This document shows positions 1 through 60,375 of a stretch of 60,375 bases of DNA, one piece after another. The position numbers and the translations under genes are program-made. The stretch's first letter is position 1. Every line of letters begins with the position of its first letter. The DNA lies in the IMG/VR virus record IMGVR_UViG_3300046459_000309, positions 1 to 60,375 of that record; one strand, 5' to 3'. Source of the DNA: a virus. A model generated the notes under the pieces. The model had not been told where the DNA came from. It ran no database searches and saw only the letters and a program-made list of their open reading frames with translations.

Positions 1-127
1 ACGCGCCTGAACGTCAGCATGACGCGATCACCCGACGGATGCGGCTCGCTGTACTCCAGCTTCCACCCCGCCATCTCGACGCGAGTGACGAGCCTTTCCG
101 ACTTGTGGACGCCGCCAATCGCCACGC
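1..127. repeat. 127-bp exact copy of 60249-60375 (assembly overlap closing a circular contig)
   Basis: Both ends read acgcgcctgaacgtcagcatgacg...gccaatcgccacgc identically at 1-127 and 60249-60375; unique length 60248 bp. Confidence 0.95.
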
Positions 128-233
128 GGTTGTGAACCGCCAGCCCCCGCTTGTGCGCCCGCAGGGCTGCCGGATCGGGTGTGAGCGGCTTCGGTGCGCC
201 GGCTATGTGCTTCCCGAAGAGCTTGAACTCCAC
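1..233 (-). CDS. hypothetical protein (80 aa), the only minus-strand gene; crosses the circular junction, stop at 60239-60241
   Basis: Hand translation: GTG 233 (GGGGGA upstream; alt GTG 290) VEFKLFGKHIAGAPKPLTPDPAALRAHKRGLAVHNRVAIGGVHKSERLVTRVEMAGWKLEYSEPHPSGDRVMLTFRRVGP*; very high GC3, unlike + frame 39-311. Confidence 0.6.
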   Translation of the reverse strand, partial: MEFKLFGKHIAGAPKPLTPDPAALRAHKRGLAVHNRVAIGGVHKSERLVTRVEMAGWKLEYSEPHPSGDRVMLTFRR

Positions 234-311
234 GACGTCCCCCGAATCTTGAGCGGCCCCCTGCCGCGGATGACGACCAGCGTAGGACACGAACCCTGTG
301 GAGGTGGCGAT

Positions 312-617
312 ATGGCGTGGGACGGAAGCACCCGCAGGAGCCGCCTCCCCAAGAACTGGCCGACCATCCGGCGCCGCATTATCCGCCGTGACGGAGGCGT
401 CTGCGTGGCCCTGTACAGCGACGGCCGACGATGTGAGCTGCCGGGTTCAGACGTGGATCACATAGCCCCTGGAGACGACCACAGGGACGAGAACCTGCAG
501 CTCCTGTGCACGTGGCACCACAGGCAGAAGTCCAGCAGCGAGGGAGGCACAGCAGCCACCCACACGCGGGCCTCTGTGCATAGGCCCCCTTCTACACACC
601 CTGCCCTGGAGGACTGA
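312..617 (+). CDS. HNH endonuclease (packaging-associated position)
   Basis: 3' part of ORF 39..617; ATG 312 after GGAGGTGG; motif DVDHIAPGDDHRDENLQLLCTWHHRQK; lies upstream of terminase genes as in HNH-dependent cos phages. Confidence 0.85.
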   Translation: MAWDGSTRRSRLPKNWPTIRRRIIRRDGGVCVALYSDGRRCELPGSDVDHIAPGDDHRDENLQLLCTWHHRQKSSSEGGTAATHTRASVHRPPSTHPALED

Positions 618-725
618 TGAGAGCCTTGCTGCAGATGGTGCGTGTGTGGGTGGATCTCAACCTGCCTATGCGGTCAGGTGGGTACACCACCACGCACAGG
701 GCAGGCACGCATAGCGTGGTCTGCT

Positions 726-743
726 GCTGCCACAGGTGGCAGC
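726..743. repeat. perfect inverted repeat gctgccac-ag-gtggcagc inside a GT/CA-rich non-coding block
   Basis: Read directly; a 12-bp palindrome cacatgcatgtg follows at 747-758. Confidence 0.8.
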
Positions 744-813
744 ACACACATGCATGTGATGTGCGTGTGATGCGCATGCTGCGTGCTGCGTACGTGGGTG
801 CACAGGGCCGCCC

Positions 814-1071
814 ATGAGCGGCGCCCATGTGGTGCTGGAGGAGGCAGAGGACACAGGCGAGGATGGACTCAGTATTACGCGCGTGATCGTCAATGGCGTT
901 GATGTTGGTCGACTTGCGAAGCCTCCGAAGATCGCAGTCGGAACTCAGGCTGACCGAACGCTGACGACTGTGACGATCACGCTCGTGCCGGCTCGCCTGG
1001 AGATCCGTGGCGAGCATGCTGACGGTGATCGTCGCGAGGCCCGCGCGGGCTTCACAGCGAAGATCGATTAG
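814..1071 (+). CDS. hypothetical protein
   Basis: ORF-track ORF, natural-looking beta-rich sequence; GC3 only about two-thirds by hand count and no clear SD. Confidence 0.5.
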   Translation: MSGAHVVLEEAEDTGEDGLSITRVIVNGVDVGRLAKPPKIAVGTQADRTLTTVTITLVPARLEIRGEHADGDRREARAGFTAKID

Positions 1072-1248
1072 CCCCGCCCCAGGGGGGTGACCCCCGCCGG
1101 CCCGATACGAAGACCGTAAGAGTGCTGGGCGTCGCGGTCTGTACGGGTCTGGGGACTTGAAATCAGGCTTTCGAGCCGGCTGTCCTGGCAGGCCGTCAGG
1201 CGCCCATACAGGTCTTCCTAGGGGCATCTGGGCGGCTTGGGAGGCGGT

Positions 1249-1321
1249 TTACCGTAACGCGCCGGCTCTGGTGGCGTTCCATAGAACTGCAGGTCAGGCC
1301 ATGTATTACCGTAACGCGCCG
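1249..1321. repeat. two 16-bp direct repeats ttaccgtaacgcgccg (1249-1264, 1306-1321) upstream of the PrimPol gene
   Basis: Read directly; second copy ends 8 nt before ATG 1329. Confidence 0.85.
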
Positions 1322-1328
1322 TGCTAGG

Positions 1329-1943
1329 ATGGGGCTCATGGAGAAGGAGAACGCAGTCTGCGCCTGGTGCCCGGAGCCGCTGAAAGCCAGCCGCTCGCAC
1401 CGTGCACGCTTCTGCTCCACCCGCTGCCGCATGGCGTCTCACCGCGCGGCGAAGAACAACCCGCTCCCCGCGGAGCTGACGACCTGCGACAGGTGGGTTC
1501 GACGCTCCTCCACGAAGGTCCCACTGACGATCGGCGACATGCCGGCCAGCAGCACGGACCCGCGGACGTGGAGCAACTACAAGGACGCCTCCGCCTCGTT
1601 GGCCGGCGTCGGTCTGGGCTTCGTGCTCTCTGACGTCGACGACGTGGTCTGTATCGACCTGGACCACTGTCTCAACCCGCTCACCGGGCGACTCGCCCCG
1701 TGGGCAGCAGCCATCGTGCGCGACGCAGGCACCACCTACGTAGAGGTGTCCCCGTCCGGTGATGGACTGCACATCTGGGGCCACGCGGACGTCCGACAGG
1801 GACGCCGCATCCGACGCCCTGACGGTACGGCCGTGGAGCTCTACGGGACCGGCCGGTACATCGCAATGACGGGGCGCCGACATGGCAACGCCCCGTCGAT
1901 CCTTGCGAACATCTCCGCGGTGGTGACCACGCTGACGGCGTAG
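1329..1943 (+). CDS. zinc-ribbon + primase-polymerase (AEP/PrimPol) domain protein
   Basis: CAWCPEP...CSTRC ribbon, then VCIDLDHC and EVSPSGDGLHIWG (DxD and sGxGxH-type AEP motifs); ATG 1338 is an alternative start. Confidence 0.75.
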   Translation: MGLMEKENAVCAWCPEPLKASRSHRARFCSTRCRMASHRAAKNNPLPAELTTCDRWVRRSSTKVPLTIGDMPASSTDPRTWSNYKDASASLAGVGLGFVLSDVDDVVCIDLDHCLNPLTGRLAPWAAAIVRDAGTTYVEVSPSGDGLHIWGHADVRQGRRIRRPDGTAVELYGTGRYIAMTGRRHGNAPSILANISAVVTTLTA

Positions 1944-2117
1944 CTCTCGACATGGGGCGCGCTCACCGACTGGTCCACCACGCTGCCCCGGAGCACGCTG
2001 CGGTAGTCACTAGCGTGATTAGCCACGCCGGAATCTTCTGGATGGTCAAGTGCAGGCCCCCGCAGCGAAGTTCGAGCTGTGGTGGCCGACTGCGATGCTC
2101 TGCTGTTCGGCTCATGA

Positions 2118-2152
2118 ATTCAGTTCAGCACACTTCAATTCAGTTCAGCACC
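2118..2152. repeat. 15-bp direct repeat aattcagttcagcac x2 (2118-2132, 2138-2152) in AT-richer non-coding DNA upstream of terS
   Basis: Read directly; 1944-2353 has no convincing ORF. Confidence 0.85.
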
Positions 2153-2353
2153 CTCAGCGGGGAGCTTAAAAAACTTGCCCTGCCGAGCATCGCAACCCTT
2201 GGGTACGAATTTATGTGAACTTGGCTGGTTGCACGTAAGTAGCTGATCGTCTGAGCAATCAACTGGGCGAACATTTGGTGTTGATACCGACATAACTGCG
2301 CAGGGCCTAGAAGACATAGGCGATCTACGGTGAGTCCGCTGAAGGGAGATTCC

Positions 2354-2815
2354 ATGGCCGGACGAGGCCCCGCCCCAAAAGACCCAACCAAGCGCCGCCG
2401 GCGCAATGCCGCGGACCCCGAAACCGTCATCACCGCTGACGACGAGGTACGGGGCCCCGAACTCCCCGAAGGCGTCCTAGGCGCTGACAAGGACGGTGTC
2501 CTCTACGAGTGGCACCCCATGACCGTCGCGTGGTGGCAGACCTGGCGCGAGTCGCCGCAGGCGTCCACCTTCACGGACACGGACTGGGCTTTCCTCCTGG
2601 ACACGGCACTCATGCACACGTCGATGTGGTCTAAGGGCCAGTGGACGCTTGCCGCCGAAGTCCGCCTCAGAGCAGCCAAGTTCGGCGCTACGCCGGAAGA
2701 CAGGGCCCGCCTGAAGCTCAAGGTCGACGACCCCACGCCAGCCCGTCAGGCGCCCGTACAGGCCCCTCAGAACGTCACTGACATCACTTCACGCAAGGCG
2801 AGGCTGACCGGATAA
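2354..2815 (+). CDS. terminase small subunit
   Basis: ATG 2354 after GGGAGA; N-terminus MAGRGPAPKDPTKRRRRN typical of actinophage small terminases; directly upstream of terL. Confidence 0.8.
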   Translation: MAGRGPAPKDPTKRRRRNAADPETVITADDEVRGPELPEGVLGADKDGVLYEWHPMTVAWWQTWRESPQASTFTDTDWAFLLDTALMHTSMWSKGQWTLAAEVRLRAAKFGATPEDRARLKLKVDDPTPARQAPVQAPQNVTDITSRKARLTG

Positions 2816-2834
2816 CTCCAGAGAGGGGGCGTCG

Positions 2835-4553
2835 ATGCCGCACGTCACGGTACGCGCCCCCGGACACGACCGCTCCCGCTCTCTGGGCTGGCTCGCGGTC
2901 GCATGGATGGAGTATTTCGTCGTCCACGGTCCTGGCGACGTTCAGGGCATGCCGGTCTCCCACGGCGACGAGTACACGGGCTTCGTCGTCGACTGCTACG
3001 CATTGGGAGAGGGCGGTAAAGACGACGGCCGCATGATGTACGACTCCGCGTTCTTCTCTCGCCCGAAGGGCTGCGACAAGTCCGGCCTGGGCGCGCGGCT
3101 TGGTCTCTTCGAGGCTCTCGGACCCTGCCGGTTCTACGGCTGGGCTGAGGGTGGGGAGGTCTACGAGGACCCGTGGGGTCTCGGCTTCCGCTACGTCTAC
3201 GAGGCCGGCGAGCCGATGGGCCGCCCGGTCACCGTGCCGTATCTCCGGATCATGGCCACTGAAGAGGGCCAGACCGGCAACGTCTACGACACGATTTACT
3301 TCAACCTGACCGACGACGCTGCCCGCCTCAGCCACGTTCCGAACGTCGACCCTGGCCTGACGAAAATCAACCTTCCCGACGGCGGAGAAATCACGCCGTC
3401 CACCGCCTCGTCCTCGTCGAAAGACGGCGGCAAGGAAACGTGGGTCTGCTTCGACGAGACTCACCTCTACAACACCCCCGAACTCCGCCGCATGTACGCC
3501 ACAGTGACGCGTAACCTCCGCAAGCGGAAGAAGATCGCGCAGACGTGGTACCTCGAAACGACGACGATGTTCGCCCCGGGGCAAGACTCCGTAGCTGAGC
3601 GGACTTACGAGGAAGCGGAGGCCATCCGCGAGGGTCGTAAGAAGCGCGGTCGCGCGAGGTTGATGTACGACCACCGTTACGGCGTCGTCAAGGACTTGAA
3701 GGACGAGGTCGAACTCCGCGCAGCCCTCCGCGACGCGTACGGCGACGCGATGGAGTGGATCGACGAAGACACGCTCGTCGACGATTTCTACGACCTCCGC
3801 AACGACTCCGCGGACGGCAAGCGCTACTTCCTGAACAGCCGGACGTCCTCCTCCGACGCGTGGATGGACCCGGACGCGTGGGAGCTGTGCCGGCGCGAAG
3901 AGGAGATAGCCGCGGGCGAACTCGTCACCCTGGGCTTCGACGGCTCCATCAACGACGACGCAACCGCCCTTGTGGCCTGCCGCGTATCTGACGGCCACCT
4001 ACAGCTACTCGGCTGCTGGGAGAAGCCGGAAGGCCCCGAAGGCGAAGGCTGGCAGGTCGACCGTGAATCCGTCGACAGCGCCGTTGCTCGCGCGTTCGAC
4101 CGCTACGAGGTCTGCGGCTTCTACTGTGACCCGCCCAAATGGCAGGACTACGTGGACAAGTGGACCGCGGAGCACGGCGAGGGGCTCCAGATCAGCGCCA
4201 CGCAGGCTCGCCCGCTGGAGTGGTGGACGACGCGCCCGACGGCCATGGAGCACGCCTTGGACCGCTTCGTGGAGGCCGTCGACGACAAGGCCCTTTCCTA
4301 CGCCGGCACCGACAAGGCTGACGACGAGGAGCCCTACTCGAAGCTGGGCGCCACGCTCACCCGCCACGTGTTGAACGCGAAGCGCCGCCCGATGGGTCGC
4401 AATCACATCGGTATCGGCAAGGAACACCCCAAGTCGCCGAAGAAGATCGACGCCGCCATGTCCGCCACGCTCGCCTATGAGTGCCGCGCTGACGCCGTCG
4501 CAGCTGGAATCACCAAGCGGAAGAAGCGGACCGGCCGCCTTCGCGCATTCTGA
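2835..4553 (+). CDS. terminase large subunit
   Basis: 572 aa; VCFDETHLY (Walker-B-like) and GFDGSINDDATAL (RNaseH-type nuclease Asp); followed by portal. Confidence 0.93.
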   Translation: MPHVTVRAPGHDRSRSLGWLAVAWMEYFVVHGPGDVQGMPVSHGDEYTGFVVDCYALGEGGKDDGRMMYDSAFFSRPKGCDKSGLGARLGLFEALGPCRFYGWAEGGEVYEDPWGLGFRYVYEAGEPMGRPVTVPYLRIMATEEGQTGNVYDTIYFNLTDDAARLSHVPNVDPGLTKINLPDGGEITPSTASSSSKDGGKETWVCFDETHLYNTPELRRMYATVTRNLRKRKKIAQTWYLETTTMFAPGQDSVAERTYEEAEAIREGRKKRGRARLMYDHRYGVVKDLKDEVELRAALRDAYGDAMEWIDEDTLVDDFYDLRNDSADGKRYFLNSRTSSSDAWMDPDAWELCRREEEIAAGELVTLGFDGSINDDATALVACRVSDGHLQLLGCWEKPEGPEGEGWQVDRESVDSAVARAFDRYEVCGFYCDPPKWQDYVDKWTAEHGEGLQISATQARPLEWWTTRPTAMEHALDRFVEAVDDKALSYAGTDKADDEEPYSKLGATLTRHVLNAKRRPMGRNHIGIGKEHPKSPKKIDAAMSATLAYECRADAVAAGITKRKKRTGRLRAF

Positions 4554-4566
4554 GGAGGGTCCACTA

Positions 4567-6081
4567 GTGCCTATTGATGCCACGCAGGTGGAGTCTCCCG
4601 GATGGTGGCTCAAGCGGCTCGGGAAGAAGCTCCTGGACGAGCGCGACGACTCTCGGCCGGACTGCAACGGAGAGATCACTCCGGGCCTGGACACGCTGAA
4701 GCGCTACGCCGAAGGCCGCGCACCTCTGCCGCATGTGCCTGGCGTCGACCCGGCGGAGGTTGCCGCATGGATGAAGGACGCCCGCACCAACTGGACGTCG
4801 CTCGTCATCGACTCTCCGACGGAGCGCATGGGCGTTGATGGCTTCCGCTTCGGGGCGGCCAAGAGCGGCAAATCCGCCAAGACCGCGGACGACGACGCGA
4901 ACCGCATCTGGCAGGAAAACCAGATGGACGCGGACAGCGACCTTGTTCACTACGGCGCCCTGTCACAGCGACGCGCCTTCGTCCTCGTCGAGAAGGGCGA
5001 CGACGGCCGGCCCGTGCTGACCCACGAGACGCCCTACCAAGTCGCCGTGGAGTACGAGCCCGGGAACCGCCGCAAGATCCGCGCGGGACTGAAGCTCAGG
5101 CGCGACGACTGGACCGGCGGGACGGTGGCCACCCTGTGGACGCCTGACACGAACTACGGCTTCACCGCCAAGACTGCCAATCCCGCCTTCTACGACAGTA
5201 CGGCGACGTTGCGCCAGTGGGACGCGCTCTCGCTCCCCACTGTCACTGACGGGCAGTGGACGAACGAGCTGGGAGCCGTCCCCCTCGTCCCCTTCGTCAA
5301 CCGACGGAACCGCAGCCTTGACGGCTTTGCTGAGCACGAGGACGTGCTCTCGATCCAGAACCGCATCAACCTGTCCTTGATCAACCTCATTGCGGCGATG
5401 AAATACGGCGCCTTCCGTCAGCGGTACGCCGCTGGCCTGGAGGTCGACGAGGACCCGATTACGGGCGCTGCGATCCAGCCGTTCCAGCTGGACATTCGGA
5501 AGCTCTGGACCACCGACAACCCCGACGTGAAGTTCGGGGAGTTCGCTGCAACGGACCTCGTTCCCTACGTACGCGCCGTGGAGGCCGCAGTCCAGGACCT
5601 GGCAGCCATCTCCCGGACACCGCCTCACTACCTGATCGGCGCCGTGGTCAACGTCTCCGGCGACGCTCTGAAGGCCGCAGAGACCGGATTGATCTCCAAG
5701 GTTCGCGACCGGCAGCGCACATTCGGCGACAGCTGGGAGTCCGTCATGCGCCTGGCCTTCAAGGTCACTGGCGACGAGGACAAGGCGACGTCGTTCGACG
5801 CTGAGACCCTCTGGCGCGACCCTGAGTCCCGCACGATCTCCGAGCTTGCCGACGCTGCTGTGAAGAAGGCGTCCGCTGGCGTTCCGTGGCGGCAGCGCAT
5901 GGAGGACATGGGCTACACGCCGTCGCAGATCGACCGTATGGAAATCGACCGCGCGGCCGACGCTCTGAACGCCGCACCCGCGGAAGACCCGCAGCCGGCG
6001 TCCCTCCAGGCCAAGCGCGACGCCAAGCAGCCCACGGGCAAGCCCGTGATCGGACGTGAAGATGTCCCTGACGCGGCTTGA
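4567..6081 (+). CDS. portal protein
   Basis: Frame of ORF 4477..6081; GTG 4567 after GAGGAGGG just past terL stop; 504 aa between terL and MuF gene. Confidence 0.88.
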   Translation: MPIDATQVESPGWWLKRLGKKLLDERDDSRPDCNGEITPGLDTLKRYAEGRAPLPHVPGVDPAEVAAWMKDARTNWTSLVIDSPTERMGVDGFRFGAAKSGKSAKTADDDANRIWQENQMDADSDLVHYGALSQRRAFVLVEKGDDGRPVLTHETPYQVAVEYEPGNRRKIRAGLKLRRDDWTGGTVATLWTPDTNYGFTAKTANPAFYDSTATLRQWDALSLPTVTDGQWTNELGAVPLVPFVNRRNRSLDGFAEHEDVLSIQNRINLSLINLIAAMKYGAFRQRYAAGLEVDEDPITGAAIQPFQLDIRKLWTTDNPDVKFGEFAATDLVPYVRAVEAAVQDLAAISRTPPHYLIGAVVNVSGDALKAAETGLISKVRDRQRTFGDSWESVMRLAFKVTGDEDKATSFDAETLWRDPESRTISELADAAVKKASAGVPWRQRMEDMGYTPSQIDRMEIDRAADALNAAPAEDPQPASLQAKRDAKQPTGKPVIGREDVPDAA

Positions 6082-6871
6082 CCGCCAGTACGGGACAGCA
6101 GTCCGCAACACCTGGGCGACGACCCTAGGACGCACCTCGCGCGTATGGACCGATCTCGGCTCCTGGCGTGAGGGCGACGTCCGGCGCTTTGAGCGGACTG
6201 CGCTTCCCGTGCTCTTGGCCGGACAACGACGAGTGGCGAGCCTGACGGCTTCGTACCTTGAGCAGCTCTACCGCGAGATTGACGGCACCGGGCCCCGCGT
6301 GGACCTGGACTTCGACAGGGTGACCGGACGTGCGCTTCGCGACGTCGACCCCAACGAGGTCTACCGGAGGCCGTTCAAGGAGATCTGGAACGCGCTGGAC
6401 CATGACGTCGCCTTTGACGACGCTCTGAAGCGTGGAACCCGCCGCCTGGAGACGATCGCTAAGACCGACCTCCAGCTAGCCCGCACGCACACGGTGCGCG
6501 AGGTGGGCGACGACATGCCCCGCTTCCAGTACACCGTTCGTGAGCTGCAAGGGGAGTACGACTGCGCTCTCTGCATGATTGCCTCCACGCAGCGCTACCG
6601 GAAACGGGACCTGGCGCCGATTCACCCCGGCTGTGACTGCCTCGTGAAGTTGGTGACGGCTGACGAGGATCCGGGCCAGGTCGTCGACGAAGAGAAGTTG
6701 GAGCGCATTCACGACCTCGTCGACGAGGCACTTGGGAAGAGCGACCGCGGAGGACGAGCGGTCGACTACCGAAAGATCATCATCGCCAACGAGCACGGAG
6801 AGATCGGCCCGGTCCTCGGATTCAAGGGTCAGCGGTTCTCCGGCCCCGGCGACATCAACCTTCCGACCTGA
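6056..6871 (+). CDS. MuF-like head morphogenesis / minor capsid protein
   Basis: YDCALCMIAS...IHPGCDCLV motif typical of SPP1 gp7/MuF domain; follows portal. Confidence 0.8.
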   Translation: MKMSLTRLDRQYGTAVRNTWATTLGRTSRVWTDLGSWREGDVRRFERTALPVLLAGQRRVASLTASYLEQLYREIDGTGPRVDLDFDRVTGRALRDVDPNEVYRRPFKEIWNALDHDVAFDDALKRGTRRLETIAKTDLQLARTHTVREVGDDMPRFQYTVRELQGEYDCALCMIASTQRYRKRDLAPIHPGCDCLVKLVTADEDPGQVVDEEKLERIHDLVDEALGKSDRGGRAVDYRKIIIANEHGEIGPVLGFKGQRFSGPGDINLPT

Positions 6872-6912
6872 CGCCCGCCACGGGCTGACGACTCCCGACA
6901 GGGGAAACCACC

Positions 6913-7464
6913 ATGCCTGAGCCAGAGACTCCGCCTGCCGTCAACGAGCACGGCTACCCCGACGCGACTCCGGTTGCTGACATGAGCGCCGAACATCAGG
7001 CCGCGTACTGGAAGTTCCAGTCCCGCAAGCACGAACAGCGAGCAAGCGCCGGGCCGGACGCCGCGGAGCTGGAGCGCCTGCGCGCTGCGGAGGCGGAACT
7101 AGCCACCCGCAAGGCCGCTGACCTCACCGACGCAGAGCGGCTCCAGGCAGAAAAGGACGCTGCGGAGACTGCCCGCCTGACCGCTGAGCGCGAGCGGGAC
7201 GAGGCACGGGCCGACGCCCTGCGAATCACCGTGGCGGCTGAGAAGGGACTCACCCCTGCGCAGGCCAAGCGTCTCCAGGGCTCCACGAAGGAAGAGCTGG
7301 AGACCGACGCGGACGACCTCTTGAAGGACTTCGCGCCCTCCACCCTCGGCACCCCTCCGCCTCCGCCTCGCGCGGGTGGCGCCCGTGGGGGCGACGTAGG
7401 CGGCAACATCCGTACCACTGCAACCGGCGCGGACCTGTACCGCCAGCGTCACGGCAAGAACTGA
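6913..7464 (+). CDS. scaffolding protein
   Basis: 183 aa Ala/Glu/Arg-rich coiled coil between MuF and capsid genes. Confidence 0.75.
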   Translation: MPEPETPPAVNEHGYPDATPVADMSAEHQAAYWKFQSRKHEQRASAGPDAAELERLRAAEAELATRKAADLTDAERLQAEKDAAETARLTAERERDEARADALRITVAAEKGLTPAQAKRLQGSTKEELETDADDLLKDFAPSTLGTPPPPPRAGGARGGDVGGNIRTTATGADLYRQRHGKN

Positions 7465-7486
7465 CCTATCCCTCACAGGAGGATCC

Positions 7487-7885
7487 ATGAATCTCGGACT
7501 CATCACTGAGAGCTTCTCTCAGGACCGGCGTGACTGGCTGGCGGGTGCGCACGGGACGGACATCGTCGCGTCCGTGACGCTGGACGTCACCAAGTTCACC
7601 GCTGGCACCCACTACCCGGACGGCTACGTCAAGAGCGGCATTCCGCTGGGCAAGATCACGACCGGCGGGAAGTACGGCCCATACGATGACGCGGCCTCTG
7701 ACGGACGTCAGACCTGCGTCGGCTTCCTCTACACGGGCGTGGAGGTCGTGACGCAGCGCGGCCAGGTGCTCACTTCTGCCGTCGCCTCCATGCTCGTCCA
7801 CTGCGCGGTCAAGGAGTCCAAGCTCCCCGTCGCCGTCGATGCCGCCGGCAAGGTCGATCTGGCCTCCCGCGTCATCTTCGTCTGA
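7487..7885 (+). CDS. head decoration protein (position-based)
   Basis: 132-aa ORF immediately upstream of a lambda-gpE-like capsid gene, strong SD (ACAGGAGGA). Confidence 0.6.
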   Translation: MNLGLITESFSQDRRDWLAGAHGTDIVASVTLDVTKFTAGTHYPDGYVKSGIPLGKITTGGKYGPYDDAASDGRQTCVGFLYTGVEVVTQRGQVLTSAVASMLVHCAVKESKLPVAVDAAGKVDLASRVIFV

Positions 7886-7903
7886 GAGAGGTAACAACCA
7901 ACT

Positions 7904-8920
7904 ATGCAGCTCATTGACGAGTTCGCGACCCCGGCGGAACTCACCGGGTACGCGCGGGCGGCTCTGGCGGACCGCGACGAGAATCAGCTCACGCTGGACC
8001 GCTGGCTCCCGAACCGCACCATCAACGACCTGAGCTACCGCTTCACGCGCGGTGGCGGTGGCCTGACCGAAGCTGCGGTGTTCCGTGGCTTCGATGCGTC
8101 GGCCGACGTCGGCGTCCGGCCCGGTGGCGCGCGAGTGTCCGGCGAACTGCCGCCCATCTCGCGGAAGATCCCTGTCGGCGAGTACGAGCGCATCAAGCGC
8201 CGGAACGTCGACACCCAGAACGCTGAGATCCGTGACGCGATGCTGGACGACGGCGTGCGACTCGCCCGCCAGATCGAAGCCCGTATGGAGCTGGCGCGCG
8301 GTGAGGCCATCTTCAACGCGTCCGTCGCGCTGAACGAGAACGGTGTTCAGGCGAGCGTGGACTTCGGTCGTGCGGCCGGCCACACCGTAACCGCCGGCAC
8401 CGTCTGGTCCGACCCGGCGGCCGACGTCATCGGCAACTTCCAGACGTGGCTGGAGGTCTACAACGACACCAACGGTGGTGACCCGGACTCCGTTCTGATC
8501 TCCCGCGCCATCTGGACGGCTCTGAAGCGCAACACGCAGCTCCGCGGCCTCTCCACCACGGGTGCGACCGCTCCGTCCATTCTGACGGACTCGCTCCTCG
8601 CTGCGATCCTCGCTGACCACGGCATCCCGCCGCTGGTCCGCTACGACGCGAAGGTGAACGTCGCGGGCGTCTCCACCCGCATCACGCCGAACGACAAGCT
8701 GGCCTTCATGCCGGCGCAGGGCGACGCGCTGGGGCAGACCCTGTGGGGCGTTCCCGTGGAGGCAGATGACGCACGGTACGGCCTGGCTGGCGACGCTGCC
8801 GGCGTGGCTGTCGGTGCGTACAAGACGGAGGACCCGCAGACCGTGTGGACCCGTGCAACCGCCATCGCACTCCCTGTCGTTGCGGCCCCGGACCTGACCT
8901 TCGTCGCCGACGTTCTCTGA
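7904..8920 (+). CDS. major capsid protein (lambda gpE-like)
   Basis: 338 aa, position after scaffold/decoration; N-terminus MQLIDEFATPAELTGY resembles capsid-E family as I recall it. Confidence 0.88.
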   Translation: MQLIDEFATPAELTGYARAALADRDENQLTLDRWLPNRTINDLSYRFTRGGGGLTEAAVFRGFDASADVGVRPGGARVSGELPPISRKIPVGEYERIKRRNVDTQNAEIRDAMLDDGVRLARQIEARMELARGEAIFNASVALNENGVQASVDFGRAAGHTVTAGTVWSDPAADVIGNFQTWLEVYNDTNGGDPDSVLISRAIWTALKRNTQLRGLSTTGATAPSILTDSLLAAILADHGIPPLVRYDAKVNVAGVSTRITPNDKLAFMPAQGDALGQTLWGVPVEADDARYGLAGDAAGVAVGAYKTEDPQTVWTRATAIALPVVAAPDLTFVADVL

Positions 8921-8943
8921 CCTGAAACGCGAGGCATTCACGT

Positions 8944-9186
8944 ATGGCAACCCTGAAGACGAACGTCCACGTGACGGACTCCGCGGGAGTGAGCCACGTG
9001 TTCGGTCCCGCGGACGAGGTCCCGGAGTGGGCACAGGCGCTCATCACAAATCCGAAGGCGTGGCTGGAGCCGCCCGTCAGTCGACTTACGGAGCCTGCTC
9101 CGGTGCCGGCCGCGAAGAAGGCAGCTCCAGCCAAGCGCGCTCCGGCGCGACGGAAGGCGGGCGGCAGTGCTGTTTCTGACGGCTGA
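8944..9186 (+). CDS. hypothetical protein (Lys/Ala/Pro-rich tail)
   Basis: ORF track; contains palindrome copy 9074-9091 read as VSRLTE. Confidence 0.6.
   Translation: MATLKTNVHVTDSAGVSHVFGPADEVPEWAQALITNPKAWLEPPVSRLTEPAPVPAAKKAAPAKRAPARRKAGGSAVSDG
9074..9091. promoter_or_regulatory. GTCGAC-centred palindrome, copy 1 (ccgtcagtcgacttacgg), inside a CDS
   Basis: Read directly; member of an 11-copy family. Confidence 0.6.
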
Positions 9187-9544
9187 GCTTCGCGCCCTCC
9201 TCGGCACGCCGATCAGCGACGAGCGAGCGGAGCTGGCTCACGAGCTGGCGGAAGACGCGATCCTTGGCGAGGTGGGGGCCCGGATCTCCGTACCTCCGCA
9301 GCACGGCGTCAAGAGCGTGGCTCTCAGCATTGCCGCTCGCATCCTGACCAACCCGCAAGGGCTCCGGTCGGAACAGGCGGGCGGCATGCTGCAGTCCTAC
9401 GCCGACTCGCAGACAGGCGTGATCCTGTCTGACGACGAGCGGCGCCGGCTGCGACGAGCCGTCGGCATGGCGTCGGGCGCCGGAATGCTGAACATCGCCC
9501 CCATCGAAACTCGCATCAGTACGTATCCCTGGCGGCAGGCATGA
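9167..9544 (+). CDS. head-tail adaptor/connector-like protein
   Basis: GTG 9167; 125 aa; gene order after capsid. Confidence 0.6.
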   Translation: MLFLTAELRALLGTPISDERAELAHELAEDAILGEVGARISVPPQHGVKSVALSIAARILTNPQGLRSEQAGGMLQSYADSQTGVILSDDERRRLRRAVGMASGAGMLNIAPIETRISTYPWRQA

Positions 9545-9900
9545 GCCTGATCGCGGCCCTGATGTCGGGCACGTGGTACATCGAGCGCGCGGGGGAGCGG
9601 GTACGGGACTCTACGGGGTCGTGGGTGCCCGGTCCCCGCGTGCGCATCCGCATCGACAATTGCGCAGTTATGAGCCCGTACGGCGTGACGGTCGGCTCGT
9701 CCTCGGAGACGCATGAGGCGAGTGACACCGTCGAGACACGACGCGTGTTCGCCGCCCCACTCGGAACCGACGTCCGCCCCTCTGACCGAATCGCCAACGA
9801 AGACGGCTCGGAGGTCTGGGAGGTCATCGGCCGACCGCTCGTCTTCCCGCTGACGTCCCTTGCGCGCGTGGAGGCGACCCTCAAGGAGGTGACTGGCTGA
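9541..9900 (+). CDS. head closure/neck protein (position-based)
   Basis: ATGA overlap with upstream stop; 119 aa. Confidence 0.55.
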   Translation: MSLIAALMSGTWYIERAGERVRDSTGSWVPGPRVRIRIDNCAVMSPYGVTVGSSSETHEASDTVETRRVFAAPLGTDVRPSDRIANEDGSEVWEVIGRPLVFPLTSLARVEATLKEVTG

Positions 9901-10259
9901 TGGCGTTCCGGAGCAAGTACACCGGTAAGTACGCCGGTCTTGGACGCATGGTCAGTCGCCCCTGGCTCGCTAAACCGTGCCGAGATGCTGCCGTCGAGAT
10001 CATGCACGTAGCGGAGGCGATTGCCCCGGTCGGTAACCCGGCAGAGGATAAGCACCCCGGATGGTACAAGCGCAGTTTCAGCGTCGTCCCCGTCAACAAG
10101 AACGTGCCTTTCCGCGGCCAGCCCCGGCAGCGATTCGGCGCCGCTGTCATCAACACCGCTCCGCACGCCTGGCGCGTGGAAACCGGAGATGGGCGAGTCC
10201 CGCGTTATGCAGTGATGCAACGCGCGGTGGACGCCGTGAAGGCGGCGCACAGTGGCTGA
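9900..10259 (+). CDS. HK97 gp10-like neck/tail-completion protein
   Basis: 119 aa; ...NTAPHAWRVETGDG... resembles HK97 gp10 family as recalled; position. Confidence 0.6.
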   Translation: MAFRSKYTGKYAGLGRMVSRPWLAKPCRDAAVEIMHVAEAIAPVGNPAEDKHPGWYKRSFSVVPVNKNVPFRGQPRQRFGAAVINTAPHAWRVETGDGRVPRYAVMQRAVDAVKAAHSG

Positions 10260-10617
10260 CATCGAAGCAGTCCTCGCCCCCTGGCTGGAGCAGCGTTTCG
10301 ACGTCTTCGCGGCAGCCGAGACCCCCGCGGACCTGGAGGAGACGCTTCCCATGATCCGCGTGGAGCGCATTGGCGGGGCGGACGAGCGCTTCTCGCTCCA
10401 TCCACGCGTCGCAGTCGACGTTTTCGCCGCAACGGCTGACGAGGCCCGCACCCTAGCTAACAGCATGCGAGATGCCCTCGTCTTCCTGAGCGGCCCTGTG
10501 GGCGCCTCCGTGGTGCGCTCCGTCCGATGCGACGCCGGTCCATCACGACAACCGTGGGTGAACGAGGCGGTCTACCGACGTGGCGCCACATACACCGTGA
10601 GCCTCCGGGCCGCGTAA
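10252..10617 (+). CDS. tail terminator-like protein (position-based)
   Basis: GTG 10252 overlapping upstream stop; last gene before major tail protein. Confidence 0.55.
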   Translation: MADIEAVLAPWLEQRFDVFAAAETPADLEETLPMIRVERIGGADERFSLHPRVAVDVFAATADEARTLANSMRDALVFLSGPVGASVVRSVRCDAGPSRQPWVNEAVYRRGATYTVSLRAA

Positions 10618-10631
10618 CCCCAACCTCCCAA

Positions 10632-10653
10632 CTCCGTGAGTCGACTCGCGGAG
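10632..10653. promoter_or_regulatory. GTCGAC palindrome, copy 2 (ctccgtgagtcgactcgcggag), intergenic before the major tail gene
   Basis: Read directly. Confidence 0.65.
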
Positions 10654-10678
10654 CCCTTACGCATGCCCTGGAGGCATC

Positions 10679-11272
10679 ATGGCGGACACCCGCAATGCCG
10701 ATCTCACGTTCGGCGCAACTGACTACATCGTGTACGCAGCGGCGGTCAACACGACCATGCCCGTAGCGTTCGCGGATCCCGCGAGTCCCTGGGTGAACCT
10801 CGGCTGGATCACCACGGAGGGCGGACTCTTCAAACGCGAGGATGAGACGAAGGACGTCGAAGCGGCGGGCAGCCTGGAGCCGATCCGCACCCTGATGACG
10901 AAGTCCGTGAAGTCGGCTCAGGTCACGTTCCTGGAGGCCATGAACCCGTTCGTGCGCTCCCTGTACGACAACGTTCCGATTGCGGACCTGGAGCCCACGA
11001 CTGACGTCGTGACGTACGACCTCCCCGACAAGCCGGCGGACCTCCGCTACGCCTTCCTCTTCGACACCGCTGACGGTGACAAGCGGATGCGGCTCTACGC
11101 CCCCAACGGTCTCGTAGTCGAGCGTGGCGACGAGCAGCCGCAGACCAGCGACGTCATGCCGCTGCAGATGACGTTCAAGTTCTTCAAGGGTGCTGCGAAC
11201 GCTGCGGCCGTGAAGCGCAGCATCAAATACGGCGGGATCGACGTCACGAGCTTCTTCCCCGAGACGCCGTAA
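10679..11272 (+). CDS. major tail protein
   Basis: 197 aa immediately upstream of the G/T chaperone pair and tape measure. Confidence 0.8.
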   Translation: MADTRNADLTFGATDYIVYAAAVNTTMPVAFADPASPWVNLGWITTEGGLFKREDETKDVEAAGSLEPIRTLMTKSVKSAQVTFLEAMNPFVRSLYDNVPIADLEPTTDVVTYDLPDKPADLRYAFLFDTADGDKRMRLYAPNGLVVERGDEQPQTSDVMPLQMTFKFFKGAANAAAVKRSIKYGGIDVTSFFPETP

Positions 11273-11384
11273 CACAGCCAGCGACGCCCTGTACCGCGCG
11301 GGTCCGGGGCGTCGCTTCATCCCCTTCAGATCCACAAGACCCGCGCGCTGAACCACATTTACCTGACATAGGAGACCCGCGCCC

Positions 11385-11705
11385 ATGACTGACATCACCC
11401 CCGCTGAGGCACAGGAGAACGAGGCTTCCGAGGAGTACGCGACCGTCCCCCTGGACGGCGTGGATCTGCGTATCAAGCCCGCGTCCAAGTGGCGGCCGTC
11501 GTACCTGCGAGCCCTCCGGAACGGCGACTACGACGGCTGGGCGGCCGGCGTGCTGCACGAGGACGACGTGACTACGTTCATCGAGCTGGACGCCACCTTC
11601 GAAGACATCAACACCTTCACCACGTCCGCCATGGAGTCCACGGGCGAGGCCCCGGGAAAGTCCTCTGGACGTGCGAAGTCCTCGCGGACCACGCGGAAGC
11701 GCTAG
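11385..11705 (+). CDS. tail assembly chaperone (G-like)
   Basis: 106 aa acidic protein directly before tape measure; slippery site near its 3' end. Confidence 0.8.
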   Translation: MTDITPAEAQENEASEEYATVPLDGVDLRIKPASKWRPSYLRALRNGDYDGWAAGVLHEDDVTTFIELDATFEDINTFTTSAMESTGEAPGKSSGRAKSSRTTRKR

Positions 11706-12106
11706 AAGCTGACTTGGCGTTCCGCGGCATTGACCTCCTGGACGTCTACCGCGGACGCCTGTCGCTGCGCCGGCTGCGGGTGCTGATTCAGCATCTGCCG
11801 CCGGAGAGCGCGACGAAGACCGCCCTCCGCAACGCTTCACCTGAGCCCGATCCATCGGCCCCTGCGCCGGAGTTCCGCCCGGACAAGGCGGCATGGAGCA
11901 GCGAAATGATGCTCCTGGCGGACATCAAAGATCAACTGGTGCTGGCTCGATCCGTGGCCATCGCAGCTGCAGGCGGAACCCCGCCCGACTTCACACCCAC
12001 ACCCCGACCGGGGGTCGCCCCAGCGTCTGCGTCCCCGAAGCGGATGACTGACGAGATGCGCCGCGCGCTTGACCCGCGGCTGAGAAACCAGCCGAAGGAG
12101 GCGTGA
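11385..12106 (+). CDS. tail assembly chaperone, -1 frameshift fusion (G-T-like)
   Basis: Frame 0 reads ccG GGA AAG; a -1 slip enters the frame of ORF 11489..12106 (GKVLWTCEVLADHAEALEADLAFRG...), which ends at the tape-measure start. Confidence 0.75.
11654..11660 (+). promoter_or_regulatory. G_GGA_AAG slippery heptamer for -1 programmed frameshift
   Basis: X_XXY_YYZ in the zero frame of 11385..11705, 43 nt before its stop. Confidence 0.75.
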
Positions 12107-12108
12107 GG

Positions 12109-15100
12109 ATGCCGGATCTTGACATTGTGGGCGGTGCGGCGGTCGACGTCGTACCGGTCATCCCCCAGTTCCACACCAAGCTCAAAGCCCTCGTCCTCCC
12201 CATTGCTGACAAGGTCGGCGAAGAGGCCGGCAAGCGCATGGGGGAGGCGATCTCGAAGAACATCGTGATCGCCATCCCGCAGGCCATCAATCAGGGCGGC
12301 AAGCTGGGCGTCCGCGCGGCCGGCAAGCAGGGTGACGACGCGGGTGGAGCGTTCGCGCGCTCCATCCGCCGCAAGCTCGAAGCGGCCTTCAAGGCGATGC
12401 CGAAGCTGAACGTGAAGTTGGGCGACGAGGGCGTTGACGCCGAACTGGCGCGTATCCGGGCCAAGCTGGAGCAGCTGAGCGGTAAACGGATCGGCATCGA
12501 CGTCAGCGCGGAGGCCGCGGAAGCGGAGATCACGCGACTGGAGGAGAAGCTCCGAGAGCTGGGAGCCCAGCATCCCAACGTCGCTGTTCGCGCCGATACC
12601 GCCACTGCCCGCGCCGCACTTGCGGAGATCCGCGCCGAGATCGCGGCAATCGGCGGTCGAAAGACCGTCACGGTAGAGGTCGACGGCGCGTTTGGTGCCA
12701 AGCTCCGTGCGGTCGTCGCAGAGGCGCAGGCGTCCATTCCGGACATCAACGTCGACGCCGACACCTCGCCGGCACGCGCTGAGATTCAGGGCCTGCGGGC
12801 CCGCCTGGAGGCGCTCTCAGACGCTCGCGTTGGAATCGACATCGACGCCGGAGAAGCTCTGGCCGAGATCACCGCGATTCAAACGCGTCTCGGAGTCCTC
12901 AGCATGCAGCGGACTGACATTGATGTCAGTGTGGACGCTGCTGCCGCTATCGCGCAGCTCCAGGCGCTTCGTGCGATGGCGGACGACACCAAGATCTTCC
13001 ACATCAAGGCACTGGCGGACACCTCCGGGGCATCGAGTGCCCTGATGTCTCTCGGGATTCAAATCGTGGCGCTGGCCGCAATTCCCGTAGCTCCCGCGCT
13101 GCTCGCTGGCCTCGGGTCCATCGCAGCCATGGCGACGGCTGCGGGTGCTGGCGTGGGCGCTCTCGCCCTGGCGGCCATTCCCGCCATCAAGGGTGTGACC
13201 ACCGCCATTACGGCGAAGAAGGCCGCGGAGGACGAGGCCAACAAGGCGACGGACAACGGCGCCAAGAGTGCAGTCCAGGCAACTCAGCGCGCCCTGCAAA
13301 TGGCTGGCGCACAGGCGACCCTGTCGGCCGCACACCGCAACGCAGCACGCGCCGCGGAGCAGGCTAGCCGACAGATAGCCGACGCCGAACGGGCTGTAGG
13401 TGACGCTGTGCAGCGTGCTGCGGATCAGCGTCGGCAGTCTGCGGACACGATTGCCCGCGCGCAGGATGCTCTGACTGCTGCTCACCGAAAGGTGCGTGAC
13501 GCGCAGGCATCTCTGACTGACGCCAACGTCAGTGCACGGCAGGCGGAGCAGGATCTCACGCAGGCTCGTCGTGACGCCGCACAGCAGCTGAGGGACCTAC
13601 AGGACCGACTCACTGACGGCGCCCTGGACCAGCGGGAGGCGACTCTTCGCGTTCAGCAGGCACAGCAGGAGCTGAACGAAACCCTGGCCGCCGCTGAGGT
13701 TGGCAAGGCCACGCAGCTCCAGGTTGAGGCGGCACAACTGGCGGCCGACCGGGCGAAGCAGCAGGCCAAGGAGCAGAAGCAGGACTACTCCGACCTGCAG
13801 AAGGATGCAGCGAAGCAGACTAAGGCCGGCGTCGAAGGATCCGACCTCGTCACCGCCGCACACAAGCGCGTGGCCGATGCTCAGAAGGGCGTCAAGGATC
13901 AGATCGAGTCGGTAGCCGACGCACAGAAGGACATGCGCGATCAGGCGAAGGCCGTAGCCGACGCTCAGTCGGACGCCGCCCGCGCACAGAGCCGCGCAGC
14001 ACAGGACGTCGTCGACGCACAGCGGGGTGTCTCTGACGCTATGACGGCGTCGGCAGATGCGCAGGTGTCCGCAGCTGAGAGCATCGCCTCCGCAGAGCGC
14101 GGAGTGGAGTCCGCTCGACTCTCCGGCATCGACACCACTGCCTCCGCGATTACGAAGACTGATGAGTACAGCGAGGCACTCTCGAAACTGAGCGCCCCGC
14201 AGCGAGATCTCTTCGATGCCATCGCCGGCCCGAAGGGGTTGAAGCAGGCGTTCGACGACTGGCAGAAATCGCTACAGCCGGACGTCCTCCCGCTCTTCAC
14301 CAACGGCGTGAACGGCATGAAGAACTCCCTCCCCGGTCTGACTCCGCTTGTTACCGGAGCGGCAGCCGGAATTCAGACGCTGATGGAGAAGGCATCGGCA
14401 CAGATGAAGACGCCGTTTTGGGAAGGTTTCAAGGCTGACCTGAAGGAGAGCGTCGAACCGGCCGTAGTTGGTTTCGGGACGGCGTTCGGAAACGTCATCA
14501 AGGGCATCGCGGGAGTGATCGACGCCTTCCTGCCGCACATGGACGGAATCGTCACTAAGTCGGACAGCATCACGGGTCGTTTCGCCAAGTGGGGGACGAG
14601 CCTGAAGGGCAGTCCCGACTTTGAGAAGTTCCTTCAGTACGTCAAGGAAACGTCGCCCGGTCTTGCGTCTTTCATCGGTGACGTCCTGCGTTCTGTGCTG
14701 GATCTAGCTAAGGCCATTGCGCCGCTATCTCAGACCATGTTCGCCGTAATGAAGCCTATTCTCGACGGCATTTCGTGGATAGCTGTCCACTGTCCCGAGG
14801 CCGTACAGGCGTTGTGGCTGATGTGGACCGCCGTGAAGGCCATCAAGTTGATGATGGTCGCTTTCGGCGTCGTCATGGTCGCGTACAAGTCCGCCGTGAT
14901 TCTGATAACCCTGCTCACGCAGGGGTGGGCTGCTGCAATGTGGGAGGCCAACCTCGCGTTTGAGGCCAACCCCATTGTCGCGATCGTGACGATCATCCTC
15001 GTCGCGATCGGACTGTTGGTGGCCGGCGTGATCTACGCGTACAAGCACTGGGATTGGTTCCGCGTAGCGGTTGACGCCACGTTCAGCGCCATTGCAACCG

Positions 15101-17301
15101 CTGCAACCTGGCTGTGGAGCACCATCCTCCAGCCCGTCTTTTCCGCCATCTGGACCGCCATCAAGGCCGCGGGTGATGTGGCGGTGTGGCTCTGGGAAAA
15201 GGCAATCAAGCCGACGTTCGACTTTCTTGCGGAGGCGGCTCAACTCCTGGTCACTGCACTGGTAACAGTGCTTCTCCTACCTGCGTACCTTGCGTTCCAG
15301 GCTCTGGGCGAAGTCGCCAAATGGCTCTGGGAGAAGGCGATCAAGCCCGCCTTCGACTCGATCGGTGAGGCCGCAACGTGGCTGTGGGACGAGGCCATCA
15401 GTCCCGCGTTCGGCTTCATCGGCGAAAAGGCCAAGTGGCTGTACGACAAGGCCATCAAGCCGGCCATGAAGGACGCCGGGGACAAGATCGACGCTTTCGG
15501 CGAAGTGGTCGACTGGCTGTGGAAGAAGGTCATCAAGCCTGTCTTCGACTTCATCGGGGAAAAGGCTGTCTGGCTGTACGACAAGGCCATCAAGCCTCCG
15601 ATGGACAACATCAAGGCTGCCATGAAGCTCGTTGCGCTGGCGTTTAAGAGCGCCAAGGACGACATCAAGACGCAGTGGGACAAGCTGAAGGACATCGCTA
15701 AGGCGCCCATCAAGTTCATCATCGATCACGTCTACAACAAGGGCATCGTCCCGCTGTGGAACGGCGTCGCTGGGGTCACGGGTGCCGACAAGCTGAAGAA
15801 GATGGACCTGAAGGGATTCCACACGGGCGGCATCATGTCCGGCTATTCCCCGGGCCGCGACGATCGCGTTATCGCGGTTGGTGGCGGTGAGGCCGTCATG
15901 CGTCCTGAGTGGACGCGTGCAGTTGGCGCAGACAAGATCAATCAGTGGAATGCTGCTGCCCGCTCAGGCGGCATCAGCGGCGTTCAGCGTGCGATCTCCG
16001 AGGGCATGCCCGCGTTCAAGGACGGCGGAGTCGTCGGTTGGGTCAAGAACAAGGCCGGCAAGGTCGGGGATTTCGTCTCTGACGTAGCCGACTACGCCAA
16101 CCCTGGGAGGCTTTTCGACAAGGCGAAGGGCTTCATCACCGGACAGCTCAAGGCGCTCCTAACGAACCCGTGGGCAAAGTCTGTTGCCAAGATGCCAGGC
16201 AAGATGCTCGACAGCATGAAGTCCAAGGCGCTGAGCCTCTTCGACTTCGGAGGCGGAGGCGGTGGCGAAGGTGGCTCCTGGATCAAGCCGGTAAACGTCC
16301 CCTTCGGTACTCGCTTCGGCAAGGCCGGATCCCTGTGGTCCTCCGGGCACCACACCGGGCTCGACTTCCCGGCAGCCGTCGGAACCGCAATCAAGGCGGT
16401 TGCTGACGGCGTCGTCTCGCAGTCGACGAGCGGTGGCCCCTACGGCAAGCACGGAATGATCACCCACGGTGGCGGACTGTCGTCGCTGTACGCGCACATG
16501 AGCAAGATCCTTATGAGCGCCGGCCAGCACGTGAAACAGGGCCAGGTCATCGGCCGCGTAGGCGCGACAGGCAACGTCACCGGGCCGCACCTCCACTTGG
16601 AGGCGCGCACAGGTGGACGCACTGTCGACCCCATGCCCTACCTCACCGGTAGCGGTGGAAGCGGCGGCATCGGCTCGGGTGTGGAACGCTGGCGCGGAGT
16701 GGTCAATCAGGCCCTACGTCTGACGGGCAACCCCTCGTCGTACGCGAACGTGACGCTACGACGCATGAACCAGGAGTCGGGCGGAAATCCTCGCGCGGTC
16801 AACAACTGGGACACCAACGCGCGTTCTGGCTACCCGTCGACCGGGCTCATGCAGGTCATCCGGCCCACTTTCCAGTCCTACGCCGGCTCCATGCGTGGCA
16901 AGGGTCCGTTCATGAACGGGGTCAGCATCGACCCCCTGGCGAACATCTACTCATCCATGCGCTACGCGAAGGCTGCTTACGGCAACATCAGCAAGGCGTA
17001 CGGGCGGCCAGGTGGGTACGCCAATGGCGGGTACCCGCCCGTCGGACAGTTCTCCATAGTCGGCGAGAACGGCCCGGAGCTGGCTTACTTCAGTTCCCCA
17101 TCGCAGGTCATCAGCAACACGGACACTCGCGCGATGTTCCGTGAGGCTGCCAGCCAGAAGGGCGGCGGAGGCCCTTCGACGATCAACGTCGAAGCCCGTG
17201 TCTTTGTCGGGGACCGAGAGATCACGGACATCGTCCGCACCGAAGTGACCGCACACGAGGCATCCACGGCTTCGGCCATCGAGACAGGAAGGTGGATCTG
17301 A
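12109..17301 (+). CDS. tape measure protein with C-terminal M23 peptidase and lytic transglycosylase domains
   Basis: 1730 aa; ATG 12109 after GAAGGAGG; HHTGLDF...GNVTGPHLHLE (M23); RRMNQESGGNPRAVNNWD...GLMQV (SLT-like); TM segments mid-protein. Confidence 0.95.
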   Translation: MPDLDIVGGAAVDVVPVIPQFHTKLKALVLPIADKVGEEAGKRMGEAISKNIVIAIPQAINQGGKLGVRAAGKQGDDAGGAFARSIRRKLEAAFKAMPKLNVKLGDEGVDAELARIRAKLEQLSGKRIGIDVSAEAAEAEITRLEEKLRELGAQHPNVAVRADTATARAALAEIRAEIAAIGGRKTVTVEVDGAFGAKLRAVVAEAQASIPDINVDADTSPARAEIQGLRARLEALSDARVGIDIDAGEALAEITAIQTRLGVLSMQRTDIDVSVDAAAAIAQLQALRAMADDTKIFHIKALADTSGASSALMSLGIQIVALAAIPVAPALLAGLGSIAAMATAAGAGVGALALAAIPAIKGVTTAITAKKAAEDEANKATDNGAKSAVQATQRALQMAGAQATLSAAHRNAARAAEQASRQIADAERAVGDAVQRAADQRRQSADTIARAQDALTAAHRKVRDAQASLTDANVSARQAEQDLTQARRDAAQQLRDLQDRLTDGALDQREATLRVQQAQQELNETLAAAEVGKATQLQVEAAQLAADRAKQQAKEQKQDYSDLQKDAAKQTKAGVEGSDLVTAAHKRVADAQKGVKDQIESVADAQKDMRDQAKAVADAQSDAARAQSRAAQDVVDAQRGVSDAMTASADAQVSAAESIASAERGVESARLSGIDTTASAITKTDEYSEALSKLSAPQRDLFDAIAGPKGLKQAFDDWQKSLQPDVLPLFTNGVNGMKNSLPGLTPLVTGAAAGIQTLMEKASAQMKTPFWEGFKADLKESVEPAVVGFGTAFGNVIKGIAGVIDAFLPHMDGIVTKSDSITGRFAKWGTSLKGSPDFEKFLQYVKETSPGLASFIGDVLRSVLDLAKAIAPLSQTMFAVMKPILDGISWIAVHCPEAVQALWLMWTAVKAIKLMMVAFGVVMVAYKSAVILITLLTQGWAAAMWEANLAFEANPIVAIVTIILVAIGLLVAGVIYAYKHWDWFRVAVDATFSAIATAATWLWSTILQPVFSAIWTAIKAAGDVAVWLWEKAIKPTFDFLAEAAQLLVTALVTVLLLPAYLAFQALGEVAKWLWEKAIKPAFDSIGEAATWLWDEAISPAFGFIGEKAKWLYDKAIKPAMKDAGDKIDAFGEVVDWLWKKVIKPVFDFIGEKAVWLYDKAIKPPMDNIKAAMKLVALAFKSAKDDIKTQWDKLKDIAKAPIKFIIDHVYNKGIVPLWNGVAGVTGADKLKKMDLKGFHTGGIMSGYSPGRDDRVIAVGGGEAVMRPEWTRAVGADKINQWNAAARSGGISGVQRAISEGMPAFKDGGVVGWVKNKAGKVGDFVSDVADYANPGRLFDKAKGFITGQLKALLTNPWAKSVAKMPGKMLDSMKSKALSLFDFGGGGGGEGGSWIKPVNVPFGTRFGKAGSLWSSGHHTGLDFPAAVGTAIKAVADGVVSQSTSGGPYGKHGMITHGGGLSSLYAHMSKILMSAGQHVKQGQVIGRVGATGNVTGPHLHLEARTGGRTVDPMPYLTGSGGSGGIGSGVERWRGVVNQALRLTGNPSSYANVTLRRMNQESGGNPRAVNNWDTNARSGYPSTGLMQVIRPTFQSYAGSMRGKGPFMNGVSIDPLANIYSSMRYAKAAYGNISKAYGRPGGYANGGYPPVGQFSIVGENGPELAYFSSPSQVISNTDTRAMFREAASQKGGGGPSTINVEARVFVGDREITDIVRTEVTAHEASTASAIETGRWI
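15109..15606 (+). repeat. in-frame degenerate tandem repeats in the tape measure (WLW/WLY-x-KAIKP-x-FDFIGE, about 7 units)
   Basis: Seen in translation: WLWEKAIKPTFDF, WLWEKAIKPAFDS, WLWDEAISPAFGF, WLYDKAIKPAMKD, WLWKKVIKPVFDF, WLYDKAIKPPMDN. Confidence 0.85.
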
Positions 17302-17468
17302 TGAGCGAGGCACTGCCGGAGCCACTTCCGGAACCCGAAATCGGCCCCTTCCCGGAGCCCGATTCGGATCCGGGGCCGGCGCCTGTGTACACGGCTCCAC
17401 CCCCGGAGCCCGATCCATACAACCCGGAGAATCACCCGAGCCCGGGGGAAAGAGGTGGTGACGGATGA
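17301..17468 (+). CDS. proline-rich micro-ORF (55 aa), not in ORF track
   Basis: ATG overlaps the tape-measure stop (TGATG) and its TGA overlaps the next ATG (ATGA); MSEALPEPLPEPEIGPFPEPDSDPGPAPVYTAPPPEPDPYNPENHPSPGERGGDG. Confidence 0.4.
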   Translation: MSEALPEPLPEPEIGPFPEPDSDPGPAPVYTAPPPEPDPYNPENHPSPGERGGDG

Positions 17469-19705
17469 GCGTCGCAGTCAACCTGCTGCCTCCGAACACG
17501 TCGGGCATCGAAACCGACACGAGCGGCTGGACGGCGGGAGCGAACACCACGCTGTCGAAGTCCAGCCGCTTCTACGTGGGCGCCGCATCTCTCGGGATGA
17601 CGGCGTCCGCGGCCGGCTCGGTGACCGCCACCACGTCCGCCCGCGTGGCTGTGACGACTGGTCGCGAGTACATGGCCTACGCGTATTTCGCGAACGTCGC
17701 TTCTGCCGCTGGACGGACGGCGACTGTGCGCGTCGACTGGTACGCGGCTGTGTCCGGTGGGACGGCAGTCAGCTCCACTACGGCACCGGCCGTGACGCTG
17801 CCGTCAGCCACTACATGGATGACTCCACCTCCGATGCTGCTGTCTACGGCGCCAGCGGGGGCACCGTTCGTGTCCGTCACAATCACAGTCACCGGACTGG
17901 CGTTGGGCGCTACGGTGGTGGCGGATCTGGTCAGTTTCGGAGTGCCCGCTATCATCACGGGCAATCTGCTCCCGTACGCGGTGCAGGGCTGTGAGCTGGA
18001 CGTCAGTGGATGGCGGACATACGGCACGGCGCTGGCGTCCTCGGAGTCCACCCTCGCATACGAGGGGTGGCGCTCACTGAAGGTCGGCAGCTCCGCGGTT
18101 GGGTCAGCCCGTGTGGGGACTGACGTAGTGCAGCCAGTGACTTCCGGAGTGGAGTACCACGCCTATGCGTGGGCCTACGCGCCAGAGGCCAACGCGGCAC
18201 AGGTCACGGCGATTCGCTGGTATACCGCTGACGGTACGTACACCGAGACAGTTGCATCGTGGGTTCTGCCTGCAGCTCAGTGGACACGGTGCGCCGTCAT
18301 CGGCACCGCACCGCCCGGAGCCGTTAACTGCCGCATCATGCTGGATAGTGCGTTCACCTCAACGTCACAGGTATGGCGCTACGACCAAGCAGCTCTCCGA
18401 GTAGCGCCGAAGGCCGCCGGGGAACTGCTCTCGTACAACGTGGCGGGCATGGAGGTGGACGCCAGTGGTTGGACGGCCGTCAGTGGCTGCACGATCAGCC
18501 GATCCACGGACTACGCCTATGAGAGCATCGCGTCTCTGAAGGTCACCCCGACGACGGGCATCGCGGCTGATGCCACGGTGGAGCTGGCCACCAAAGTTCC
18601 AGTCACCGCACGTCAGGGGTATCAGGCGACTCCGCGAGTGCGACTGGGGCCCACGACCGAACAGCGCTACGTCACCACCCGGTACACATGGTGCGATGCC
18701 GCGGACACGATCCTCCAGTGGACCGACCTGCAGTGGTCGCTGAATCCGACGTTGACCGGGGGGTGGTACACCCTTCAGACGAGCACCGTAGCCCCCACCG
18801 GGGCCGCATCGCTCTCTGTGAGTTTCCGAGTTCAGTCCCCTGAGACCGCCGAATCGATCTACATCGACGATGTGTCGATCGTGCCTGGCGGCCTGGCGGT
18901 CATTGCTGACGTCGTACCAGAACGGTTCGGCGCCTCCATCTTCGTGCAGGGCCTCACCACAGGCGGCTACACCTACTGGGGTCTGTGGCGGATGGGGGAG
19001 GACGGCTCGATGACTGCCGTCCGCGGTCCGGTTGGTGATCTGTCGAAGGTCTCGATCACCGGGGACACGGCCGTTGCTGAGGACTACGAGGCACCGCTAG
19101 GAACCACGGTCACCTACTACCTGAAGGTGTGGACGGTCACGACGTCCTATCGGGCGACTGGATCCCCGCCCATCGTCATTCCCGAGCCACCTCCCACAGA
19201 GATTGTCCTGAAGGATCCGGGGCTCCCCGCTCGCCAGACGACAGCGGTAGTAGCTGCTGGCGGACAGCCGCAGTGGACGCGGAGGGCAAGACAAGGCGTC
19301 AATGCGGTCCGCGGGCGCGCGAGGCCGATCATCATCTCCGACGTGCGTACCTCGCGCGAAGGGACGATGACTCTGGTCACAGAGACCGCTCAGGATCTGG
19401 CGGACATGTGGTGGCTGCTGGAGACCGGAAACACGCTACTCGTCCAGTGGCCACACCTCTGGGGCGAGGCTGACGCGTACGTCCAGATCGGCGACGTCAC
19501 CGAGGCGCCCATCGTGGACTACGCGGAGTACAGCGACCGCACGTGGACGATCCCGCTCGTCGAGGTGGACCGCCCCTTCGGCGGATCCGTCGGCAGCGCC
19601 GGCCGCACGTGGCAGACCGTGAACGACAACAGTCCCGACTGGATGGCAGTCATGTCCGCAGCCACGTCGTGGCTGGACGTCTACACCGGAGTGAATGGGG
19701 GCTAG
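17465..19705 (+). CDS. minor tail protein (distal-tail position) with three carbohydrate-binding-module-like repeats
   Basis: Three modules open with NLLPPNTSGIETDTSGW / NLLPYAVQGCELDVSGW / ELLSYNVAGMEVDASGW; first gene after tape measure. Confidence 0.8.
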   Translation: MSVAVNLLPPNTSGIETDTSGWTAGANTTLSKSSRFYVGAASLGMTASAAGSVTATTSARVAVTTGREYMAYAYFANVASAAGRTATVRVDWYAAVSGGTAVSSTTAPAVTLPSATTWMTPPPMLLSTAPAGAPFVSVTITVTGLALGATVVADLVSFGVPAIITGNLLPYAVQGCELDVSGWRTYGTALASSESTLAYEGWRSLKVGSSAVGSARVGTDVVQPVTSGVEYHAYAWAYAPEANAAQVTAIRWYTADGTYTETVASWVLPAAQWTRCAVIGTAPPGAVNCRIMLDSAFTSTSQVWRYDQAALRVAPKAAGELLSYNVAGMEVDASGWTAVSGCTISRSTDYAYESIASLKVTPTTGIAADATVELATKVPVTARQGYQATPRVRLGPTTEQRYVTTRYTWCDAADTILQWTDLQWSLNPTLTGGWYTLQTSTVAPTGAASLSVSFRVQSPETAESIYIDDVSIVPGGLAVIADVVPERFGASIFVQGLTTGGYTYWGLWRMGEDGSMTAVRGPVGDLSKVSITGDTAVAEDYEAPLGTTVTYYLKVWTVTTSYRATGSPPIVIPEPPPTEIVLKDPGLPARQTTAVVAAGGQPQWTRRARQGVNAVRGRARPIIISDVRTSREGTMTLVTETAQDLADMWWLLETGNTLLVQWPHLWGEADAYVQIGDVTEAPIVDYAEYSDRTWTIPLVEVDRPFGGSVGSAGRTWQTVNDNSPDWMAVMSAATSWLDVYTGVNGG

Positions 19706-19707
19706 GG

Positions 19708-20811
19708 ATGCAGACCGTCACATCGCAATTCCTGGAGACCCTGACAGCGTCCCACTCCATGGCGGCGTCGGTAACCGCCATGTACGCCGGATCCGTAACC
19801 GTGGCCGACCTCCCCATTGCGGACGGGTCGGTCACGGTGGATCGCGGGAGCAAGGTGCGTCGCTCGCTCTCGCTGACGATCGCAGATCCGAAGCGCCTTC
19901 CATGGGGAGCGCTAGACCCTCTCGCAGTCTACGGACAGAAACTGATGGTCTCCCGCGGAATTCGATACGCCGGCAACGCCACAGAGATGGTTCCGCTGGG
20001 CACGTTTCGCATCAACGAGCCGCAGGGGGACACCCTCCTCGGACCGGTCACTCTCACCGGACAGTCGTCGGAGTGCTACATCATCGACGACAAATTCATG
20101 GTGCCGACGTCGACCCGCGGATACACAACGTGCGTTGACGCTATCGAGTATCTGATTCGCCAAACACTCCCGGACGCCGCGATCGTCAACGCAACGGCGG
20201 GTGCCCGGAATCCTTCTTGCGCGATCATCACCTGGAACGCGAATTCGGACCGTTGGGACGCCGTACAACAGGTGGCGCTGGCGATGCAGGCAGAAATATA
20301 CGTTGATGCCCTGGACCGTTTCGTCATCGCCGACGTTCCGCAGGTGTTGACGTCTCGTGTTGTGTGGGACATCGCAGAAGGCGAAGGCGGAACGCTGATG
20401 GAGGCGTCCCGGCAAATGTCACGCACGGCCGTTTACAACGCTGTTGTGGCGAGCGGAGAGAATACCTCCTCCAACGTGGCGCCCGTAAGTGCCGTTGCGT
20501 ACGACACGGGGCCGACGAGCCCCACGCGATGGAGCGGCCCCTTCGGGCACGTTCCGAAATTCATCTCCTCCGCTCTGTGGACGACCGTCGGAGCCTGCCA
20601 GGCAGCCGCGGACTATGCGCTATTCGACGCCATCGCTCCGAATGTATCGACGTCGATCGACGCGATTCCGAATGCCGCTCTGGAAGGCGGTGACTGCATT
20701 CGCGTGTCCTACGCCGGCCGCAAGGAGCTGTTCATCGTGCAGTCCGTGACGACACCCCTAACAGCACAGGGATCCGCGTCCCTCGTCCTGCGAGGCGGGA
20801 AGGAGGAGTAG
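19708..20811 (+). CDS. minor tail protein (tail-tip position)
   Basis: Frame of ORF 19543..20811; ATG 19708 3 nt after upstream stop; 367 aa. Confidence 0.75.
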   Translation: MQTVTSQFLETLTASHSMAASVTAMYAGSVTVADLPIADGSVTVDRGSKVRRSLSLTIADPKRLPWGALDPLAVYGQKLMVSRGIRYAGNATEMVPLGTFRINEPQGDTLLGPVTLTGQSSECYIIDDKFMVPTSTRGYTTCVDAIEYLIRQTLPDAAIVNATAGARNPSCAIITWNANSDRWDAVQQVALAMQAEIYVDALDRFVIADVPQVLTSRVVWDIAEGEGGTLMEASRQMSRTAVYNAVVASGENTSSNVAPVSAVAYDTGPTSPTRWSGPFGHVPKFISSALWTTVGACQAAADYALFDAIAPNVSTSIDAIPNAALEGGDCIRVSYAGRKELFIVQSVTTPLTAQGSASLVLRGGKEE

Positions 20812-20813
20812 TC

Positions 20814-21071
20814 ATGAGCCCTCGTCAAAGGCTCGCAGACGCCGTACAGCGGGCTGCCAGCCGCACCGTGGTCCAGGAGTCCTCCGGCTGGTGCCTGGCC
20901 TCTGTGACAGCCGTCTACGGCGACGGCACGATAGACATCACCACCGCCCGCGGGCCTATTGCGAAGGTACGCCGGCTGAAGGCGTACGCATCCCCGGTAG
21001 TTGGCGACACGGTGAAGGTAGATTTCAACCCGGACGGAAATTGGATTGTCGTCGGCGCCCTTGCGTCGTAA
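20814..21071 (+). CDS. hypothetical protein (tail module)
   Basis: ORF track; tightly packed after the tail-tip gene. Confidence 0.6.
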   Translation: MSPRQRLADAVQRAASRTVVQESSGWCLASVTAVYGDGTIDITTARGPIAKVRRLKAYASPVVGDTVKVDFNPDGNWIVVGALAS

Positions 21072-21092
21072 GGACTTTGAGGAGCACCGAGA

Positions 21093-21701
21093 ATGCCCAA
21101 GCCCGATAGCTACGGTCAGAACGTCCAGTACCCGGTTCTGTCTGACGCCCCCAACATCGAAACCGCGCTGCAGGCTCTGGTAAACGGAGTCGTTCCGTTG
21201 ACGGTCATGCGTTTTCCCAACGCCAACGCGCGCGCTGCGACGCTGACCGGAAGTTACAAACCCGTTCCGGGGATGATTACCTACCTCATCGCTGAAGACC
21301 GGTGGGAGCGACGAGACGGCGACAACGTTTGGCGCCCGTTCAGCCCCGGTGTGTGGAAGCCCATTACCTACACGACGGGATACACGTCGCAATCGGGGGC
21401 GCCGGGGTATCGAATCATCAACAACGAGGTACAGCTCCGCGGAACGATTCGGCGAACGGCAGCGAACACCGACCTGGTAACAAACACGGACGTGCATTTC
21501 GCGACGCTCCCATCGGAAGCGCGCCCAATCGGCGGGTACCGCTACTTCCTGGCAGCAGCAAACTTCGTCAATACGTCGGGGACGAGCTACTTCTCCGGAC
21601 GAATCGGGATCGCACCTGACGGCAGCATGATCTACGTCATGCCGCTGAACTCGAAGAGCGAATGGCTCTCCCTGGACGGCATCCGCTTCTCCATCGACTA
21701 A
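21093..21701 (+). CDS. minor tail protein / fibre-like
   Basis: 202 aa; SD GAGGAG; last ORF before a strong terminator. Confidence 0.65.
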   Translation: MPKPDSYGQNVQYPVLSDAPNIETALQALVNGVVPLTVMRFPNANARAATLTGSYKPVPGMITYLIAEDRWERRDGDNVWRPFSPGVWKPITYTTGYTSQSGAPGYRIINNEVQLRGTIRRTAANTDLVTNTDVHFATLPSEARPIGGYRYFLAAANFVNTSGTSYFSGRIGIAPDGSMIYVMPLNSKSEWLSLDGIRFSID

Positions 21702-21730
21702 GACCCGCGCAGCACTCACGCACAGACCAC

Positions 21731-21755
21731 GCCCCGCAGCGACGGGGCCTTTTTC
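21731..21755 (+). terminator. rho-independent terminator
   Basis: gccccg-cagcga-cggggc followed by cttttt. Confidence 0.8.
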
Positions 21756-21776
21756 ATGCCCTGGAGGGGATCACCA

Positions 21777-22682
21777 ATGGGTGAAATCTGGATCAAGGAA
21801 GCCGAACGGCTGGGGGACGGGAGCATCGGAGGCGCGATGGACTCGCCGACGGCGCCCGGTCGTGTCGTCTGGCACACCACGGAGAGCGGTCACGGTGACG
21901 CAAGCTTCGTCAACGTCGGCGCCTACCTGACCAACATTGGCGCGGAGCCGCACCTCCTGTATGACCCCACCACTGACCGGCTGGGGCAGTACGGACCGCT
22001 GAACCAGTCCGCCCGCGCTCTGAAGAACGACGGCGGGACGCGGACGAACCGCACCGGACGGGTCTGTATCCAGATCGAGGTACTTGCCCGCGCGAGCGTC
22101 CCTTTCACGGGCTACTGGAAGCCGGGCAAGAACTTCCAGGCCCTCATGCGCGCCGTGCGTTCGTGGGGTGTCCCGGACACTTGGCCAGGCGGATCCTGTG
22201 CCCCTGGTGCCTCCCGCAACCGCACCACGTGGGCGACGAAGGGCGGTCACTACGGACACTGCCATGTGCCCGGCAATGATCACTGGGACCCGGGCAACAT
22301 CGACCGTGTCGGCCTCCTGAAGGCGGCTCCGGTCAGCACCCCCACCCCGGCGCCGGCCAAGCCTGCGACGCCGGCCAAGCCTGCGGCGAAGCCAACGGTC
22401 GACCTCTCCAACCTGATTGCGGCCGCTCGTCGCGACCCGGGCCTGAAGCAGGGCGGCACGACCCACGCCGCGGACGTCCGCATCGTCGAAGCGGCGCTCA
22501 AGGCGGAGGGCCTGCTCGCTGCGGTCTACGCAGGGGACGGCTCCTTCGGTTCCTCCAGCATCGCCGCGTACCGCAAGTGGCAGCTGAAGTGCGGCTACAC
22601 CGGATCCGCGGCCGACGGCATACCGGGCAAGGCATCGCTGGAGAAGCTGGCGGCCAAGCGCGGTTTCAAGGTCAAGGCGTGA
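21777..22682 (+). CDS. endolysin: amidase-like N-terminal domain + peptidoglycan-binding C-terminal domain
   Basis: ATG 21777 after GGAGGGGA; WHTTES...IQIEV...HCHVPGNDHWDPG; PTPAPAKPATPAKPAAKP linker; PG_binding_1-like DGSFGSSSIAAYRKWQ...DGIPGKASLEKL. Confidence 0.85.
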   Translation: MGEIWIKEAERLGDGSIGGAMDSPTAPGRVVWHTTESGHGDASFVNVGAYLTNIGAEPHLLYDPTTDRLGQYGPLNQSARALKNDGGTRTNRTGRVCIQIEVLARASVPFTGYWKPGKNFQALMRAVRSWGVPDTWPGGSCAPGASRNRTTWATKGGHYGHCHVPGNDHWDPGNIDRVGLLKAAPVSTPTPAPAKPATPAKPAAKPTVDLSNLIAAARRDPGLKQGGTTHAADVRIVEAALKAEGLLAAVYAGDGSFGSSSIAAYRKWQLKCGYTGSAADGIPGKASLEKLAAKRGFKVKA

Positions 22683-22686
22683 CGAC

Positions 22687-23004
22687 GTGAGCCCTGAAAT
22701 CCTCACCGCCATCATCACCGCCGTCTCCGTGCTGGGGGCGGCGGTGGTGGCGGCCTTTCCTGCTCTCCGGCGTACCCACAACGCCGTAACGGCCCAGGGT
22801 GCGGAGACCCGCGCCGCCACCCTGGAGGCCCTTGACGTCATGGGGACGCGCTTGGAAGCACGGTTCAACGCCCGTATTGACGACGTGCGCGACGACATCG
22901 ACGGCGTTCGCGAAAGCGTCTCCCGCGTCCGCGAGTGGCAGGCCGGCCACGACGCAGAGCACCTCATCATCGTCCGGCCCCACCGTGGAGGTACCGACAC
23001 ATGA
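22687..23004 (+). CDS. holin-like membrane protein
   Basis: GTG 22687; one N-terminal TM helix (ILTAIITAVSVLGAAVVAAF) and a charged C-terminus; adjacent to endolysin. Confidence 0.55.
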   Translation: MSPEILTAIITAVSVLGAAVVAAFPALRRTHNAVTAQGAETRAATLEALDVMGTRLEARFNARIDDVRDDIDGVRESVSRVREWQAGHDAEHLIIVRPHRGGTDT

Positions 23005-24965
23005 GCATGCCCGCAGGAATCGCCACGGTCACTCTGACCGGACGGTATCTTCGACCTGACGGAACCCCGCTGAAGGGGACCGTCACCATCGCTGCTCCGA
23101 GCCTCGTGACGCTCCCTGGAGCGGACACCATCAGCGCCGGATCGGCATCCGTGACGCTGGACTCAACCGGAGCCTTCTCCGTCCTCCTGATCGCCACCGA
23201 CCAGATGGACATGCAGCCTACGGACTGGGCGTATCAGGTATCGGAGAAGTTCACCGACATCGCGGCTCGCACCTACGCCATCCGCCTCCCGTCGGCCGTC
23301 CCCATCGTCTCCATCGCGGACATCGCGCCATCGGATCCGTCCACAGGTCAGTACGTCCTTGTCCCTGGTCCCACGGGGCCGGCAGGAGCATCGATTCTGA
23401 CGGGCACCGGAGCGCCGTCCCCGCTTCTGGGCGCCAACGGGGACATGTACGTGGACAAGACCACCGGAGCCGTGAAGCTCTACGGTCCGAAGGCTGCGGG
23501 CTCGTGGCCCGGGACAGGCGTGGAACTGGGCGGCGGAGGACTGATCTCCACCGTCAACGGGCAGACTGGCGCTGTCTCTCTGACCGCTGCTGACGTCGGG
23601 GCCCTCCCGCGGGCCGTGGTTCCCGCAACCTCGCTGCTGTCGTCGTCCCTCTTCTACATCGCACACCGCGGATCGGGCGGGGAATTCCCGGAGCACACGC
23701 TCGAAGCCTACGAAGCGTCGGTAGCTGCCGGCGCGCGAGCGATCGAGGTGTCCGTCAGGCTCACTGCCGACGGCGTCCCGGTCTGCATTCACGACGAGGA
23801 TCTCTCGCGAACGACCTACGCGACGGGGAACGTCAGCGACTGGAACTACGCGGCCCTGAAGTACAAGGTTCTGACGAACGGCCGCCTGATGCTGGGACAG
23901 GGGCGAGTGGACGCTCCCATCCCTACGCTGCGCGAGGTTCTGGACAGGTTCCTTGGCCGTGTCGTCATCTTCCTGGAGGCCAAGAGCAACCCCAGCGTGC
24001 CAGTCGTCCAGCAGATCCTGACCGACTTCTATCCGCAGGCGAAGGACAGCGTCGTCTGGAAGAACTACTACCTGGCGACGAGCTGGCCGTGGGCGAAGGC
24101 GTCCGGCTTCACCACGTGGGCTTACGTCGACGCAGCCACCACGGACGCGCAGATGAACGCCCTGGACCAGTCGCTCATTGACGCGTGGGGCGTCCCCACG
24201 CTGACCGCTGACGCGCGCATCACGGCCATCGTCGCCCGCGGGAAGCCCGTCATCGCGTGGGAGGTACACCGTCGCAGCGAGCGTGACCGCCTCGTCGGGC
24301 TGGGCGTCAAGGGCATGATGTGCTCTGAGCTGATCTACGTCAGGCGCAGCGCACCGAGCCGCACGGCCGACGACTTCGCCACGCAGGTAAAGGCGCCGGG
24401 TGACCTCGGGACCGTCAATTACGACCAGACGATGGCCCTGAAGTTCGATGACACAGGCGGATCGGCCTACATCAACGCCCTGCCCAACCGCAGCGTCGTC
24501 ATGGGATCGCTGAGCAACCCCACTCCGCCAGCCGCGTACACGATCCACTTCGACATGATGTACGAGGGCGTCCCGGGGGCAACGGAGCACGCCGGCACGG
24601 CGTTCGGCAAGGCGAGCGACGACGTCTATCGGTTCTCGCAGGCCAACGCATCGGGCGGCTACCACATGGCAATTCGCGGCAACGGTGACATGCAGCTGTA
24701 CACCCACGCTCCAGGAGTCACCGCCGGGACGCAGATCGGCTCCACGGTCGCCACCACGGCGCCGACGGCGGGCGGATGGATGTCCTTCACAATCGCCGTC
24801 ACGGCAACGGACATCACCCTGACGAGGACTGACCTCGCGGTGCCGGTCTCGATCAACGTCGCCAACACGGCCTACCGAGGCGGCTACTTCCATCTGTCGA
24901 CGGGATCCGTCGCGTCGACCGCGAACAAGCCGCACTGGCGGAACGTGTCCATCTCAGTGCCGTAA
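23001..24965 (+). CDS. tail-fibre-like protein with glycerophosphodiester phosphodiesterase (GDPD) domain
   Basis: ATG 23001 (ATGA overlap, GGAGG upstream); short collagen-like GPTGPAGAS; FYIAHRGSGGEFPEHTLEAYEASVAAGARAIEVSVRLTADGVPVCIHDEDL = GDPD signature; beta-rich C-terminus. Confidence 0.8.
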   Translation: MSMPAGIATVTLTGRYLRPDGTPLKGTVTIAAPSLVTLPGADTISAGSASVTLDSTGAFSVLLIATDQMDMQPTDWAYQVSEKFTDIAARTYAIRLPSAVPIVSIADIAPSDPSTGQYVLVPGPTGPAGASILTGTGAPSPLLGANGDMYVDKTTGAVKLYGPKAAGSWPGTGVELGGGGLISTVNGQTGAVSLTAADVGALPRAVVPATSLLSSSLFYIAHRGSGGEFPEHTLEAYEASVAAGARAIEVSVRLTADGVPVCIHDEDLSRTTYATGNVSDWNYAALKYKVLTNGRLMLGQGRVDAPIPTLREVLDRFLGRVVIFLEAKSNPSVPVVQQILTDFYPQAKDSVVWKNYYLATSWPWAKASGFTTWAYVDAATTDAQMNALDQSLIDAWGVPTLTADARITAIVARGKPVIAWEVHRRSERDRLVGLGVKGMMCSELIYVRRSAPSRTADDFATQVKAPGDLGTVNYDQTMALKFDDTGGSAYINALPNRSVVMGSLSNPTPPAAYTIHFDMMYEGVPGATEHAGTAFGKASDDVYRFSQANASGGYHMAIRGNGDMQLYTHAPGVTAGTQIGSTVATTAPTAGGWMSFTIAVTATDITLTRTDLAVPVSINVANTAYRGGYFHLSTGSVASTANKPHWRNVSISVP

Positions 24966-24981
24966 AGAATCATGAGTGCCC

Positions 24982-25013
24982 CGTGCCACATCCTCTCTCC
25001 AGCACCCCATAAC
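24982..25013 (+). promoter_or_regulatory. bipartite promoter-like motif, copy A (cgtgccacat-N8-cagcaccccataac)
   Basis: Read directly; ends 37 nt before ATG 25051. Confidence 0.55.
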
Positions 25014-25050
25014 CCTGTCGTAGGCAGAGGCGAGAACGGGAGAGGACGCC

Positions 25051-25641
25051 ATGGGCAACGTGGGCATCATCGGAAGAGCACGCGTCGGCAAGGACACCGC
25101 CGGCGCGTGGCTCGTCGACAACCGCGGGTACCGGCGGATCGGGTTCGCGGACGCGCTGAAGGAAGCGGCGCTGAAGGTGGATCCGATCGTTGGCCGCATG
25201 TTCGGCGCCAACGAATGGCGATTGTCGGAAGCCGTCAGTGTGTACGGCTGGGAGGAGGCGAAGGAGATCGGCGACGTTCGCCGCATCCTCCAGGAGCTGG
25301 GCGCCTCCATCCGCGCCATCGATTCGGACTTCTGGCTTCGCACGGCGCTGGCGAAGGTCCGCGACGCCAACGAGGCCGGCGTACCGGTCGTCATCACGGA
25401 CGTGCGCTACCCCAACGAGGCGGCATCCCTGAAGGCCGCGGGCTTCCACCTCCTCTACATCGAGCGGCCCGACGCTCCCCAGCTCACCCATGAGTCCGAG
25501 GGCGCGCTCACGGCCGCGGACGCGGACTACGCGATCAACAACAGCGGGTCGCGGGAGCTGTTCCTCTCGAACATCGCGATCACGGCCGCCCACATCTACA
25601 CCGACGAGTCCCGTCGCCAGTACGCACGATCCCACTCCTGA
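25051..25641 (+). CDS. deoxynucleoside monophosphate kinase-like P-loop protein
   Basis: P-loop GRARVGKDT; ...VVITDVRYPNE...; resembles phage dNMP kinases as recalled. Confidence 0.75.
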   Translation: MGNVGIIGRARVGKDTAGAWLVDNRGYRRIGFADALKEAALKVDPIVGRMFGANEWRLSEAVSVYGWEEAKEIGDVRRILQELGASIRAIDSDFWLRTALAKVRDANEAGVPVVITDVRYPNEAASLKAAGFHLLYIERPDAPQLTHESEGALTAADADYAINNSGSRELFLSNIAITAAHIYTDESRRQYARSHS

Positions 25642-25652
25642 AAGGACGCTGC

Positions 25653-25922
25653 ATGAAGCCCTTGCTCAGCAAACTCGTAGAGGCCGTCAGAGACCTCCCG
25701 CTCCGCCTCTACGTCGCCGTACAGGTCTTCGCCAGCCAGGAACCCGTCCGCCTCAGAGCGGCTCTGACGTCGGCAGTCCTGGCGCTGGCGTTCCTCGTAC
25801 CGTCGATCACGGCGAGCGTCGCGGACCGTGTCGGCTTCGTCGGCGCCGTTGTGCTGCCGATCCTCGTGGCGGAGAGCGCGCGAAAGAAGGTCACTCCGGT
25901 CGACGAGGGCGACGAAGGTTAA
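25653..25922 (+). CDS. membrane protein
   Basis: 89 aa with hydrophobic segments ALTSAVLALAFLVPSI and VGFVGAVVLPILVA. Confidence 0.6.
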   Translation: MKPLLSKLVEAVRDLPLRLYVAVQVFASQEPVRLRAALTSAVLALAFLVPSITASVADRVGFVGAVVLPILVAESARKKVTPVDEGDEG

Positions 25923-25962
25923 GACAGCCTTAGCACTAAGCAAAGCTTTACCCGCATGACCT

Positions 25963-26005
25963 AGGCCCCGTACTCGCCGTAACCGGTGGGTGCGGGGCCT
26001 TTTTG
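25963..26005 (+). terminator. rho-independent terminator
   Basis: aggccccg ... cggggcct followed by tttt. Confidence 0.75.
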
Positions 26006-26015
26006 CGTTCTACTG

Positions 26016-26037
26016 GTCCGTGAGTCGACTTGCGGAC
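26016..26037. promoter_or_regulatory. GTCGAC palindrome, copy 3 (gtccgtgagtcgacttgcggac)
   Basis: Read directly; 14 nt upstream of the TTGTGT -35-like hexamer. Confidence 0.65.
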
Positions 26038-26051
26038 GCGTACACACAATG

Positions 26052-26080
26052 TTGTGTCGGCCGCCACACCCGCCTACGCT
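26052..26080 (+). promoter_or_regulatory. sigma70-like promoter (TTGTGT-17 nt-TACGCT), apparently leaderless
   Basis: The -10-like hexamer ends 6 nt before ATG 26087, which has no SD. Confidence 0.5.
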
Positions 26081-26086
26081 CGCCGT

Positions 26087-26713
26087 ATGTCGACCTCACC
26101 CGGGCCGCTCCTTCAGGCGCTGGACGCCGTATGGAAGCATGCCCAAACTCATACCCCGGAGCTGCCGCCTGTGCGCATGGCGCTGTCTCCAGCACCCCCT
26201 ACCGCACACCATGGCAGCGAGCGGTGGACGTGGGACGACGAGGCAGTGACGGGCCTTGTCGTCAGCGCGGACACCCTCTCTGCCGGCTCTGACGCCACAC
26301 TGGAGCTACTGCTCCACGAGGCCGCGCACCTCCTCTGTTTCGTTCGAGGCGTGCAGGACACTTCGTCCCGCGCCGGCGTCTACCACAACGCCGCATATCG
26401 GGACGCTGCTGCGGAGGTGGGGCTCTATTGGCCGCCGGACCAGGAACGTCATCCCCGGAAGGGATACGTTTCTCCTGAACTCACAGACGCCACGAGAGCG
26501 CAGTACGCCGACGTGGCAATGGAGCTGGAGCGAGCCATCCCGCTGGTACTGCCACACCTCGTCCTCCCCGAGACGCCCAGTACCCGCACGTCAGACCGAC
26601 GGACGCGGGCCTGCAAGTGCGCGCGGCCGCGGACCATCAGGGTGTCTCCCACGGTGGCGGAGAAGGGGCCAATCATCTGTGGCATCTGCGAGCAGCCGTT
26701 TACCGAGACGTGA
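26087..26713 (+). CDS. SprT-like HExxH zinc-metallopeptidase-domain protein with C-terminal zinc ribbon
   Basis: Frame of ORF 26030..26713; LLLHEAAHLL; ACKCARP...ICGICEQ. Confidence 0.7.
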   Translation: MSTSPGPLLQALDAVWKHAQTHTPELPPVRMALSPAPPTAHHGSERWTWDDEAVTGLVVSADTLSAGSDATLELLLHEAAHLLCFVRGVQDTSSRAGVYHNAAYRDAAAEVGLYWPPDQERHPRKGYVSPELTDATRAQYADVAMELERAIPLVLPHLVLPETPSTRTSDRRTRACKCARPRTIRVSPTVAEKGPIICGICEQPFTET

Positions 26714-26799
26714 CAACGGACAGGTAAGGTCTGGCTCATGTCAGTGCCTTGCGGTACTGTGACCGCGCCTGCCCCCCATGGTTGATTCGAGAGGTTCCA

Positions 26800-27540
26800 A
26801 TGCCTAGTGAGCTGGACCGTCGCCCCGATACAGGGAGCCCGGCGGCCGTTGACATCGACGACCTACCCACGCTCCAGGTAGAAGACCTGGCGGAGGAGTC
26901 GGAGGGGCAGCTCGTAGCCCGCGGGGCAGCCCTCGCGCGGGAGTATTTCAAGATCGAGGGGAAGGCAACGACCCTCCTCAAGAACCTTGCCGTGACGCAG
27001 GTTGCCTTGCGGGTCAAAATGGACGATCCGCGCGGGACATCGCACGAGTACAGGACCGTCGTGTCGGAGATGTACCGGTCACTGAACATCGCGCCTGACC
27101 GCATCGAACGAACACAGGCGTCCGTCAGGTGGCACATCAGTAACGTGCTCCGCCGCCACCTAACCCCGCGTGAGCTGGAGAAGAACAATCTCCAATCCAC
27201 GTCAGCGCTGGAGCGCATGCAGGACGCCAGGGCTGTAAACGCGATCATCGTCAAGGCGTCGAAGGTGGCGTCCGCTGTCGACAAGTCCACGCCGAAAGGG
27301 CCGGCGAAGAAGGGGCAGCCAGCCGCCCCCGAGCAGGCCGGCCAGCCAGTCAGGGCGACGGCGGACCATCTCAGGCTCGCTGAAGTGGCTGGGAACATCC
27401 TGGACAAGTTCGACCGGAACGTAATCAAGCGGGACATGACGGACGGGCAGCGGTCCGCGCTGGACAAGCAGTTGGCCGCAATGGAGCGCAAGCTAGCGTC
27501 CCTGCGGAAGCTGACACAAAAGCCCAGCTCAAAGGCGTGA
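26800..27540 (+). CDS. hypothetical protein
   Basis: Frame of ORF 26749..27540; ATG 26800 after GAGAGG; 246 aa. Confidence 0.7.
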   Translation: MPSELDRRPDTGSPAAVDIDDLPTLQVEDLAEESEGQLVARGAALAREYFKIEGKATTLLKNLAVTQVALRVKMDDPRGTSHEYRTVVSEMYRSLNIAPDRIERTQASVRWHISNVLRRHLTPRELEKNNLQSTSALERMQDARAVNAIIVKASKVASAVDKSTPKGPAKKGQPAAPEQAGQPVRATADHLRLAEVAGNILDKFDRNVIKRDMTDGQRSALDKQLAAMERKLASLRKLTQKPSSKA

Positions 27541-27588
27541 TCGTCGCCTGACGTCAGCCGGCGTCCTCCTCCGCCCCGGTCAGACTCT

Positions 27589-27693
27589 GGCCAAAAGGAC
27601 GAACTAGACCCCTATTTCTAACCTCTCCTTAAGAGCCTTGGGAAGAAGTTAGAAATAGGGGTCTAGTTTGTCATTCTGTCGCCAGACTGTCCG
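27589..27693. repeat. ~105-bp AT-rich hairpin element, copy 1 (20-24 bp stem 27603-27622 / 27648-27667)
   Basis: actagacccctatttctaac ... gttagaaataggggtctagt; flanks shared with 58701-58803. Confidence 0.85.
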
Positions 27694-27724
27694 CCGGGAC
27701 GAGGCGGGAAAATCTTGAAAGTCC

Positions 27725-27756
27725 CGTGCCACATCCTCTCTCCAGCACCCCATAAC
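27725..27756 (+). promoter_or_regulatory. bipartite promoter-like motif, copy B
   Basis: cgtgccacat-cctctctc-cagcaccccataac; ends 41 nt before ATG 27798. Confidence 0.55.
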
Positions 27757-27797
27757 TAAGTCGTAAGCAGCAACGCGAACGACGAGGTGGAGGCCCC

Positions 27798-28601
27798 ATG
27801 GCCGGAGTGAGCACGATCAAGCGCGGCGGGAGCCGCTTCTACGTAGATCCGAGTGACTCGCGCATCAAGGTGCCCGGCGTGACGAGCGTCGTGGGGATGG
27901 AGCCCAAGCCGTTCCTGGTCTTCTGGGCGGCGAATGAGGCGGCCGACGCAGCAGTTGCCAACTGGGACATCGTCAGCCAGCTCGTGGAGCGCGACCCTGC
28001 CGGCGCGAAGGACTACCTGAAGAACGCACACCGTCGCAAGTCGAAGGCGGCAAGTGATCTGGGATCGTCCGCCCACACCTACTTCGAGAAGCTGGCGCGG
28101 GGGGAGGACGTCAACCTGCGCCACGTGCACGCCGACGTACAGCCTCACGTGAAGCACTTCCGGGAGTTCCTGGACGAGATCCAGCCTGAGTTCATCCACC
28201 TGGAGGAGACCGTCTGGGACGATGACATCGCCGTAGCCGGCTCGTTCGACGCCATCGCGAAGATCGACGGTGAGACGGTGATTATCGACTGGAAGACCTC
28301 CAAGGCGGTCTACGAGTCGGTAGCTCTCCAGCTCAGTGCCTATCGCTACGCCACCCGCATCATTCTGGCGGAGAGCGGAGAGTCCATTCCGATGCCGGAG
28401 ATCACGGGCGGTGCCGTCCTCCACGTGCGTCCGGAGGCTTGGGCGTTCCACCCCATCGAGTGCGGCCGTGAGGTCCATGAGACGTTCAAGGCGCTGCGAG
28501 CGGTGTTCGAGTGGGACCGCGAGGGTAAGAAGGGCGTCGTCGGTAAGCCCATCGCGTCCGGCGGCGTCCGTCTGACGGGGACAGAGCGGAGGGCGGCATG
28601 A
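27798..28601 (+). CDS. PD-(D/E)XK exonuclease (RecB/Cas4 family)
   Basis: GSFDAIAKIDGETVIIDWKTSK...QLSAYRYA motif set. Confidence 0.8.
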   Translation: MAGVSTIKRGGSRFYVDPSDSRIKVPGVTSVVGMEPKPFLVFWAANEAADAAVANWDIVSQLVERDPAGAKDYLKNAHRRKSKAASDLGSSAHTYFEKLARGEDVNLRHVHADVQPHVKHFREFLDEIQPEFIHLEETVWDDDIAVAGSFDAIAKIDGETVIIDWKTSKAVYESVALQLSAYRYATRIILAESGESIPMPEITGGAVLHVRPEAWAFHPIECGREVHETFKALRAVFEWDREGKKGVVGKPIASGGVRLTGTERRAA

Positions 28602-29080
28602 GCGACGACCTTCGCACCCGGTACGCCGAAGCCTTGTGCGCGAATGACGGCCTGGACCGGTCGCGCATCGGCTACGGGGCACTGTGGGGCGGATACCTGG
28701 AGGCTGCTGATGCAGTCCTGAGCGTCTGCGACGACGAGCGGGAGAAGCTGCGTGTTCTCCTACGCTCCGAGAAGGAGCGAGCGGACGCCGCCATCGAGCG
28801 GGAGGAGACCGCGGATGAAGCAGCCGCGGAGATCGGACAGTACGCCCGACAGCTGGAGCGGGAGCGCGACGACTACAAGCGGGCGTACGAGATGAAGCCG
28901 GCAACCATGCGCCTGGAGGGTCCGGGCGCGGAGGAGCTTCTCAAGCGGCTCACGGACATCGAGACCTCCGCGGAGTACTGGGGTGCAACTGCCCCGGGCG
29001 GATCCCTGATCGACGACCTGAAGAACACCATCGTCAGCCAGGCGCGGGAGATCGCGCGACTCAAGGGGGAGAGCGCATGA
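28598..29080 (+). CDS. hypothetical coiled-coil protein
   Basis: ORF track; ATGA overlap upstream. Confidence 0.65.
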   Translation: MSDDLRTRYAEALCANDGLDRSRIGYGALWGGYLEAADAVLSVCDDEREKLRVLLRSEKERADAAIEREETADEAAAEIGQYARQLERERDDYKRAYEMKPATMRLEGPGAEELLKRLTDIETSAEYWGATAPGGSLIDDLKNTIVSQAREIARLKGESA

Positions 29081-29256
29081 GCATGTACGGCGATGACGTT
29101 GGCGAGCCCTACGCAGAGGGCGGCATCGTGACTCTTCCTGTCGTGGAGTTTCGGGATCCCGACTCGTGGCTTTACCCGTCGATGTCACCCGACGAAGCAC
29201 GCCTTCTGGGGCTGCGCCTGATCAAGCTGGCCGACGAAGCGGAGGAGCAGGACTGA
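29077..29256 (+). CDS. hypothetical protein (59 aa, not in ORF track)
   Basis: ATGA overlap at both ends; MSMYGDDVGEPYAEGGIVTLPVVEFRDPDSWLYPSMSPDEARLLGLRLIKLADEAEEQD. Confidence 0.5.
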   Translation: MSMYGDDVGEPYAEGGIVTLPVVEFRDPDSWLYPSMSPDEARLLGLRLIKLADEAEEQD

Positions 29257-29480
29257 TGGACCTCAACAAGCCGGCCAACGACACCAAGACCGGCGCCGCA
29301 CTGGCCGCCCTCGTGACGGCCCTGATTCTCCTACCGCTCCAGGGCTGGTTCTTCATGCTCGCCGTGGGCGTGCTCCACGGCATCGCAGCTGCCGTTCCCG
29401 CAATCGGCTACGGGGCGACGCTGCTTCTCATGATGGGCGTCGACGTCGTGGCCTTCACGGCGAAGAAGTTCCGCAAGTAG
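29256..29480 (+). CDS. membrane protein (2 TM)
   Basis: Frame of ORF 29166..29480 from ATG 29256; AALAALVTALILLPLQGWFFMLAVGVL and ATLLLMMGVDVVAF. Confidence 0.6.
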   Translation: MDLNKPANDTKTGAALAALVTALILLPLQGWFFMLAVGVLHGIAAAVPAIGYGATLLLMMGVDVVAFTAKKFRK

Positions 29481-29494
29481 CGCAAGGCACACAC

Positions 29495-29524
29495 GGGGGC
29501 GTCCACACCGGGCGCCCCCTCTTC
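29495..29524 (+). terminator. GC-rich hairpin, probable terminator
   Basis: gggggcg-loop-cgccccc then tcttc. Confidence 0.6.
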
Positions 29525-29545
29525 GGCATGCGACGAGGAGAGAGC

Positions 29546-29977
29546 ATGAGCATGTACCCGGAAGAGACGTTGGGCGAGCACGACGATGACGGCACGATGC
29601 CCGCAAACGTCGACACGTTGCGGGAGGCCGTGGTGGGCCACCGCATCGTCAGCGTGGAGAAGGGTGTTCCGACGGAGACGTGGTGGGGCGGCTCGGAGAG
29701 CGCACTTGTTATCACCCTGGACAACGGCAAGCGCGTGGAGCTTCAGGACACCAACGACTGCTGCGCCGGCACAGCGCTGGAAAGCTTCCTCCTCCACCCG
29801 GACAAGGTGGACCACATCATCACAGGCGTCGGGACCACCGACGGCTACAACACCTGGCACATCTACGCCGACATGGGCGACGTCCTGAAGCTGGAGGTGG
29901 GTTGGAGCTGCGGGAACCCCTTCTACTACGGCTACGGCTTCAACATCACCGTCAAGGACCTGGAGGCCGCAGCATGA
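29546..29977 (+). CDS. hypothetical protein
   Basis: Frame of ORF 29528..29977; ATG 29546 after AGGAGAGAGC. Confidence 0.7.
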   Translation: MSMYPEETLGEHDDDGTMPANVDTLREAVVGHRIVSVEKGVPTETWWGGSESALVITLDNGKRVELQDTNDCCAGTALESFLLHPDKVDHIITGVGTTDGYNTWHIYADMGDVLKLEVGWSCGNPFYYGYGFNITVKDLEAAA

Positions 29978-30570
29978 GCGACTTCAACCCCGACTTCCGC
30001 GAGTGGCCCAAGACCCCACGTCTCTTCCGGGACATCGTGATCACGGAGAAGCTCGACGGCACGAACGCCGGCCTCCACATCAGCGAGGACGGCCAGGTCG
30101 TTGCGCAGTCCCGGAAGCGGATCATCACGCCGGACAGCGACAACTACGGCTTCGCCCGATGGGCGGCCGACAACGCCGACGAGCTGGCGCACATCCTCGG
30201 CCCTGGACTTCACTTCGGCGAGTGGTGGGGGCAGGGGATCCAGCGGCGCTACGGGCTGGAGCAGAAGGTGTTCAGCCTCTTCAACACTGAGCGCTGGTAC
30301 AAGAACGATGGCGCCGACACCTCGAAGGAGACGCGCGCCGATCAGTCGTCGCTCGTGGATCAGATCGACGTCGTGCCGGTTCTGTACCAGGGCCCGTTCA
30401 GCGACGAGCAGATCACGAGTGCTCTCCGTGACCTGCAGCAGGACGGTTCCTACGCCGCCCCTGGCTTCATGAACCCCGAAGGCATTTGCGTGTACCACTC
30501 GCAGACCCGCAGCGTCTTCAAGGTGACGCTGGACGCGAACGACGCCGGCAAGTGGGAGGCCGCAGCATGA
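29974..30570 (+). CDS. ATP-dependent RNA ligase (Rnl2-type nucleotidyltransferase)
   Basis: Frame of ORF 29680..30570; ATGA overlap; motif I EKLDGTN, FGEWWG (III), FSLFN (IV), PEGICVY...FKV (V). Confidence 0.75.
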   Translation: MSDFNPDFREWPKTPRLFRDIVITEKLDGTNAGLHISEDGQVVAQSRKRIITPDSDNYGFARWAADNADELAHILGPGLHFGEWWGQGIQRRYGLEQKVFSLFNTERWYKNDGADTSKETRADQSSLVDQIDVVPVLYQGPFSDEQITSALRDLQQDGSYAAPGFMNPEGICVYHSQTRSVFKVTLDANDAGKWEAAA

Positions 30571-30665
30571 GACACACCCTGAGCGCCACCGAGGAAGACA
30601 TGCGCAGCCCCGACTGGTGCTGGACGCACGGCTGCCACAAGTCCGGCTGCCCGCAACCGCACTGA
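30567..30665 (+). CDS. Cys/His-rich micro-ORF (32 aa, not in ORF track)
   Basis: ATGA overlap; MRHTLSATEEDMRSPDWCWTHGCHKSGCPQPH. Confidence 0.35.
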   Translation: MRHTLSATEEDMRSPDWCWTHGCHKSGCPQPH

Positions 30666-30674
30666 GGAGGACTG

Positions 30675-30863
30675 ATGAACCTCGGAGAGCACGCAGCCGC
30701 TATCGAAGCGGCGATCAAGGCAGCAGCTGACGACGGCTATGAGCTGGACAACGGCCAGGGAGATCCCGTCCACATGGAACTGAACCGGGTCACGGCTGAC
30801 CGGATCCTCTGCGGCGTCCCGGCGCCGGTTCCGATCCCCGCGCCGACGACGTACGTCTACTAG
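30675..30863 (+). CDS. hypothetical protein
   Basis: ORF track; SD GAGGAGGA. Confidence 0.6.
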   Translation: MNLGEHAAAIEAAIKAAADDGYELDNGQGDPVHMELNRVTADRILCGVPAPVPIPAPTTYVY

Positions 30864-30883
30864 CTCCGCAAGTCGACTCACGC
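30864..30883. promoter_or_regulatory. GTCGAC palindrome, copy 4 (ctccgcaagtcgactcacgc), starts right after the TAG stop
   Basis: tagctccgcaagtcgactcacg is identical to the 22-mer at 48113-48134. Confidence 0.65.
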
Positions 30884-30891
30884 ACCACCAC

Positions 30892-30920
30892 AGCCCCCGG
30901 TTGCTTCGGCGCCGGGGGCT
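30892..30920 (+). terminator. GC hairpin (agcccccgg...ccgggggct) followed by the shared tail gagtgcgt
   Basis: ccgggggctgagtgcgt also occurs at 39470-39486 after another hairpin. Confidence 0.55.
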
Positions 30921-30951
30921 GAGTGCGTGTAACCACAAGGAGGAGAGAGCC

Positions 30952-31560
30952 ATGGTCGATCTCTGGGGCAAGGTCCACACGCTGAACCAGCAGCTGGCGA
31001 CGTCTGGGCGCGAAGGTCTCGTGTTCACGGCGCGCCACAAGAAGCCGTGTTCGGACGATCTCGTCGTCACGGCGTTCCATCCGACGACCGGGGGGTCTCG
31101 GTCGTTCCTGATGTTTCGTTCGGAGGCGGAGGAGCTTCACGCCGCACTCGGTAGATGGCTGGCCGAAGGATGGGCTGGCTTTGTCGACGGCGCTCCGGGG
31201 CCAGGGGGCGGTTACCGGGAGACATCGAAGCCCGTCACCACTGACGCCCGGTCGTGGATTGACGCGTACGAGGAGCGGCGCCGTCTGTCGGAAGAGGGAC
31301 AGAGGCGCATCGAGGAGAAGCACGCTGGCACCTACGCCGGCTGGACTCATGACGAACTCGTCGCGGAGCTGCGGCTCATGAAGTACGCGGTCGACAACGC
31401 GAAGCGCGGTGAGCAGAACTGGCGCGCAGCGATGGAGCGAGACAGGGCCGGATTCCGAGCCACCATCGGGCGCCTTCGTGACGTTCTGAAGGGCCGCAAG
31501 ACGGCCTCCGTCGACGAACTGAGTGCCGCACTGAAGGACCCCACGGACGAGGAGAACTGA
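30952..31560 (+). CDS. hypothetical protein
   Basis: Frame of ORF 30901..31560; ATG 30952 after AAGGAGGAGAGAGCC. Confidence 0.7.
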   Translation: MVDLWGKVHTLNQQLATSGREGLVFTARHKKPCSDDLVVTAFHPTTGGSRSFLMFRSEAEELHAALGRWLAEGWAGFVDGAPGPGGGYRETSKPVTTDARSWIDAYEERRRLSEEGQRRIEEKHAGTYAGWTHDELVAELRLMKYAVDNAKRGEQNWRAAMERDRAGFRATIGRLRDVLKGRKTASVDELSAALKDPTDEEN

Positions 31561-31562
31561 CC

Positions 31563-31739
31563 ATGAAGCACACACCCACCACCATCCACACCGCCGACGG
31601 TTCGCAGGTCACCATCCGCCGGCGCGGGATCGCGTTCGATCTCGAAACCCGCAACGCTCGGGGCGAGACGATCTCGACGGTCGTCATGAACTCCGACGAC
31701 ATGGGGCGGCTCATGGAAGAGATGAGGCGTGCGGCATGA
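31563..31739 (+). CDS. hypothetical protein (58 aa, not in ORF track)
   Basis: MKHTPTTIHTADGSQVTIRRRGIAFDLETRNARGETISTVVMNSDDMGRLMEEMRRAA; ATGA overlap downstream. Confidence 0.5.
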   Translation: MKHTPTTIHTADGSQVTIRRRGIAFDLETRNARGETISTVVMNSDDMGRLMEEMRRAA

Positions 31740-32029
31740 GCGCCCGCGAGGAGCTGTTCGAGTCCCTGACCCCCACGTACCGCGCTCAGTTCGCGCCCGG
31801 AGAAGAGGACTCCGTGAACGCACTGCTGGACGCCTATCGGGACGAGGTGCTGCGCGAAGCGGCGGAGCAGATCCGGGAGGCGTGCATCGGTATGTACCCC
31901 CATGGCCTGTGCCCTGCTGTGTCCACGGGGAAGGGGGCGGCGAACCTGATCGACCCCCGGACTGACACGTCGTACCTCAATGCCGTCATCGAGAGCAGTC
32001 GCGAAGCCTGGAAGGAGGCACGTCGATGA
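31736..32029 (+). CDS. hypothetical protein
   Basis: ORF track; overlapping start/stop. Confidence 0.65.
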   Translation: MSAREELFESLTPTYRAQFAPGEEDSVNALLDAYRDEVLREAAEQIREACIGMYPHGLCPAVSTGKGAANLIDPRTDTSYLNAVIESSREAWKEARR

Positions 32030-32283
32030 GCGCGCGAGACGAACTCCTGTCGTACATCGGGGGGTTGAACTACTCGATCTGCAGTGAGCGGTGCGTGGCC
32101 TGCAACTGCGCAGAGTCCGACGCGAAGGAGGCCAGCCAGATGGTTGACGACTTCGCGCACGAGCTGGCGGAGCAGATCCGCACGGAGGTCGCGCCCATCG
32201 CTGTCTTCCGATCGGAGGATATGCGCGCACTGGTCAAGTACGGCCGACGTCTGGCGAACCTGATCGATCCGGAGGTGCCCTGA
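32026..32283 (+). CDS. hypothetical protein
   Basis: ORF track; ATGA overlap. Confidence 0.65.
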   Translation: MSARDELLSYIGGLNYSICSERCVACNCAESDAKEASQMVDDFAHELAEQIRTEVAPIAVFRSEDMRALVKYGRRLANLIDPEVP

Positions 32284-32471
32284 TGACCAACTACGGACCG
32301 ACCCCCATCGACCTCATTCACGACAGCTCCGCGGCCCGCGACTACAAATCGGCTGCCGGGTGGCTCTGGTACGCGCTGCGGAACGCAGGGGTGCCGGACG
32401 AGCAGATCGCCAACGGTCTGATCACGTACGAGGACTCCATCCGTCGGCTGATTTCGGAAGGGCGGCTCTGA
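32283..32471 (+). CDS. hypothetical protein
   Basis: ORF track; TGATG overlap. Confidence 0.6.
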   Translation: MTNYGPTPIDLIHDSSAARDYKSAAGWLWYALRNAGVPDEQIANGLITYEDSIRRLISEGRL

Positions 32472-32656
32472 TGGCAACCATCGACGCCGGCGAGCCGTCG
32501 CCCGAAGCGATCGAGACCGAACGCCAGATGGCGCGCCTGGACCTCTTCCGCCAGGCGCACGGCCTCGTCACTGACCTGGAATGGGGCGAGGCGATCAGCG
32601 TCTATGACGTGCTCAAGGTGGCGCGATTCCTTGAGGAGAAGGAGGAGGAGAGCTGA
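32471..32656 (+). CDS. hypothetical protein
   Basis: Frame of ORF 32360..32656 from ATG 32471 (TGATG overlap). Confidence 0.55.
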   Translation: MATIDAGEPSPEAIETERQMARLDLFRQAHGLVTDLEWGEAISVYDVLKVARFLEEKEEES

Positions 32657-33153
32657 TGAAGGACGCACTTTGGGACGGCGTACTCAGCGTCGTGGATGGA
32701 CTGAGTGAGACCGAACGGGGGCACTTCAGCTCACGGGACATCGCGCACTACAGCGACGACGAGCAGACCGTCACCTGTCAGATGCAGATGGGCCAGGACG
32801 ACGGCACGTCGCAGGTGTACGACATCACCGTGTCCGTGAAGGTCCGTGAGGACAGCGCCGATTGGTTCTGGACCGGGGAGGGCGCGGCTCTCCCGGGCAG
32901 CGTTGCCGAGCCGAGACGCGTAGTTGTCGACGGGAAGCACTACGTCATCGGAAGCGGCGGGAACGGTGGGTTCGGCGGCCGGCGCTTCGACATCGAGTTC
33001 TTCGACGGTCGCAGGGTTACCACTCACGACCTCTGGTCGCAGGGCACCATCCCGCCGAAGCACCGGAAGCGCTACCCGGACAACGCACGCTTCGCCCCGC
33101 AACCGGAGCGGTCGCGGTTCACGGCGTTCGAGAGCTTCCAGGGGGAGAACTGA
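32656..33153 (+). CDS. hypothetical protein
   Basis: ORF track; TGATG overlap. Confidence 0.7.
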   Translation: MKDALWDGVLSVVDGLSETERGHFSSRDIAHYSDDEQTVTCQMQMGQDDGTSQVYDITVSVKVREDSADWFWTGEGAALPGSVAEPRRVVVDGKHYVIGSGGNGGFGGRRFDIEFFDGRRVTTHDLWSQGTIPPKHRKRYPDNARFAPQPERSRFTAFESFQGEN

Positions 33154-33311
33154 TGGCAGTCATCAAGTCCACAGGCACCGTCGACGTGGAGCTGACGCTC
33201 GCGGAGCTGGAACTCATCCGCCGCGCGCTGCGGTTGGTCGACAACTACGGACCGACCGACGACGAGCGCCCCGCCCGCGCGCTCCTGGCGGACCTGGAGG
33301 TGACCGCATGA
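33153..33311 (+). CDS. hypothetical protein (52 aa)
   Basis: Frame of ORF 32862..33311 from ATG 33153 (TGATG overlap). Confidence 0.5.
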   Translation: MAVIKSTGTVDVELTLAELELIRRALRLVDNYGPTDDERPARALLADLEVTA

Positions 33312-33487
33312 GCTACGCAGACCCGCACGGCCTGAAGACACGGGCCGTCGCATTCGCCGTCCGAGCCGGACATACCGACGACATGGCGCACCGCTTCCTG
33401 GAGCGGCTGTGTGACGCCGGACTGTTGGGCCAGCCGCGCCAGTTCGGCCCATTCCTGGCGCAGATGATGAAGGAGGCAACCGCATGA
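33308..33487 (+). CDS. hypothetical protein (59 aa)
   Basis: Frame of ORF 32924..33487 from ATG 33308 (ATGA overlap). Confidence 0.5.
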   Translation: MSYADPHGLKTRAVAFAVRAGHTDDMAHRFLERLCDAGLLGQPRQFGPFLAQMMKEATA

Positions 33488-33783
33488 GCATGGCCGATCT
33501 CGTCGCAGCCGGCGCACCGGAGCTGCCGGAAGGGTGGTTCTACCGAATCAAGGACGACAGCATGGGGTGTCTTGAAGTGGAGGTTCGCGAGCGCCGGAAG
33601 CGTTTTGGCTCTCGGCGGTTGAGCGCCGCCCTCGTCCGCGAAGATGAGCCGAACGGCCAGCGGGCTGTGGTATCAGCGTGCCGTAATGCCGTGCGCCATC
33701 TCGAAGCTCAGAAGGATCACGCGCGCCGGTACCGGCAGGCGTCCTTGTTCCTCGGAGACCACGACCCGCGGGGAGGCCGCTGA
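33484..33783 (+). CDS. hypothetical protein
   Basis: ORF track; ATGA overlap. Confidence 0.65.
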   Translation: MSMADLVAAGAPELPEGWFYRIKDDSMGCLEVEVRERRKRFGSRRLSAALVREDEPNGQRAVVSACRNAVRHLEAQKDHARRYRQASLFLGDHDPRGGR

Positions 33784-33784
33784 G

Positions 33785-33997
33785 ATGTTCGGATCCAAGA
33801 CACCCACCGTCGACGAGCAGCGCGAAACGTTCACGGCCGGACTTATGGCGCACCGTGCGGCGTACATCGAACCACTGCTGGATACGGCCGACGGCATGCG
33901 GCTGGACCTGACCGCCCGTGGGTGGTCCCCGCTCGTCGTGGAACACCTGGCCGGCCAGTGGCTCGCGGCAATGCTGGCGAAGGTGGGGGCAGCGTGA
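33785..33997 (+). CDS. hypothetical protein (70 aa)
   Basis: Frame of ORF 33644..33997 from ATG 33785. Confidence 0.55.
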   Translation: MFGSKTPTVDEQRETFTAGLMAHRAAYIEPLLDTADGMRLDLTARGWSPLVVEHLAGQWLAAMLAKVGAA

Positions 33998-34407
33998 ACA
34001 CCGCAAAGGATGCGCGAGGCGTCGACATCACCGAAGGGGCGTTGTGCATCTACGGCGCCCCGGTGGGACGCTCCATCGCGCTCGTGGAAGGCGTCATCGA
34101 CGGCTTCACGGCGTCGGGACGTGTGTGGGTGAAGGTCGTCAGGCGGGCGTACGGAGGTGGTTGGGAGGGCGGTAAGGACCGGGTTCACGTCGGACCGGAC
34201 CGCCTCGTCATCGTCGACGCGCTGCCGGACTGCACCCTGCCGACGGATGCTGAGACCCGGGAGGAGAGCCGCCAGGAGAACATCGCGCACTACAGGGAGC
34301 GCATCGCCGAACTGGAGGCCGGCGGGGAGGTGCCCAGCTATCTGGGCACGCGTGACGAGGCGCTGGTGTGGTATCGGGAGCGGCTTGCTGATCGGGGGGC
34401 CGTATGA
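33994..34407 (+). CDS. hypothetical protein
   Basis: Frame of ORF 33922..34407 from GTG 33994 (GTGA overlap). Confidence 0.6.
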   Translation: MNTAKDARGVDITEGALCIYGAPVGRSIALVEGVIDGFTASGRVWVKVVRRAYGGGWEGGKDRVHVGPDRLVIVDALPDCTLPTDAETREESRQENIAHYRERIAELEAGGEVPSYLGTRDEALVWYRERLADRGAV

Positions 34408-34790
34408 GCACCCTGCTCTGTACCGGCTGCCGACGCCACAAGGCGCGGACCTACTTCCGCGAGACTCCTTGGCACGGGCGAGCGGCAGCATGCATCCGTT
34501 GCGAGACCTTCCCCGGTCCTGCTGGCCGCTCGCTCTGGCAGCTCGACTACGACGCCCGCACGCAGTGGCAGTTGGAGCAGACGCGCCAGAAGTTGCGTGC
34601 GTATCAGCGCTACGCGCAGGCACTCCGACTACAGCGACTCCTGTCGCCGGGGCCATCCAGCGCTGACGCCTTCAGGGCCTACGAGCAGCCCTATGCGGAC
34701 GCTGTGGAGCGCCACCGGCAGAGATGGACATCGGCGCTCTCCTGGGCGCTCAGCAAGGCACACACGCTTTCAGGGGAGGACTTCAAGTGA
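34404..34790 (+). CDS. hypothetical protein with N-terminal CxxC...CxxC
   Basis: ORF track; LCTGCRRH...ACIRCE. Confidence 0.65.
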   Translation: MSTLLCTGCRRHKARTYFRETPWHGRAAACIRCETFPGPAGRSLWQLDYDARTQWQLEQTRQKLRAYQRYAQALRLQRLLSPGPSSADAFRAYEQPYADAVERHRQRWTSALSWALSKAHTLSGEDFK

Positions 34791-35131
34791 GCCGCATCAA
34801 CATCCAAGCGCGGTACGTTCTGGCCTACACCGTGGGTCTGTACCACGGACAGGTCGAGGTGGTGACGAAGGACATCGGCGCCACCATCGGCACGGAGATC
34901 CTGGACGAGAACGGTGTTCGGATCTGCGCCTACCGTCCGGGCACGCGGCACCCGTCGACGGCGGAGGGGTGCGCGGAGGAGCACCTCCGGCAGGCGCTGG
35001 AACTCATGCTGGCCAACTACGCCGCCTCTAAGCACCCGATGAGCCGCGAGGTGGCTGACCGACTCCGCGAAGTCGTGGCCGACGAACAGCCGTGGAATCC
35101 CGACGAGGAGGAGGCGGACCCGTGGCTGTGA
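34787..35131 (+). CDS. hypothetical protein
   Basis: Frame of ORF 34724..35131 from GTG 34787 (GTGA overlap). Confidence 0.6.
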   Translation: MSRINIQARYVLAYTVGLYHGQVEVVTKDIGATIGTEILDENGVRICAYRPGTRHPSTAEGCAEEHLRQALELMLANYAASKHPMSREVADRLREVVADEQPWNPDEEEADPWL

Positions 35132-35667
35132 CCCCGCTTCCGGGCGACTTCGCCCTGACCAAGATCGGCGGCATCACGGGCAAGCTCGTTTCCGCCGGCC
35201 AGGCGCTCATTGGCGACGCCGCTCCGGTCCAGCACGCGTTCGTGTACGTCGGTGACGGCATGGTTGTCCAGGCCATGCCGGGCGGCGCGGAGTTGATCCG
35301 CCTGGAGGACGCGAGTCCCGTTGTCGAGTGGTCGACGGGACACTTCGAGATGGACGGTCAGACGCGGTTCAACATCGCCATGGAGGCGCGTTCCCTCGTC
35401 GGCACTCCGTACAGCTACCTGGACTACGCCTCGCTTGCCCTGGCCCACTTCCGCGTTCGGCCGGCGTGGGTGACGGACTACATCGCGTCGACAGGGCACC
35501 TCATCTGTTCCCAGCTCGTGGACGAGGTCTACCTCCGAGCCGGCGTGCACCTCTTCGACGACGGCCGGTTGCCGGGCGACGTCACGCCTGGGGATCTGTG
35601 GAAGCTGCTGAATCCGCGGCGCGTGACGGCGTCGGACCGAGACCTGTGGAGGTTGGCGAATGAGTGA
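35128..35667 (+). CDS. permuted papain-like (NlpC/P60 / YiiX-type) hydrolase-like protein
   Basis: GTG 35128; ...HAFVYVGDG..., GTPYSYLDY, GHLICSQLVDEVY; assignment from memory, weak. Confidence 0.45.
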   Translation: MTPLPGDFALTKIGGITGKLVSAGQALIGDAAPVQHAFVYVGDGMVVQAMPGGAELIRLEDASPVVEWSTGHFEMDGQTRFNIAMEARSLVGTPYSYLDYASLALAHFRVRPAWVTDYIASTGHLICSQLVDEVYLRAGVHLFDDGRLPGDVTPGDLWKLLNPRRVTASDRDLWRLANE

Positions 35668-36184
35668 GCGATGCGGAACCGGATCGACCCTCGAAGAGCT
35701 GGAGGAGGCATACGAGCGTGCCCGCCAGGCCCGGATCGACCGCTACTACCAAGGCGAGAGCGCCAGCGACATGGCGGAACGCATCGTCGACCTGGAGGAC
35801 GAGCTAGGTGCTGACGTCGACGGCATCAGTACCGGAATGCATGCCGACGTGGCGGAGGCTCAGTGCGAGATCGAGCGCCTGGAGCGCGCCCTCCGTCTCT
35901 CGGAAGCCAAGATCGGTGGGGCCGCGCTCTACGTGGGCCAAGCGAACGCCAGGTCCAACATGCTGGAGAACGCCCTGACGGTGTACGAGGGCATCGCGGA
36001 TGAGCGAGACCGCTACCGCCTTGCCTGGCTCTCTGCCCGCCGGCGTGCCGCGGATGAGGCCAACTTCGGTATGGAGGCATTGGAGCTGCGGGACGCGGAG
36101 ATCGCACGCCTGAAGGCGGAGCTGGACAACCTCCGCAAGTCGACTCACGGAGCCCCGGAGCTGGAGCACGTCTGCACCGACTAG
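35660..36184 (+). CDS. hypothetical coiled-coil protein
   Basis: ORF track; carries palindrome copy 5 near its 3' end. Confidence 0.65.
   Translation: MSERCGTGSTLEELEEAYERARQARIDRYYQGESASDMAERIVDLEDELGADVDGISTGMHADVAEAQCEIERLERALRLSEAKIGGAALYVGQANARSNMLENALTVYEGIADERDRYRLAWLSARRRAADEANFGMEALELRDAEIARLKAELDNLRKSTHGAPELEHVCTD
36131..36152. promoter_or_regulatory. GTCGAC palindrome, copy 5 (ctccgcaagtcgactcacggag), in the 3' end of a CDS
   Basis: Read directly; translated LRKSTHGA. Confidence 0.6.
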
Positions 36185-36223
36185 GGGGACGACGTCTACC
36201 GCCTCCGAAGTTCCTGAAAGTCG

Positions 36224-36255
36224 CGTGCCACATCTGACCGCCAGCACCCCATAAC
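36224..36255 (+). promoter_or_regulatory. bipartite promoter-like motif, copy C
   Basis: cgtgccacat-ctgaccgc-cagcaccccataac; ends 63 nt before ATG 36319. Confidence 0.55.
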
Positions 36256-36318
36256 TAAGTCAGCGGGGGAGAGAACGAGCCCGCTGGCTCACACACCCAA
36301 CGAGAGGAACTCACACAC

Positions 36319-37089
36319 ATGGCGAACAACCTGCGCAGCATCTTCGAGACCGACCCCGACGCCAAGCCGAAGCCGCGGAAGCAGAACTTCTCCGATGACG
36401 TCGTCGGTCGCTTCCGCTCCGGTCGCCTCGTCGGCAAGCAGCCGGAGAGCCTGAACGAGTGGCGCGTCACGACCGGTGATCCGGCCGTTGCTGATGCAGT
36501 GTCGGCGCTCATGGGCGGCACCGCGGAGGAGTGGGACACGGACAAGGAGGACAACCTCCAGATCCTGACCGACTCCAAGTCGGTGGACATCATCATCGAC
36601 TCGTCGGACGCCATCGACGCTTCGATGAAGAAGTTCGGCTTCGGGGGTCTGGAGCACCACTGCGACGGCGTCAAGTTCCTGAGCGACGATGACGCAACCC
36701 TGGTCGGTACCGCCTGCGGCTGCCCGCCGCTGCTCCAGGACCGCAAGGACCGCGCGAAGAGCCAGAAGGGCCCGAAGCCCAGCATCGACGTCACGTTCAA
36801 GCTGGCGGAGCGTCCGGAGCTGGGCTACTTCCGCTTCAACTCCGGCGGCTGGTCCCTCGTGAACGTCCTACACGAGGTGATCGAAGCCGTCGACACCACG
36901 GGCGGGCGCCAGGAGGACGCAGACGGCAAGGTGACCGACAAGGGCCGCCCGGTCCGGGCGTCGCTGACGATCGAGCACGTCGCCTACACGACGAAGGCCG
37001 GTCGCGACGTTGCGTACAACATGCCCGTCATCAAGGTGACCGGCGTCTACGAGGCCGCCCAGCCGGCGGACCTGGCGACGGCTGCCTGA
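36319..37089 (+). CDS. hypothetical Cys/His-containing protein, first gene of the replication operon
   Basis: ORF track; 256 aa; LEHHCDGVKF...GTACGCPP; see finding on a possible RDF. Confidence 0.75.
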   Translation: MANNLRSIFETDPDAKPKPRKQNFSDDVVGRFRSGRLVGKQPESLNEWRVTTGDPAVADAVSALMGGTAEEWDTDKEDNLQILTDSKSVDIIIDSSDAIDASMKKFGFGGLEHHCDGVKFLSDDDATLVGTACGCPPLLQDRKDRAKSQKGPKPSIDVTFKLAERPELGYFRFNSGGWSLVNVLHEVIEAVDTTGGRQEDADGKVTDKGRPVRASLTIEHVAYTTKAGRDVAYNMPVIKVTGVYEAAQPADLATAA

Positions 37090-37108
37090 CCCGTCCCACC
37101 GCACCATC

Positions 37109-37149
37109 TACGAAGCCCCTTCCGAGTAGAGATCGGAAGGGGCTTCGTA
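37109..37149 (+). terminator. perfect 17-bp stem hairpin (tacgaagccccttccga / tcggaaggggcttcgta)
   Basis: Read directly; 7-nt loop; no U-tract. Confidence 0.6.
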
Positions 37150-37182
37150 CTCACGATTCTATGCACACGAAGAGGAGAGAGT

Positions 37183-38358
37183 ATGCCGATCCTGAGCCTG
37201 TGCTCGGGGTATGAGGGCATCGGCCTGGCCGTCGAAGCCTTGACCGGCGACACCGTCGCATACGTCGCCGACGTGGAAGAGGCAGCAGCCACGATCCTGG
37301 CGCACCGATTCCCGGACGCCCCAAACATCGGGGACATCACAGCCTTCGACTGGACCGAGCTTCTCGGCCTCGTCGACATCATCACGGCGGGGTTTCCCTG
37401 CCAGGACATCAGCAACGCAGGCAAGCGGGAGGGGATCGACGGTGACCGGTCTGGCATCTATCGGAACGTCGTTGAGGCGATTCGCGTCCTTCGACCGCGA
37501 CTCGTCTTCCTGGAGAATGTCTCCGCGATCCGGTCGCGCGGGCTCTGGCAAGTCGTCGCCGACCTGGCCTCGGTCGGGTATGACATCCGGTGGATATGCC
37601 TACGAGCTTCCGACGTGGGAGCCGCTCACCACCGAGACAGGTGGTTCGCCGTCGCCTACCCTGCCGACGCCGACGGCCCGCGACTGGAAGTCGGGTGCGT
37701 CGAACCTACACGGCACGAACAGCCGGCCTCTGTCGGAGGTGGCACTCGTGCTGACGAGCCTGAGTGCAGAACATGCGGATGCGGAGAGTCCTTCCACGAC
37801 CACGGGGGCTTCTGCGCGGGATGCTCGGGCTGCTCTGACTCCGAGCTTGGTCGTCCTGAAGACGCCGACGGCACAGCTCGGGTCGAACGGGGCTGCGCAG
37901 CATCCGGAGAAGCGCAAGAGGGGGGGCACGGTCCCACTCTCGATGACGAAGTTTCCTTCCTTCTTCCCCACGCCGACAGCGTCGGATGGGACGGGCGGGC
38001 CGGGGACGAGCCCGAACCGGAAGGGTGGGGAGAACCTGCGTACGACGGTCACTCGCCTGCCGGATGGTGGGGCGACTACCTCCCTGCCATTCGACGGCAG
38101 GAACGCCTGAGCGGACGTGCTGCCCCTGCGCCGACGGAGACGGGACCGCGAGGTGGGCGCCGGCTGACGGCTCGGTTCGCGGAATGGCTGATGTGGCTGC
38201 CTGACGGCTGGGTGACCGCAGTTCCTGGCCTGGCGCCGAAGGGCCGTGACCCTCGGTCCAGGCAACTGAAGGCAATCGGTAACGGCGTTGTACCCGCGCA
38301 GGCATACGAGGCGTTCCACTACCTGCTCACGTTAGACACTCACGAAGAGGAGAACTGA
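37183..38358 (+). CDS. DNA (cytosine-5) methyltransferase; central target-recognition part looks out of frame
   Basis: Motifs LCSGYEG (I), GFPCQDIS (IV), ENV (VI), HHRDRWF (VIII), GNGVVP (X) in this frame; see finding on frame +1 ORF 37442..38110. Confidence 0.7.
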   Translation: MPILSLCSGYEGIGLAVEALTGDTVAYVADVEEAAATILAHRFPDAPNIGDITAFDWTELLGLVDIITAGFPCQDISNAGKREGIDGDRSGIYRNVVEAIRVLRPRLVFLENVSAIRSRGLWQVVADLASVGYDIRWICLRASDVGAAHHRDRWFAVAYPADADGPRLEVGCVEPTRHEQPASVGGGTRADEPECRTCGCGESFHDHGGFCAGCSGCSDSELGRPEDADGTARVERGCAASGEAQEGGHGPTLDDEVSFLLPHADSVGWDGRAGDEPEPEGWGEPAYDGHSPAGWWGDYLPAIRRQERLSGRAAPAPTETGPRGGRRLTARFAEWLMWLPDGWVTAVPGLAPKGRDPRSRQLKAIGNGVVPAQAYEAFHYLLTLDTHEEEN

Positions 38359-38359
38359 C

Positions 38360-38629
38360 ATGGCCCGAACCCCACTCACCGACTTCACCGGAGCCGAGAT
38401 CCGCCCCGGAAAGCTCATCACCTTCAGCACCCGGCGCGGGAATCGTGTCCGCGTCACGGAGGCGGTGGTCCTGGAGACCAAGACGAACCGCGCAGCTGGC
38501 AGGGTCGTTCCGGTCCTGACGGTACGCCCAACAGGGCGCGAGTCGGGCATCAGCTCCCGCAAGACGCTGGCAGTCCAGACCATCGGCGCCGAACACGTCG
38601 TCGTCATCGGTGACGCCCCGACCGCCTGA
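38360..38629 (+). CDS. hypothetical protein
   Basis: ORF track; starts 2 nt after the MTase stop. Confidence 0.65.
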   Translation: MARTPLTDFTGAEIRPGKLITFSTRRGNRVRVTEAVVLETKTNRAAGRVVPVLTVRPTGRESGISSRKTLAVQTIGAEHVVVIGDAPTA

Positions 38630-38644
38630 CCGACCGCACCACTG

Positions 38645-38673
38645 GGCCCCCGCGCACCGACGATGCGGGGGCC
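38645..38673 (+). terminator. GC hairpin (ggcccccgc...gcgggggcc), probable terminator
   Basis: 9-bp stem, followed by ttccgctt. Confidence 0.6.
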
Positions 38674-38698
38674 TTCCGCTTGGCATGGAGGAGAGAAC

Positions 38699-39442
38699 AT
38701 GACGGAATTCAAGGTTGGCGACAAGGTGCGGGCACTCGGCACCGACGACGGAGAGATCACGTACGGACCGGTGCGCAGCACCTTCGACCGCTACACGATC
38801 TACGTGGTACGCAAGGCAAACGGGATGGAGGTCACCTACCAGTCTGGTGATCTGGCTGCGGCCCCCGTCGCCTTCGCGGTCGGCGACAAGGTGCGGAAGA
38901 ACGGCTACACCGCGGAGATCCTGGCCGGCCCCGTTCCGGGCGCGGACACGGGCGAGGACGTCTACCTCTACAAGTACACCGACGGTCCCAACGCCGGTAA
39001 GGGTGGCGGTCAGAGGGCGTTCAGGTTCGAGGCGCTGCCGACGCCCGCCATCGTCCCCGTCGGAACCCGCGTCCGGGTGGACCGTGCGGTGTACGCGGAG
39101 GAGACGCACGGCAAGGTCGGGACGGTGGTGAGTAACACCGGAGACTTCCGAGCAGATGACGGCGACCCCCACGTCTACCGAGTGCAGCTCGGTGGACACG
39201 GGCACGTTCACGCCGCGGAGGTCACGCCCGTCGACGAGCCTGCCGATCCCGCGTGGACCTACAACGGCGTGACCTACGCGCCGGGCGTCGACTACACCGA
39301 CAGCGACGGCGACCCCTGGCGGTTCGCGCTGGTCGACGGCGAACTCCGCGGCGACTACGGACAGTCCCGGTTCCGCATCACGGCCGACTCGTACAGCGTC
39401 GGCTGCGCCGGGAGCACCTACGGCCCGTTTGACCACAGCTAG
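38699..39442 (+). CDS. repeat protein with KVGDKVR (SH3/KOW-like) modules and a C-terminal DxDGDxW motif
   Basis: Frame of ORF 38663..39442; ATG 38699 after GGAGGAGAGA; FKVGDKVRALG, FAVGDKVRKNG, VPVGTRVRVD; WTYNGVTYAPGVDYTDSDGDPWRF. Confidence 0.7.
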   Translation: MTEFKVGDKVRALGTDDGEITYGPVRSTFDRYTIYVVRKANGMEVTYQSGDLAAAPVAFAVGDKVRKNGYTAEILAGPVPGADTGEDVYLYKYTDGPNAGKGGGQRAFRFEALPTPAIVPVGTRVRVDRAVYAEETHGKVGTVVSNTGDFRADDGDPHVYRVQLGGHGHVHAAEVTPVDEPADPAWTYNGVTYAPGVDYTDSDGDPWRFALVDGELRGDYGQSRFRITADSYSVGCAGSTYGPFDHS

Positions 39443-39449
39443 TTCTCTC

Positions 39450-39477
39450 GCCCCCGGCGCCCACGTGGCCCGGGGGC
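39450..39477 (+). terminator. GC hairpin followed by the shared tail gagtgcgt
   Basis: gcccccgg-loop-ccgggggc; same tail as at 30921-30928. Confidence 0.5.
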
Positions 39478-39514
39478 TGAGTGCGTAGGAGCACAGCCGA
39501 GACGAGGAGAGAGC

Positions 39515-39922
39515 ATGGCATCGGCACAGTACGAGACTCGCACGCACATGGTGGAGGAGACGTTCGTCGTCCTCCGACTGACGGAGGACGAGGCGGACAC
39601 GCTGCGGAACGTGGTCGGGCACGCGAGCGGCACCGTAGCTGCGCAGGTATATCGAGCGCTGGAGAAGCCCGCAGCGCTGGAGACGCCCGCAGCGCTGGAG
39701 ACGCCCGCAGCGCCGGAGACGACGGCCGACACCTTCGAGTACGGAGGCGTCACGTACGACATGAGTGCGCGGTATCGGGATCGGGACGGCGACGTCTGGC
39801 ACTTCACGCGATTTGGCGACGTCGTCAGGGGTGGCATTCGGCGCACCGTCGCAGATGAGTGGGACGGGGAGTCAGTCGCCTACGTCGTCGGGTACGGACC
39901 GCTGACGAAGGTCACCGCATGA
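39515..39922 (+). CDS. hypothetical protein with PAALET tandem repeat and DxDGDxW motif
   Basis: ORF track; FEYGGVTYDMSARYRDRDGDVWHF parallels the C-terminus of the upstream gene. Confidence 0.7.
   Translation: MASAQYETRTHMVEETFVVLRLTEDEADTLRNVVGHASGTVAAQVYRALEKPAALETPAALETPAAPETTADTFEYGGVTYDMSARYRDRDGDVWHFTRFGDVVRGGIRRTVADEWDGESVAYVVGYGPLTKVTA
39667..39720 (+). repeat. 3 x 18-bp tandem repeat gcccgcagcgc(t/c)ggagac (PAALET x3)
   Basis: Read directly; third unit has one substitution. Confidence 0.9.
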
Positions 39923-40113
39923 CCGCCATCCACACCATCGACGACGTCAACGCCCCCGCGCTGGGCGACATCCGCGCGGCCGGCAAAGACGACGTCATCC
40001 GCGTCCGCCGGTCGGCGACGGCGCGCAAGGACTTCGCGAAGTACTGGGAAGCCGTCGGTGTCGCGCTCTCGCGCGGCGCCGTGGTCGACGTGAGGAACCG
40101 GGAGGAGAGCTGA
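39919..40113 (+). CDS. hypothetical protein (64 aa)
   Basis: Frame of ORF 39859..40113 from ATG 39919 (ATGA overlap). Confidence 0.55.
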   Translation: MTAIHTIDDVNAPALGDIRAAGKDDVIRVRRSATARKDFAKYWEAVGVALSRGAVVDVRNREES

Positions 40114-40352
40114 TGCAGGACTCATTCGGAACGGCCATCGAAGAGGGCGACTACGTCCTTTCCGCCGCCTCGTCCTCCAGCTACTTCAAGCTGGGCGTCG
40201 TCTACTTCGCACCGTCGGGCCGCCCGATGATGGAGGTCACGCGCTCCAACTGGGACCGCGGAGCGCGACGCAGCGAAGTCGGGTCCAACGTCCTCGTTCT
40301 CCGCAAGGCGGATGGCACGGTACCGGCATACGTGGCGGGGGAGGAAACCTGA
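40113..40352 (+). CDS. hypothetical protein
   Basis: ORF track; TGATG overlap. Confidence 0.6.
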   Translation: MQDSFGTAIEEGDYVLSAASSSSYFKLGVVYFAPSGRPMMEVTRSNWDRGARRSEVGSNVLVLRKADGTVPAYVAGEET

Positions 40353-40567
40353 TGGGCGTCTTCGACGGCAGCATCTACCGCATCCGCGTCCAGTGGGACG
40401 ACGAACCTGACTGGGACGGGCCGTACACGGTTGAGGTCTACACCGACGACCCGGCGGCCTACTTGGCACATCAGGACCCGCGGCCCGACCACGCCAGCGT
40501 TCACGAACTGCACTACACCGTCCGGGACACGGACTTCAGCTACGGCGACTACGTGGAGGTGCCGTGA
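40352..40567 (+). CDS. hypothetical protein
   Basis: ORF track; TGATG overlap. Confidence 0.6.
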   Translation: MGVFDGSIYRIRVQWDDEPDWDGPYTVEVYTDDPAAYLAHQDPRPDHASVHELHYTVRDTDFSYGDYVEVP

Positions 40568-40704
40568 TCGGCGACGAACCCAACCTCCGCATCGTCCGCG
40601 CCGACCCCGACGAAGAGCCGGTTTGCTGCGACAAGCCGCGCAGCGTCTACGCGGCGTGGCCCTGGCTGACGGAGGAGTTCATGAGAGAGGTGGAAGGAAC
40701 ATGA
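40564..40704 (+). CDS. hypothetical protein (46 aa, not in ORF track)
   Basis: GTGA overlap upstream, ATGA downstream; VIGDEPNLRIVRADPDEEPVCCDKPRSVYAAWPWLTEEFMREVEGT. Confidence 0.4.
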   Translation: MIGDEPNLRIVRADPDEEPVCCDKPRSVYAAWPWLTEEFMREVEGT

Positions 40705-40871
40705 GGGCCTATCGGAAGTCGGCCACGCTTCATCAGTACTGCGTCTACCTCACCACCGAGGAGCGGGAGCGGCTTCTCGAAGAACTGCAACGGGTCGTCG
40801 ATCCGTCCTTCTGGCCGACGCTGTCGCGGCTCTACGCACACCTGAACGCACCGAGAGGAGAGGGCGCATGA
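40701..40871 (+). CDS. hypothetical protein (56 aa)
   Basis: Frame of ORF 40431..40871 from ATG 40701. Confidence 0.5.
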   Translation: MRAYRKSATLHQYCVYLTTEERERLLEELQRVVDPSFWPTLSRLYAHLNAPRGEGA

Positions 40872-41104
40872 CGAAGCGACTGACACTCACGCTGGACACT
40901 GCGAACGGCGACCCGAAGTTCCCCGTCTATCAGCTCAGCATCAACGTCATGGCCGACCCGAACAACGGGCACGGCTTCCGCTTGATGGGTCCGAAGTACG
41001 TCGGCCGGAGTCGGAACCTGCGGACCGTGGAGCTGGACCAGCGAGACGCCGACGAGATCTGCGCCATTCTCAACGAGGTGTTCCCGACGGAGGAGGGCGC
41101 ATGA
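40868..41104 (+). CDS. hypothetical protein
   Basis: ORF track; ATGA overlap. Confidence 0.6.
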   Translation: MTKRLTLTLDTANGDPKFPVYQLSINVMADPNNGHGFRLMGPKYVGRSRNLRTVELDQRDADEICAILNEVFPTEEGA

Positions 41105-41406
41105 GCGATCGACAGTTCAAGGACTGCGACGGCGACACGTGGACGGAGTTCGAGCCGGGCAGGCTGCGGCTGACAAAGCGCGCGAACGGTTCACCCGTCT
41201 CGAATGACTGCGAGTGCAGCATCGAAGATGCCCGTGACGACCACGGCCCCCTCACCGAGGTCCGCCCCGACGTCGACGTCCGCGCGCAAGTGGTTGCCGA
41301 CCTCCGCACGAAGGCCGCGCGTGACTGGCCAGGCATCGGCGTATTCCTGGAAGACATCATCGCCATCGTAGAGAGGGGGCCGAATGGCGAACCCGTCGAA
41401 GGCTAA
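41101..41406 (+). CDS. hypothetical protein
   Basis: ORF track; ATGA overlap. Confidence 0.6.
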   Translation: MSDRQFKDCDGDTWTEFEPGRLRLTKRANGSPVSNDCECSIEDARDDHGPLTEVRPDVDVRAQVVADLRTKAARDWPGIGVFLEDIIAIVERGPNGEPVEG

Positions 41407-41791
41407 GGGCACCGCCTGGGAGTCCCTCTGGACCGCCTACATCCGCGAGCACCACAACCCCGCTGCCCATCGCAACGTCCAGACGGGCTCGAAGGACATC
41501 GGCGACGTCAGCGGCTACTACCTCCACGCCTCGGAGCTGAAGGCGGAGCGGACGATCACCCTCTCCTCCTACATCGAGCAGGCGAACCGGGAGGCCGTCC
41601 ACGCCGGCGAGCCCTTCGGCTGCGCGGTCGTCAAGCGGCGCATGAAGGGCGTCGCGGACGGCTACGTCGTGCGCGATGTGGCGACGGATGTGCGGCTGCT
41701 GAACCGGCTGCAGGAGATGGAGGGCGCTCTCCAGGACGTCGCCTTCGACCGCTGGTACGCACTCGACAAGCAGCACAGGGAGGCCGCATGA
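41384..41791 (+). CDS. PD-(D/E)XK nuclease, Holliday-junction-resolvase-like
   Basis: KGTAWE...DIGDVSG...ELKAER...VVKRR pattern resembles Hjc/RecU-type resolvases; weak. Confidence 0.5.
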   Translation: MANPSKAKGTAWESLWTAYIREHHNPAAHRNVQTGSKDIGDVSGYYLHASELKAERTITLSSYIEQANREAVHAGEPFGCAVVKRRMKGVADGYVVRDVATDVRLLNRLQEMEGALQDVAFDRWYALDKQHREAA

Positions 41792-41967
41792 AGCAGCGCA
41801 TCGAGTTCAAGGCGTTCGTCGACATGTACGACGACGAACCGCTGAACCTGACCGACGCGAAGGGCTGGGTGGAGACAGCTCTCCTTCGCGGAGACAAGCA
41901 CGCCAGCGAGTACACGACCACGTTGGATGACGTCACGTTCTTCTCCACCGTCGGCGACGACGAGTAG
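41788..41967 (+). CDS. hypothetical protein (59 aa, not in ORF track)
   Basis: ATGA overlap; MKQRIEFKAFVDMYDDEPLNLTDAKGWVETALLRGDKHASEYTTTLDDVTFFSTVGDDE. Confidence 0.5.
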   Translation: MKQRIEFKAFVDMYDDEPLNLTDAKGWVETALLRGDKHASEYTTTLDDVTFFSTVGDDE

Positions 41968-41986
41968 CCCGCAAATCGACTCACGC
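41968..41986. promoter_or_regulatory. palindrome family, copy 6, variant core AATCGAC (cccgcaaatcgactcacgc)
   Basis: Starts right after the TAG stop; followed by a terminator. Confidence 0.55.
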
Positions 41987-41994
41987 AAGTGCCT

Positions 41995-42026
41995 AGCCCC
42001 CTGACTCTCCGGAGCAGGGGGCTTTT
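41995..42026 (+). terminator. rho-independent terminator
   Basis: agccccctg-loop-cagggggct then tttt. Confidence 0.8.
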
Positions 42027-42060
42027 GGCGTAGGAGACCGCCCACGACGGAAGGAGAGCC

Positions 42061-44547
42061 GTGCGACTGACCGACATCCTGGATCGATTCGGCAGGGTCG
42101 AACAAGATCATGATGGCTGGCTGGCTCTGTGCCCCGCGCACAACGACCAGACGCACCCCTCACTCAAGCTGACGCTGAAGTCTGACGGCATGCTGCTCAT
42201 GGTCTGCCGGACCGGCTGCGCGAAGGCGGACATCCTGAAGGCTGCCAACCTGACGGCCGCGGATCTCTTCAACGTCGACGGCCAGGGCGTGAAGACGATC
42301 AGCGCGAAGGCGCCGGAATCCATTGGCCCGGGGGAGATCGCCGGACTCCGCATGTTCGTCGACGAGGCGTCGGCCGCACTGGCTGGCACCCCGGAGGCGG
42401 TGGCGTACCTGGCCGACCGCTTCGGCCTCACGGTGGAGCAGGCGGAAGACCTGGACGTCGGATACGCGGCGCCCGGAGACCGCTCGCAGCCCTGGCTGAC
42501 GCGCGGCTTCACCCGGTACCCGCGGCTGACTGTCCCGCTCATCGGCTTCGACGGTGTGGTTCGCGGCCTTCAGGGGCGGGACCTGTCCGGCAAGTGCCCC
42601 GCACGTTGGGTGTCGCTGGCAAACGTCGACGGCAAGACGTGGGCCAAGTACGGCCAGCTCTCCGCCGGCACGGGCTACGACACGATCCTTGTGACCGAAG
42701 GCCCGGGGGACGGACTGACTTCCGTCGGTGTCGGCTATGACGCGCTGATCATCCGTGGCGCCGGTCTGGCCCGGAACGCCGGCCTCGTCGCCGAACTCGT
42801 GGAGCAGCTCCGCGGCCGTGACGTTGTGCTGGCCTTCGACCCTGACGACGCAGGAGCGCGCGGTATCGGCGCCCTGGCAACGGCGCTCGTGGCCGACGGC
42901 AATCACCCGAGGCAGCTCCCGTTCCCCAACGCCAAGGAGGACCTGACCGACTGGCGGGAGAGGACGCCAGCGACGTTCCCCGCGGAGCTTCACACCGCCG
43001 TTCGCTCCGCCCCTGTGGTGGACCTGGAGCAGCCCAAGACACCCGCACCCACACCGCCGAAGGAGGCTGACATGCCCGCCACTGACGCCGCACTGGACAC
43101 CATGTCGGAGTCCGCGCGCAGCCTCTTCGACAACACCGACGTCGGCATTGCCGTCATGCTCCGCGACTTCATCACCGCCAACGGCGGGGGAGTCCGGTAC
43201 GCCAAGGGGCTCGGCTACCTCTGCTGGGACGGCAAGGTGTGGGCGCCGGGCGGCGACAAGGTCCGCGAGTACCTCCATCTGATGGGCGCCGAACTGATCG
43301 CTTCGGCCGACGACTCGAAGCGCCGGCTGGCACTGAAGGCGCTGTCGAACCGAAGCATCGACGCCGTGATGAAGGAGCTGCCGAGTGCGCCGGGAGTGCC
43401 CGCGCAAGCCGCGGACTTCGACGCGAATCACGAGCTGCTGAGCGTGGAGAACGGGACGGTCAACCTGCGGACTGGCAAGCTTCAGCCACACGCCCCGTCG
43501 GACATGATCACCAAGCGCCTCGATGTCGCTTACCACCCGGACGCACCTGCGGAGCGTTGGAACCAGTTCCTGACGGAGGTGTTCCCCGGACACCCCGATC
43601 TCCCTGGATTCATGAAGCGGCTCGTCGGCTACGGATGCACCGGGAGCACGTCGGAGCACTGCTTCGCCTTCCTCCACGGGCAGGGGAGCAACGGAAAGTC
43701 GGTGTTCCTTGACGCGCTTATCCACGTGTTCAAGGGCGTCACGCAAGCGACGCAGTTCAGCACCTTCGAGAAGTCCGTGAACGTCGGCCAGGCAAGTCCC
43801 GAACTGGCGTCCCTCCGTGGGGCGCGGCTCGTGACGGCGTCGGAAACGGAGAAGTACAGCCGCCTGGCTGAGGCGCTCGTGAAGCAGCTGACGGGAGGCG
43901 ACCCGATCACGTGCCGCTTCCTGAACCAGAACCCGTTCACCTACGTGCCGTCGTTCCTCCTTCTTGTGGCCGGCAACTTCAAGCCCGCGATCCTGTCGCA
44001 GGACGAGGGGACCTGGCGTCGGGTCAAGCTGATCCCCTTCGACGCCACGTTCTCCTACGCCCGTGGCAACAAGGACACAACCCTCCCCGCCAAGCTGCGC
44101 GAGGAGGCGGAGGGCATCCTCGCTTGGTCCGTCGCCGGCGCCGTGGAGTGGTACGCGAACGGACTTGGTGAGCCGACGTCCGTCGCCACCGCCACGCAGG
44201 ACTACCGGGAGTCGGAGGACCGCCTTCAGGAATGGCTGAACGCATGCCTCGTCAAAGAGGAAGGCGCGCGGGTTGCCCCCATGGCTGCCCGACGTGCCTA
44301 CGCGGAGTGGGCAGAGGATGCCGGACTTGACCGCAAGGAGCGGCTGTCTGGTTGGGCTTTGGCCGTCGAACTTGAGAGCCGCGGGTTCAAGAAAGCTAAG
44401 AAGCGGGGCGCTTGGGGCTTTGACGGACTGCGCCTCATGACGGACCAAGAGAAGCAGACCGCGAGTCGACTCGCGGAGGCCGTTGACGAGCCCGCCGGCC
44501 ATGCCGGTCCAACCGATGTGTTTGGCCAGCCCAAAAAGGAGGCGTGA
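42061..44547 (+). CDS. bifunctional DNA primase / SF3 helicase (Toprim + P4/D5-type)
   Basis: GTG after GGAAGGAGAG; LALCPAHNDQTHPS...CRTGC, Toprim ILVTEGPGDGL and VLAFDPDDAG, Walker A GQGSNGKS. Confidence 0.9.
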   Translation: MRLTDILDRFGRVEQDHDGWLALCPAHNDQTHPSLKLTLKSDGMLLMVCRTGCAKADILKAANLTAADLFNVDGQGVKTISAKAPESIGPGEIAGLRMFVDEASAALAGTPEAVAYLADRFGLTVEQAEDLDVGYAAPGDRSQPWLTRGFTRYPRLTVPLIGFDGVVRGLQGRDLSGKCPARWVSLANVDGKTWAKYGQLSAGTGYDTILVTEGPGDGLTSVGVGYDALIIRGAGLARNAGLVAELVEQLRGRDVVLAFDPDDAGARGIGALATALVADGNHPRQLPFPNAKEDLTDWRERTPATFPAELHTAVRSAPVVDLEQPKTPAPTPPKEADMPATDAALDTMSESARSLFDNTDVGIAVMLRDFITANGGGVRYAKGLGYLCWDGKVWAPGGDKVREYLHLMGAELIASADDSKRRLALKALSNRSIDAVMKELPSAPGVPAQAADFDANHELLSVENGTVNLRTGKLQPHAPSDMITKRLDVAYHPDAPAERWNQFLTEVFPGHPDLPGFMKRLVGYGCTGSTSEHCFAFLHGQGSNGKSVFLDALIHVFKGVTQATQFSTFEKSVNVGQASPELASLRGARLVTASETEKYSRLAEALVKQLTGGDPITCRFLNQNPFTYVPSFLLLVAGNFKPAILSQDEGTWRRVKLIPFDATFSYARGNKDTTLPAKLREEAEGILAWSVAGAVEWYANGLGEPTSVATATQDYRESEDRLQEWLNACLVKEEGARVAPMAARRAYAEWAEDAGLDRKERLSGWALAVELESRGFKKAKKRGAWGFDGLRLMTDQEKQTASRLAEAVDEPAGHAGPTDVFGQPKKEA
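44459..44476. promoter_or_regulatory. GTCGAC palindrome, copy 7 (ccgcgagtcgactcgcgg, perfect 18 bp), inside the primase-helicase CDS
   Basis: Read directly; translated TASRLAEA. Confidence 0.55.
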
Positions 44548-45044
44548 TGGCAGAGCAGTGGCGTGCAGTTCCGGGCTTTGCGACCTACAGCGTGAGCGAC
44601 CTGGGGCGGGTGCGTGGTCCGCGTGGCTGGGTGCTCAAGCAGGCCATCAACTATCGCAACAGCTACCACTACGTGTCGCTTTGGGCGGGCGGCAGGCAGA
44701 CGTCATGGAACGTGCACCGAATCGTGTTGACGTCCTTCGTCGGCCCGCGTCCGGACGGCATGGACGGTTCGCACCTGAACGGCGACAAGGCGGACAACTC
44801 GCTGGCCAATCTCCGCTGGGAGACCAAGAGCGAAAACATGCGGCGCCAGACGGACCACGGCACGCGGCGGGACCAGCGCGGGGAGAAAAACAGCATGGCC
44901 AAACTGACGGCTGACGATGTGGCGGAGGTGCGACGGCAGCTTATTGACGGGTGCACTCAGACCGCGATAGCGCGCCGCTACAGCGTGAGTTCCTCACTCA
45001 TCAGCATGATCCACACTGGGAAGATCTGGGGGCACGTCGCATGA
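44547..45044 (+). CDS. HNH homing-type endonuclease (NUMOD4-like + HNH_3-like + C-terminal HTH)
   Basis: TGATG overlap; WRAVPGFATYSVSDLGRV; HLNGDKADNSLANLRWETKSEN; TQTAIARRYSVSSSLIS. Confidence 0.8.
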   Translation: MAEQWRAVPGFATYSVSDLGRVRGPRGWVLKQAINYRNSYHYVSLWAGGRQTSWNVHRIVLTSFVGPRPDGMDGSHLNGDKADNSLANLRWETKSENMRRQTDHGTRRDQRGEKNSMAKLTADDVAEVRRQLIDGCTQTAIARRYSVSSSLISMIHTGKIWGHVA

Positions 45045-46891
45045 GGTACTTCCCGTACACCATTGCCGGCGACGAGACCATGACGCGCGTCCCAGAAACA
45101 GCCGCCGACCTAGACGAGTTCCGTCGGTGGGTGACTCGCAAGGTGCAGTCGGGTGAGGTGGTTGGGGCGGATTCAGAAACAACGGGCTTGGACACCTTCA
45201 GCCCGGCGTATCGCCTCCGCACAGTGCAGCTGGGCGACGCACGGGACGCGTTCGTGCTCCAGGTGGAGGACCGCCCGCTGATGCAGGAGGCAGCCCGTTG
45301 GGCGCTCCTGACGCTCCCACGGCTTGTGTTCCACAACGCCACCTTCGACCTGCTGGTCCTGGACCGACACCTTGGCACCCCGCTGGAGGTGCTGGGGCCG
45401 AAGGCGACCGATTCCAAGATCGTGGCCCATCTGTACGACTCGCGCCCGTCCCACGAAGGCGGGTATGGCCTGCGGCTGAAGGAGCTGTGTGCGAAGGACG
45501 TCGACCCGTCGGCGCCGGACACGCAGGAAGACCTGACGAAGGTGTTCCACTCCATCGGTGAGACGAAGGCCAGTGGGTGGGCCGCGATCGACATCAACCA
45601 CCCGACATACTTGGCGTACGCCGGCTTGGACGCGATCCTCGTCTCCCGACTCCTGCCGGTCCTGGAGGAGCGTCTCCGCTCCGTCGGTGTGGCACAGCGT
45701 CTCGTCGACTTCGAGCACCGCGTGATGCTCGTTTGCGCCAAGATGGAGCGGCGCGGGATGCTCGTGGACCAGCCGTACGTGGCCGACCTCGTGGGCCGGC
45801 TGGAGGAGGAGGCCAAGCTCCACGCGGGCAAGGCGACGAAGTACGGCGTGACGTCGGTGAACTCCCCGAAGCAGGTGGCGACGGCTCTTGTCGGCATGGG
45901 GGAGACGCTAACGGAGACCACTGACAGTGGGGCTCTGAAGGTGGACAAGTCCATCCTGCTGGACCTGGCCGACCTGGACGAGCAGTGGCAGCCGCGCGGG
46001 GCTCGCAAGGCAAACCCGCTGGCTGACGCCGTGCTCCGCAGCAAGCGGGCGGGCAAGTGGTCGACGTCGTACGGCATCGCCATGCGCGACGGTGTGGACT
46101 CTGACGGGCGTCTGCACCCGAAGATCAACAGTCTCCAGGCGCGGACGGCACGGATGTCCATCTCCAACCCGCCGTTGCAGCAACTGCCGTCGGGGGACTG
46201 GACGATCCGGCGCGCACTCCTGGCCGACCCGGGGATGCGCATGTTCAGCGTGGACTACAGCGCCGTGGAGATGCGCGTCCTGGCTGCCCTGGCCAACGAG
46301 ACCACCATGAAGCGCGCGATCACAGAGGGGAGGGACCTGCACGACTTCACCGCGGAACTCATCTGGGGCCCGAACTTCACCAAGCGACACCGCAAGATGG
46401 GCAAGGGCGTGGGCTTCGGCAAGGTCTACGGGGGAGGCGCAACGACCCTCAGCAGGCAGACCGGCGCACCCCTGGCTGAGGTGAAGACCGCCATTGCCGC
46501 GTACGACCGGGTGTACCCCGGAGTCAAGCGCTACTCGCAGAAGCTTCAGCGCGAGGCACGCAGGGACGGCTACATCGTCTGGACTCCCGTCGGCCGGCGG
46601 CTCCCGCTGGACCGGGACCGTGTGTACGCGGCGACCAACTACGCGGTGCAGTCGACCGCGCGGGACGTGCTGTGCCAGGCGGTGTTGGACATGGACGACA
46701 AGGGCCTGACGGACTACCTGCTTCTGCTCATCCACGACGAGGCGTTGGGCTGCGCTCCCGCGGAGGACGTGGCGGAGATCGCGAAGGAGGTGGGCGATGC
46801 CATGCGTATGGACTTCTTCGGTGTCCCTCTCGACACCGACCCCGACGTCGGTGGCCGATCCTGGGGAAGCCTGTATGGCGCCGACTACTGA
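45041..46891 (+). CDS. DNA polymerase I (family A) with 3'-5' exonuclease domain
   Basis: Frame of ORF 44951..46891, ATG 45041 (ATGA overlap); GADSETTGL; VDYSAVEMRVLA (motif A); KGVGFGKVYGGG (motif B); LIHDEAL (motif C). Confidence 0.92.
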   Translation: MRYFPYTIAGDETMTRVPETAADLDEFRRWVTRKVQSGEVVGADSETTGLDTFSPAYRLRTVQLGDARDAFVLQVEDRPLMQEAARWALLTLPRLVFHNATFDLLVLDRHLGTPLEVLGPKATDSKIVAHLYDSRPSHEGGYGLRLKELCAKDVDPSAPDTQEDLTKVFHSIGETKASGWAAIDINHPTYLAYAGLDAILVSRLLPVLEERLRSVGVAQRLVDFEHRVMLVCAKMERRGMLVDQPYVADLVGRLEEEAKLHAGKATKYGVTSVNSPKQVATALVGMGETLTETTDSGALKVDKSILLDLADLDEQWQPRGARKANPLADAVLRSKRAGKWSTSYGIAMRDGVDSDGRLHPKINSLQARTARMSISNPPLQQLPSGDWTIRRALLADPGMRMFSVDYSAVEMRVLAALANETTMKRAITEGRDLHDFTAELIWGPNFTKRHRKMGKGVGFGKVYGGGATTLSRQTGAPLAEVKTAIAAYDRVYPGVKRYSQKLQREARRDGYIVWTPVGRRLPLDRDRVYAATNYAVQSTARDVLCQAVLDMDDKGLTDYLLLLIHDEALGCAPAEDVAEIAKEVGDAMRMDFFGVPLDTDPDVGGRSWGSLYGADY

Positions 46892-47312
46892 GCGGCTGGG
46901 GCCCGCGCGGCTGCCCGCGCCATCGGTGCGTCGGGTGACCGGAGTTGACCGGACGGCAGTGGCTGGATTCGTCCCCGCTGCCGTCCGTCCGACATCCCGC
47001 CTGCGTCCCATATCGCCCCCTATGCGTGCAGCTGAGCCACCCCACGGACCATCACACCGTGACACTCTGCGACGGTGGGAGGAGCTGGAGTGGTGGGCCT
47101 GTGTCTACTGTGACTCCTCGTTCGGCCCAATGGTTGTAGCGGAAGTGGACCACGCAATTCCCCTTGCGAAGGGGGGTGTTCACGAGGAGTTCAATCTCGT
47201 GCCGGCGTGCGCCGAGTGCAACAGGGCCAAGTCTGATCTGGACATGTCCGACTGGTTGTCAGTTCTTGCAGCTCAGCCGGATACGGAGCGCGAAGTTACG
47301 GTTACGCGCTGA
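46875..47312 (+). CDS. HNH endonuclease (start uncertain: 46875, 46926 or 47022)
   Basis: Frame of ORF 46797..47312; CVYCDSS...VDHAIPLAKGGVHEEFNLVPACAECNRAK. Confidence 0.75.
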   Translation: MAPTTERLGPARLPAPSVRRVTGVDRTAVAGFVPAAVRPTSRLRPISPPMRAAEPPHGPSHRDTLRRWEELEWWACVYCDSSFGPMVVAEVDHAIPLAKGGVHEEFNLVPACAECNRAKSDLDMSDWLSVLAAQPDTEREVTVTR

Positions 47313-47396
47313 TGTTCTGACGTGTGATCAACACGCGCACACGTTCTCCACATGTCACAGATCGGTAACACGTTTCATCGTTCCAGTAACTTCGGA

Positions 47397-47437
47397 CGGC
47401 CGACATAACCGCAGGTCGGGCCACTCGGCCGACATAA
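47397..47437. repeat. cggccgacataa x2 (47397-47408, 47426-47437) in a 226-bp repeat-rich non-coding region
   Basis: Same 11-mer core occurs in the promoters at 50646-50656 and 52256-52266; ggtaacac x2 at 47364 and 47489. Confidence 0.8.
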
Positions 47438-47538
47438 GTACGACTAACCCTGTGTGCTCACAGGTAGGGCAAATGGGCGCATACCGCCGGTAACACCCCT
47501 CGCATACCAGCCGCTTGACGATTGCCCGGGGAGGGCCC

Positions 47539-47997
47539 GTGACCTACAGTCCAACTCACGTCGCAGACGGACAGCATCTGACGGATCTTCTGGACACGCT
47601 CCAGCGTGACCTGATCGAACTCCGTCAGATGGCGTCGATCTACGAAGACGCAGTAGCCATGCCGGGCCGACGGCCCGCTGTGGATCCGGATGGGACCGGA
47701 CGTGCCGGAACGCACGACCCCTCTCGCCCGACGGAGAACACCGCCCTGGACAGCGCTCGTGGAGCGCTACAGAAGCAATTGGAAATTGGCATCTCGTATA
47801 CCACATACGCAGTCGCGTACGTGCGAGGTGTTACCGCATCAATGGACCGAGCCCTCAGTCACTGGGAGGGGGAGGACGTCCACGTTCCGGGGGAATGCAA
47901 TGAACGTACTGACGGGGCCGCGCTCAACGTCGAAGCAGGCGGCCAGCCTTCAGAGCCTGTCGGAATCGATGGGTCTCCCGCTCCTGCACAACTCTGA
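47539..47997 (+). CDS. hypothetical protein, first gene of the sigma-factor operon
   Basis: Frame of ORF 47515..47997; GTG 47539 after GGGGAGGG; its last ~100 nt have poor GC3. Confidence 0.6.
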   Translation: MTYSPTHVADGQHLTDLLDTLQRDLIELRQMASIYEDAVAMPGRRPAVDPDGTGRAGTHDPSRPTENTALDSARGALQKQLEIGISYTTYAVAYVRGVTASMDRALSHWEGEDVHVPGECNERTDGAALNVEAGGQPSEPVGIDGSPAPAQL

Positions 47998-48115
47998 AGA
48001 CGATCTCATCGACGCAGAGACCCTCTACCGAGCAGCCGGCTGGGATTCCTGCCCGCTCGCTCTCGCCGACGTTGACATTGCCGACGCCTACGGACTCCTG
48101 ATCAAGGACGTCTAG
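47900..48115 (+). CDS. hypothetical protein (71 aa) overlapping the 3' end of the upstream ORF
   Basis: Frame of ORF 47690..48115 from ATG 47900 (GGGGGA upstream); high GC3 through the overlap. Confidence 0.6.
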   Translation: MNVLTGPRSTSKQAASLQSLSESMGLPLLHNSEDDLIDAETLYRAAGWDSCPLALADVDIADAYGLLIKDV

Positions 48116-48137
48116 CTCCGCAAGTCGACTCACGGAA
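48116..48137. promoter_or_regulatory. GTCGAC palindrome, copy 8 (ctccgcaagtcgactcacggaa), right after the TAG stop
   Basis: Read directly. Confidence 0.65.
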
Positions 48138-48161
48138 CCCCGCAGCTGTCAGCCTGCGGGG
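48138..48161 (+). terminator. GC hairpin ccccgcag-ctgtcagc-ctgcgggg (no U-tract)
   Basis: Read directly. Confidence 0.5.
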
Positions 48162-48251
48162 CTCGCACGCCCAACACAAGCATCACGCCAGGGGCTGGGC
48201 GACGTGCGCCCTGATGCACCGCATCGTGTGTGACGCGGGTCACAAAAGTCC

Positions 48252-48283
48252 CGTGCCACATTCCGCGCCCAGCACCCCATAAC
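48252..48283 (+). promoter_or_regulatory. bipartite promoter-like motif, copy D, in front of the sigma-factor gene
   Basis: cgtgccacat-tccgcgcc-cagcaccccataac; ends 32 nt before ATG 48316. Confidence 0.55.
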
Positions 48284-48315
48284 CAATTCACACGAAGCAC
48301 TCACGAGGAGAAGCC

Positions 48316-49098
48316 ATGTCGATGCCGGTCACCGTGACAGACGCTCAAATTCTTTCCGCGCAGGGTGGGGACGAGATGGCGATGTGGGATGTTATCTCCG
48401 CCTTCGAACCCATGATGCGCACTATCATCCGGAGCGCCGCCCCTGCCGCGGACGCCGACAAGGCGGAAGATCTGCTTCAGGAAGCACGCATCGCGCTGCT
48501 GCAGCACATTCGCGAGTACTCCACGGAAGGCACGGCAGCCGCTCTCTCCTCGTTCGCATATCGCGGGATCCACCGCGCCGTTGCGGAGGAGTGGATTCGG
48601 ATGTCCAGCCCCTTCAAGGTCGACCCGACCTCGGTCATCAGGGTCCGTCGCGCACTTTGGGAGGCGAGCGGCGACGTCGAAGAAGCCTGGTTGATCGTAT
48701 CGGCCGACGCACAGGCGAAGCGACAGATGTCGCGTGAAGTCTTTGTGAGTATTCGTGAAGCACTCATGGACGTCAGCAGCCTGGAGGCCCCCCTCGCCTC
48801 CAGCGAAACCGGCGTCACACTGGGCGACACCATCCCTGACGAGACGTCCGGCTTCACCGACTCCACCGAGCGTCGCGACCTTGCTCGCTGGCTGCTGACG
48901 CAGATTCCGCAGCGTCAGGCGTACGCGCTGCGCGCCTTCTACGGCATCAACGCCCTGAAGCAGACGGACGAGCAGACAAGCGACGAGCTGGGGCTCAGTG
49001 CAGCCAAGAACTGCGCCGCACTCCGAACAACCCGCCGCAACGGCGTCCGCAGCGCCCGCAACGTCGCAGCCGGCAACCACATCACGCTCGCTGCGTGA
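48316..49098 (+). CDS. sigma-70 family RNA polymerase sigma factor (phage-encoded)
   Basis: Region 2-like DLLQEARIALLQHIREY...FAYRGIHRAVAEEW; region 4 HTH IPQRQAYALRAFYGI...TSDELGLSAAK; 260 aa. Confidence 0.8.
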   Translation: MSMPVTVTDAQILSAQGGDEMAMWDVISAFEPMMRTIIRSAAPAADADKAEDLLQEARIALLQHIREYSTEGTAAALSSFAYRGIHRAVAEEWIRMSSPFKVDPTSVIRVRRALWEASGDVEEAWLIVSADAQAKRQMSREVFVSIREALMDVSSLEAPLASSETGVTLGDTIPDETSGFTDSTERRDLARWLLTQIPQRQAYALRAFYGINALKQTDEQTSDELGLSAAKNCAALRTTRRNGVRSARNVAAGNHITLAA

Positions 49099-49133
49099 GT
49101 CATTCGCCCACCTATCCCGAATGGACAACGACC

Positions 49134-49271
49134 ATGAACTTCCCCTCTCTCGATGACTACGACGTCCAGGGCGTGCGACCGGAGGAGGCCGCCCTCTGGG
49201 GCGGTGACGTCCTACTGGCCGTGGAAGCCCGCAGCGACGACGAACCGCTCGACGGCTACATCTTCGAGTGA
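49134..49271 (+). CDS. hypothetical acidic protein (45 aa, not in ORF track)
   Basis: MNFPSLDDYDVQGVRPEEAALWGGDVLLAVEARSDDEPLDGYIFE; good GC3. Confidence 0.4.
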   Translation: MNFPSLDDYDVQGVRPEEAALWGGDVLLAVEARSDDEPLDGYIFE

Positions 49272-49272
49272 C

Positions 49273-49294
49273 CTCCGTGAGTCGACTCACGGAG
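49273..49294. promoter_or_regulatory. GTCGAC palindrome, copy 9, perfect 22 bp (ctccgtgagtcgactcacggag)
   Basis: Read directly; 1 nt after the TGA stop and 26 nt before ATG 49321. Confidence 0.7.
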
Positions 49295-49320
49295 TCCGTA
49301 AGACCTGCAGAGGAGAGAGC

Positions 49321-50106
49321 ATGACGGAATACAAGATCACGTGTCAGGACACCCCTGCCGACTCGATCCAAGCGGTAGGTGGGTCCCCCTTCACGGATGG
49401 CCTTGTCGCCTTCTACACGGGCGGCTGTGACAGCGTCTACGCCACTCCGGACGACGCCCGCACCTTCGCCCGCGACATCCTGGCCCTGGCCGACGAGGTC
49501 GACGGGGGAGAGGTGCCGGAGGCCGCCGCAACCGTCAAGGTCGGCGACGTCGTCCGCGTCGTGAAGGACGACCTCCACATCCGCACGGGGGAGTTCGTTG
49601 GTGCGGTCGGCACAGTGCATCTCATCCACGGCGGGGGGTCGACCCTTCCCTACCGACTCGCCTTCGACGACGACCAAGACGTCCCGTACCCGACCTGGAA
49701 CGTCGCGGAGGTGGAGCCGGCAACCGAGCCCACCCCTGATGAGCCCCTGGCCGACTGGGAGCGGGAACTCCTGGCCGACAAGCCCACCCTCGTGACCGTC
49801 AAGGTAGGCGACAGCGTCAACATCCTTCGTCCGGAGAGCGTCCTCCCGGAGTACCGGGGAGTCGTCGGCGTGCTGACCCGCATCGACGACACGGAGTGCA
49901 AGTACCGCGTCCAGGTTGGCACTCAGGAGGACGACAACATCGTTTGGGCTTACGAGGTGGAGCCCGCAGCGTCGACCGTCGCCGCAACCCCCGTCCCGTC
50001 CCGCGCGCTGCGGCTGGGTCAGGCTTCCACCATGATGGGCGACCAGCCGTACAGCGCCTACGACTTGATCGCACTGGCCGACTACCTGGCAGGAGACAAC
50101 GCATGA
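49321..50106 (+). CDS. repeat protein with KVGD (SH3/KOW-like) modules
   Basis: Frame of ORF 49153..50106; ATG 49321 after AGGAGAGAGC; VKVGDVVRVVKDD and VKVGDSVNILRPE; C-terminus DLIALADYLAGDNA. Confidence 0.7.
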   Translation: MTEYKITCQDTPADSIQAVGGSPFTDGLVAFYTGGCDSVYATPDDARTFARDILALADEVDGGEVPEAAATVKVGDVVRVVKDDLHIRTGEFVGAVGTVHLIHGGGSTLPYRLAFDDDQDVPYPTWNVAEVEPATEPTPDEPLADWERELLADKPTLVTVKVGDSVNILRPESVLPEYRGVVGVLTRIDDTECKYRVQVGTQEDDNIVWAYEVEPAASTVAATPVPSRALRLGQASTMMGDQPYSAYDLIALADYLAGDNA

Positions 50107-50408
50107 GCGACATCAAGGTTGGCGACCGGGTCCGCGTGGTCCGGAAATACCAGGTCGGCGAGAGCGACTACGACGGTCAGCACGGCACCGTGACACGTCT
50201 GGACGTCGGCGACCACTATCCCTACTACGTGCAGTGCGACGGACAGGGTTTCTCGGTGTGGATGCACGAGGTACAGCCCCTGACGCCTGCCACGTACGGA
50301 GACCGCGAGTCCCTCGTCACCCGCGCCAAGACCCTTCTGGCCGGCACCGAGCACACGGGCGCCGACGTGGTCGCGATGGCGGCGTTCCTGGCCGGCGGTG
50401 ACGCATGA
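50103..50408 (+). CDS. KVGD-module protein, paralog of the upstream gene
   Basis: Frame of ORF 49896..50408 from ATG 50103 (ATGA overlap); IKVGDRVRVVRKY; C-terminus DVVAMAAFLAGGDA. Confidence 0.65.
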   Translation: MSDIKVGDRVRVVRKYQVGESDYDGQHGTVTRLDVGDHYPYYVQCDGQGFSVWMHEVQPLTPATYGDRESLVTRAKTLLAGTEHTGADVVAMAAFLAGGDA

Positions 50409-50590
50409 ACGACAGGTTCCTGACCTTCAACCCGCACCGCAACGTCGCGTGGACCAGCAACAACCAGGAGCGTCACGTTCGCACCGCACTGGCCACAGGC
50501 CGGCGATGGGGCGTGAAGGTCATGGTGTGGGAGAACGTCGACGGCGACTGGCGCCTGATCGAAGACCCGGACACCTACTTCGCGGAGTAG
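50405..50590 (+). CDS. hypothetical protein
   Basis: ORF track; ATGA overlap. Confidence 0.6.
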   Translation: MNDRFLTFNPHRNVAWTSNNQERHVRTALATGRRWGVKVMVWENVDGDWRLIEDPDTYFAE

Positions 50591-50596
50591 CTGGCA

Positions 50597-50632
50597 GGGG
50601 GAGTTCCGCAAGTCGACTCACGGAACTCCCCC
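50597..50632. promoter_or_regulatory. GTCGAC palindrome, copy 10, embedded in a 36-bp palindrome (gggggagttccg-caagtcgactca-cggaactccccc)
   Basis: Read directly; core 50604-50625. Confidence 0.7.
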
Positions 50633-50635
50633 GCA

Positions 50636-50676
50636 GGTGTTGTGTCGGCCGACATATCTGTGCCATAGTCGGAGCA
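50636..50676 (+). promoter_or_regulatory. sigma70-like promoter cassette (TTGTGT-18 nt-CATAGT), 41-bp repeat copy 1
   Basis: ggtgttgtgtcggccgacatatctgtgccatagtcggagca; differs at 3 positions from 52246-52286. Confidence 0.55.
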
Positions 50677-50715
50677 CGCCAGGGACTCACGGAGAGTCCG
50701 GCAGGGGAGGACGAC

Positions 50716-51012
50716 ATGAACTGGACCACCGAGACGCTTCGTTCCGGAGTCGCGATCGACACGGCATACGACCACCGCCGGGAGCTGGCTTCGGTTCCGG
50801 GCACCTGGTACCGCGTTCGTCAGGGCGACGTCCTGATCCTCACCACCCGCAACCGGGGCGACGCACTGCGCCGGTTCCAGCGGACCGCCAGCAGTGCCTA
50901 CACCGCCCCCAAGTGCGGCCCTAAGACTGTGTCGCACACGGCCGGCGGGGGACTCACCTACCTCTACTGCACCGCTCCCGCCGGTCACGCCGGCAAGCAC
51001 ACCACCAACTAG
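50716..51012 (+). CDS. hypothetical protein (98 aa)
   Basis: Frame of ORF 50398..51012 from ATG 50716 after GGGGAGGA. Confidence 0.6.
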   Translation: MNWTTETLRSGVAIDTAYDHRRELASVPGTWYRVRQGDVLILTTRNRGDALRRFQRTASSAYTAPKCGPKTVSHTAGGGLTYLYCTAPAGHAGKHTTN

Positions 51013-51088
51013 CCGAAACGCCCTCCGGGGCGTCCGCGGGGACTGGCCTACCCGCGCTGATGAGGCAGGCCGTAGGAGAGGACCAGGT

Positions 51089-51208
51089 ATGTGCCCCTGC
51101 TGTGGAGCCGAAACCAACCGCTTCAACACCGACTGTGAGCCGTGCTTCACCGCTCTTCTCGAAGGTCGAGAGTGCGTCCACGCAGTCGACGCTCACGCAA
51201 GTCACTGA
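51089..51208 (+). CDS. zinc-ribbon micro-protein (39 aa)
   Basis: ATG after AGGAGAGGA; MCPCCGAETNRFNTDCEPCFTALLEGRECVHAVDAHASH. Confidence 0.45.
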   Translation: MCPCCGAETNRFNTDCEPCFTALLEGRECVHAVDAHASH

Positions 51209-51215
51209 CCCACCC

Positions 51216-51282
51216 GCCCCGCATAGGAAAGCCCACGGCGCCCCCAGCGCCAGGGCGCGCGGTTCGAATCCGCGGCGGGGCA
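51216..51282 (+). other. tRNA-like element with a truncated D-arm (67 nt)
   Basis: Acceptor gccccgc/gcggggc, canonical T-arm cgcgg-ttcgaat-ccgcg, 4-bp stem with loop cccccag (no U33); D region only 11 nt. Confidence 0.35.
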
Positions 51283-51312
51283 CTCAACGTTAGATCATCG
51301 TCAGGAGGCGCC

Positions 51313-51450
51313 ATGCTCGCATGCAAGTGCGGAGCCCACACCTATCGGTCTCACCTGAAGAAGTGCACCGCCGGCTACCCGGGGCACGCCTACCGCGGAC
51401 CGGGCGGGGCCTGGACGACCAACGAGGAGCCCCAGTGTTCCGACGCCTGA
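51313..51450 (+). CDS. hypothetical Cys/His-containing protein (45 aa)
   Basis: Frame of ORF 51142..51450 from ATG 51313 after AGGAGG. Confidence 0.5.
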   Translation: MLACKCGAHTYRSHLKKCTAGYPGHAYRGPGGAWTTNEEPQCSDA

Positions 51451-51665
51451 AGATCCGACGCGCAGCCCGCGCCCTCCACGAGACGCACCCGTATCTCTCG
51501 CTCCCCGTCGCCCGTACCCGCGCCACGCGCATGGTGCAGCGCTACCCGAAGGCCACCACGCAGCGGGTGGGGGAGTACTTGGTTCACGAAGAGCGGGTCC
51601 GCATCATGCTCGCGGCCATGCTGGAGAACACCGTGCACAAGGCACCGACGGAGGAGACATCGTGA
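51435..51665 (+). CDS. hypothetical protein (76 aa)
   Basis: Frame of ORF 51321..51665 from GTG 51435 after GAGGAG. Confidence 0.5.
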   Translation: MFRRLKIRRAARALHETHPYLSLPVARTRATRMVQRYPKATTQRVGEYLVHEERVRIMLAAMLENTVHKAPTEETS

Positions 51666-52069
51666 CAGACGTGACGTCGACAACCCCGACCTACTACGGC
51701 GTGTACGCCCGTCAGAACGGCGTGACGGTTTGCGAGGTGGCCACCATCGGCAGGGGCGTCACCTACGGCGAGGCGCGGGCCATCGCACGCGAACTCCAGG
51801 AGGAGTACCCGGAGTCAGTCGTCTGGATCGGTGCCGGCCTGTCACTGCACGGCCCGGTGTACGCGTCCGTTCTCGTCGCCGCTCGCGACATCCGACGAGG
51901 GGACGAGTTCACGGTCCACCGTCACGCCCGGACTGCGGCACACGACGCCGTAAAGATCATCCGCGGCAGCTTCCACGTGATGTTCACGGACGGCGGAGAG
52001 GCGTACCTGCCGGCGCACCGCATGGTCCCCGTTAACCGGCCCGCGGAGCGGCCGTGCGCTACCGCGTGA
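51662..52069 (+). CDS. hypothetical protein
   Basis: ORF track; GTGA overlap. Confidence 0.65.
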   Translation: MTDVTSTTPTYYGVYARQNGVTVCEVATIGRGVTYGEARAIARELQEEYPESVVWIGAGLSLHGPVYASVLVAARDIRRGDEFTVHRHARTAAHDAVKIIRGSFHVMFTDGGEAYLPAHRMVPVNRPAERPCATA

Positions 52070-52278
52070 CGTTCGAAAGCGGCTGTTCCGCGGTCGTCGA
52101 CGACGTCGCACAGCGCCACTTCCTCCGCCAAGCGGTCGGCCGCGGATACGGGCGGACGAGGGTGCGCGGTGGATGGGTCATCACGCTGCCGGGGGAGACG
52201 CTCGTCGCGATGCTCCGTGAGTCGACTTACGGAGGTTCGGCGCTAGGTGTTGTGTCGGCCGACATAACTGTGTCATAG
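52054..52278 (+). CDS. hypothetical protein whose 3' end runs through palindrome copy 11 and the next promoter
   Basis: ORF track; C-terminus LRESTYGGSALGVVSADITVS is encoded by regulatory repeats. Confidence 0.5.
   Translation: MRYRVTFESGCSAVVDDVAQRHFLRQAVGRGYGRTRVRGGWVITLPGETLVAMLRESTYGGSALGVVSADITVS
52213..52234. promoter_or_regulatory. GTCGAC palindrome, copy 11 (ctccgtgagtcgacttacggag)
   Basis: Read directly; 15 nt upstream of TTGTGT. Confidence 0.65.
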
Positions 52279-52286
52279 TCGGAGCA
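52246..52286 (+). promoter_or_regulatory. sigma70-like promoter cassette (TTGTGT-18 nt-CATAGT), 41-bp repeat copy 2
   Basis: ggtgttgtgtcggccgacataactgtgtcatagtcggagca. Confidence 0.55.
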
Positions 52287-52313
52287 ACGCAAGGCACTGA
52301 CGAAGGAGTGGAC

Positions 52314-52985
52314 ATGAAGGCTTACAAGATCAAGGGCACTACGAACGACGTCACCACTTGCGAGCTGTGCGGTCGGCCGGAGCTGAAGGGCACGGTGATG
52401 CTCGCCCCGCTGGACGTCGACGGCAACGAGGACGGCGACGTCTCGTACTTCGGTACCTCCTGCGCCGCTAAGGCGTCCGGCTGGACGGTCCGGGAGGTCA
52501 ACGCGGGCGTCAAGGCCGCGAAGGTGCAGGCCGCTTCGGAGGAGCGGAACCGGGTCATCGCGGAGCGGGAGGCAGAGAACAAGGCGTACATCCGGTGGGT
52601 TCAGGAGACCTACGGCACCGGCGCCACGTTGAAGGCCGCCGTCCAGGAGTTCGGACTCGTCGGTCTGCGGAAGCAGTTCCTGGCCGCCCGCGACGCCGTG
52701 GACGAGGCGACGGAGCCGGTCACCGTCGACGCCGCCCAGGCCGTCCCCTTTGTCATCGAGCCGCGCGGGATGGTCTACCGGAACGACGGAACGTGCTTCC
52801 AGTGGATGCGGGTCATCAACGGCAAGGTGTTCCACTTCGCTCTGTATGGTCCGGTCGACTACTGGCAGAGCGGAGTCACGTGCCGCGTGTACAGCCACCC
52901 CTACGGCAACGTGTTTGAGAAGACCGTCGTGCACAAGAACATGCACGTGACGGAGTATGTCGCCCCCGCAGCACGCGCAGCCTGA
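52314..52985 (+). CDS. hypothetical protein
   Basis: Frame of ORF 52308..52985; ATG 52314 after GAAGGAG. Confidence 0.7.
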   Translation: MKAYKIKGTTNDVTTCELCGRPELKGTVMLAPLDVDGNEDGDVSYFGTSCAAKASGWTVREVNAGVKAAKVQAASEERNRVIAEREAENKAYIRWVQETYGTGATLKAAVQEFGLVGLRKQFLAARDAVDEATEPVTVDAAQAVPFVIEPRGMVYRNDGTCFQWMRVINGKVFHFALYGPVDYWQSGVTCRVYSHPYGNVFEKTVVHKNMHVTEYVAPAARAA

Positions 52986-53071
52986 CCCACCCGCGGAGCC
53001 CCTGGAAGTAGAGATCCCAGGGGCTCCACTCGCACACCACCACGCACGCCCCCGTTCACGAGTGAGGAACC

Positions 53072-53806
53072 ATGACTACCAACGCCCCCGCCCCGTGGGC
53101 CGTCAGAGCCACCCGGAAGCACGGTCAGACGACCGTCCTCTACGCCGCCCTGGCGCTCTCCGCGCCCGGTGAGTACGCGCTCGCACAGATGGCCGGCTGG
53201 GATCACCGTGTGGCCTGGCTGATGCCGGCCGTTTTGTCGCTCTATGCGGCGATCAGCGCCAGCGTTGCGAAGGCTCAGAAGACAACGGCCCGCGAACTCG
53301 TCGGAACGCCGCAGGAGGCGGAGGCCAAACGTCGTTCCGCCAACGCAACGTGGGGCGCTCTCGTGGCGCTGCTCATCGCAACGGCCGCACAGGTTGCGGA
53401 ACACGTGCTCACAACGGGCGCAACGGGCACGCGGGCATGGGTTGTCATCATCGTCAGCGCCGTTCCGCCGTTGGTAGCGGCCCACGTGCTGCACATCGAC
53501 CCGCCGATGGAGCTGGAGCCGACGGAGGAGCGCGAGACACCCGCGTGGCTGCCACAGGAGGCCCTTCAGGAGCCTGCGGAGGAGCCGGAGCGCCAACTCC
53601 CCGCGCCGCCCGTGGAAGAGCCGGAGAAGCCCATCCTGGTGACCTACAGGGAAGCCGCTGATGCTCTCGACGTCGCTGCGGAGACCGTCCGCGGGTGGAA
53701 GGCGCAGGGAAAGATCATCAGCTACCCCGGACAGGGCACCAACAACGTTCTGGTTGACCTCCGGGAATGCCAGAGCGTCAAGGCCCGCCGTTCAGTCAGC
53801 GTTTAG
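53072..53806 (+). CDS. multi-pass membrane protein with C-terminal excisionase/MerR-type HTH
   Basis: Several hydrophobic segments, PEEPE-rich linker, then LVTYREAADALDVAAETVRGWKAQGKI. Confidence 0.7.
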   Translation: MTTNAPAPWAVRATRKHGQTTVLYAALALSAPGEYALAQMAGWDHRVAWLMPAVLSLYAAISASVAKAQKTTARELVGTPQEAEAKRRSANATWGALVALLIATAAQVAEHVLTTGATGTRAWVVIIVSAVPPLVAAHVLHIDPPMELEPTEERETPAWLPQEALQEPAEEPERQLPAPPVEEPEKPILVTYREAADALDVAAETVRGWKAQGKIISYPGQGTNNVLVDLRECQSVKARRSVSV

Positions 53807-53814
53807 GAGAGATC

Positions 53815-54153
53815 ATGCGAGAAGAACTGTCGGACGAGTGGAGTCGGTGCGTCGTTGTGTCGACGGGTGGCTTCCTGGACTCCGGAATTGTCGGGGTGTG
53901 GGTTGGGGATGACACGGACGAGAACGGCGCCCCCTCCCTGCGTATGCCGGCCAACGATACGCGGAAGCTGGCACACACTCTGCTCCGGGCAGCGGACGAG
54001 GCGGAGGGCGTCAATCACTTCGACGCCCTGGAGGCCCTGATCGTAAAGATCACGCGCGAGAGAACGGCCGCCTTCATCCGCGCCAACATCGACATGCAGG
54101 GCCTGGACTTCCCGGACGCGGAGAGCGTCGCGGTGTGGCTGGAGGAGAGCTGA
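53815..54153 (+). CDS. hypothetical protein
   Basis: Frame of ORF 53767..54153 from ATG 53815 after AGGAGAG. Confidence 0.6.
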   Translation: MREELSDEWSRCVVVSTGGFLDSGIVGVWVGDDTDENGAPSLRMPANDTRKLAHTLLRAADEAEGVNHFDALEALIVKITRERTAAFIRANIDMQGLDFPDAESVAVWLEES

Positions 54154-54365
54154 TGAAGATCACCGCGGAGCGTGTCACCGGTCACGTCTTCGTGGTCGCC
54201 ATCGACGAGACGGAGGCCCTGGAGCTGTTCGACCGGGACAACACCTACGACGCGGAGCGGGAGGCGATCGAGCACGAGAACTACCGGAACCGCTACGACC
54301 GTCACCACTCCGGCGAGACCATGAACACGTACCGCATCGAAGTCCGGGCCGAGAAGGTCCACTGA
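54153..54365 (+). CDS. hypothetical protein (70 aa)
   Basis: Frame of ORF 54135..54365 from ATG 54153 (TGATG overlap). Confidence 0.55.
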   Translation: MKITAERVTGHVFVVAIDETEALELFDRDNTYDAEREAIEHENYRNRYDRHHSGETMNTYRIEVRAEKVH

Positions 54366-54375
54366 GCACCATCGA

Positions 54376-54410
54376 GAGCCCTCGTCGCACTCCGCGGCGG
54401 GGGCTCTTTT
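54376..54410 (+). terminator. rho-independent terminator closing the early region
   Basis: About 12-bp stem (gagccctcgtcg / cgcggcgggggctc) followed by tttt. Confidence 0.8.
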
Positions 54411-54493
54411 GCGTTCAGTGCGCCCTTGACGGACCGGTCCGACAGCGCAACTCTCGTAGAACATCCTGCAACGTCCGCGACCATGGAGGCGTC

Positions 54494-54736
54494 ATGACGT
54501 TACATTTCATCGCGAAGGACCCGAACACGAACGGGGAGAACTGTCCCACCGTGTGGTTCGACGACGAGGCACAGGAGTTCGTCGTCCAGGGGTGGAAGGC
54601 GGACGAGATGCTTCAGCTGAAGTGCCTGGAGGCCGGTCCGATCCCCGACTCCGAAGCCGTGGTCCGGCTCCCCGCGCGCATGATCGACGTACTGAAGGCG
54701 GTGATCGAGGTTGCAGAGCGTTCCCCCGTTCTCTGA
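54494..54736 (+). CDS. small protein partnered with the DUF6879-like gene
   Basis: ORF track; MTLHFIAKDPNTNGENCPTVWFDDEAQEFVVQGW. Confidence 0.65.
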   Translation: MTLHFIAKDPNTNGENCPTVWFDDEAQEFVVQGWKADEMLQLKCLEAGPIPDSEAVVRLPARMIDVLKAVIEVAERSPVL

Positions 54737-55232
54737 ACTCCTGGCCTCGTGCCGGACGTCGGCCGTCCACCTGGAAACGCGCGACGTCTACGGCGTGGTG
54801 GAGGAAGACAAGGACTTCGCCGCGTGGAAGGACGGATGGGCGTACGACATCGACGACCGGTCGTCGTGGTGGAACGACTTCCATCAGACCGTCGCCGATG
54901 GCGTCGCCCGTGGGATCGCCGTGCGTCGGCTGCGAGTGGTCTCCGAGCCCGTGTCCGACTACATCCGTTACGAGCATTCGTGCACGCCGCAGAATCTCGC
55001 GGCCGGCGAGGACGTCAGGTGGCTCCCGCGGCGCCTGGCGTCGGATCTGCTCTTCCCGGGCAATGACTTCTGGCTCTTCGACGAGCAGGCAGTGAAGTTC
55101 GGTCTGTTCACCGGAGAGGGACGGTTCGTCAGGCACGAGATGTCATACGAGCCGACCGTCATCAAGCAGTGTGCGAGCGCCGTGGACGCTGCGTGGGAGC
55201 GCGCGATCCCGCACGCGGAGTTCCAGGTCTGA
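54711..55232 (+). CDS. DUF6879-like protein
   Basis: TTG start; AVHLETRDVYG...RRLRVVSEPVSDYIRYE...WLFDEQ pattern recalled from Streptomyces DUF6879 proteins adjacent to XRE regulators. Confidence 0.6.
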   Translation: MQSVPPFSELLASCRTSAVHLETRDVYGVVEEDKDFAAWKDGWAYDIDDRSSWWNDFHQTVADGVARGIAVRRLRVVSEPVSDYIRYEHSCTPQNLAAGEDVRWLPRRLASDLLFPGNDFWLFDEQAVKFGLFTGEGRFVRHEMSYEPTVIKQCASAVDAAWERAIPHAEFQV

Positions 55233-55235
55233 TCC

Positions 55236-56087
55236 GTGTCCGAAGCCCCGTACCCGTCAGCCCGCATCCACGAAGCGCATGAGCGCGTTGCCGCTCGCCT
55301 TCGGGAGCTCCGTCTCGATGCGGGACTGACGGGCCGCGAGGTGGCCGTCCGCACGGGCTGGCAGACGTCGAAGGTCTCCCGGCTCCAGACCGGTGCCACG
55401 CTGCCCGCAGACGACGACATCCGGGCATGGTGCCGGGCGTGCAACGTGGAGGACGAGGCGGCCGACATCATCGCCGCTGCTCGCGATGCCGGGTCGATGT
55501 ACATGGAGTGGCGACGCCTCCAGCGGACCGGCATGAAGCGGGTGCAGGAGTCCCGGACGCCCATCCACGAGCGGACGAAGGCGCAGCGCGTCTACAGCTC
55601 CAGTGTCATCCCGGGAATGCTTCAGACGCGCGCGTACGCCGCTGCCCTGCTCTCCAACATCGCCCGCTTCCACGGCACCCCGGACGACTCCGCGGAGGCC
55701 GCTGACGCCCGCGTGGCACGATCCCAGATCATCCGCCGGCCAGGGCGCACGTTCTCAATCCTCGTGGAGGAGTCAGTACTCCGTCGACGGGTGGGCAGCG
55801 CGGAAACCATGGCGGCACAGCTGGGGCACCTCCTGACGACCGCTGCGCTCCCTGCCGTCTCCCTTGGCGTCATTCCCGCCTCAGCGCCCGCCATATGGCC
55901 GCTGGAGACATTCACGGTGTACGACGACACCACGGTCTATGTGGAGCTGCTGACGGCCGCACTGACGATTACGGCGCCGTCGGAGATCGCTCAATACCTC
56001 GCCGCGTACGGCGAGATGGCTGACGCTGCGGTGTTCGGCCAGGACGCCTATCGCATCATCGCGGGCGCCCTCTCGGCACTCAGCTGA
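55236..56087 (+). CDS. XRE-family HTH regulator with DUF5753-like C-terminal domain (WhiJ/Scr1-type); candidate repressor
   Basis: GTG start; LRELRLDAGLTGREVAVRTGWQTSKVSRLQTG; 283 aa. Confidence 0.75.
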   Translation: MSEAPYPSARIHEAHERVAARLRELRLDAGLTGREVAVRTGWQTSKVSRLQTGATLPADDDIRAWCRACNVEDEAADIIAAARDAGSMYMEWRRLQRTGMKRVQESRTPIHERTKAQRVYSSSVIPGMLQTRAYAAALLSNIARFHGTPDDSAEAADARVARSQIIRRPGRTFSILVEESVLRRRVGSAETMAAQLGHLLTTAALPAVSLGVIPASAPAIWPLETFTVYDDTTVYVELLTAALTITAPSEIAQYLAAYGEMADAAVFGQDAYRIIAGALSALS

Positions 56088-56178
56088 AGAGCCATAGAAT
56101 TCCGTAGAACTTCGTGGAACCTGCGCCTTTCCGACTCCTACTGTCATCACTGAGACGACACGCGGCGGAGGTGCGGGA

Positions 56179-56394
56179 ATGGACAAGACAGCAATGTCGG
56201 GCCCGGTGTTCTTGACGGATCCATTGCCAGACGAACCCATCCCCGTCCCGGGATGCGACGTCTGCCGCGGATTAGCGGCTTGGTGGCGTCGTGCAATGGA
56301 TCCGAAGAGCGAGTCCTATGACCCTTCACGAGCGTCGGACTGGGCAATCGAGATCCGTCGGCACCCGCACCCGAAGAAGCAGGCGACGGCATGA
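56179..56394 (+). CDS. hypothetical protein
   Basis: ORF track. Confidence 0.55.
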   Translation: MDKTAMSGPVFLTDPLPDEPIPVPGCDVCRGLAAWWRRAMDPKSESYDPSRASDWAIEIRRHPHPKKQATA

Positions 56395-56663
56395 GCACCC
56401 GCGCGCTGATTCGCCCCGTGACGCATCGAATCGTTCAGCACCCGGACACCGACGTCACGTACGAGGCGGAGTGCCTTCATTGCGCGTGGACGGCCACCCC
56501 CTCGACGTCCACGAAAGCGGTAGACGTCGAATGCATGAGCCACGCGGGACGGAGCAATCATCGCGGATTCCGACGGGTAGTTACCGGATTCGCGTTCGTC
56601 GTCCGTGAGGGAGAGGACCCCGTACCGCCGCCCGTCGCGTCCCCCGCGTCGACGAGCACCTAG
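56391..56663 (+). CDS. hypothetical Cys/His protein
   Basis: ORF track; ATGA overlap; ECLHCAW...ECMSHAGRSNH. Confidence 0.6.
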   Translation: MSTRALIRPVTHRIVQHPDTDVTYEAECLHCAWTATPSTSTKAVDVECMSHAGRSNHRGFRRVVTGFAFVVREGEDPVPPPVASPASTST

Positions 56664-56669
56664 GTACGG

Positions 56670-56695
56670 GTCCGTGTCTGCCGACGGACACGGAC
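56670..56695. terminator. hairpin gtccgtgtc-tgccgacg-gacacggac
   Basis: Read directly, 7 nt after the stop at 56663. Confidence 0.5.
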
Positions 56696-56846
56696 AGGGG
56701 GAGGCGGCGTCATCCCACCCGGCGGCGCTGCCTCCTCCCCACAAGCCCGCGCGCTAGGGGCGTCACCTCCGGCGCGCGGTGGACGGCTGGGGCCGGTTCC
56801 TCCGGGGTAGCCCGTGAGGTCGACATGCCGGCCCCGGACCGTCCAT

Positions 56847-56882
56847 GAGCCCCCGTTCTTCCCTGTGGGAGAGCGGGGGCTC
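56847..56882. terminator. hairpin gagcccccg-loop-cgggggctc
   Basis: 9-bp stem; no U-tract. Confidence 0.45.
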
Positions 56883-57005
56883 TGACGTGTGGGCATAGCT
56901 TCTGCGTTGTGAGACGATGCACTACGGGCAGGCGTGATGTGTCGAGTCACAACCTAGGGCTCAATCGCGCCCAGCCCCTGTGACCAGTAGGGAGAACATG
57001 CTCAC

Positions 57006-58505
57006 ATGGAACCCATGAGGGTATTCACGTACCGGCGCATCTCACGCGTCACCGAACGGACGACAAGCATCGAGCGGCAGGGGGAACACCTCGTCGCAGA
57101 ATGTGAACGCCGAGGATGGGTCATCGTGGACGATTTCGCAGACGAGGGCGTCAGCGGGGCCACCGACCCATCAGAGCGGCCGTACATGTCGAAGATGCTT
57201 GCCAGACTGGATGAGGTCGACGCAATCGTCTTCTATCGCCTGGATCGCCTGTGCCGGTCGACGTTGGCGTTCGCGGAGCTGATGGACCTCTGCAAGCGCG
57301 TTGGTGTCGCACTCGTCAGCTGCACCGAACCTCTTGACCTCTCGTCACCTATGGGCGTCGCCATGGCGGAAATCATCGCCGTGTTCGCCAAGCTCGAAAG
57401 GGCAATGATCCGGGAGCGGTCGATGGATGCCCGGCGAAAGGGGATGGAGGATCAAAAGTTCGTCGGAGGACGATTCCCTTACGGCCTGACGCCGGCGCCG
57501 CACCCGTCCGGAAAGGGACGGGCGCTCGTCCGCGACGAAGAAGCCGCGAAGGTGATCCAACGGATGGCCGCAATGGTTGTAGCCGGACACAGCGCGACGG
57601 CTATCGCCAAAATCCTGAACGCGGACAAGGTACTCACGTCCCGCATGAAGGGTGCGACCGCCAAACTGGCCGGCGGACACGAAGCACAGGTGACGTACTG
57701 GCGGGGCAACGCCGTGCGCGCCGTACTGCGCAACAAGGTGCAGCTGGGCTACCGCATCCTGCCCAACGGGCGGCCGGAAACGGGCACCGACGGCCTACCG
57801 CTCATTGTGTGGGAGCCAGTTCTCACATGGGACGAGTGGGAAGCCGTACAGAGCGCACTGGACACCATGGCGGCCACCCGCACGCTACGGCACGACGCCT
57901 ATTGGCTTCAGGGCGTACTCAGGTGCGGTGTGTGCGACGCCAGGATGACTCAAACCGTCGCTCACGGTCGTACGGGGCTCAAATGCGCCCAGCCCAACGA
58001 GAACAGGCATAAGCCCTCCCCGTTCATTCGGGCCGACGACCTGACCGACTGGGTCAACGCACACATGATGGCCGTGCTCGGGTGGTTGCCCATCGTCGAA
58101 AACATCTGGCACGCGGGCAGCAACAGCGCTCAGGAGCGCCGAGAGGTCGCCACCGCTATCAAGCGGCTGCGCGAGGACCGGAGCAAGGGGCTGTACGAGG
58201 GTGAGGAGGATGAAGCGGAATTCGAAGCGGCGATGACCACGCTGATGGCCAAGCGTCGCGTGCTGGCCAGCCTGGAGGACGAAGAGCCACGCTGGGAAAC
58301 CGTGAGCACGGGACGACGCTTCCGTGACGTGTGGGAGTCGTCCAGCGAGGAAGCCCGCGCATCCATGATGCAGAACGCGGGACTTGTGGTCCGCATCGAG
58401 CCGGCGGGAGGCAAGCGACTGCCTGTAGGGGAGCGTGCTCGCATCGAGCCTGAGGACCCAATCGCTACGAGGTTGGCGGAAATCGAAGCGGAGGAGCGGG
58501 AATAG
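57006..58505 (+). CDS. int: large serine recombinase (integrase)
   Basis: YRRISR...SIERQ, GVSG, IVFYRLDRLCRS (resolvase-type catalytic domain); zinc ribbon CGVCDARM...LKC; coiled-coil C-terminus; ATG 57015 is an alternative start. Confidence 0.92.
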   Translation: MEPMRVFTYRRISRVTERTTSIERQGEHLVAECERRGWVIVDDFADEGVSGATDPSERPYMSKMLARLDEVDAIVFYRLDRLCRSTLAFAELMDLCKRVGVALVSCTEPLDLSSPMGVAMAEIIAVFAKLERAMIRERSMDARRKGMEDQKFVGGRFPYGLTPAPHPSGKGRALVRDEEAAKVIQRMAAMVVAGHSATAIAKILNADKVLTSRMKGATAKLAGGHEAQVTYWRGNAVRAVLRNKVQLGYRILPNGRPETGTDGLPLIVWEPVLTWDEWEAVQSALDTMAATRTLRHDAYWLQGVLRCGVCDARMTQTVAHGRTGLKCAQPNENRHKPSPFIRADDLTDWVNAHMMAVLGWLPIVENIWHAGSNSAQERREVATAIKRLREDRSKGLYEGEEDEAEFEAAMTTLMAKRRVLASLEDEEPRWETVSTGRRFRDVWESSSEEARASMMQNAGLVVRIEPAGGKRLPVGERARIEPEDPIATRLAEIEAEERE

Positions 58506-58562
58506 GCATCGTTTGGCAACGGATGGGTAACGTTACGGCTGGTCCGTCAGTCGCGCCCGTGG

Positions 58563-58603
58563 CCCCTCGTCGACGCCGCCTCCGCCCCCTCGTCGACGCC
58601 GCC
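58563..58603. repeat. 18-bp direct repeat cccctcgtcgacgccgcc x2 (58563-58580, 58586-58603)
   Basis: Read directly, just downstream of int. Confidence 0.85.
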
Positions 58604-58613
58604 CACCGCCTCC

Positions 58614-58639
58614 GTTATCCACAGGCGCCTGTGGATAAC
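58614..58639. promoter_or_regulatory. perfect 26-bp palindrome made of two inverted TTATCCACA boxes
   Basis: gttatccacaggc|gcctgtggataac; TTATCCACA equals the classic DnaA-box 9-mer. Confidence 0.7.
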
Positions 58640-58700
58640 TACAGTGAGTGCTGATGGCGGGTCAATTTGTAGCGCTGCGTAGCTGCTTGCGTACCAGATT

Positions 58701-58803
58701 GGCCAAATGGACGAACTAGACCCCTATTTTCAAACCTTCCTTAACGCGTTAAGAGAGAAGTGAAAATAGGGGTTAGTTTGGCATTCTGTCGCCAGACTGT
58801 CCG
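58701..58803. repeat. ~105-bp AT-rich hairpin element, copy 2
   Basis: ggccaaatggacgaactagacccctattttca ... tgaaaataggggttagtttggcattctgtcgccagactgtccg; arm changes relative to copy 1 are compensatory. Confidence 0.85.
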
Positions 58804-58831
58804 GGGGTGGAGACGGCTCATGATCATCCCC

Positions 58832-58852
58832 ATGCCACATGCACCCCATAAC
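58832..58852 (+). promoter_or_regulatory. remnant of the bipartite promoter-like motif (atgccacat fused to gcaccccataac, spacer deleted)
   Basis: Read directly; lies upstream of the tRNA region. Confidence 0.35.
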
Positions 58853-58957
58853 CAAGGTGAGGGAGGAACAGCGACGCCGGCGAATGGCGCGGCATCCTCT
58901 CCCTCCGACGGCCGGCAGCGCTCCCGTGCTCCCCGCACTCTCCTCCGGGTAGAGCGT

Positions 58958-59059
58958 GGTTGAGCGCTGCTGGCCGAACGGTCCTTTCGGCTAACGGTAA
59001 GCCGCCCAGGTAGCGCTTCGGCGTGAAGGGTAATCCTGGTTCGACTCCAGGCGAGACCA
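58958..59059 (+). other. aberrant tRNA-like element: canonical T-arm and 3' acceptor, non-canonical 5' part
   Basis: cctgg-ttcgact-ccagg + cgagacc-a at 59035-59059; upstream part folds into hairpins but has no anticodon loop with U33. Confidence 0.3.
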
Positions 59060-59087
59060 CTGGACGAGGCGGAGCGATGCGCACGCT

Positions 59088-59174
59088 TGCGCGGTAGCTC
59101 AGTCAGGAAGAGCAGCCGTCAGCGACTTTCAGCCGTTGGCGGTGACGTCACGGGTTCGAATCCCGTCCGCGACG
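59088..59174 (+). other. tRNA-like element with a 10-bp extended anticodon stem (loop ACUUUCAGC, UUC Glu-like)
   Basis: Canonical D-arm (tagctcagtcaggaagagc) and T-arm (acggg-ttcgaat-cccgt); acceptor 5/7 paired; 13 extra nt in the anticodon arm. Confidence 0.35.
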
Positions 59175-59237
59175 CCTCGTCTTCGACGTCATGCGCTCCG
59201 GGACCTCTCGGAGCCAGCCTCTGACGTCTATCACTCA

Positions 59238-59262
59238 CCCTGCTCCTTGTGGGCAGGGTTTT
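59238..59262 (+). terminator. terminator-like hairpin between the aberrant and canonical tRNAs
   Basis: ccctgc-tccttgtgg-gcaggg then tttt. Confidence 0.6.
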
Positions 59263-59335
59263 GCTTCCGTAGCTCAGTGGTTAGAGCGTCCGCCTGTCGA
59301 GCGGAGGGGCGTCGGTTCGAATCCGATCGGGAGCG
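59263..59335 (+). tRNA. tRNA-Asp (GTC)
   Basis: Hand-folded cloverleaf: acceptor gcttccg/cgggagc, anticodon loop ctGTCga, T-loop ttcgaat. Confidence 0.85.
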
Positions 59336-59444
59336 CAAAGGTACGGGGCTGCTTCGGCAGGAAAAGCCACCTCCCCGCGAACGTTGGAGCCTTGCGCACC
59401 GGGCCTAGAGCCAGGGAGGCGAAGGAGCGGCCCGACGTCACACA

Positions 59445-59516
59445 CCTTTCGTAGCTCAATGGCTAGAGCCGCGCGTTGTGGTCGCGCTGATCCCGGTTCG
59501 ACTCCGGGCGAAGGGA
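59445..59516 (+). tRNA. tRNA-His (GTG)
   Basis: Acceptor cctttcg/cgaaggg, stem gcgcg/cgcgc, loop ttGTGgt; no encoded G-1. Confidence 0.8.
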
Positions 59517-59568
59517 CGACTGTCCACGAGGTGCCGGCAACGGGGCTCAAATGCCGTGGACAGCTCAA

Positions 59569-59643
59569 GGTCTCGTAGCTCAGTCTGGATAGAGCACCGG
59601 ATTACGGATCCGGGTGTCGGAGGTTCGAATCCTTCCGGGATCA
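59569..59643 (+). tRNA. tRNA-Arg (ACG)
   Basis: Acceptor ggtctcg/cgggatc, stem ccgga/tccgg, loop ttACGga. Confidence 0.85.
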
Positions 59644-59653
59644 CACAGTGCAC

Positions 59654-59725
59654 GCCTAGCTAGCTCAGCGGTAGAGCGTCGGTTTCATACGCCGGAGGTC
59701 GGTGGTTCGAATCCATCGCTTGGCA
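59654..59725 (+). tRNA. tRNA-Met/Ile2 (CAT)
   Basis: Acceptor gcctagc/gcttggc (one mismatch), loop ttCATac. Confidence 0.8.
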
Positions 59726-59874
59726 CTGACGGACGGTCGCAGGCGAGGGGAAACCATCGCACCCGGAGAACAGTCCGGTGATACTGCGGCCGACGTCGAC
59801 ACCCGAGCTTCACGGTTCGGAAGGACGGAAGAACAACGGGGATGGCGGACTACCGTGCGGCCCGCTTCCGTCGA

Positions 59875-59947
59875 ATGGGCGTAGCTCAACTGGAAGAGCG
59901 GCGGTCTCCAAAGCCGCGTGTTGGAGGTTCGAGTCCTCCCGCCTGTG
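59875..59947 (+). tRNA. tRNA-Trp (CCA)
   Basis: Acceptor atgggcg/cgcctgt (two G-U), stem gcggt/gccgc, loop ctCCAaa. Confidence 0.8.
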
Positions 59948-60025
59948 CAAGCCCCGGCGGACCGATCGACGAGGGAGAACCTGCTTTCGCGCAGGCCGCT
60001 CGAAGACATGCCGTCGGGGCTCCAA

Positions 60026-60107
60026 GCGTTGAGTCCTGGGAGGCAAGCGGGCCTGTAAAGCCTGCGCTGCGATAGCGGCTAGCGTGGTTCGATTCCACGG
60101 CGACGCA
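60026..60107 (+). tRNA. tRNA-Tyr (GTA)-like, long variable arm but shortened D-arm
   Basis: Stem cgggc/gcctg with loop ctGTAaa, variable hairpin cgct-gcgat-agcg, T-arm cgtgg-ttcgatt-ccacg, acceptor gcgttga/gcgacgc 6/7. Confidence 0.5.
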
Positions 60108-60110
60108 CGA

Positions 60111-60186
60111 CGGGGTGTGGCGCAGTTGGTAGCGCGCTCGCTTTGGGAGCGAGAGGACGAGTGTTCAAGTCACTCCACCCCGACCA
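60111..60186 (+). tRNA. tRNA-Pro (TGG), CCA encoded
   Basis: Acceptor cggggtg/caccccg, stem ctcgc/gcgag, loop ttTGGga, T-loop ttcaagt, 3' acca. Confidence 0.88.
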
Positions 60187-60192
60187 TAAACG

Positions 60193-60231
60193 CAGGCCCG
60201 CCAGGGAGGAACGATCCCCTGAGCGGGCCTG
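60193..60231. terminator. long hairpin between the tRNA array (+) and the convergent minus-strand gene
   Basis: caggcccgccaggg ... cccctgagcgggcctg, about 14 bp paired. Confidence 0.65.
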
Positions 60232-60238
60232 AGCTACG

Positions 60239-60375
60239 TCACGGCCCGACGCGCCTGAACGTCAGCATGACGCGATCACCCGACGGATGCGGCTCGCTGT
60301 ACTCCAGCTTCCACCCCGCCATCTCGACGCGAGTGACGAGCCTTTCCGACTTGTGGACGCCGCCAATCGCCACGC
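60239..60375 (-). CDS. 3' end (with stop) of the junction-spanning minus-strand gene; 60249-60375 duplicates 1-127
   Basis: Minus strand reads ...MLTFRRVGP-TGA, stop at 60241-60239. Confidence 0.6.
   Translation of the reverse strand, partial: VAIGGVHKSERLVTRVEMAGWKLEYSEPHPSGDRVMLTFRRVGP

What the first reader, a model, noticed from the sequence alone, without database searches (positions are those of the whole stretch)
49273..49294. Eleven-copy GTCGAC-centred palindrome family: a genome-wide operator (or RNA hairpin) code
An 18-22 bp palindrome with consensus CCG-YRA-GTCGAC-TYR-CGG occurs at 9074, 10632, 26016, 30864, 36131, 41968 (AATCGAC variant), 44459, 48116, 49273 (perfect 22-mer), 50604 (inside a 36-bp palindrome) and 52213. 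Seven copies are intergenic and begin 0-15 nt after a stop codon. The 22-mer tagctccgcaagtcgactcacg is identical at 30861 and 48113. Three copies are followed within 10 nt by GC hairpins (30892, 41995, 48138). Three sit 14-15 nt upstream of a TTGTGT -35-like box (26052, 50640, 52250). Four lie in coding DNA, where they read as SRL or STH/STY peptides. About 14 fixed positions recurring 11 times in 60 kb cannot be chance. This resembles the conserved inverted repeats bound by the phiC31 repressor across its early region, so a dimeric HTH protein (for example 55236-56087 or the HTH of 53072-53806) is the natural ligand. Each site would also fold into an 8-10 bp RNA hairpin with a UCGA loop, so an RNA-level role (processing or attenuation) is an alternative.
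Basis: partly seen in the sequence, partly recalled or inferred. Interest (0 to 1): 0.78.

Follow-up and report, generated by a model that had tools for sequence, protein, structure and literature searches.

The report
Dispersed phage repressor operator sites
An 18-base near-palindrome repeated 11 times in this Streptomyces phage genome is most likely the set of DNA landing sites for the phage's own phiC31-type immunity repressor, a known kind of silencing system seen here in a new, undescribed version.

Summary
CCGYRAGTCGACTYRCGG occurs 11 times in this complete ~60.2 kb temperate Streptomyces phage, against about 1 expected. Seven copies are intergenic (P=6e-5).

The closest known relative, phage Samy, has none of these. 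It has 13 copies of its own variant, GCGTAAAACGACTCACGC, at matching positions. More than 35 of the 46 related (pro)phage loci examined (some redundant) carry a genome-specific version, SCG-YR-A-[6 nt]-T-YR-CGS. In almost every locus that includes that region, one copy lies between a terminator and the promoter of an operon encoding a SprT-like protease and a repressor.

That repressor (26800-27540) is a remote homologue of the phiC31 repressor c. It occupies the same gene position. phiC31 has 16 similarly dispersed inverted repeats.

Variable stem positions show no Watson-Crick covariation, and two window sites do not fold as sense RNA. This argues against an RNA hairpin.

Best reading: a dispersed operator set for the c-like repressor (confidence 0.62). 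Binding, the sign of regulation and the strand-orientation bias remain untested. This is a new variant of a known kind, of moderate interest.

The parts
9074..9091 (.). operator copy 1 (CCGTCAGTCGACTTACGG), inside a small head-region ORF; syntenic with Samy site 8366
10634..10651 (.). operator copy 2, intergenic, 16 nt after the stop at 10617 and before the major-tail-like gene; syntenic with Samy 10597
26018..26035 (.). operator copy 3, between terminator hairpin 25964-26009 and the promoter of the SprT-like/repressor operon; its centre is about 60 nt upstream of the leaderless ATG at 26087; the equivalent position carries a copy in almost every related locus that includes it
30866..30883 (.). 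operator copy 4, 2 nt after the stop at 30863, followed by GC hairpin 30891-30921
36133..36150 (.). operator copy 5, in the 3' end of ORF 35660-36184, 75 nt upstream of type-B promoter-like element 36225-36255
41969..41986 (.). operator copy 6 (AATCGAC variant), 1 nt after the stop at 41967, followed by terminator-like hairpin 41995-42023 + TTTT; syntenic with Samy 37877 (same ...gacgacgagtagcc flank)
44459..44476 (.). operator copy 7, perfect palindrome inside the 3' end of the primase-like gene 42061-44547
48118..48135 (.). operator copy 8, 2 nt after the stop at 48115, followed by hairpin 48138-48161 and type-B element 48253-48283 upstream of the sigma-like gene
49275..49292 (.). operator copy 9 (perfect 22-mer 49273-49294), between the stop at 49271 and the probable ATG at 49321
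50606..50623 (.). operator copy 10, core of a 36-bp palindrome, 16 nt upstream of the TTGTGT -35 box at 50640
52215..52232 (.). operator copy 11, 17 nt upstream of the TTGTGT -35 box at 52250
26800..27540 (+). proposed ligand: 246-aa all-helical repressor, remote homologue of phiC31 repressor c (Pfam Phage_Repressor_c), 45% identical to Samy SAMYPH_32
26087..26713 (+). SprT-like metalloprotease gene, first gene of the repressor operon (leaderless start); possible partner or anti-repressor protease
   Evidence: Samy RNA-seq
26052..26080 (+). host-type promoter of the repressor operon (TTGTGT-17-TACGCT)
   Evidence: sequence reading; inference
50639..50662 (+). type-A promoter-like element GTTGTGTCGGCCGACATATCTGTG next to operator 10
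52249..52272 (+). type-A promoter-like element GTTGTGTCGGCCGACATAACTGTG next to operator 11

Best explanation
The 11 sites are double-stranded DNA operators of a phiC31-type immunity system. The 246-aa c-like repressor (26800-27540) is made from a leaderless operon together with a SprT-like protease. I infer that it binds the 18-bp quasi-palindrome SCG-YR-A-GTCGAC-T-YR-CGS as a dimer or higher oligomer. One copy sits just upstream of the repressor's own promoter, which suggests autoregulation. Two copies sit about 60 nt upstream of host-type early promoters (50640, 52250). The rest lie at gene and operon junctions in both the early and late regions. Together they would keep the prophage silent and confer immunity, through promoter-proximal control plus roadblocking or bridging between sites, as proposed for phiC31 and for the L5/R4 stoperators. 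The central 6 bp differ between related phages and would set the immunity specificity.

Shown here by computation: enrichment and placement of the sites, concerted genome-specific variation at syntenic positions, absence of RNA-type covariation, and homology and synteny of the repressor. Inferred: that this protein binds the sites, and the sign and mechanism of regulation.
For: (1) 11 copies against 1.1 expected. Seven of 11 are intergenic, P=6e-5.
(2) Samy (TerL 87.6% aa identity) has 0 copies of this motif. It has 13 copies of GCGTAAAACGACTCACGC at matching positions.
(3) 18 Streptomyces prophage loci and 28 IMG/VR loci (some redundant) were examined. More than 35 carry their own variant with invariant C2 G3 A6 T13 C16 G17 and a genome-specific centre: GTCGAC, AACGAC, AACAAC, AACGTT, GACGAC, ACCGGT, GGCRCC or AACGAT. 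Copies recur about 4 and 8 kb downstream of the first.
(4) In 17 of the 18 genome loci, a copy lies between a terminator and the promoter of the SprT-like/repressor operon.
(5) The repressor family links to phiC31 c. One family member hits Pfam Phage_Repressor_c at 4.8e-7. hhalign gives E=3.3e-4. Reciprocal HMM searches hit in one consistent register. The gene order dNMP kinase, repressor, exonuclease matches phiC31 gp52-c-gp1.
(6) phiC31 has 16 CTACTCACGTGAGTAG repeats. Fifteen are intergenic, many 7-26 nt after stop codons, including in late genes. phiC31 is stated to have many dispersed repressor binding sites (PMC4557955).
(7) Positions 4-5 and 14-15 are pyrimidine-purine steps with no Watson-Crick covariation: pair 5/14 gives 48 WC against 48.6 expected, with 42% mismatches.
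(8) Exact-motif clusters occur only in Streptomyces contigs; those checked carry the repressor homologue.
(9) In Samy lysogens, the SprT-like and repressor genes are over-expressed in 10 of 10 non-inducing conditions (PMC11302927).
(10) Repressor residues 68, 72, 91 and 127 nearly partition GTCGAC genomes from AACGAC genomes.
Against: There is no binding data. The window protein itself does not reach any Pfam or PHROG threshold for the phiC31 repressor. The profile-profile probability is only 38% over 75 columns. Fold searches did not recover phiC31 c or any DNA-binding fold.

No repressor alignment column perfectly separates the motif types. L052/L202 has the GTCGAC motif with only 39% identity to the window repressor, and it groups with genomes that have other centres.

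Repressor and motif lie in the same genome, so their co-variation could reflect shared descent rather than a direct interaction.

Operator centres lie near -60 from the start of the repressor operon (and at the same spacing from the -35 box at the other two type-A promoters), not over the promoter. Simple occlusion is therefore unlikely, and the sign of regulation is unknown.

Asymmetric variants show a 39:7 orientation bias on the sense strand. A symmetric dimer model does not predict this.
Confidence: 0.62

Rival explanations
1. The sites act in sense RNA. Each folds into a short hairpin that serves as a processing, attenuation, stabiliser or terminator signal, possibly read by a phage RNA-binding protein.
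For: All genes are on the + strand, so every site is transcribed. Several sites fold well, for example -15.5 kcal/mol at 49275. Most follow stop codons. Asymmetric variants are strongly biased to one orientation on the sense strand, 39:7, which an RNA element would explain. A conserved hammerhead ribozyme nearby shows that RNA processing occurs in this region.
Against: There is no Watson-Crick covariation at the variable stem pairs, with 30-42% mismatches on the sense strand. Sites 30866 and 41969 have MFE 0.0, and five of the 11 carry C.A/A.C mismatches. The preferred orientation is the one that folds worse. Three sites are followed by separate GC hairpins, so the palindromes are not the terminators themselves. 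No Rfam family matches. Concerted genome-specific change of a 6-nt 'loop' requires a co-evolving trans factor in any case.
Confidence: 0.1
2. The sites are operators, but for a different phage DNA-binding protein: the XRE/DUF5753 protein (55236-56087), the gp25-like C-terminal HTH protein (53072-53806), or the SprT-like protein.
For: The XRE protein has a clear HTH_31 domain, and gp25-like has a C-terminal HTH. Dimeric HTH proteins typically bind such palindromes. SprT-like is encoded next to the conserved operator, so it co-varies with the motif as closely as the repressor does.
Against: No site lies within 3 kb of the XRE gene. Contig 3300046557_000287 (L014/L197) uses the window's GTCGAC motif but has XRE and gp25-like HTH sequences of the Samy type, and Samy uses AACGAC. 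SprT-family proteases are not known as sequence-specific binders (general knowledge).
Confidence: 0.12
3. The repeats are not regulatory. They are recombination or module-boundary sequences, small mobile palindromes (REP/MITE-like), or targets of a phage nuclease or methyltransferase built around the SalI-like GTCGAC core.
For: The sites lie at gene boundaries. The phage family encodes several HNH nucleases and methyltransferases (Samy annotation). GTCGAC is a restriction-type palindrome.
Against: Positions are syntenic across genomes while the sequence changes in concert, which is the opposite of mobile-element behaviour. GTCGAC itself occurs 96 times with no avoidance or special placement. 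Many relatives have non-palindromic centres. The copy at the repressor promoter recurs in almost every locus.
Confidence: 0.04

Closest known systems
phiC31 repressor c and its conserved inverted repeats (CIRs)
   Same: A temperate Streptomyces siphovirus with nearly all genes on one strand. The repressor gene lies between the late/lysis genes and the exonuclease. There are 11-16 copies of a 16-18 bp inverted repeat, mostly intergenic, often just after stop codons, in both late and early regions, with one copy upstream of the repressor gene. It also has a gp3-like RDF, a gp12-like sigma factor, a serine integrase and a family of unusual conserved early promoters at matching positions.
   Different: The operator sequence is unrelated (CCGYRAGTCGACTYRCGG against CCTACTCACGTGAGTAGG). 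The repressor is 246 aa against 683 aa and is only remotely similar over about 90 residues. There is no sign of nested isoforms. It is co-transcribed with a SprT-like protease gene that has no counterpart at this position in phiC31. Sites are often asymmetric, with YR-degenerate positions and a centre that varies between phages.
Stoperators of mycobacteriophage L5 (Cluster A) and Streptomyces phage R4
   Same: Many repressor sites are dispersed through the genome at intergenic positions and are thought to silence the prophage by blocking elongation as well as initiation (PMC4557955; PMC10276819). The orientation bias of the asymmetric variants here (39:7) recalls oriented stoperators.
   Different: L5 sites are 13-bp asymmetric sites bound by a monomer of an unrelated repressor. 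Here the site is an 18-bp dyad-like sequence and the repressor family is different.
Streptomyces phage Samy (OR263580)
   Same: Same phage group: TerL 87.6% aa, same gene order, repressor 45% identical. It has 13 copies of a homologous operator at matching positions.
   Different: The operator centre is AACGAC rather than GTCGAC, so Samy probably has a different immunity specificity. A term search of the Samy paper's main text finds no 'operator', 'palindrom' or 'motif'.

Membership tests
phiC31-type repressor/CIR immunity system | Repressor belongs to the phiC31 repressor c family (Pfam PF25746 Phage_Repressor_c) | tested here: inconclusive
   The window protein has no Pfam or PHROG hit to the family. 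At family level the link is remote but consistent: one of 62 homologues hits PF25746 at 4.8e-7, hhalign gives E=3.3e-4 with probability 38%, and reciprocal HMM hits reach 1.7e-8 in one register.
phiC31-type repressor/CIR immunity system | Many (>10) copies of one 16-18 bp inverted repeat dispersed over late and early regions, mostly intergenic | tested here: met
   11 copies, 7 intergenic, P=6e-5. phiC31 has 16 copies, 15 intergenic.
phiC31-type repressor/CIR immunity system | A copy immediately upstream of the repressor gene or operon (autoregulatory operator) | tested here: met
   26018-26035 lies between the terminator and the promoter of the SprT-like/repressor operon, as in 17 of 18 genome loci. 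phiC31 has a CIR at 19201, upstream of c at 19274.
phiC31-type repressor/CIR immunity system | Repressor gene located between the dNMP kinase/lysis end of the late operon and the exonuclease, on the same strand | tested here: met
   dNMP kinase 25051-25641, repressor 26800-27540, exonuclease 27798-28601.
phiC31-type repressor/CIR immunity system | Repressor protein binds the repeats in vitro or in vivo | not testable with these tools
   Needs EMSA, footprinting or ChIP-seq.
phiC31-type repressor/CIR immunity system | [quoted passage not shown] | tested here: not met
   The gene encodes only 246 aa and the homologues are 220-277 aa. There is no long N-terminal extension as in the 683-aa phiC31 c.
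L5/R4-type stoperator system | Short asymmetric sites in a fixed orientation relative to transcription, bound by a monomeric repressor of the L5 gp71 family | tested here: not met
   The sites are 18-bp dyad-like sequences and the repressor is unrelated to any PHROG or Pfam repressor family of that type. Only the orientation bias of the asymmetric variants (39:7) resembles it.
Structured RNA element (hairpin, terminator or processing site) | Base pairs maintained by compensatory change; stable fold on the transcribed strand at all copies | tested here: not met
   No covariation at pairs 4/15 and 5/14 across 128 sites. Sense-strand MFE is 0.0 at two window sites. No Rfam hit.

The most novel reading that the evidence does not exclude
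The sites may be polar, orientation-dependent control points rather than simple symmetric operators. They could be read on DNA like stoperators, or on the sense transcript. That would give a natural set of at least 8 orthogonal repressor/operator pairs in Streptomyces prophages, paired with a SprT-like protease that could act as an ImmA-like inducer.
Probability: 0.15. Interest if true: 0.7.

Novelty: new variant of a known kind. Interest (0 to 1): 0.45.

Why it matters
It would define the immunity circuit of the Samy-like group of Streptomyces prophages, which are common in sequenced strains: 82 repressor homologues, none carrying a functional name in any source. The only published study of the group does not appear to describe operators.

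It links a short, unannotated repressor family to the classical phiC31 repressor. No relative of either was found among solved structures by sequence or fold, so the way they recognise DNA appears to be unknown.

It offers a testable specificity code, with invariant arms and a variable 6-bp centre. That could yield orthogonal repressor/operator pairs for Streptomyces engineering and could predict which prophages are immune to one another.

It does not overturn current understanding. The logic is the one already known from phiC31, L5 and R4.

Tried and rejected
- DNA similarity search of the region against phage records found only a 70-bp match to Samy.
- A single-protein scan of viral contigs for the repressor found nothing. 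The alignment-based scans worked.
- Direct BLASTP of the window repressor against phiC31 c was not significant.
- PHROG and Pfam scans of the window repressor gave no repressor family.
- Foldseek of a confident AF2 model (pLDDT 89.5) against BFVD and PDB gave no significant hit. A profile search of PDB sequences also gave none.
- A search for exact repeated palindromes in Samy failed, because the Samy motif is asymmetric. It was found through direct-repeat families.
- A search for repressor alignment columns that perfectly separate GTCGAC from AACGAC genomes found none when L052 was included. Only near-partitioning columns emerged.
- The original phiC31 papers (PMIDs 10219087 and 8139924; PMC148434) are not held. 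A literature search for 'conserved inverted repeats' with 'actinophage' returned nothing. Statements about CIR binding therefore rest on PMC4557955 and on my own knowledge.
- The idea that GTCGAC is a restriction-type signal was rejected: 96 copies, no avoidance, no special placement.
- The simple terminator reading was rejected: the consensus terminator scan does not pick up the sites, and separate hairpins follow three of them.

Full report
**What the window is.** The window is a complete phage genome. Its first and last 127 bases are identical, GC content is about 65%, and essentially all GC3-supported genes lie on the + strand. It encodes a serine integrase (57006-58505), a gp3-like recombination directionality factor (36319-37089) and a sigma-like protein (48316-49098). 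It also carries six tRNA genes. The only close relative among annotated phages is Streptomyces phage Samy: large terminase 87.6% aa identity, with DNA barely alignable. The Samy authors annotated it as sharing many early genes with phiC31.

**The observation.** Shuffles give 1.13 +/- 1.21. The secondary details also check out:
- the shared 22-mer at 30861 and 48113
- the perfect 22-mer at 49273
- the 36-bp palindrome around 50606
- GC hairpins after three copies
- TTGTGT boxes 16-17 nt after three copies

Seven copies are intergenic, six of them beginning 1-16 nt after a stop codon. On my own GC3-based gene map 11.6% of the genome is intergenic, so seven of 11 has P=6e-5. The bare hexamer GTCGAC is uninformative, with 96 copies.

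**Relatives show concerted, genome-specific variation.** Samy has no copy of the window motif. It has 13 copies of GCGTAAAACGACTCACGC, in either orientation, at matching positions. For example, both phages have a copy directly after the same '...gacgacgagtagcc' gene end, one after the sigma-like gene, one before the major-tail region, and one before the repressor operon.

An exact-pattern scan of IMG/VR found multi-copy clusters in about ten contigs of 48-59 kb from the same phage group. I then fetched 18 Streptomyces genome loci and 28 viral loci (some redundant) around homologues of the candidate repressor. More than 35 of them carry their own internally consistent variant of one scheme, SCG-YR-A-[6 nt]-T-YR-CGS. 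The centres seen are GTCGAC, AACGAC, AACAAC, AACGTT, GACGAC, ACCGGT, GGCRCC and AACGAT. Copies recur at roughly the same three positions within +/-10 kb of the repressor gene.

In a 596-Gb genome collection, single exact matches are scattered through unrelated GC-rich genomes, as chance predicts. Clusters occur only in Streptomyces contigs, and those I could check carry the repressor homologue. Sequence that changes in concert at fixed positions is the signature of a site that co-evolves with a genome-encoded trans-acting factor. It is not the behaviour of a mobile repeat or a generic structure.

**DNA site or RNA hairpin?** I pooled 128 non-redundant sites, oriented to the transcribed strand. 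Positions 2, 3, 6, 13, 16 and 17 are essentially invariant. Positions 4-5 and 14-15 are almost always pyrimidine-purine steps (TG, CA, CG, TA) but do not covary to keep pairing:
- Pair 5/14 is Watson-Crick in 48 sites against 48.6 expected under independence, and mismatched in 42%.
- Pair 4/15 is Watson-Crick in 75 sites against 67 expected (p=0.06).

In the window, five sites read CA..CA, which gives C.A and A.C mismatches in sense RNA. Sites 30866 and 41969 have no stable sense-strand fold at all (MFE 0.0), and the others range down to -15.5 kcal/mol. Three sites are followed by separate GC hairpins, so the palindromes are not the terminators. No Rfam family matches them. Conserved YR steps without covariation fit protein recognition of deformable duplex DNA better than a selected RNA stem.

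One observation points the other way. Variants with an asymmetric centre are strongly biased to one orientation on the sense strand, 39 to 7. CA..CA outnumbers TG..TG 11 to 2 among GTCGAC sites. Many of these sites are homologous, so the number of independent events is smaller than the counts suggest. The favoured orientation is also the one that folds worse as RNA. The bias is still unexplained by a symmetric-dimer model and is compatible with a polar, stoperator-like action.

**Which protein?** In 17 of the 18 genome loci, a copy lies between a terminator hairpin and the promoter of a two-gene operon encoding a SprT-like metalloprotease and a ~245-aa protein. In the window the layout is:
- terminator 25964-26009
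- operator 26018-26035
- TTGTGT at 26052
- TACGCT at 26075
- leaderless ATG at 26087 (SprT-like, ending at 26713)
- second gene 26800-27540

[quoted passage not shown] Their RNA-seq table lists SAMYPH_31 and SAMYPH_32 as over-expressed in 10 of 10 non-inducing conditions (PMC11302927).

The family has 82 homologues, nearly all from Streptomyces, none carrying a functional name in any source. The window protein alone shows no significant match to phiC31 c. The family as a whole does:
- One member hits Pfam Phage_Repressor_c at 4.8e-7.
- Profile-profile alignment gives E=3.3e-4, probability 38%, over 75 columns.
- Reciprocal HMM searches give hits down to 1.7e-8, all in one register: family residues ~15-105 against the core of c.

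The gene order dNMP kinase, repressor, exonuclease is that of phiC31 gp52-c-gp1. A confident AF2 model (pLDDT 89.5) is all-helical. It has no significant match in BFVD or the PDB by fold or by sequence.

The XRE protein (HTH_31 + DUF5753, 55236-56087) and the gp25-like protein (53072-53806, hydrophobic N-terminus plus C-terminal HTH) fare worse. No site lies within 3 kb of the XRE gene. Contig 3300046557_000287 uses the window's GTCGAC motif, yet both its XRE and its gp25-like HTH are of the Samy type, and Samy uses AACGAC.

For the c-like repressor, residues 68, 72, 91 and 127 nearly partition GTCGAC genomes from AACGAC genomes. No column does so perfectly. One GTCGAC genome (L052/L202) has a repressor only 39% identical to the window's and groups with genomes that have other centres. 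The specificity argument is therefore suggestive, and it is confounded by shared descent.

**Comparison with phiC31.** Scanning phiC31 directly gives 16 copies of CTACTCACGTGAGTAG. Fifteen are intergenic, many 7-26 nt after stop codons, including after terminase, capsid, tape-measure and tail-fibre genes. One lies upstream of c and one just upstream of a conserved early promoter. [quoted passage not shown] PMC10276819 describes the same stoperator logic for Streptomyces phage R4. From my own knowledge (Ingham et al. 1994; Wilson et al. 1995; neither could be retrieved), the 42-kDa phiC31 repressor binds these repeats in vitro.

The window also has a four-copy conserved element, GTGCCACAT-N7-CCAGCACCCCATAAC, at 24983, 27726, 36225 and 48253. 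These lie before the dNMP kinase, exonuclease, RDF and sigma genes, which are the same positions as the phiC31 early promoters. Samy has counterparts.

**Mechanism and remaining doubt.** I commit to the following. These are operators for the c-like repressor. One autoregulates its operon. Two control host-type early promoters at 50640 and 52250. The remainder, at operon junctions, insulate or roadblock transcription or serve as anchors for repressor bridging. The centre hexamer sets immunity specificity.

What is not shown is binding, stoichiometry and sign. The operator centre lies about 60 nt upstream of the start of the repressor operon, and the other two type-A promoters have the same operator-to--35 spacing. 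That argues against simple occlusion and would even allow activation of the repressor's own promoter. In the Samy data, genes after the other type-A promoters appear only weakly expressed in lysogens compared with the repressor operon (my reading of the count columns). This fits repression there but is not proof.

**Novelty.** A term search of the Samy paper's main text finds no 'operator', 'palindrom' or 'motif'. The literature searches found no description of this motif. The system follows a known logic but has three new features: a new operator family, a short repressor subfamily that current domain libraries miss, and an accompanying SprT-like protease. I rate it a new variant of a known kind, with interest 0.45.

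Noticed in passing
window 51011-51074 (+): Rfam hit above the gathering score to a type II hammerhead ribozyme (42.8 bits, GA 37), with an intact CUGAUGA / GAAAC / GUC core. It lies between ORFs 50637-50924 and 51060-51293. The same element is found on the coding strand in six related viral contigs (L001, L004, L009, L021, L029, L031), but not at threshold in Samy.
   Followed up: partly
window 26087-26713 and 26800-27540: The repressor is co-transcribed with a SprT-like zinc metalloprotease from an apparently leaderless promoter. The pairing recurs across the related loci examined and is highly expressed in Samy lysogens. It recalls protease/repressor pairs such as ImmA/ImmR, so the protease may be the induction switch.
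   Followed up: partly
window 24983-25013, 27726-27756, 36225-36255, 48253-48283: A four-copy conserved 31-nt element, GTGCCACAT-N7-CCAGCACCCCATAAC (inside a ~71-nt repeat), lies upstream of the dNMP kinase, exonuclease, RDF and sigma-like genes. These positions match those of the unusual phiC31 early promoters. It is probably a phage-specific promoter class.
   Followed up: partly
window 1-127 and 60249-60375: The two ends are 100% identical over 127 nt, so the window is a circularly closed or terminally redundant assembly of a ~60,248-bp genome.
   Followed up: no
window 59263-60183: A cluster of six tRNA genes on the + strand, downstream of the integrase. Samy has four at the same place.
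   Followed up: no
window 53072-53806: The gp25-like protein appears to combine a hydrophobic, probably membrane-spanning N-terminal half with a C-terminal HTH. Relatives carry two unrelated N-terminal types fused to a similar HTH.
   Followed up: partly
window 15161-15603 and 39655-39726: Internal repeats of 57-135 nt period in the tape-measure gene, and four tandem copies of an 18-nt unit (AGCGCTGGAGACGCCCGC) inside ORF 39515-39922.
   Followed up: no
window operator right half compared with phiC31 (L037) CIRs: The heptamer ACTCACG is shared between the window/Samy operators (GACTCACGG) and the phiC31 repeat (CTACTCACGTGAGTAG), but the half-sites are arranged in the opposite relative order. 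This may be coincidence, or a trace of common ancestry with a changed dimer geometry.
   Followed up: no
128 pooled sites from window, Samy, L001-L055: Asymmetric-centre operators are 39:7 biased to one orientation on the transcribed strand. In Samy, the four copies in the minority orientation all lie immediately upstream of type-A promoters. This is unexplained.
   Followed up: partly

What the first reader, a model, noticed from the sequence alone, without database searches (positions are those of the whole stretch)
54494..56663. Host-like XRE/DUF5753 + DUF6879 cassette between the early region and the integrase: candidate immunity or defence module
After the strong terminator at 54376-54410 comes a five-gene block. 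It comprises an 80-aa protein, a DUF6879-like protein (TTG start overlapping the previous gene), a 283-aa XRE-HTH protein with a long DUF5753-like domain (the WhiJ/Scr1-type family that is abundant in Streptomyces chromosomes and sometimes called TA-antitoxin-like), and two small Cys/His proteins. No classical divergently transcribed CI/Cro pair exists in this genome, since every gene here is co-directional with int. This cassette is therefore the best candidate for the lysogeny repressor and perhaps a prophage-expressed exclusion or abortive-infection function. The role of DUF6879 partners is, to my knowledge, undefined.
Basis: partly seen in the sequence, partly recalled or inferred. Interest (0 to 1): 0.62.

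Follow-up and report, generated by a model that had tools for sequence, protein, structure and literature searches.

The report
Phage-borne WhiJ-type regulator cassette
A temperate Streptomyces phage carries, next to its integrase, a self-contained five-gene host-type regulatory cassette (a WhiJ-like DNA-binding protein, two undescribed partner proteins and two small zinc-type proteins) that looks like an accessory gene set switched on in the prophage, not the phage's main repressor.

Summary
Five co-directional genes follow a strong terminator, and DUF6879, HTH_31+DUF5753 and DUF7848 all score far above the Pfam cut-offs.

The window is a complete Samy-like phage. It has a homologue of Samy's constitutively expressed "putative immunity repressor" in the slot where phiC31 keeps gene c, so the cassette is not the only repressor candidate.

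The trio of the 80-aa protein (here "p80"), DUF6879 and the XRE/DUF5753 protein is a conserved operon:
- It keeps the same gene order, a 20-29 nt p80/DUF6879 overlap and its own TTGAC promoter in about 78 of 80 chromosomal loci.
- DUF6879 occurs in 105 of 121 sampled Streptomycetaceae genomes, in 1-15 copies.
- Among isolated phages the trio was found only in Kromp, which has a separately annotated repressor.

A tandem 10-bp direct repeat (GTAGAAC type) occurs only twice in the 60 kb. One copy lies on the p80 promoter and one on the promoter of the 71-aa protein gene ("p71"). This resembles the experimentally mapped WhiJ9 site.

DUF6879 models confidently as a PLD-superfamily fold without the HKD motif. 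p80 is a family with no Pfam model and is not DUF397.

Best reading: an autoregulated WhiJ-type module carried as a moron (accessory prophage gene set). A toxin-antitoxin or defence role remains possible. No paper mentions DUF6879.

The parts
54374..54408 (+). Intrinsic-terminator hairpin ending the upstream early operon; it insulates the cassette
   Evidence: RNA fold gives dG -36.5 kcal/mol, z -6.8, a 15-bp stem and a U-run. The terminator scan also flags it.
54426..54454 (+). Sigma-70 (HrdB)-type promoter of the p80 operon: -35 TTGACG (54426-54431), 17-nt spacer, -10 AACTCT (54449-54454)
   Evidence: TTGAC lies 65-76 nt before the p80 ATG in 70 of 82 homologous loci. It is the most informative block of the aligned upstream regions. 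Transcription from it has not been shown.
54455..54472 (+). Operator-like tandem direct repeat (CGTAGAAC / CCTGCAAC, 10-bp period) directly after the -10, over the expected transcription start
   Evidence: One of only 2 matches to GTRSAAC-N3-STRSAAC in 60 kb (expected 0.01). The full 19-mer is unique. A period-10 repeat sits at the same place in relatives: 34 of 69 loci match at 6 or more of 7 positions, against 3.7 expected.
54494..54736 (+). p80: 80-aa protein of an undescribed family, first gene of the operon
   Evidence: No Pfam, PHROG, NCBIfam or PADLOC hit. Homologues lie upstream of DUF6879 in about 78 of 87 loci, including phage Kromp gp31 (46% identity). 402 representative clusters match at E<=1e-3. 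The AF2 model has pLDDT 89 and no PDB fold match. It is not DUF397 (hhalign probability 0.6%).
54711..55232 (+). DUF6879 protein (173 aa, TTG start, 26-nt overlap with p80): PLD-superfamily fold without the HKD motif
   Evidence: PF21806 at E 3.6e-57. AF2 pLDDT 94.6. The Foldseek top hits are all PLD-fold proteins: PLD3, F13, FAM83 DUF1669, Zucchini, NucT and the TrmBL2 C-terminal domain. The family consensus has no HxK(x)4D.
55236..56087 (+). WhiJ/Scr1-type transcription factor: N-terminal XRE HTH (HTH_31) plus C-terminal DUF5753
   Evidence: Pfam. phrog_9908 at E 6e-37. It is a sub-family distinct from the DUF397-linked XREs: 44-61% against 23-31% identity.
56073..56120 (+). Promoter-like site (TCGGCA-16-TAGAAT) overlapped by three tandem 10-bp units: CATAGAAT (56093), CGTAGAAC (56103) and CGTGGAAC (56113)
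   Evidence: Promoter scan. Second and last match to the operator pattern in the genome. The same 2-3 GTAGAAC units lie in the XRE-p71 spacer of all 8 chromosomal loci that have p71.
56179..56394 (+). p71: small CxxC...H(x)H protein, homologue of Samy gp92
   Evidence: 46% identity to Samy gp92, E 2e-19. C26, C29 and H62 are invariant.
56391..56663 (+). DUF7848 protein (CxxC...CxxH), same PHROG as Samy gp93
   Evidence: PF25232 at E 4.5e-14. phrog_10944, which is the PHROG named for Samy gp93 in its record.
56666..56742 (+). Two strong GC-rich hairpins closing the cassette, just before the presumed attP and int
   Evidence: Fold of 56655-56760 gives dG -64 kcal/mol, z -4.1. The attP position is inferred from Samy, where the att repeat lies between gp93 and int.
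57006..58505 (+). Large serine integrase (context, not part of the cassette)
   Evidence: Resolvase + Recombinase + Zn_ribbon_recom.
26749..27540 (+). Context only: rival candidate for the main immunity repressor
   Evidence: 46% identity over 91% of its length to Samy 'putative immunity repressor' gp32. It occupies the phiC31 c slot between dNMP kinase and exonuclease. No BLAST similarity to phiC31 c itself and no PHROG hit.

Best explanation
The block is a self-contained, autoregulated WhiJ-type regulatory module of Streptomyces chromosomal origin. A Samy-like temperate phage carries it as a moron (an accessory gene set with its own promoter) at the attP-proximal end, which becomes the attR edge of the prophage.

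Proposed mechanism:
1. A host-type (HrdB-like) promoter after a strong terminator drives p80, DUF6879 and the XRE/DUF5753 regulator. p80 and DUF6879 are translationally coupled through their overlap.
2. The XRE/DUF5753 protein binds tandem 10-bp direct repeats (GTAGAAC/TGCAAC type). These cover the transcription start of its own operon and the -10 of the downstream p71-DUF7848 operon, so it represses or tunes both.
3. p80 and DUF6879 act as its partner or signal-input proteins, in the way BldB (DUF397) and AbaA paralogues accompany other WhiJ paralogues. DUF6879 has a non-catalytic-looking PLD-like fold akin to the C-terminal domains of TrmBL2- and FilR1-type regulators.
4. The regulated output is the pair of small zinc-type proteins, and possibly host genes.

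The module is not the repressor of the lytic genes.

What is shown: the gene families, the conserved architecture, the promoter and repeat conservation, the restriction of the repeat to the two cassette promoters, the fold, and the host distribution.

What is inferred: DNA binding by the XRE protein, the direction of regulation, the partner role of p80 and DUF6879, and expression in lysogens.
For: - Families are confirmed.
- The trio's order and overlap are conserved in about 78 of 80 chromosomal loci, 6 IMG/VR contigs and phage Kromp. They also hold across the divergent paralogues of one genome.
- TTGAC -35 lies at a fixed distance in 70 of 82 loci, followed by a period-10 direct repeat enriched over shuffles.
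- The repeat pattern occurs only twice in the 60-kb phage, at the two cassette promoters (expected 0.01). It recurs in the XRE-p71 spacer of all 8 loci that have p71.
- In Kromp the corresponding motif occurs twice in 58 kb, both times in its own trio's promoter region.
- Experimental precedent: WhiJ9 (XRE/DUF5753) binds three 10-bp direct repeats CGxxCTCAAC downstream of its own promoter, autorepresses, and controls the adjacent small gene iosA (PMC10294661).
- Residues in the predicted HTH region differ between operator-unit classes. This is weak and not phylogenetically independent.
- In one Kitasatospora genome the trio lies directly beside XRE-DUF397 pairs in 6 of 13 loci.
- DUF6879 has a PLD fold without HKD and gives weak hits to FilR1_middle.
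- Samy's equivalent block is among the most-expressed prophage genes in 10 of 10 non-inducing conditions and lies at the prophage's right end.
- A separate repressor candidate exists.
Against: - There is no expression or binding data for this phage.
- The partner role of p80 and DUF6879 rests only on analogy. p80 is not DUF397 and no AbaA-like gene is present.
- DUF6879 keeps many invariant polar residues (H20, E22, D25, E100, R103, R107, D119, D124, H168). These could form a non-HKD active site, which would fit an enzyme or toxin better than a passive sensor.
- The -10 of the p80 promoter (AACTCT) is weak, and the promoter call is consensus-based.
- The main-repressor alternative is itself unproven: there is no detectable similarity to phiC31 c.
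Confidence: 0.55

Rival explanations
1. Tripartite toxin-antitoxin or abortive-infection module. DUF6879 would be a PLD-fold effector with a non-canonical active site, p80 its translationally coupled antitoxin, and the XRE/DUF5753 protein the transcriptional regulator (as in omega-epsilon-zeta or other three-part systems). The prophage would use it for addiction or to exclude other phages.
For: - The tight, conserved 20-29 nt overlap of p80 and DUF6879, and the operon with an XRE gene last.
- A multi-copy, patchy, island- and prophage-associated distribution: 1-15 copies per genome, a serine recombinase within 5 kb in about 9 of 80 loci, and a prophage remnant that kept int plus the cassette.
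- A nuclease-associated fold: Nuc, Zucchini and PLD3 are PLD-fold nucleases.
- Many invariant charged residues.
- The location is typical of a prophage moron.
Against: - The catalytic HxK(x)4D of PLD nucleases is absent.
- PADLOC has no match to p80 or DUF6879.
- Intact DUF6879 ORFs occur without a detectable p80, XRE or both (L024, L036, L069, L098).
- The 15 related XRE/DUF397 pairs tested in S. coelicolor (14 in this study plus Scr1/Scr2 earlier) showed no toxin behaviour (PMC10364602).
- The weak sequence hits point to regulator effector domains (FilR1_middle) rather than nucleases.
Confidence: 0.2
2. The XRE/DUF5753 protein is the phage's lysogeny (immunity) repressor.
For: - It is an XRE-HTH protein next to int.
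- It has its own host-type promoter behind a terminator.
- The Samy analogue is highly expressed in lysogens.
- The alternative repressor candidate has no recognisable DNA-binding family hit.
Against: - Its candidate operators occur only inside the cassette.
- 11 GTCGAC palindromes of the CTCCGTGAGTCGACTCACGGAG type lie at early and late operon starts and none lies near the cassette.
- The same trio is a 1-15-copy chromosomal family.
- Kromp has the trio plus a distinct annotated repressor.
- A homologue of Samy's constitutively expressed repressor sits in the phiC31 c slot.
Confidence: 0.07
3. Neutral or selfish cargo. A host paralogous module was picked up by imprecise excision or recombination at the attP-adjacent hot spot. 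It is maintained by its own autoregulation and has no role for the phage.
For: - It is rare in phages: among 50,697 phage records the trio was found only in Kromp, with 6 further IMG/VR contigs.
- The slot is variable. Samy carries XRE+DUF397 in the opposite orientation at the same place, and phiC31 carries unrelated gp26-28.
Against: - All five ORFs are intact.
- GC and GC3 match the phage average, so the pick-up is not recent.
- The window, Samy and prophage remnants all retain the p71/DUF7848-type pair with a WhiJ-like gene next to int.
Confidence: 0.15

Closest known systems
WhiJ-BldB-AbaA paralogous clusters of Streptomyces, in particular iosA-whiJ9-bldB9 of S. venezuelae (PMC10294661)
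   Same: - An XRE HTH + DUF5753 regulator.
- Multi-copy paralogous modules.
- A binding site made of 2-3 tandem 10-bp direct repeats ending in (C/G)AAC, placed downstream of the regulator's own promoter.
- An adjacent small-protein gene under the same site.
- Frequent physical adjacency of the trio to XRE-DUF397 pairs.
   Different: - The partner genes are p80 and DUF6879, not DUF397 (BldB) or AbaA-like.
- They lie upstream of the regulator in the same operon.
- This copy sits on a phage.
- DNA binding has not been tested here.
XRE-DUF397 (Scr1/Scr2) pairs, proposed type II toxin-antitoxin systems (Makarova 2009; PMC10364602)
   Same: The same regulator family (HTH_31 + DUF5753), small co-operonic partners, and a mobile multi-copy distribution. 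Phage Samy carries such a pair in the syntenic slot.
   Different: There is no DUF397 gene. p80 is unrelated to DUF397 by profile comparison. The gene order is reversed, with the partners first. The toxin-antitoxin behaviour of XRE-DUF397 pairs was not confirmed experimentally.
Streptomyces phage Samy right-end block SAMYPH_89-93 (PMC11302927)
   Same: - Whole-genome synteny with the window.
- A WhiJ-like XRE/DUF5753 gene plus a p71 homologue (46% identity) and a phrog_10944/DUF7848-type gene next to attP and a serine integrase.
- Expressed in lysogens.
   Different: Samy's XRE gene is only 31% identical, is divergently oriented, and is paired with DUF397. Samy lacks p80 and DUF6879.
Streptomyces phage Kromp gp31-gp30-gp29
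   Same: The same three genes in the same order with the same overlap (45-48% identity), and an operator-type repeat confined to its own promoter region.
   Different: The genome position differs (between tail/lysis genes and a tyrosine-integrase lysogeny module). It has no p71 or DUF7848 genes. All three genes are annotated as hypothetical.
PLD-superfamily proteins (Nuc/NucT, Zucchini, PLD3) and non-catalytic PLD-like domains (FAM83 DUF1669, TrmBL2 C-terminal domain)
   Same: The overall fold of DUF6879 (Foldseek probability 1.0, TM about 0.5).
   Different: There is no HKD motif; 'PGNDFWLFD' appears to occupy the corresponding region, judged by eye from the consensus, not from a structural alignment. 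There is no sequence-level match to the PLDc families. Whether it has any catalytic activity is unknown.
phiC31 repressor c with its conserved inverted repeats
   Same: A co-directional lysogeny-control layout of the phage as a whole. GTCGAC-centred palindromes are scattered at operon starts.
   Different: That system maps to 26749-27540 and the palindromes, not to this cassette. The cassette uses direct repeats and an unrelated protein.

Membership tests
Pfam PF21806 DUF6879 | Score above the gathering threshold over the whole model | tested here: met
   192.9 bits against 23.9; model positions 3-165 of 167.
WhiJ/Scr1-type XRE regulators | N-terminal XRE HTH (HTH_31) plus C-terminal DUF5753 | tested here: met
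   HTH_31 49.6 bits (cut-off 27) and DUF5753 121.9 bits (cut-off 23.4).
WhiJ/Scr1-type XRE regulators | An adjacent DUF397 (BldB-like) partner gene | tested here: not met
   No DUF397 hit in the cassette. p80 against a DUF397 profile gives hhalign probability 0.6%. A jackhmmer search seeded with DUF397 does not recover p80.
WhiJ/Scr1-type XRE regulators | Binds tandem direct repeats near its own promoter (as shown for WhiJ9) | tested here: inconclusive
   Conserved period-10 repeats lie at both cassette promoters, with 2 sites in 60 kb against 0.01 expected.
NCBIfam NF058600 Sco1979 family regulator (equivalog) | Score above the curated cut-off | tested here: not met
   93.7 bits against a cut-off of 350. 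It is a paralogue, not an orthologue.
Phospholipase D superfamily | PLD alpha/beta fold | tested here: met
   AF2 pLDDT 94.6. The top 30 PDB hits are all PLD-fold proteins, E from 6e-6 to 1e-3. The viral library agrees.
Phospholipase D superfamily | Catalytic HxK(x)4D(x)6GSxN (HKD) motif | tested here: not met
   The 84-sequence consensus has no HxK. The invariant His residues are H20 and H168 only. No PLDc Pfam hit appears even at E<=10.
Type II / tripartite toxin-antitoxin systems | A compact co-transcribed operon with overlapping genes and a DNA-binding autoregulator | tested here: met
   The 26-29 nt overlap, 3-25 nt gaps, and a promoter plus operator-like repeat.
Type II / tripartite toxin-antitoxin systems | One component is toxic and is neutralised by another | not testable with these tools
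   No known toxin family is matched. Apparently intact orphan DUF6879 ORFs exist.
Phage immunity repressor (CI / phiC31 c type) | Operators at lytic or early promoters of the same phage | tested here: not met
   The operator-type repeat is found only at 54456 and 56104. No GTCGAC palindrome lies within 52300-60375.
Phage immunity repressor (CI / phiC31 c type) | Expressed in lysogens and required for immunity | not testable with these tools
There is only the Samy analogy.
Known anti-phage defence systems (PADLOC-DB 2.0) | A match to a defence-system protein model | tested here: not met
   Only weak HTH-level hits for the XRE protein (capH at E 0.0025) and nothing for the other four proteins.
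Pfam PF25232 DUF7848 | Score above the gathering threshold | tested here: met
   52.8 bits against 24.5.

The most novel reading that the evidence does not exclude
p80-DUF6879-XRE/DUF5753 is a previously unrecognised, very abundant actinobacterial conflict system. In this reading a PLD-fold effector with a non-HKD active site is held in check by p80 and transcriptionally gated by a WhiJ-type regulator. Temperate phages deploy it from the prophage edge to exclude competing phages or to control host development and prophage induction through the two small zinc proteins.
Probability: 0.2. Interest if true: 0.75.

Novelty: new variant of a known kind. Interest (0 to 1): 0.5.

Why it matters
WhiJ-like regulators are among the most expanded and least understood regulator families in Streptomyces. 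So far they are known only with BldB (DUF397) and AbaA partners.

This work defines a second, equally conserved architecture: p80 + DUF6879 + WhiJ-like, sometimes with p71 + DUF7848. It is present in most Streptomycetaceae genomes, yet DUF6879 and DUF7848 appear in none of the ~8.4 million papers and preprints searched. The work also yields a predicted operator and a fold for DUF6879.

The phage copy is a compact, portable version with just two predicted target promoters. That makes it a convenient system to test what these modules sense and do. It can also show whether prophages use them to reprogram host development, as Samy's biology hints, or to fend off other phages.

For annotating this phage, it corrects the repressor assignment.

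Tried and rejected
- **p80 as a divergent DUF397/BldB.** Rejected: Pfam scan of 78 members gave no DUF397 hit, jackhmmer from Samy gp90 did not recover p80, and hhalign probability was 0.6%.
- **Fold match for p80.** None; the best PDB E-value was 1.2.
- **DUF6879 as a canonical PLD nuclease.** Rejected for lack of HKD.
- **Sequence search of solved structures.** For DUF6879 and the DUF5753 domain, nothing beyond the HTH.
- **Direct similarity of the 26749-27540 protein to phiC31 repressor c.** Not found (E 0.04 over 24 residues), and there is no PHROG hit. Its repressor status rests on synteny and on the Samy paper.
- **phiC31 gp26-28 as homologues of p71/DUF7848.** No.
- **Near-identical phage DNA in GenBank phages.** None.
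- **First Kromp operator pattern.** It was mis-spaced and missed the site; this was corrected.
- **tblastx of Samy against the window.** Too noisy; replaced by per-protein tblastn.
- **The 12-bp palindrome CGGACCGGTCCG in the p80 promoter spacer.** Not conserved in relatives, so it is not taken as the operator.
- **Samy gp91-gp92 intergenic region.** It shows only loosely similar AGAAC/GGAAT/GCAAC units. This was inconclusive and is not used.
Full report
**1. What the window is**

The window is a complete IMG/VR virus record of 60,375 bp with a 127-bp terminal repeat. Per-protein tblastn shows synteny along its whole length with the temperate Streptomyces phage Samy:
- TerL 88% identity, portal 75%, primase 68%.
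- RDF, sigma factor and exonuclease are also shared.

Essentially all genes are on the + strand.

**2. The observation**

Pfam confirms:
- DUF6879 at 192.9 bits.
- HTH_31 + DUF5753 at 49.6 and 121.9 bits.
- DUF7848 for the 90-aa protein.

The 80-aa protein (called p80 here) and the 71-aa protein (p71) match nothing in Pfam, PHROGs, NCBIfam or PADLOC.

Hairpins bracket the block:
- The upstream hairpin at 54374-54408 folds at -36.5 kcal/mol (z -6.8).
- Two strong hairpins follow the last gene at about 56666-56742 (z -4.1).

**3. The trio is a conserved operon of the host**

A scan of one genome per species found more than 586 relatives of the DUF6879 protein. The 80 best are all from Streptomyces, Kitasatospora or close genera.

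In about 78 of these 80 loci the order p80 - DUF6879 - XRE/DUF5753 is kept:
- The p80 stop overlaps the DUF6879 start by 29 or 20 nt.
- The gap before the XRE gene is 6-31 nt.

Family-wide, DUF6879 is present in 105 of 121 sampled genomes at 1-15 copies.

In one Kitasatospora genome the architecture holds even for divergent paralogues. In 6 of its 13 loci the trio lies directly next to a canonical XRE-DUF397 pair.

The trio-linked XRE proteins form their own sub-family: 44-61% identical to the window's, against 23-31% for DUF397-linked ones.

p80 is a real family: 402 representative clusters at E<=1e-3, almost all of them small stand-alone proteins.

Carriage by phages is rare:
- Among 50,697 phage records only Kromp has the trio (gp31-30-29, 45-48% identity).
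- Six IMG/VR contigs also have it, four of them near a contig end, so these may include host flank.

**4. Regulatory anatomy**

Upstream of p80, 70 of 82 loci have TTGAC 65-76 nt before the ATG. A -10 follows, and then a direct repeat with a 10-bp period:
- 34 of 69 loci match at 6 or more of 7 positions, against 3.7 expected from shuffles.
- The repeat unit differs between sub-families: GTAGAAC, GTGCAAC or CTGCACA.

In the window the elements are:
- -35 TTGACG at 54426-54431.
- -10 AACTCT at 54449-54454.
- Repeat units CGTAGAAC and CCTGCAAC at 54455-54472.
- GGAGG at 54485-54489.

The degenerate pattern GTRSAAC-N3-STRSAAC matches only twice in the whole genome, against 0.01 expected. The second match is at 56104. 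It is really three units (56093-56120) overlapping a promoter-like site just after the XRE stop and before p71.

All eight chromosomal loci that have a p71 homologue after the trio carry 2-3 GTAGAAC units in the same spacer. The five genes therefore look like one regulon with two promoters.

In Kromp the corresponding motif occurs twice in 58 kb, both times at its own trio's promoter.

The published WhiJ9 site is three 10-bp direct repeats (CGxxCTCAAC) downstream of the whiJ9 promoter. It gives autorepression and control of the neighbouring small gene iosA (PMC10294661). This is a close experimental precedent for a DUF5753 regulator.

Residues in the predicted HTH region differ between operator classes. 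That comparison is not phylogenetically independent.

**5. The proteins**

- **DUF6879.** It models at pLDDT 94.6. Every significant PDB hit has the PLD-superfamily fold: PLD3, vaccinia F13, FAM83 DUF1669, Zucchini, NucT and the TrmBL2 C-terminal domain. The viral structure library agrees. The family has no HxK(x)4D motif. Individual members hit only DUF7931 and FilR1_middle weakly.
- **Reading for DUF6879.** I read it as a PLD-like domain that has lost the canonical chemistry. It may be an effector-binding or protein-binding partner of the regulator. The many invariant polar residues leave room for an unconventional enzyme.
- **p80.** It models at pLDDT 89 as a small beta-beta-beta-alpha-beta-alpha unit with no structural neighbour. 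It is not DUF397.
- **p71.** It has an invariant CxxC and His. p71 is 46% identical to Samy gp92.
- **DUF7848.** It has CxxC...CxxH and shares phrog_10944 with Samy gp93.

**6. Is it the lysogeny repressor?**

Probably not, for four reasons:
- The phage has a 46%-identical homologue of Samy's "putative immunity repressor" at 26749-27540, preceded by the SprT-like gene as in Samy. It lies between the dNMP kinase and exonuclease genes, which is where phiC31 has its co-directional repressor c.
- The Samy protein is expressed in all conditions (PMC11302927).
- The GTCGAC palindromes are spread from 6.7 to 52.2 kb and none is near the cassette. An earlier follow-up in this scan read them as operators of that repressor type.
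- The cassette's own repeat is absent from the rest of the genome.

Caveat: I could not show sequence similarity of the 26749-27540 protein to phiC31 c. It also has no PHROG hit.

**7. Expression**

The best proxy is Samy. SAMYPH_89-94 include the WhiJ-like gp91, DUF397 gp90 and gp92/93. They are among the most-expressed prophage genes in 10 of 10 non- or poorly inducing transcriptomes. They lie at the right edge of the prophage, with int at the left edge.

A chromosomal locus keeps only a serine integrase, a capsid fragment and the five-gene block. It looks like a decayed prophage that retained the cassette. Another locus has all five genes next to a recombinase and core genes. The closest relative (72% identity) sits in an ordinary chromosomal context.

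**8. Verdict**

- **Best reading (about 0.55).** An autoregulated WhiJ-type module with new partners, carried as a moron and probably expressed in lysogens. It controls itself and the p71-DUF7848 pair.
- **Rival: tripartite toxin-antitoxin or defence system (about 0.2).**
- **Rival: neutral cargo (about 0.15).**
- **Rival: main immunity repressor (about 0.07).**

No paper in the library mentions DUF6879 or DUF7848. The architecture is therefore a new variant of a known kind rather than something categorically new.

Noticed in passing
window 26030-27540: An SprT-like metalloprotease gene (phrog_6361) is followed by a 263-aa homologue of Samy's putative immunity repressor, in the slot where phiC31 keeps repressor c. 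The protein has no PHROG hit and no BLAST similarity to phiC31 c, so its DNA-binding domain is uncharacterised.
   Followed up: partly
window 54430-54441: A perfect 12-bp palindrome CGGACCGGTCCG fills the -35/-10 spacer of the p80 promoter. It is not conserved in any of 81 related loci, so it may be chance or a phage-specific extra site.
   Followed up: partly
window 58688-58816 (- strand): A short minus-strand ORF between int and the tRNA array resembles Samy gp33 (49% identity over 45 aa, E 1e-5). In Samy, gp33 lies antisense just after the repressor gene. It may be the only minus-strand gene of this genome.
   Followed up: no
L096-L107 (one Kitasatospora genome), e.g. L096:600-3428: The trio is often directly preceded by a canonical XRE-DUF397 (whiJ-bldB type) pair. 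This gives five-gene arrays xre-duf397-p80-duf6879-xre in 6 of 13 loci. Tandem duplications of DUF6879 also occur (L098, L102; also L083 and L074).
   Followed up: partly
L095:5728-12468: This looks like a decayed prophage. A serine integrase, a 129-aa capsid fragment, the full five-gene block and a DUF397 gene lie between two helicase-like genes (both Helicase_C_3). The cassette appears to outlive the phage.
   Followed up: no
L002 (Kromp record 26204-26305): Kromp's trio promoter is flanked by two operator-type sites in opposite orientation about 85 bp apart: one upstream of the -35 and one after the -10. Many 'TGCACA-type' chromosomal loci show the same upstream pair, which suggests DNA looping.
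   Followed up: partly
window 53072-53806: The C-terminal 85 aa resemble the Samy gp86 DNA-binding protein (47% identity). Samy's record relates gp86 to phiC31 gp25, but tblastn of phiC31 gp25 itself found no match here. There are weak excisionase/MerR-type HTH hits. The N-terminus is hydrophobic. An earlier first-reader note describes this as a membrane-anchored Xis-type protein.
   Followed up: no
alignment A5 (p80 family): 16 of 78 p80 homologues give weak Pfam hits to Subtilosin_A (best E 1.6e-4) and 6 to TY-Chap3 (a peptide-binding chaperone). These are probably spurious but were not explained.
   Followed up: no
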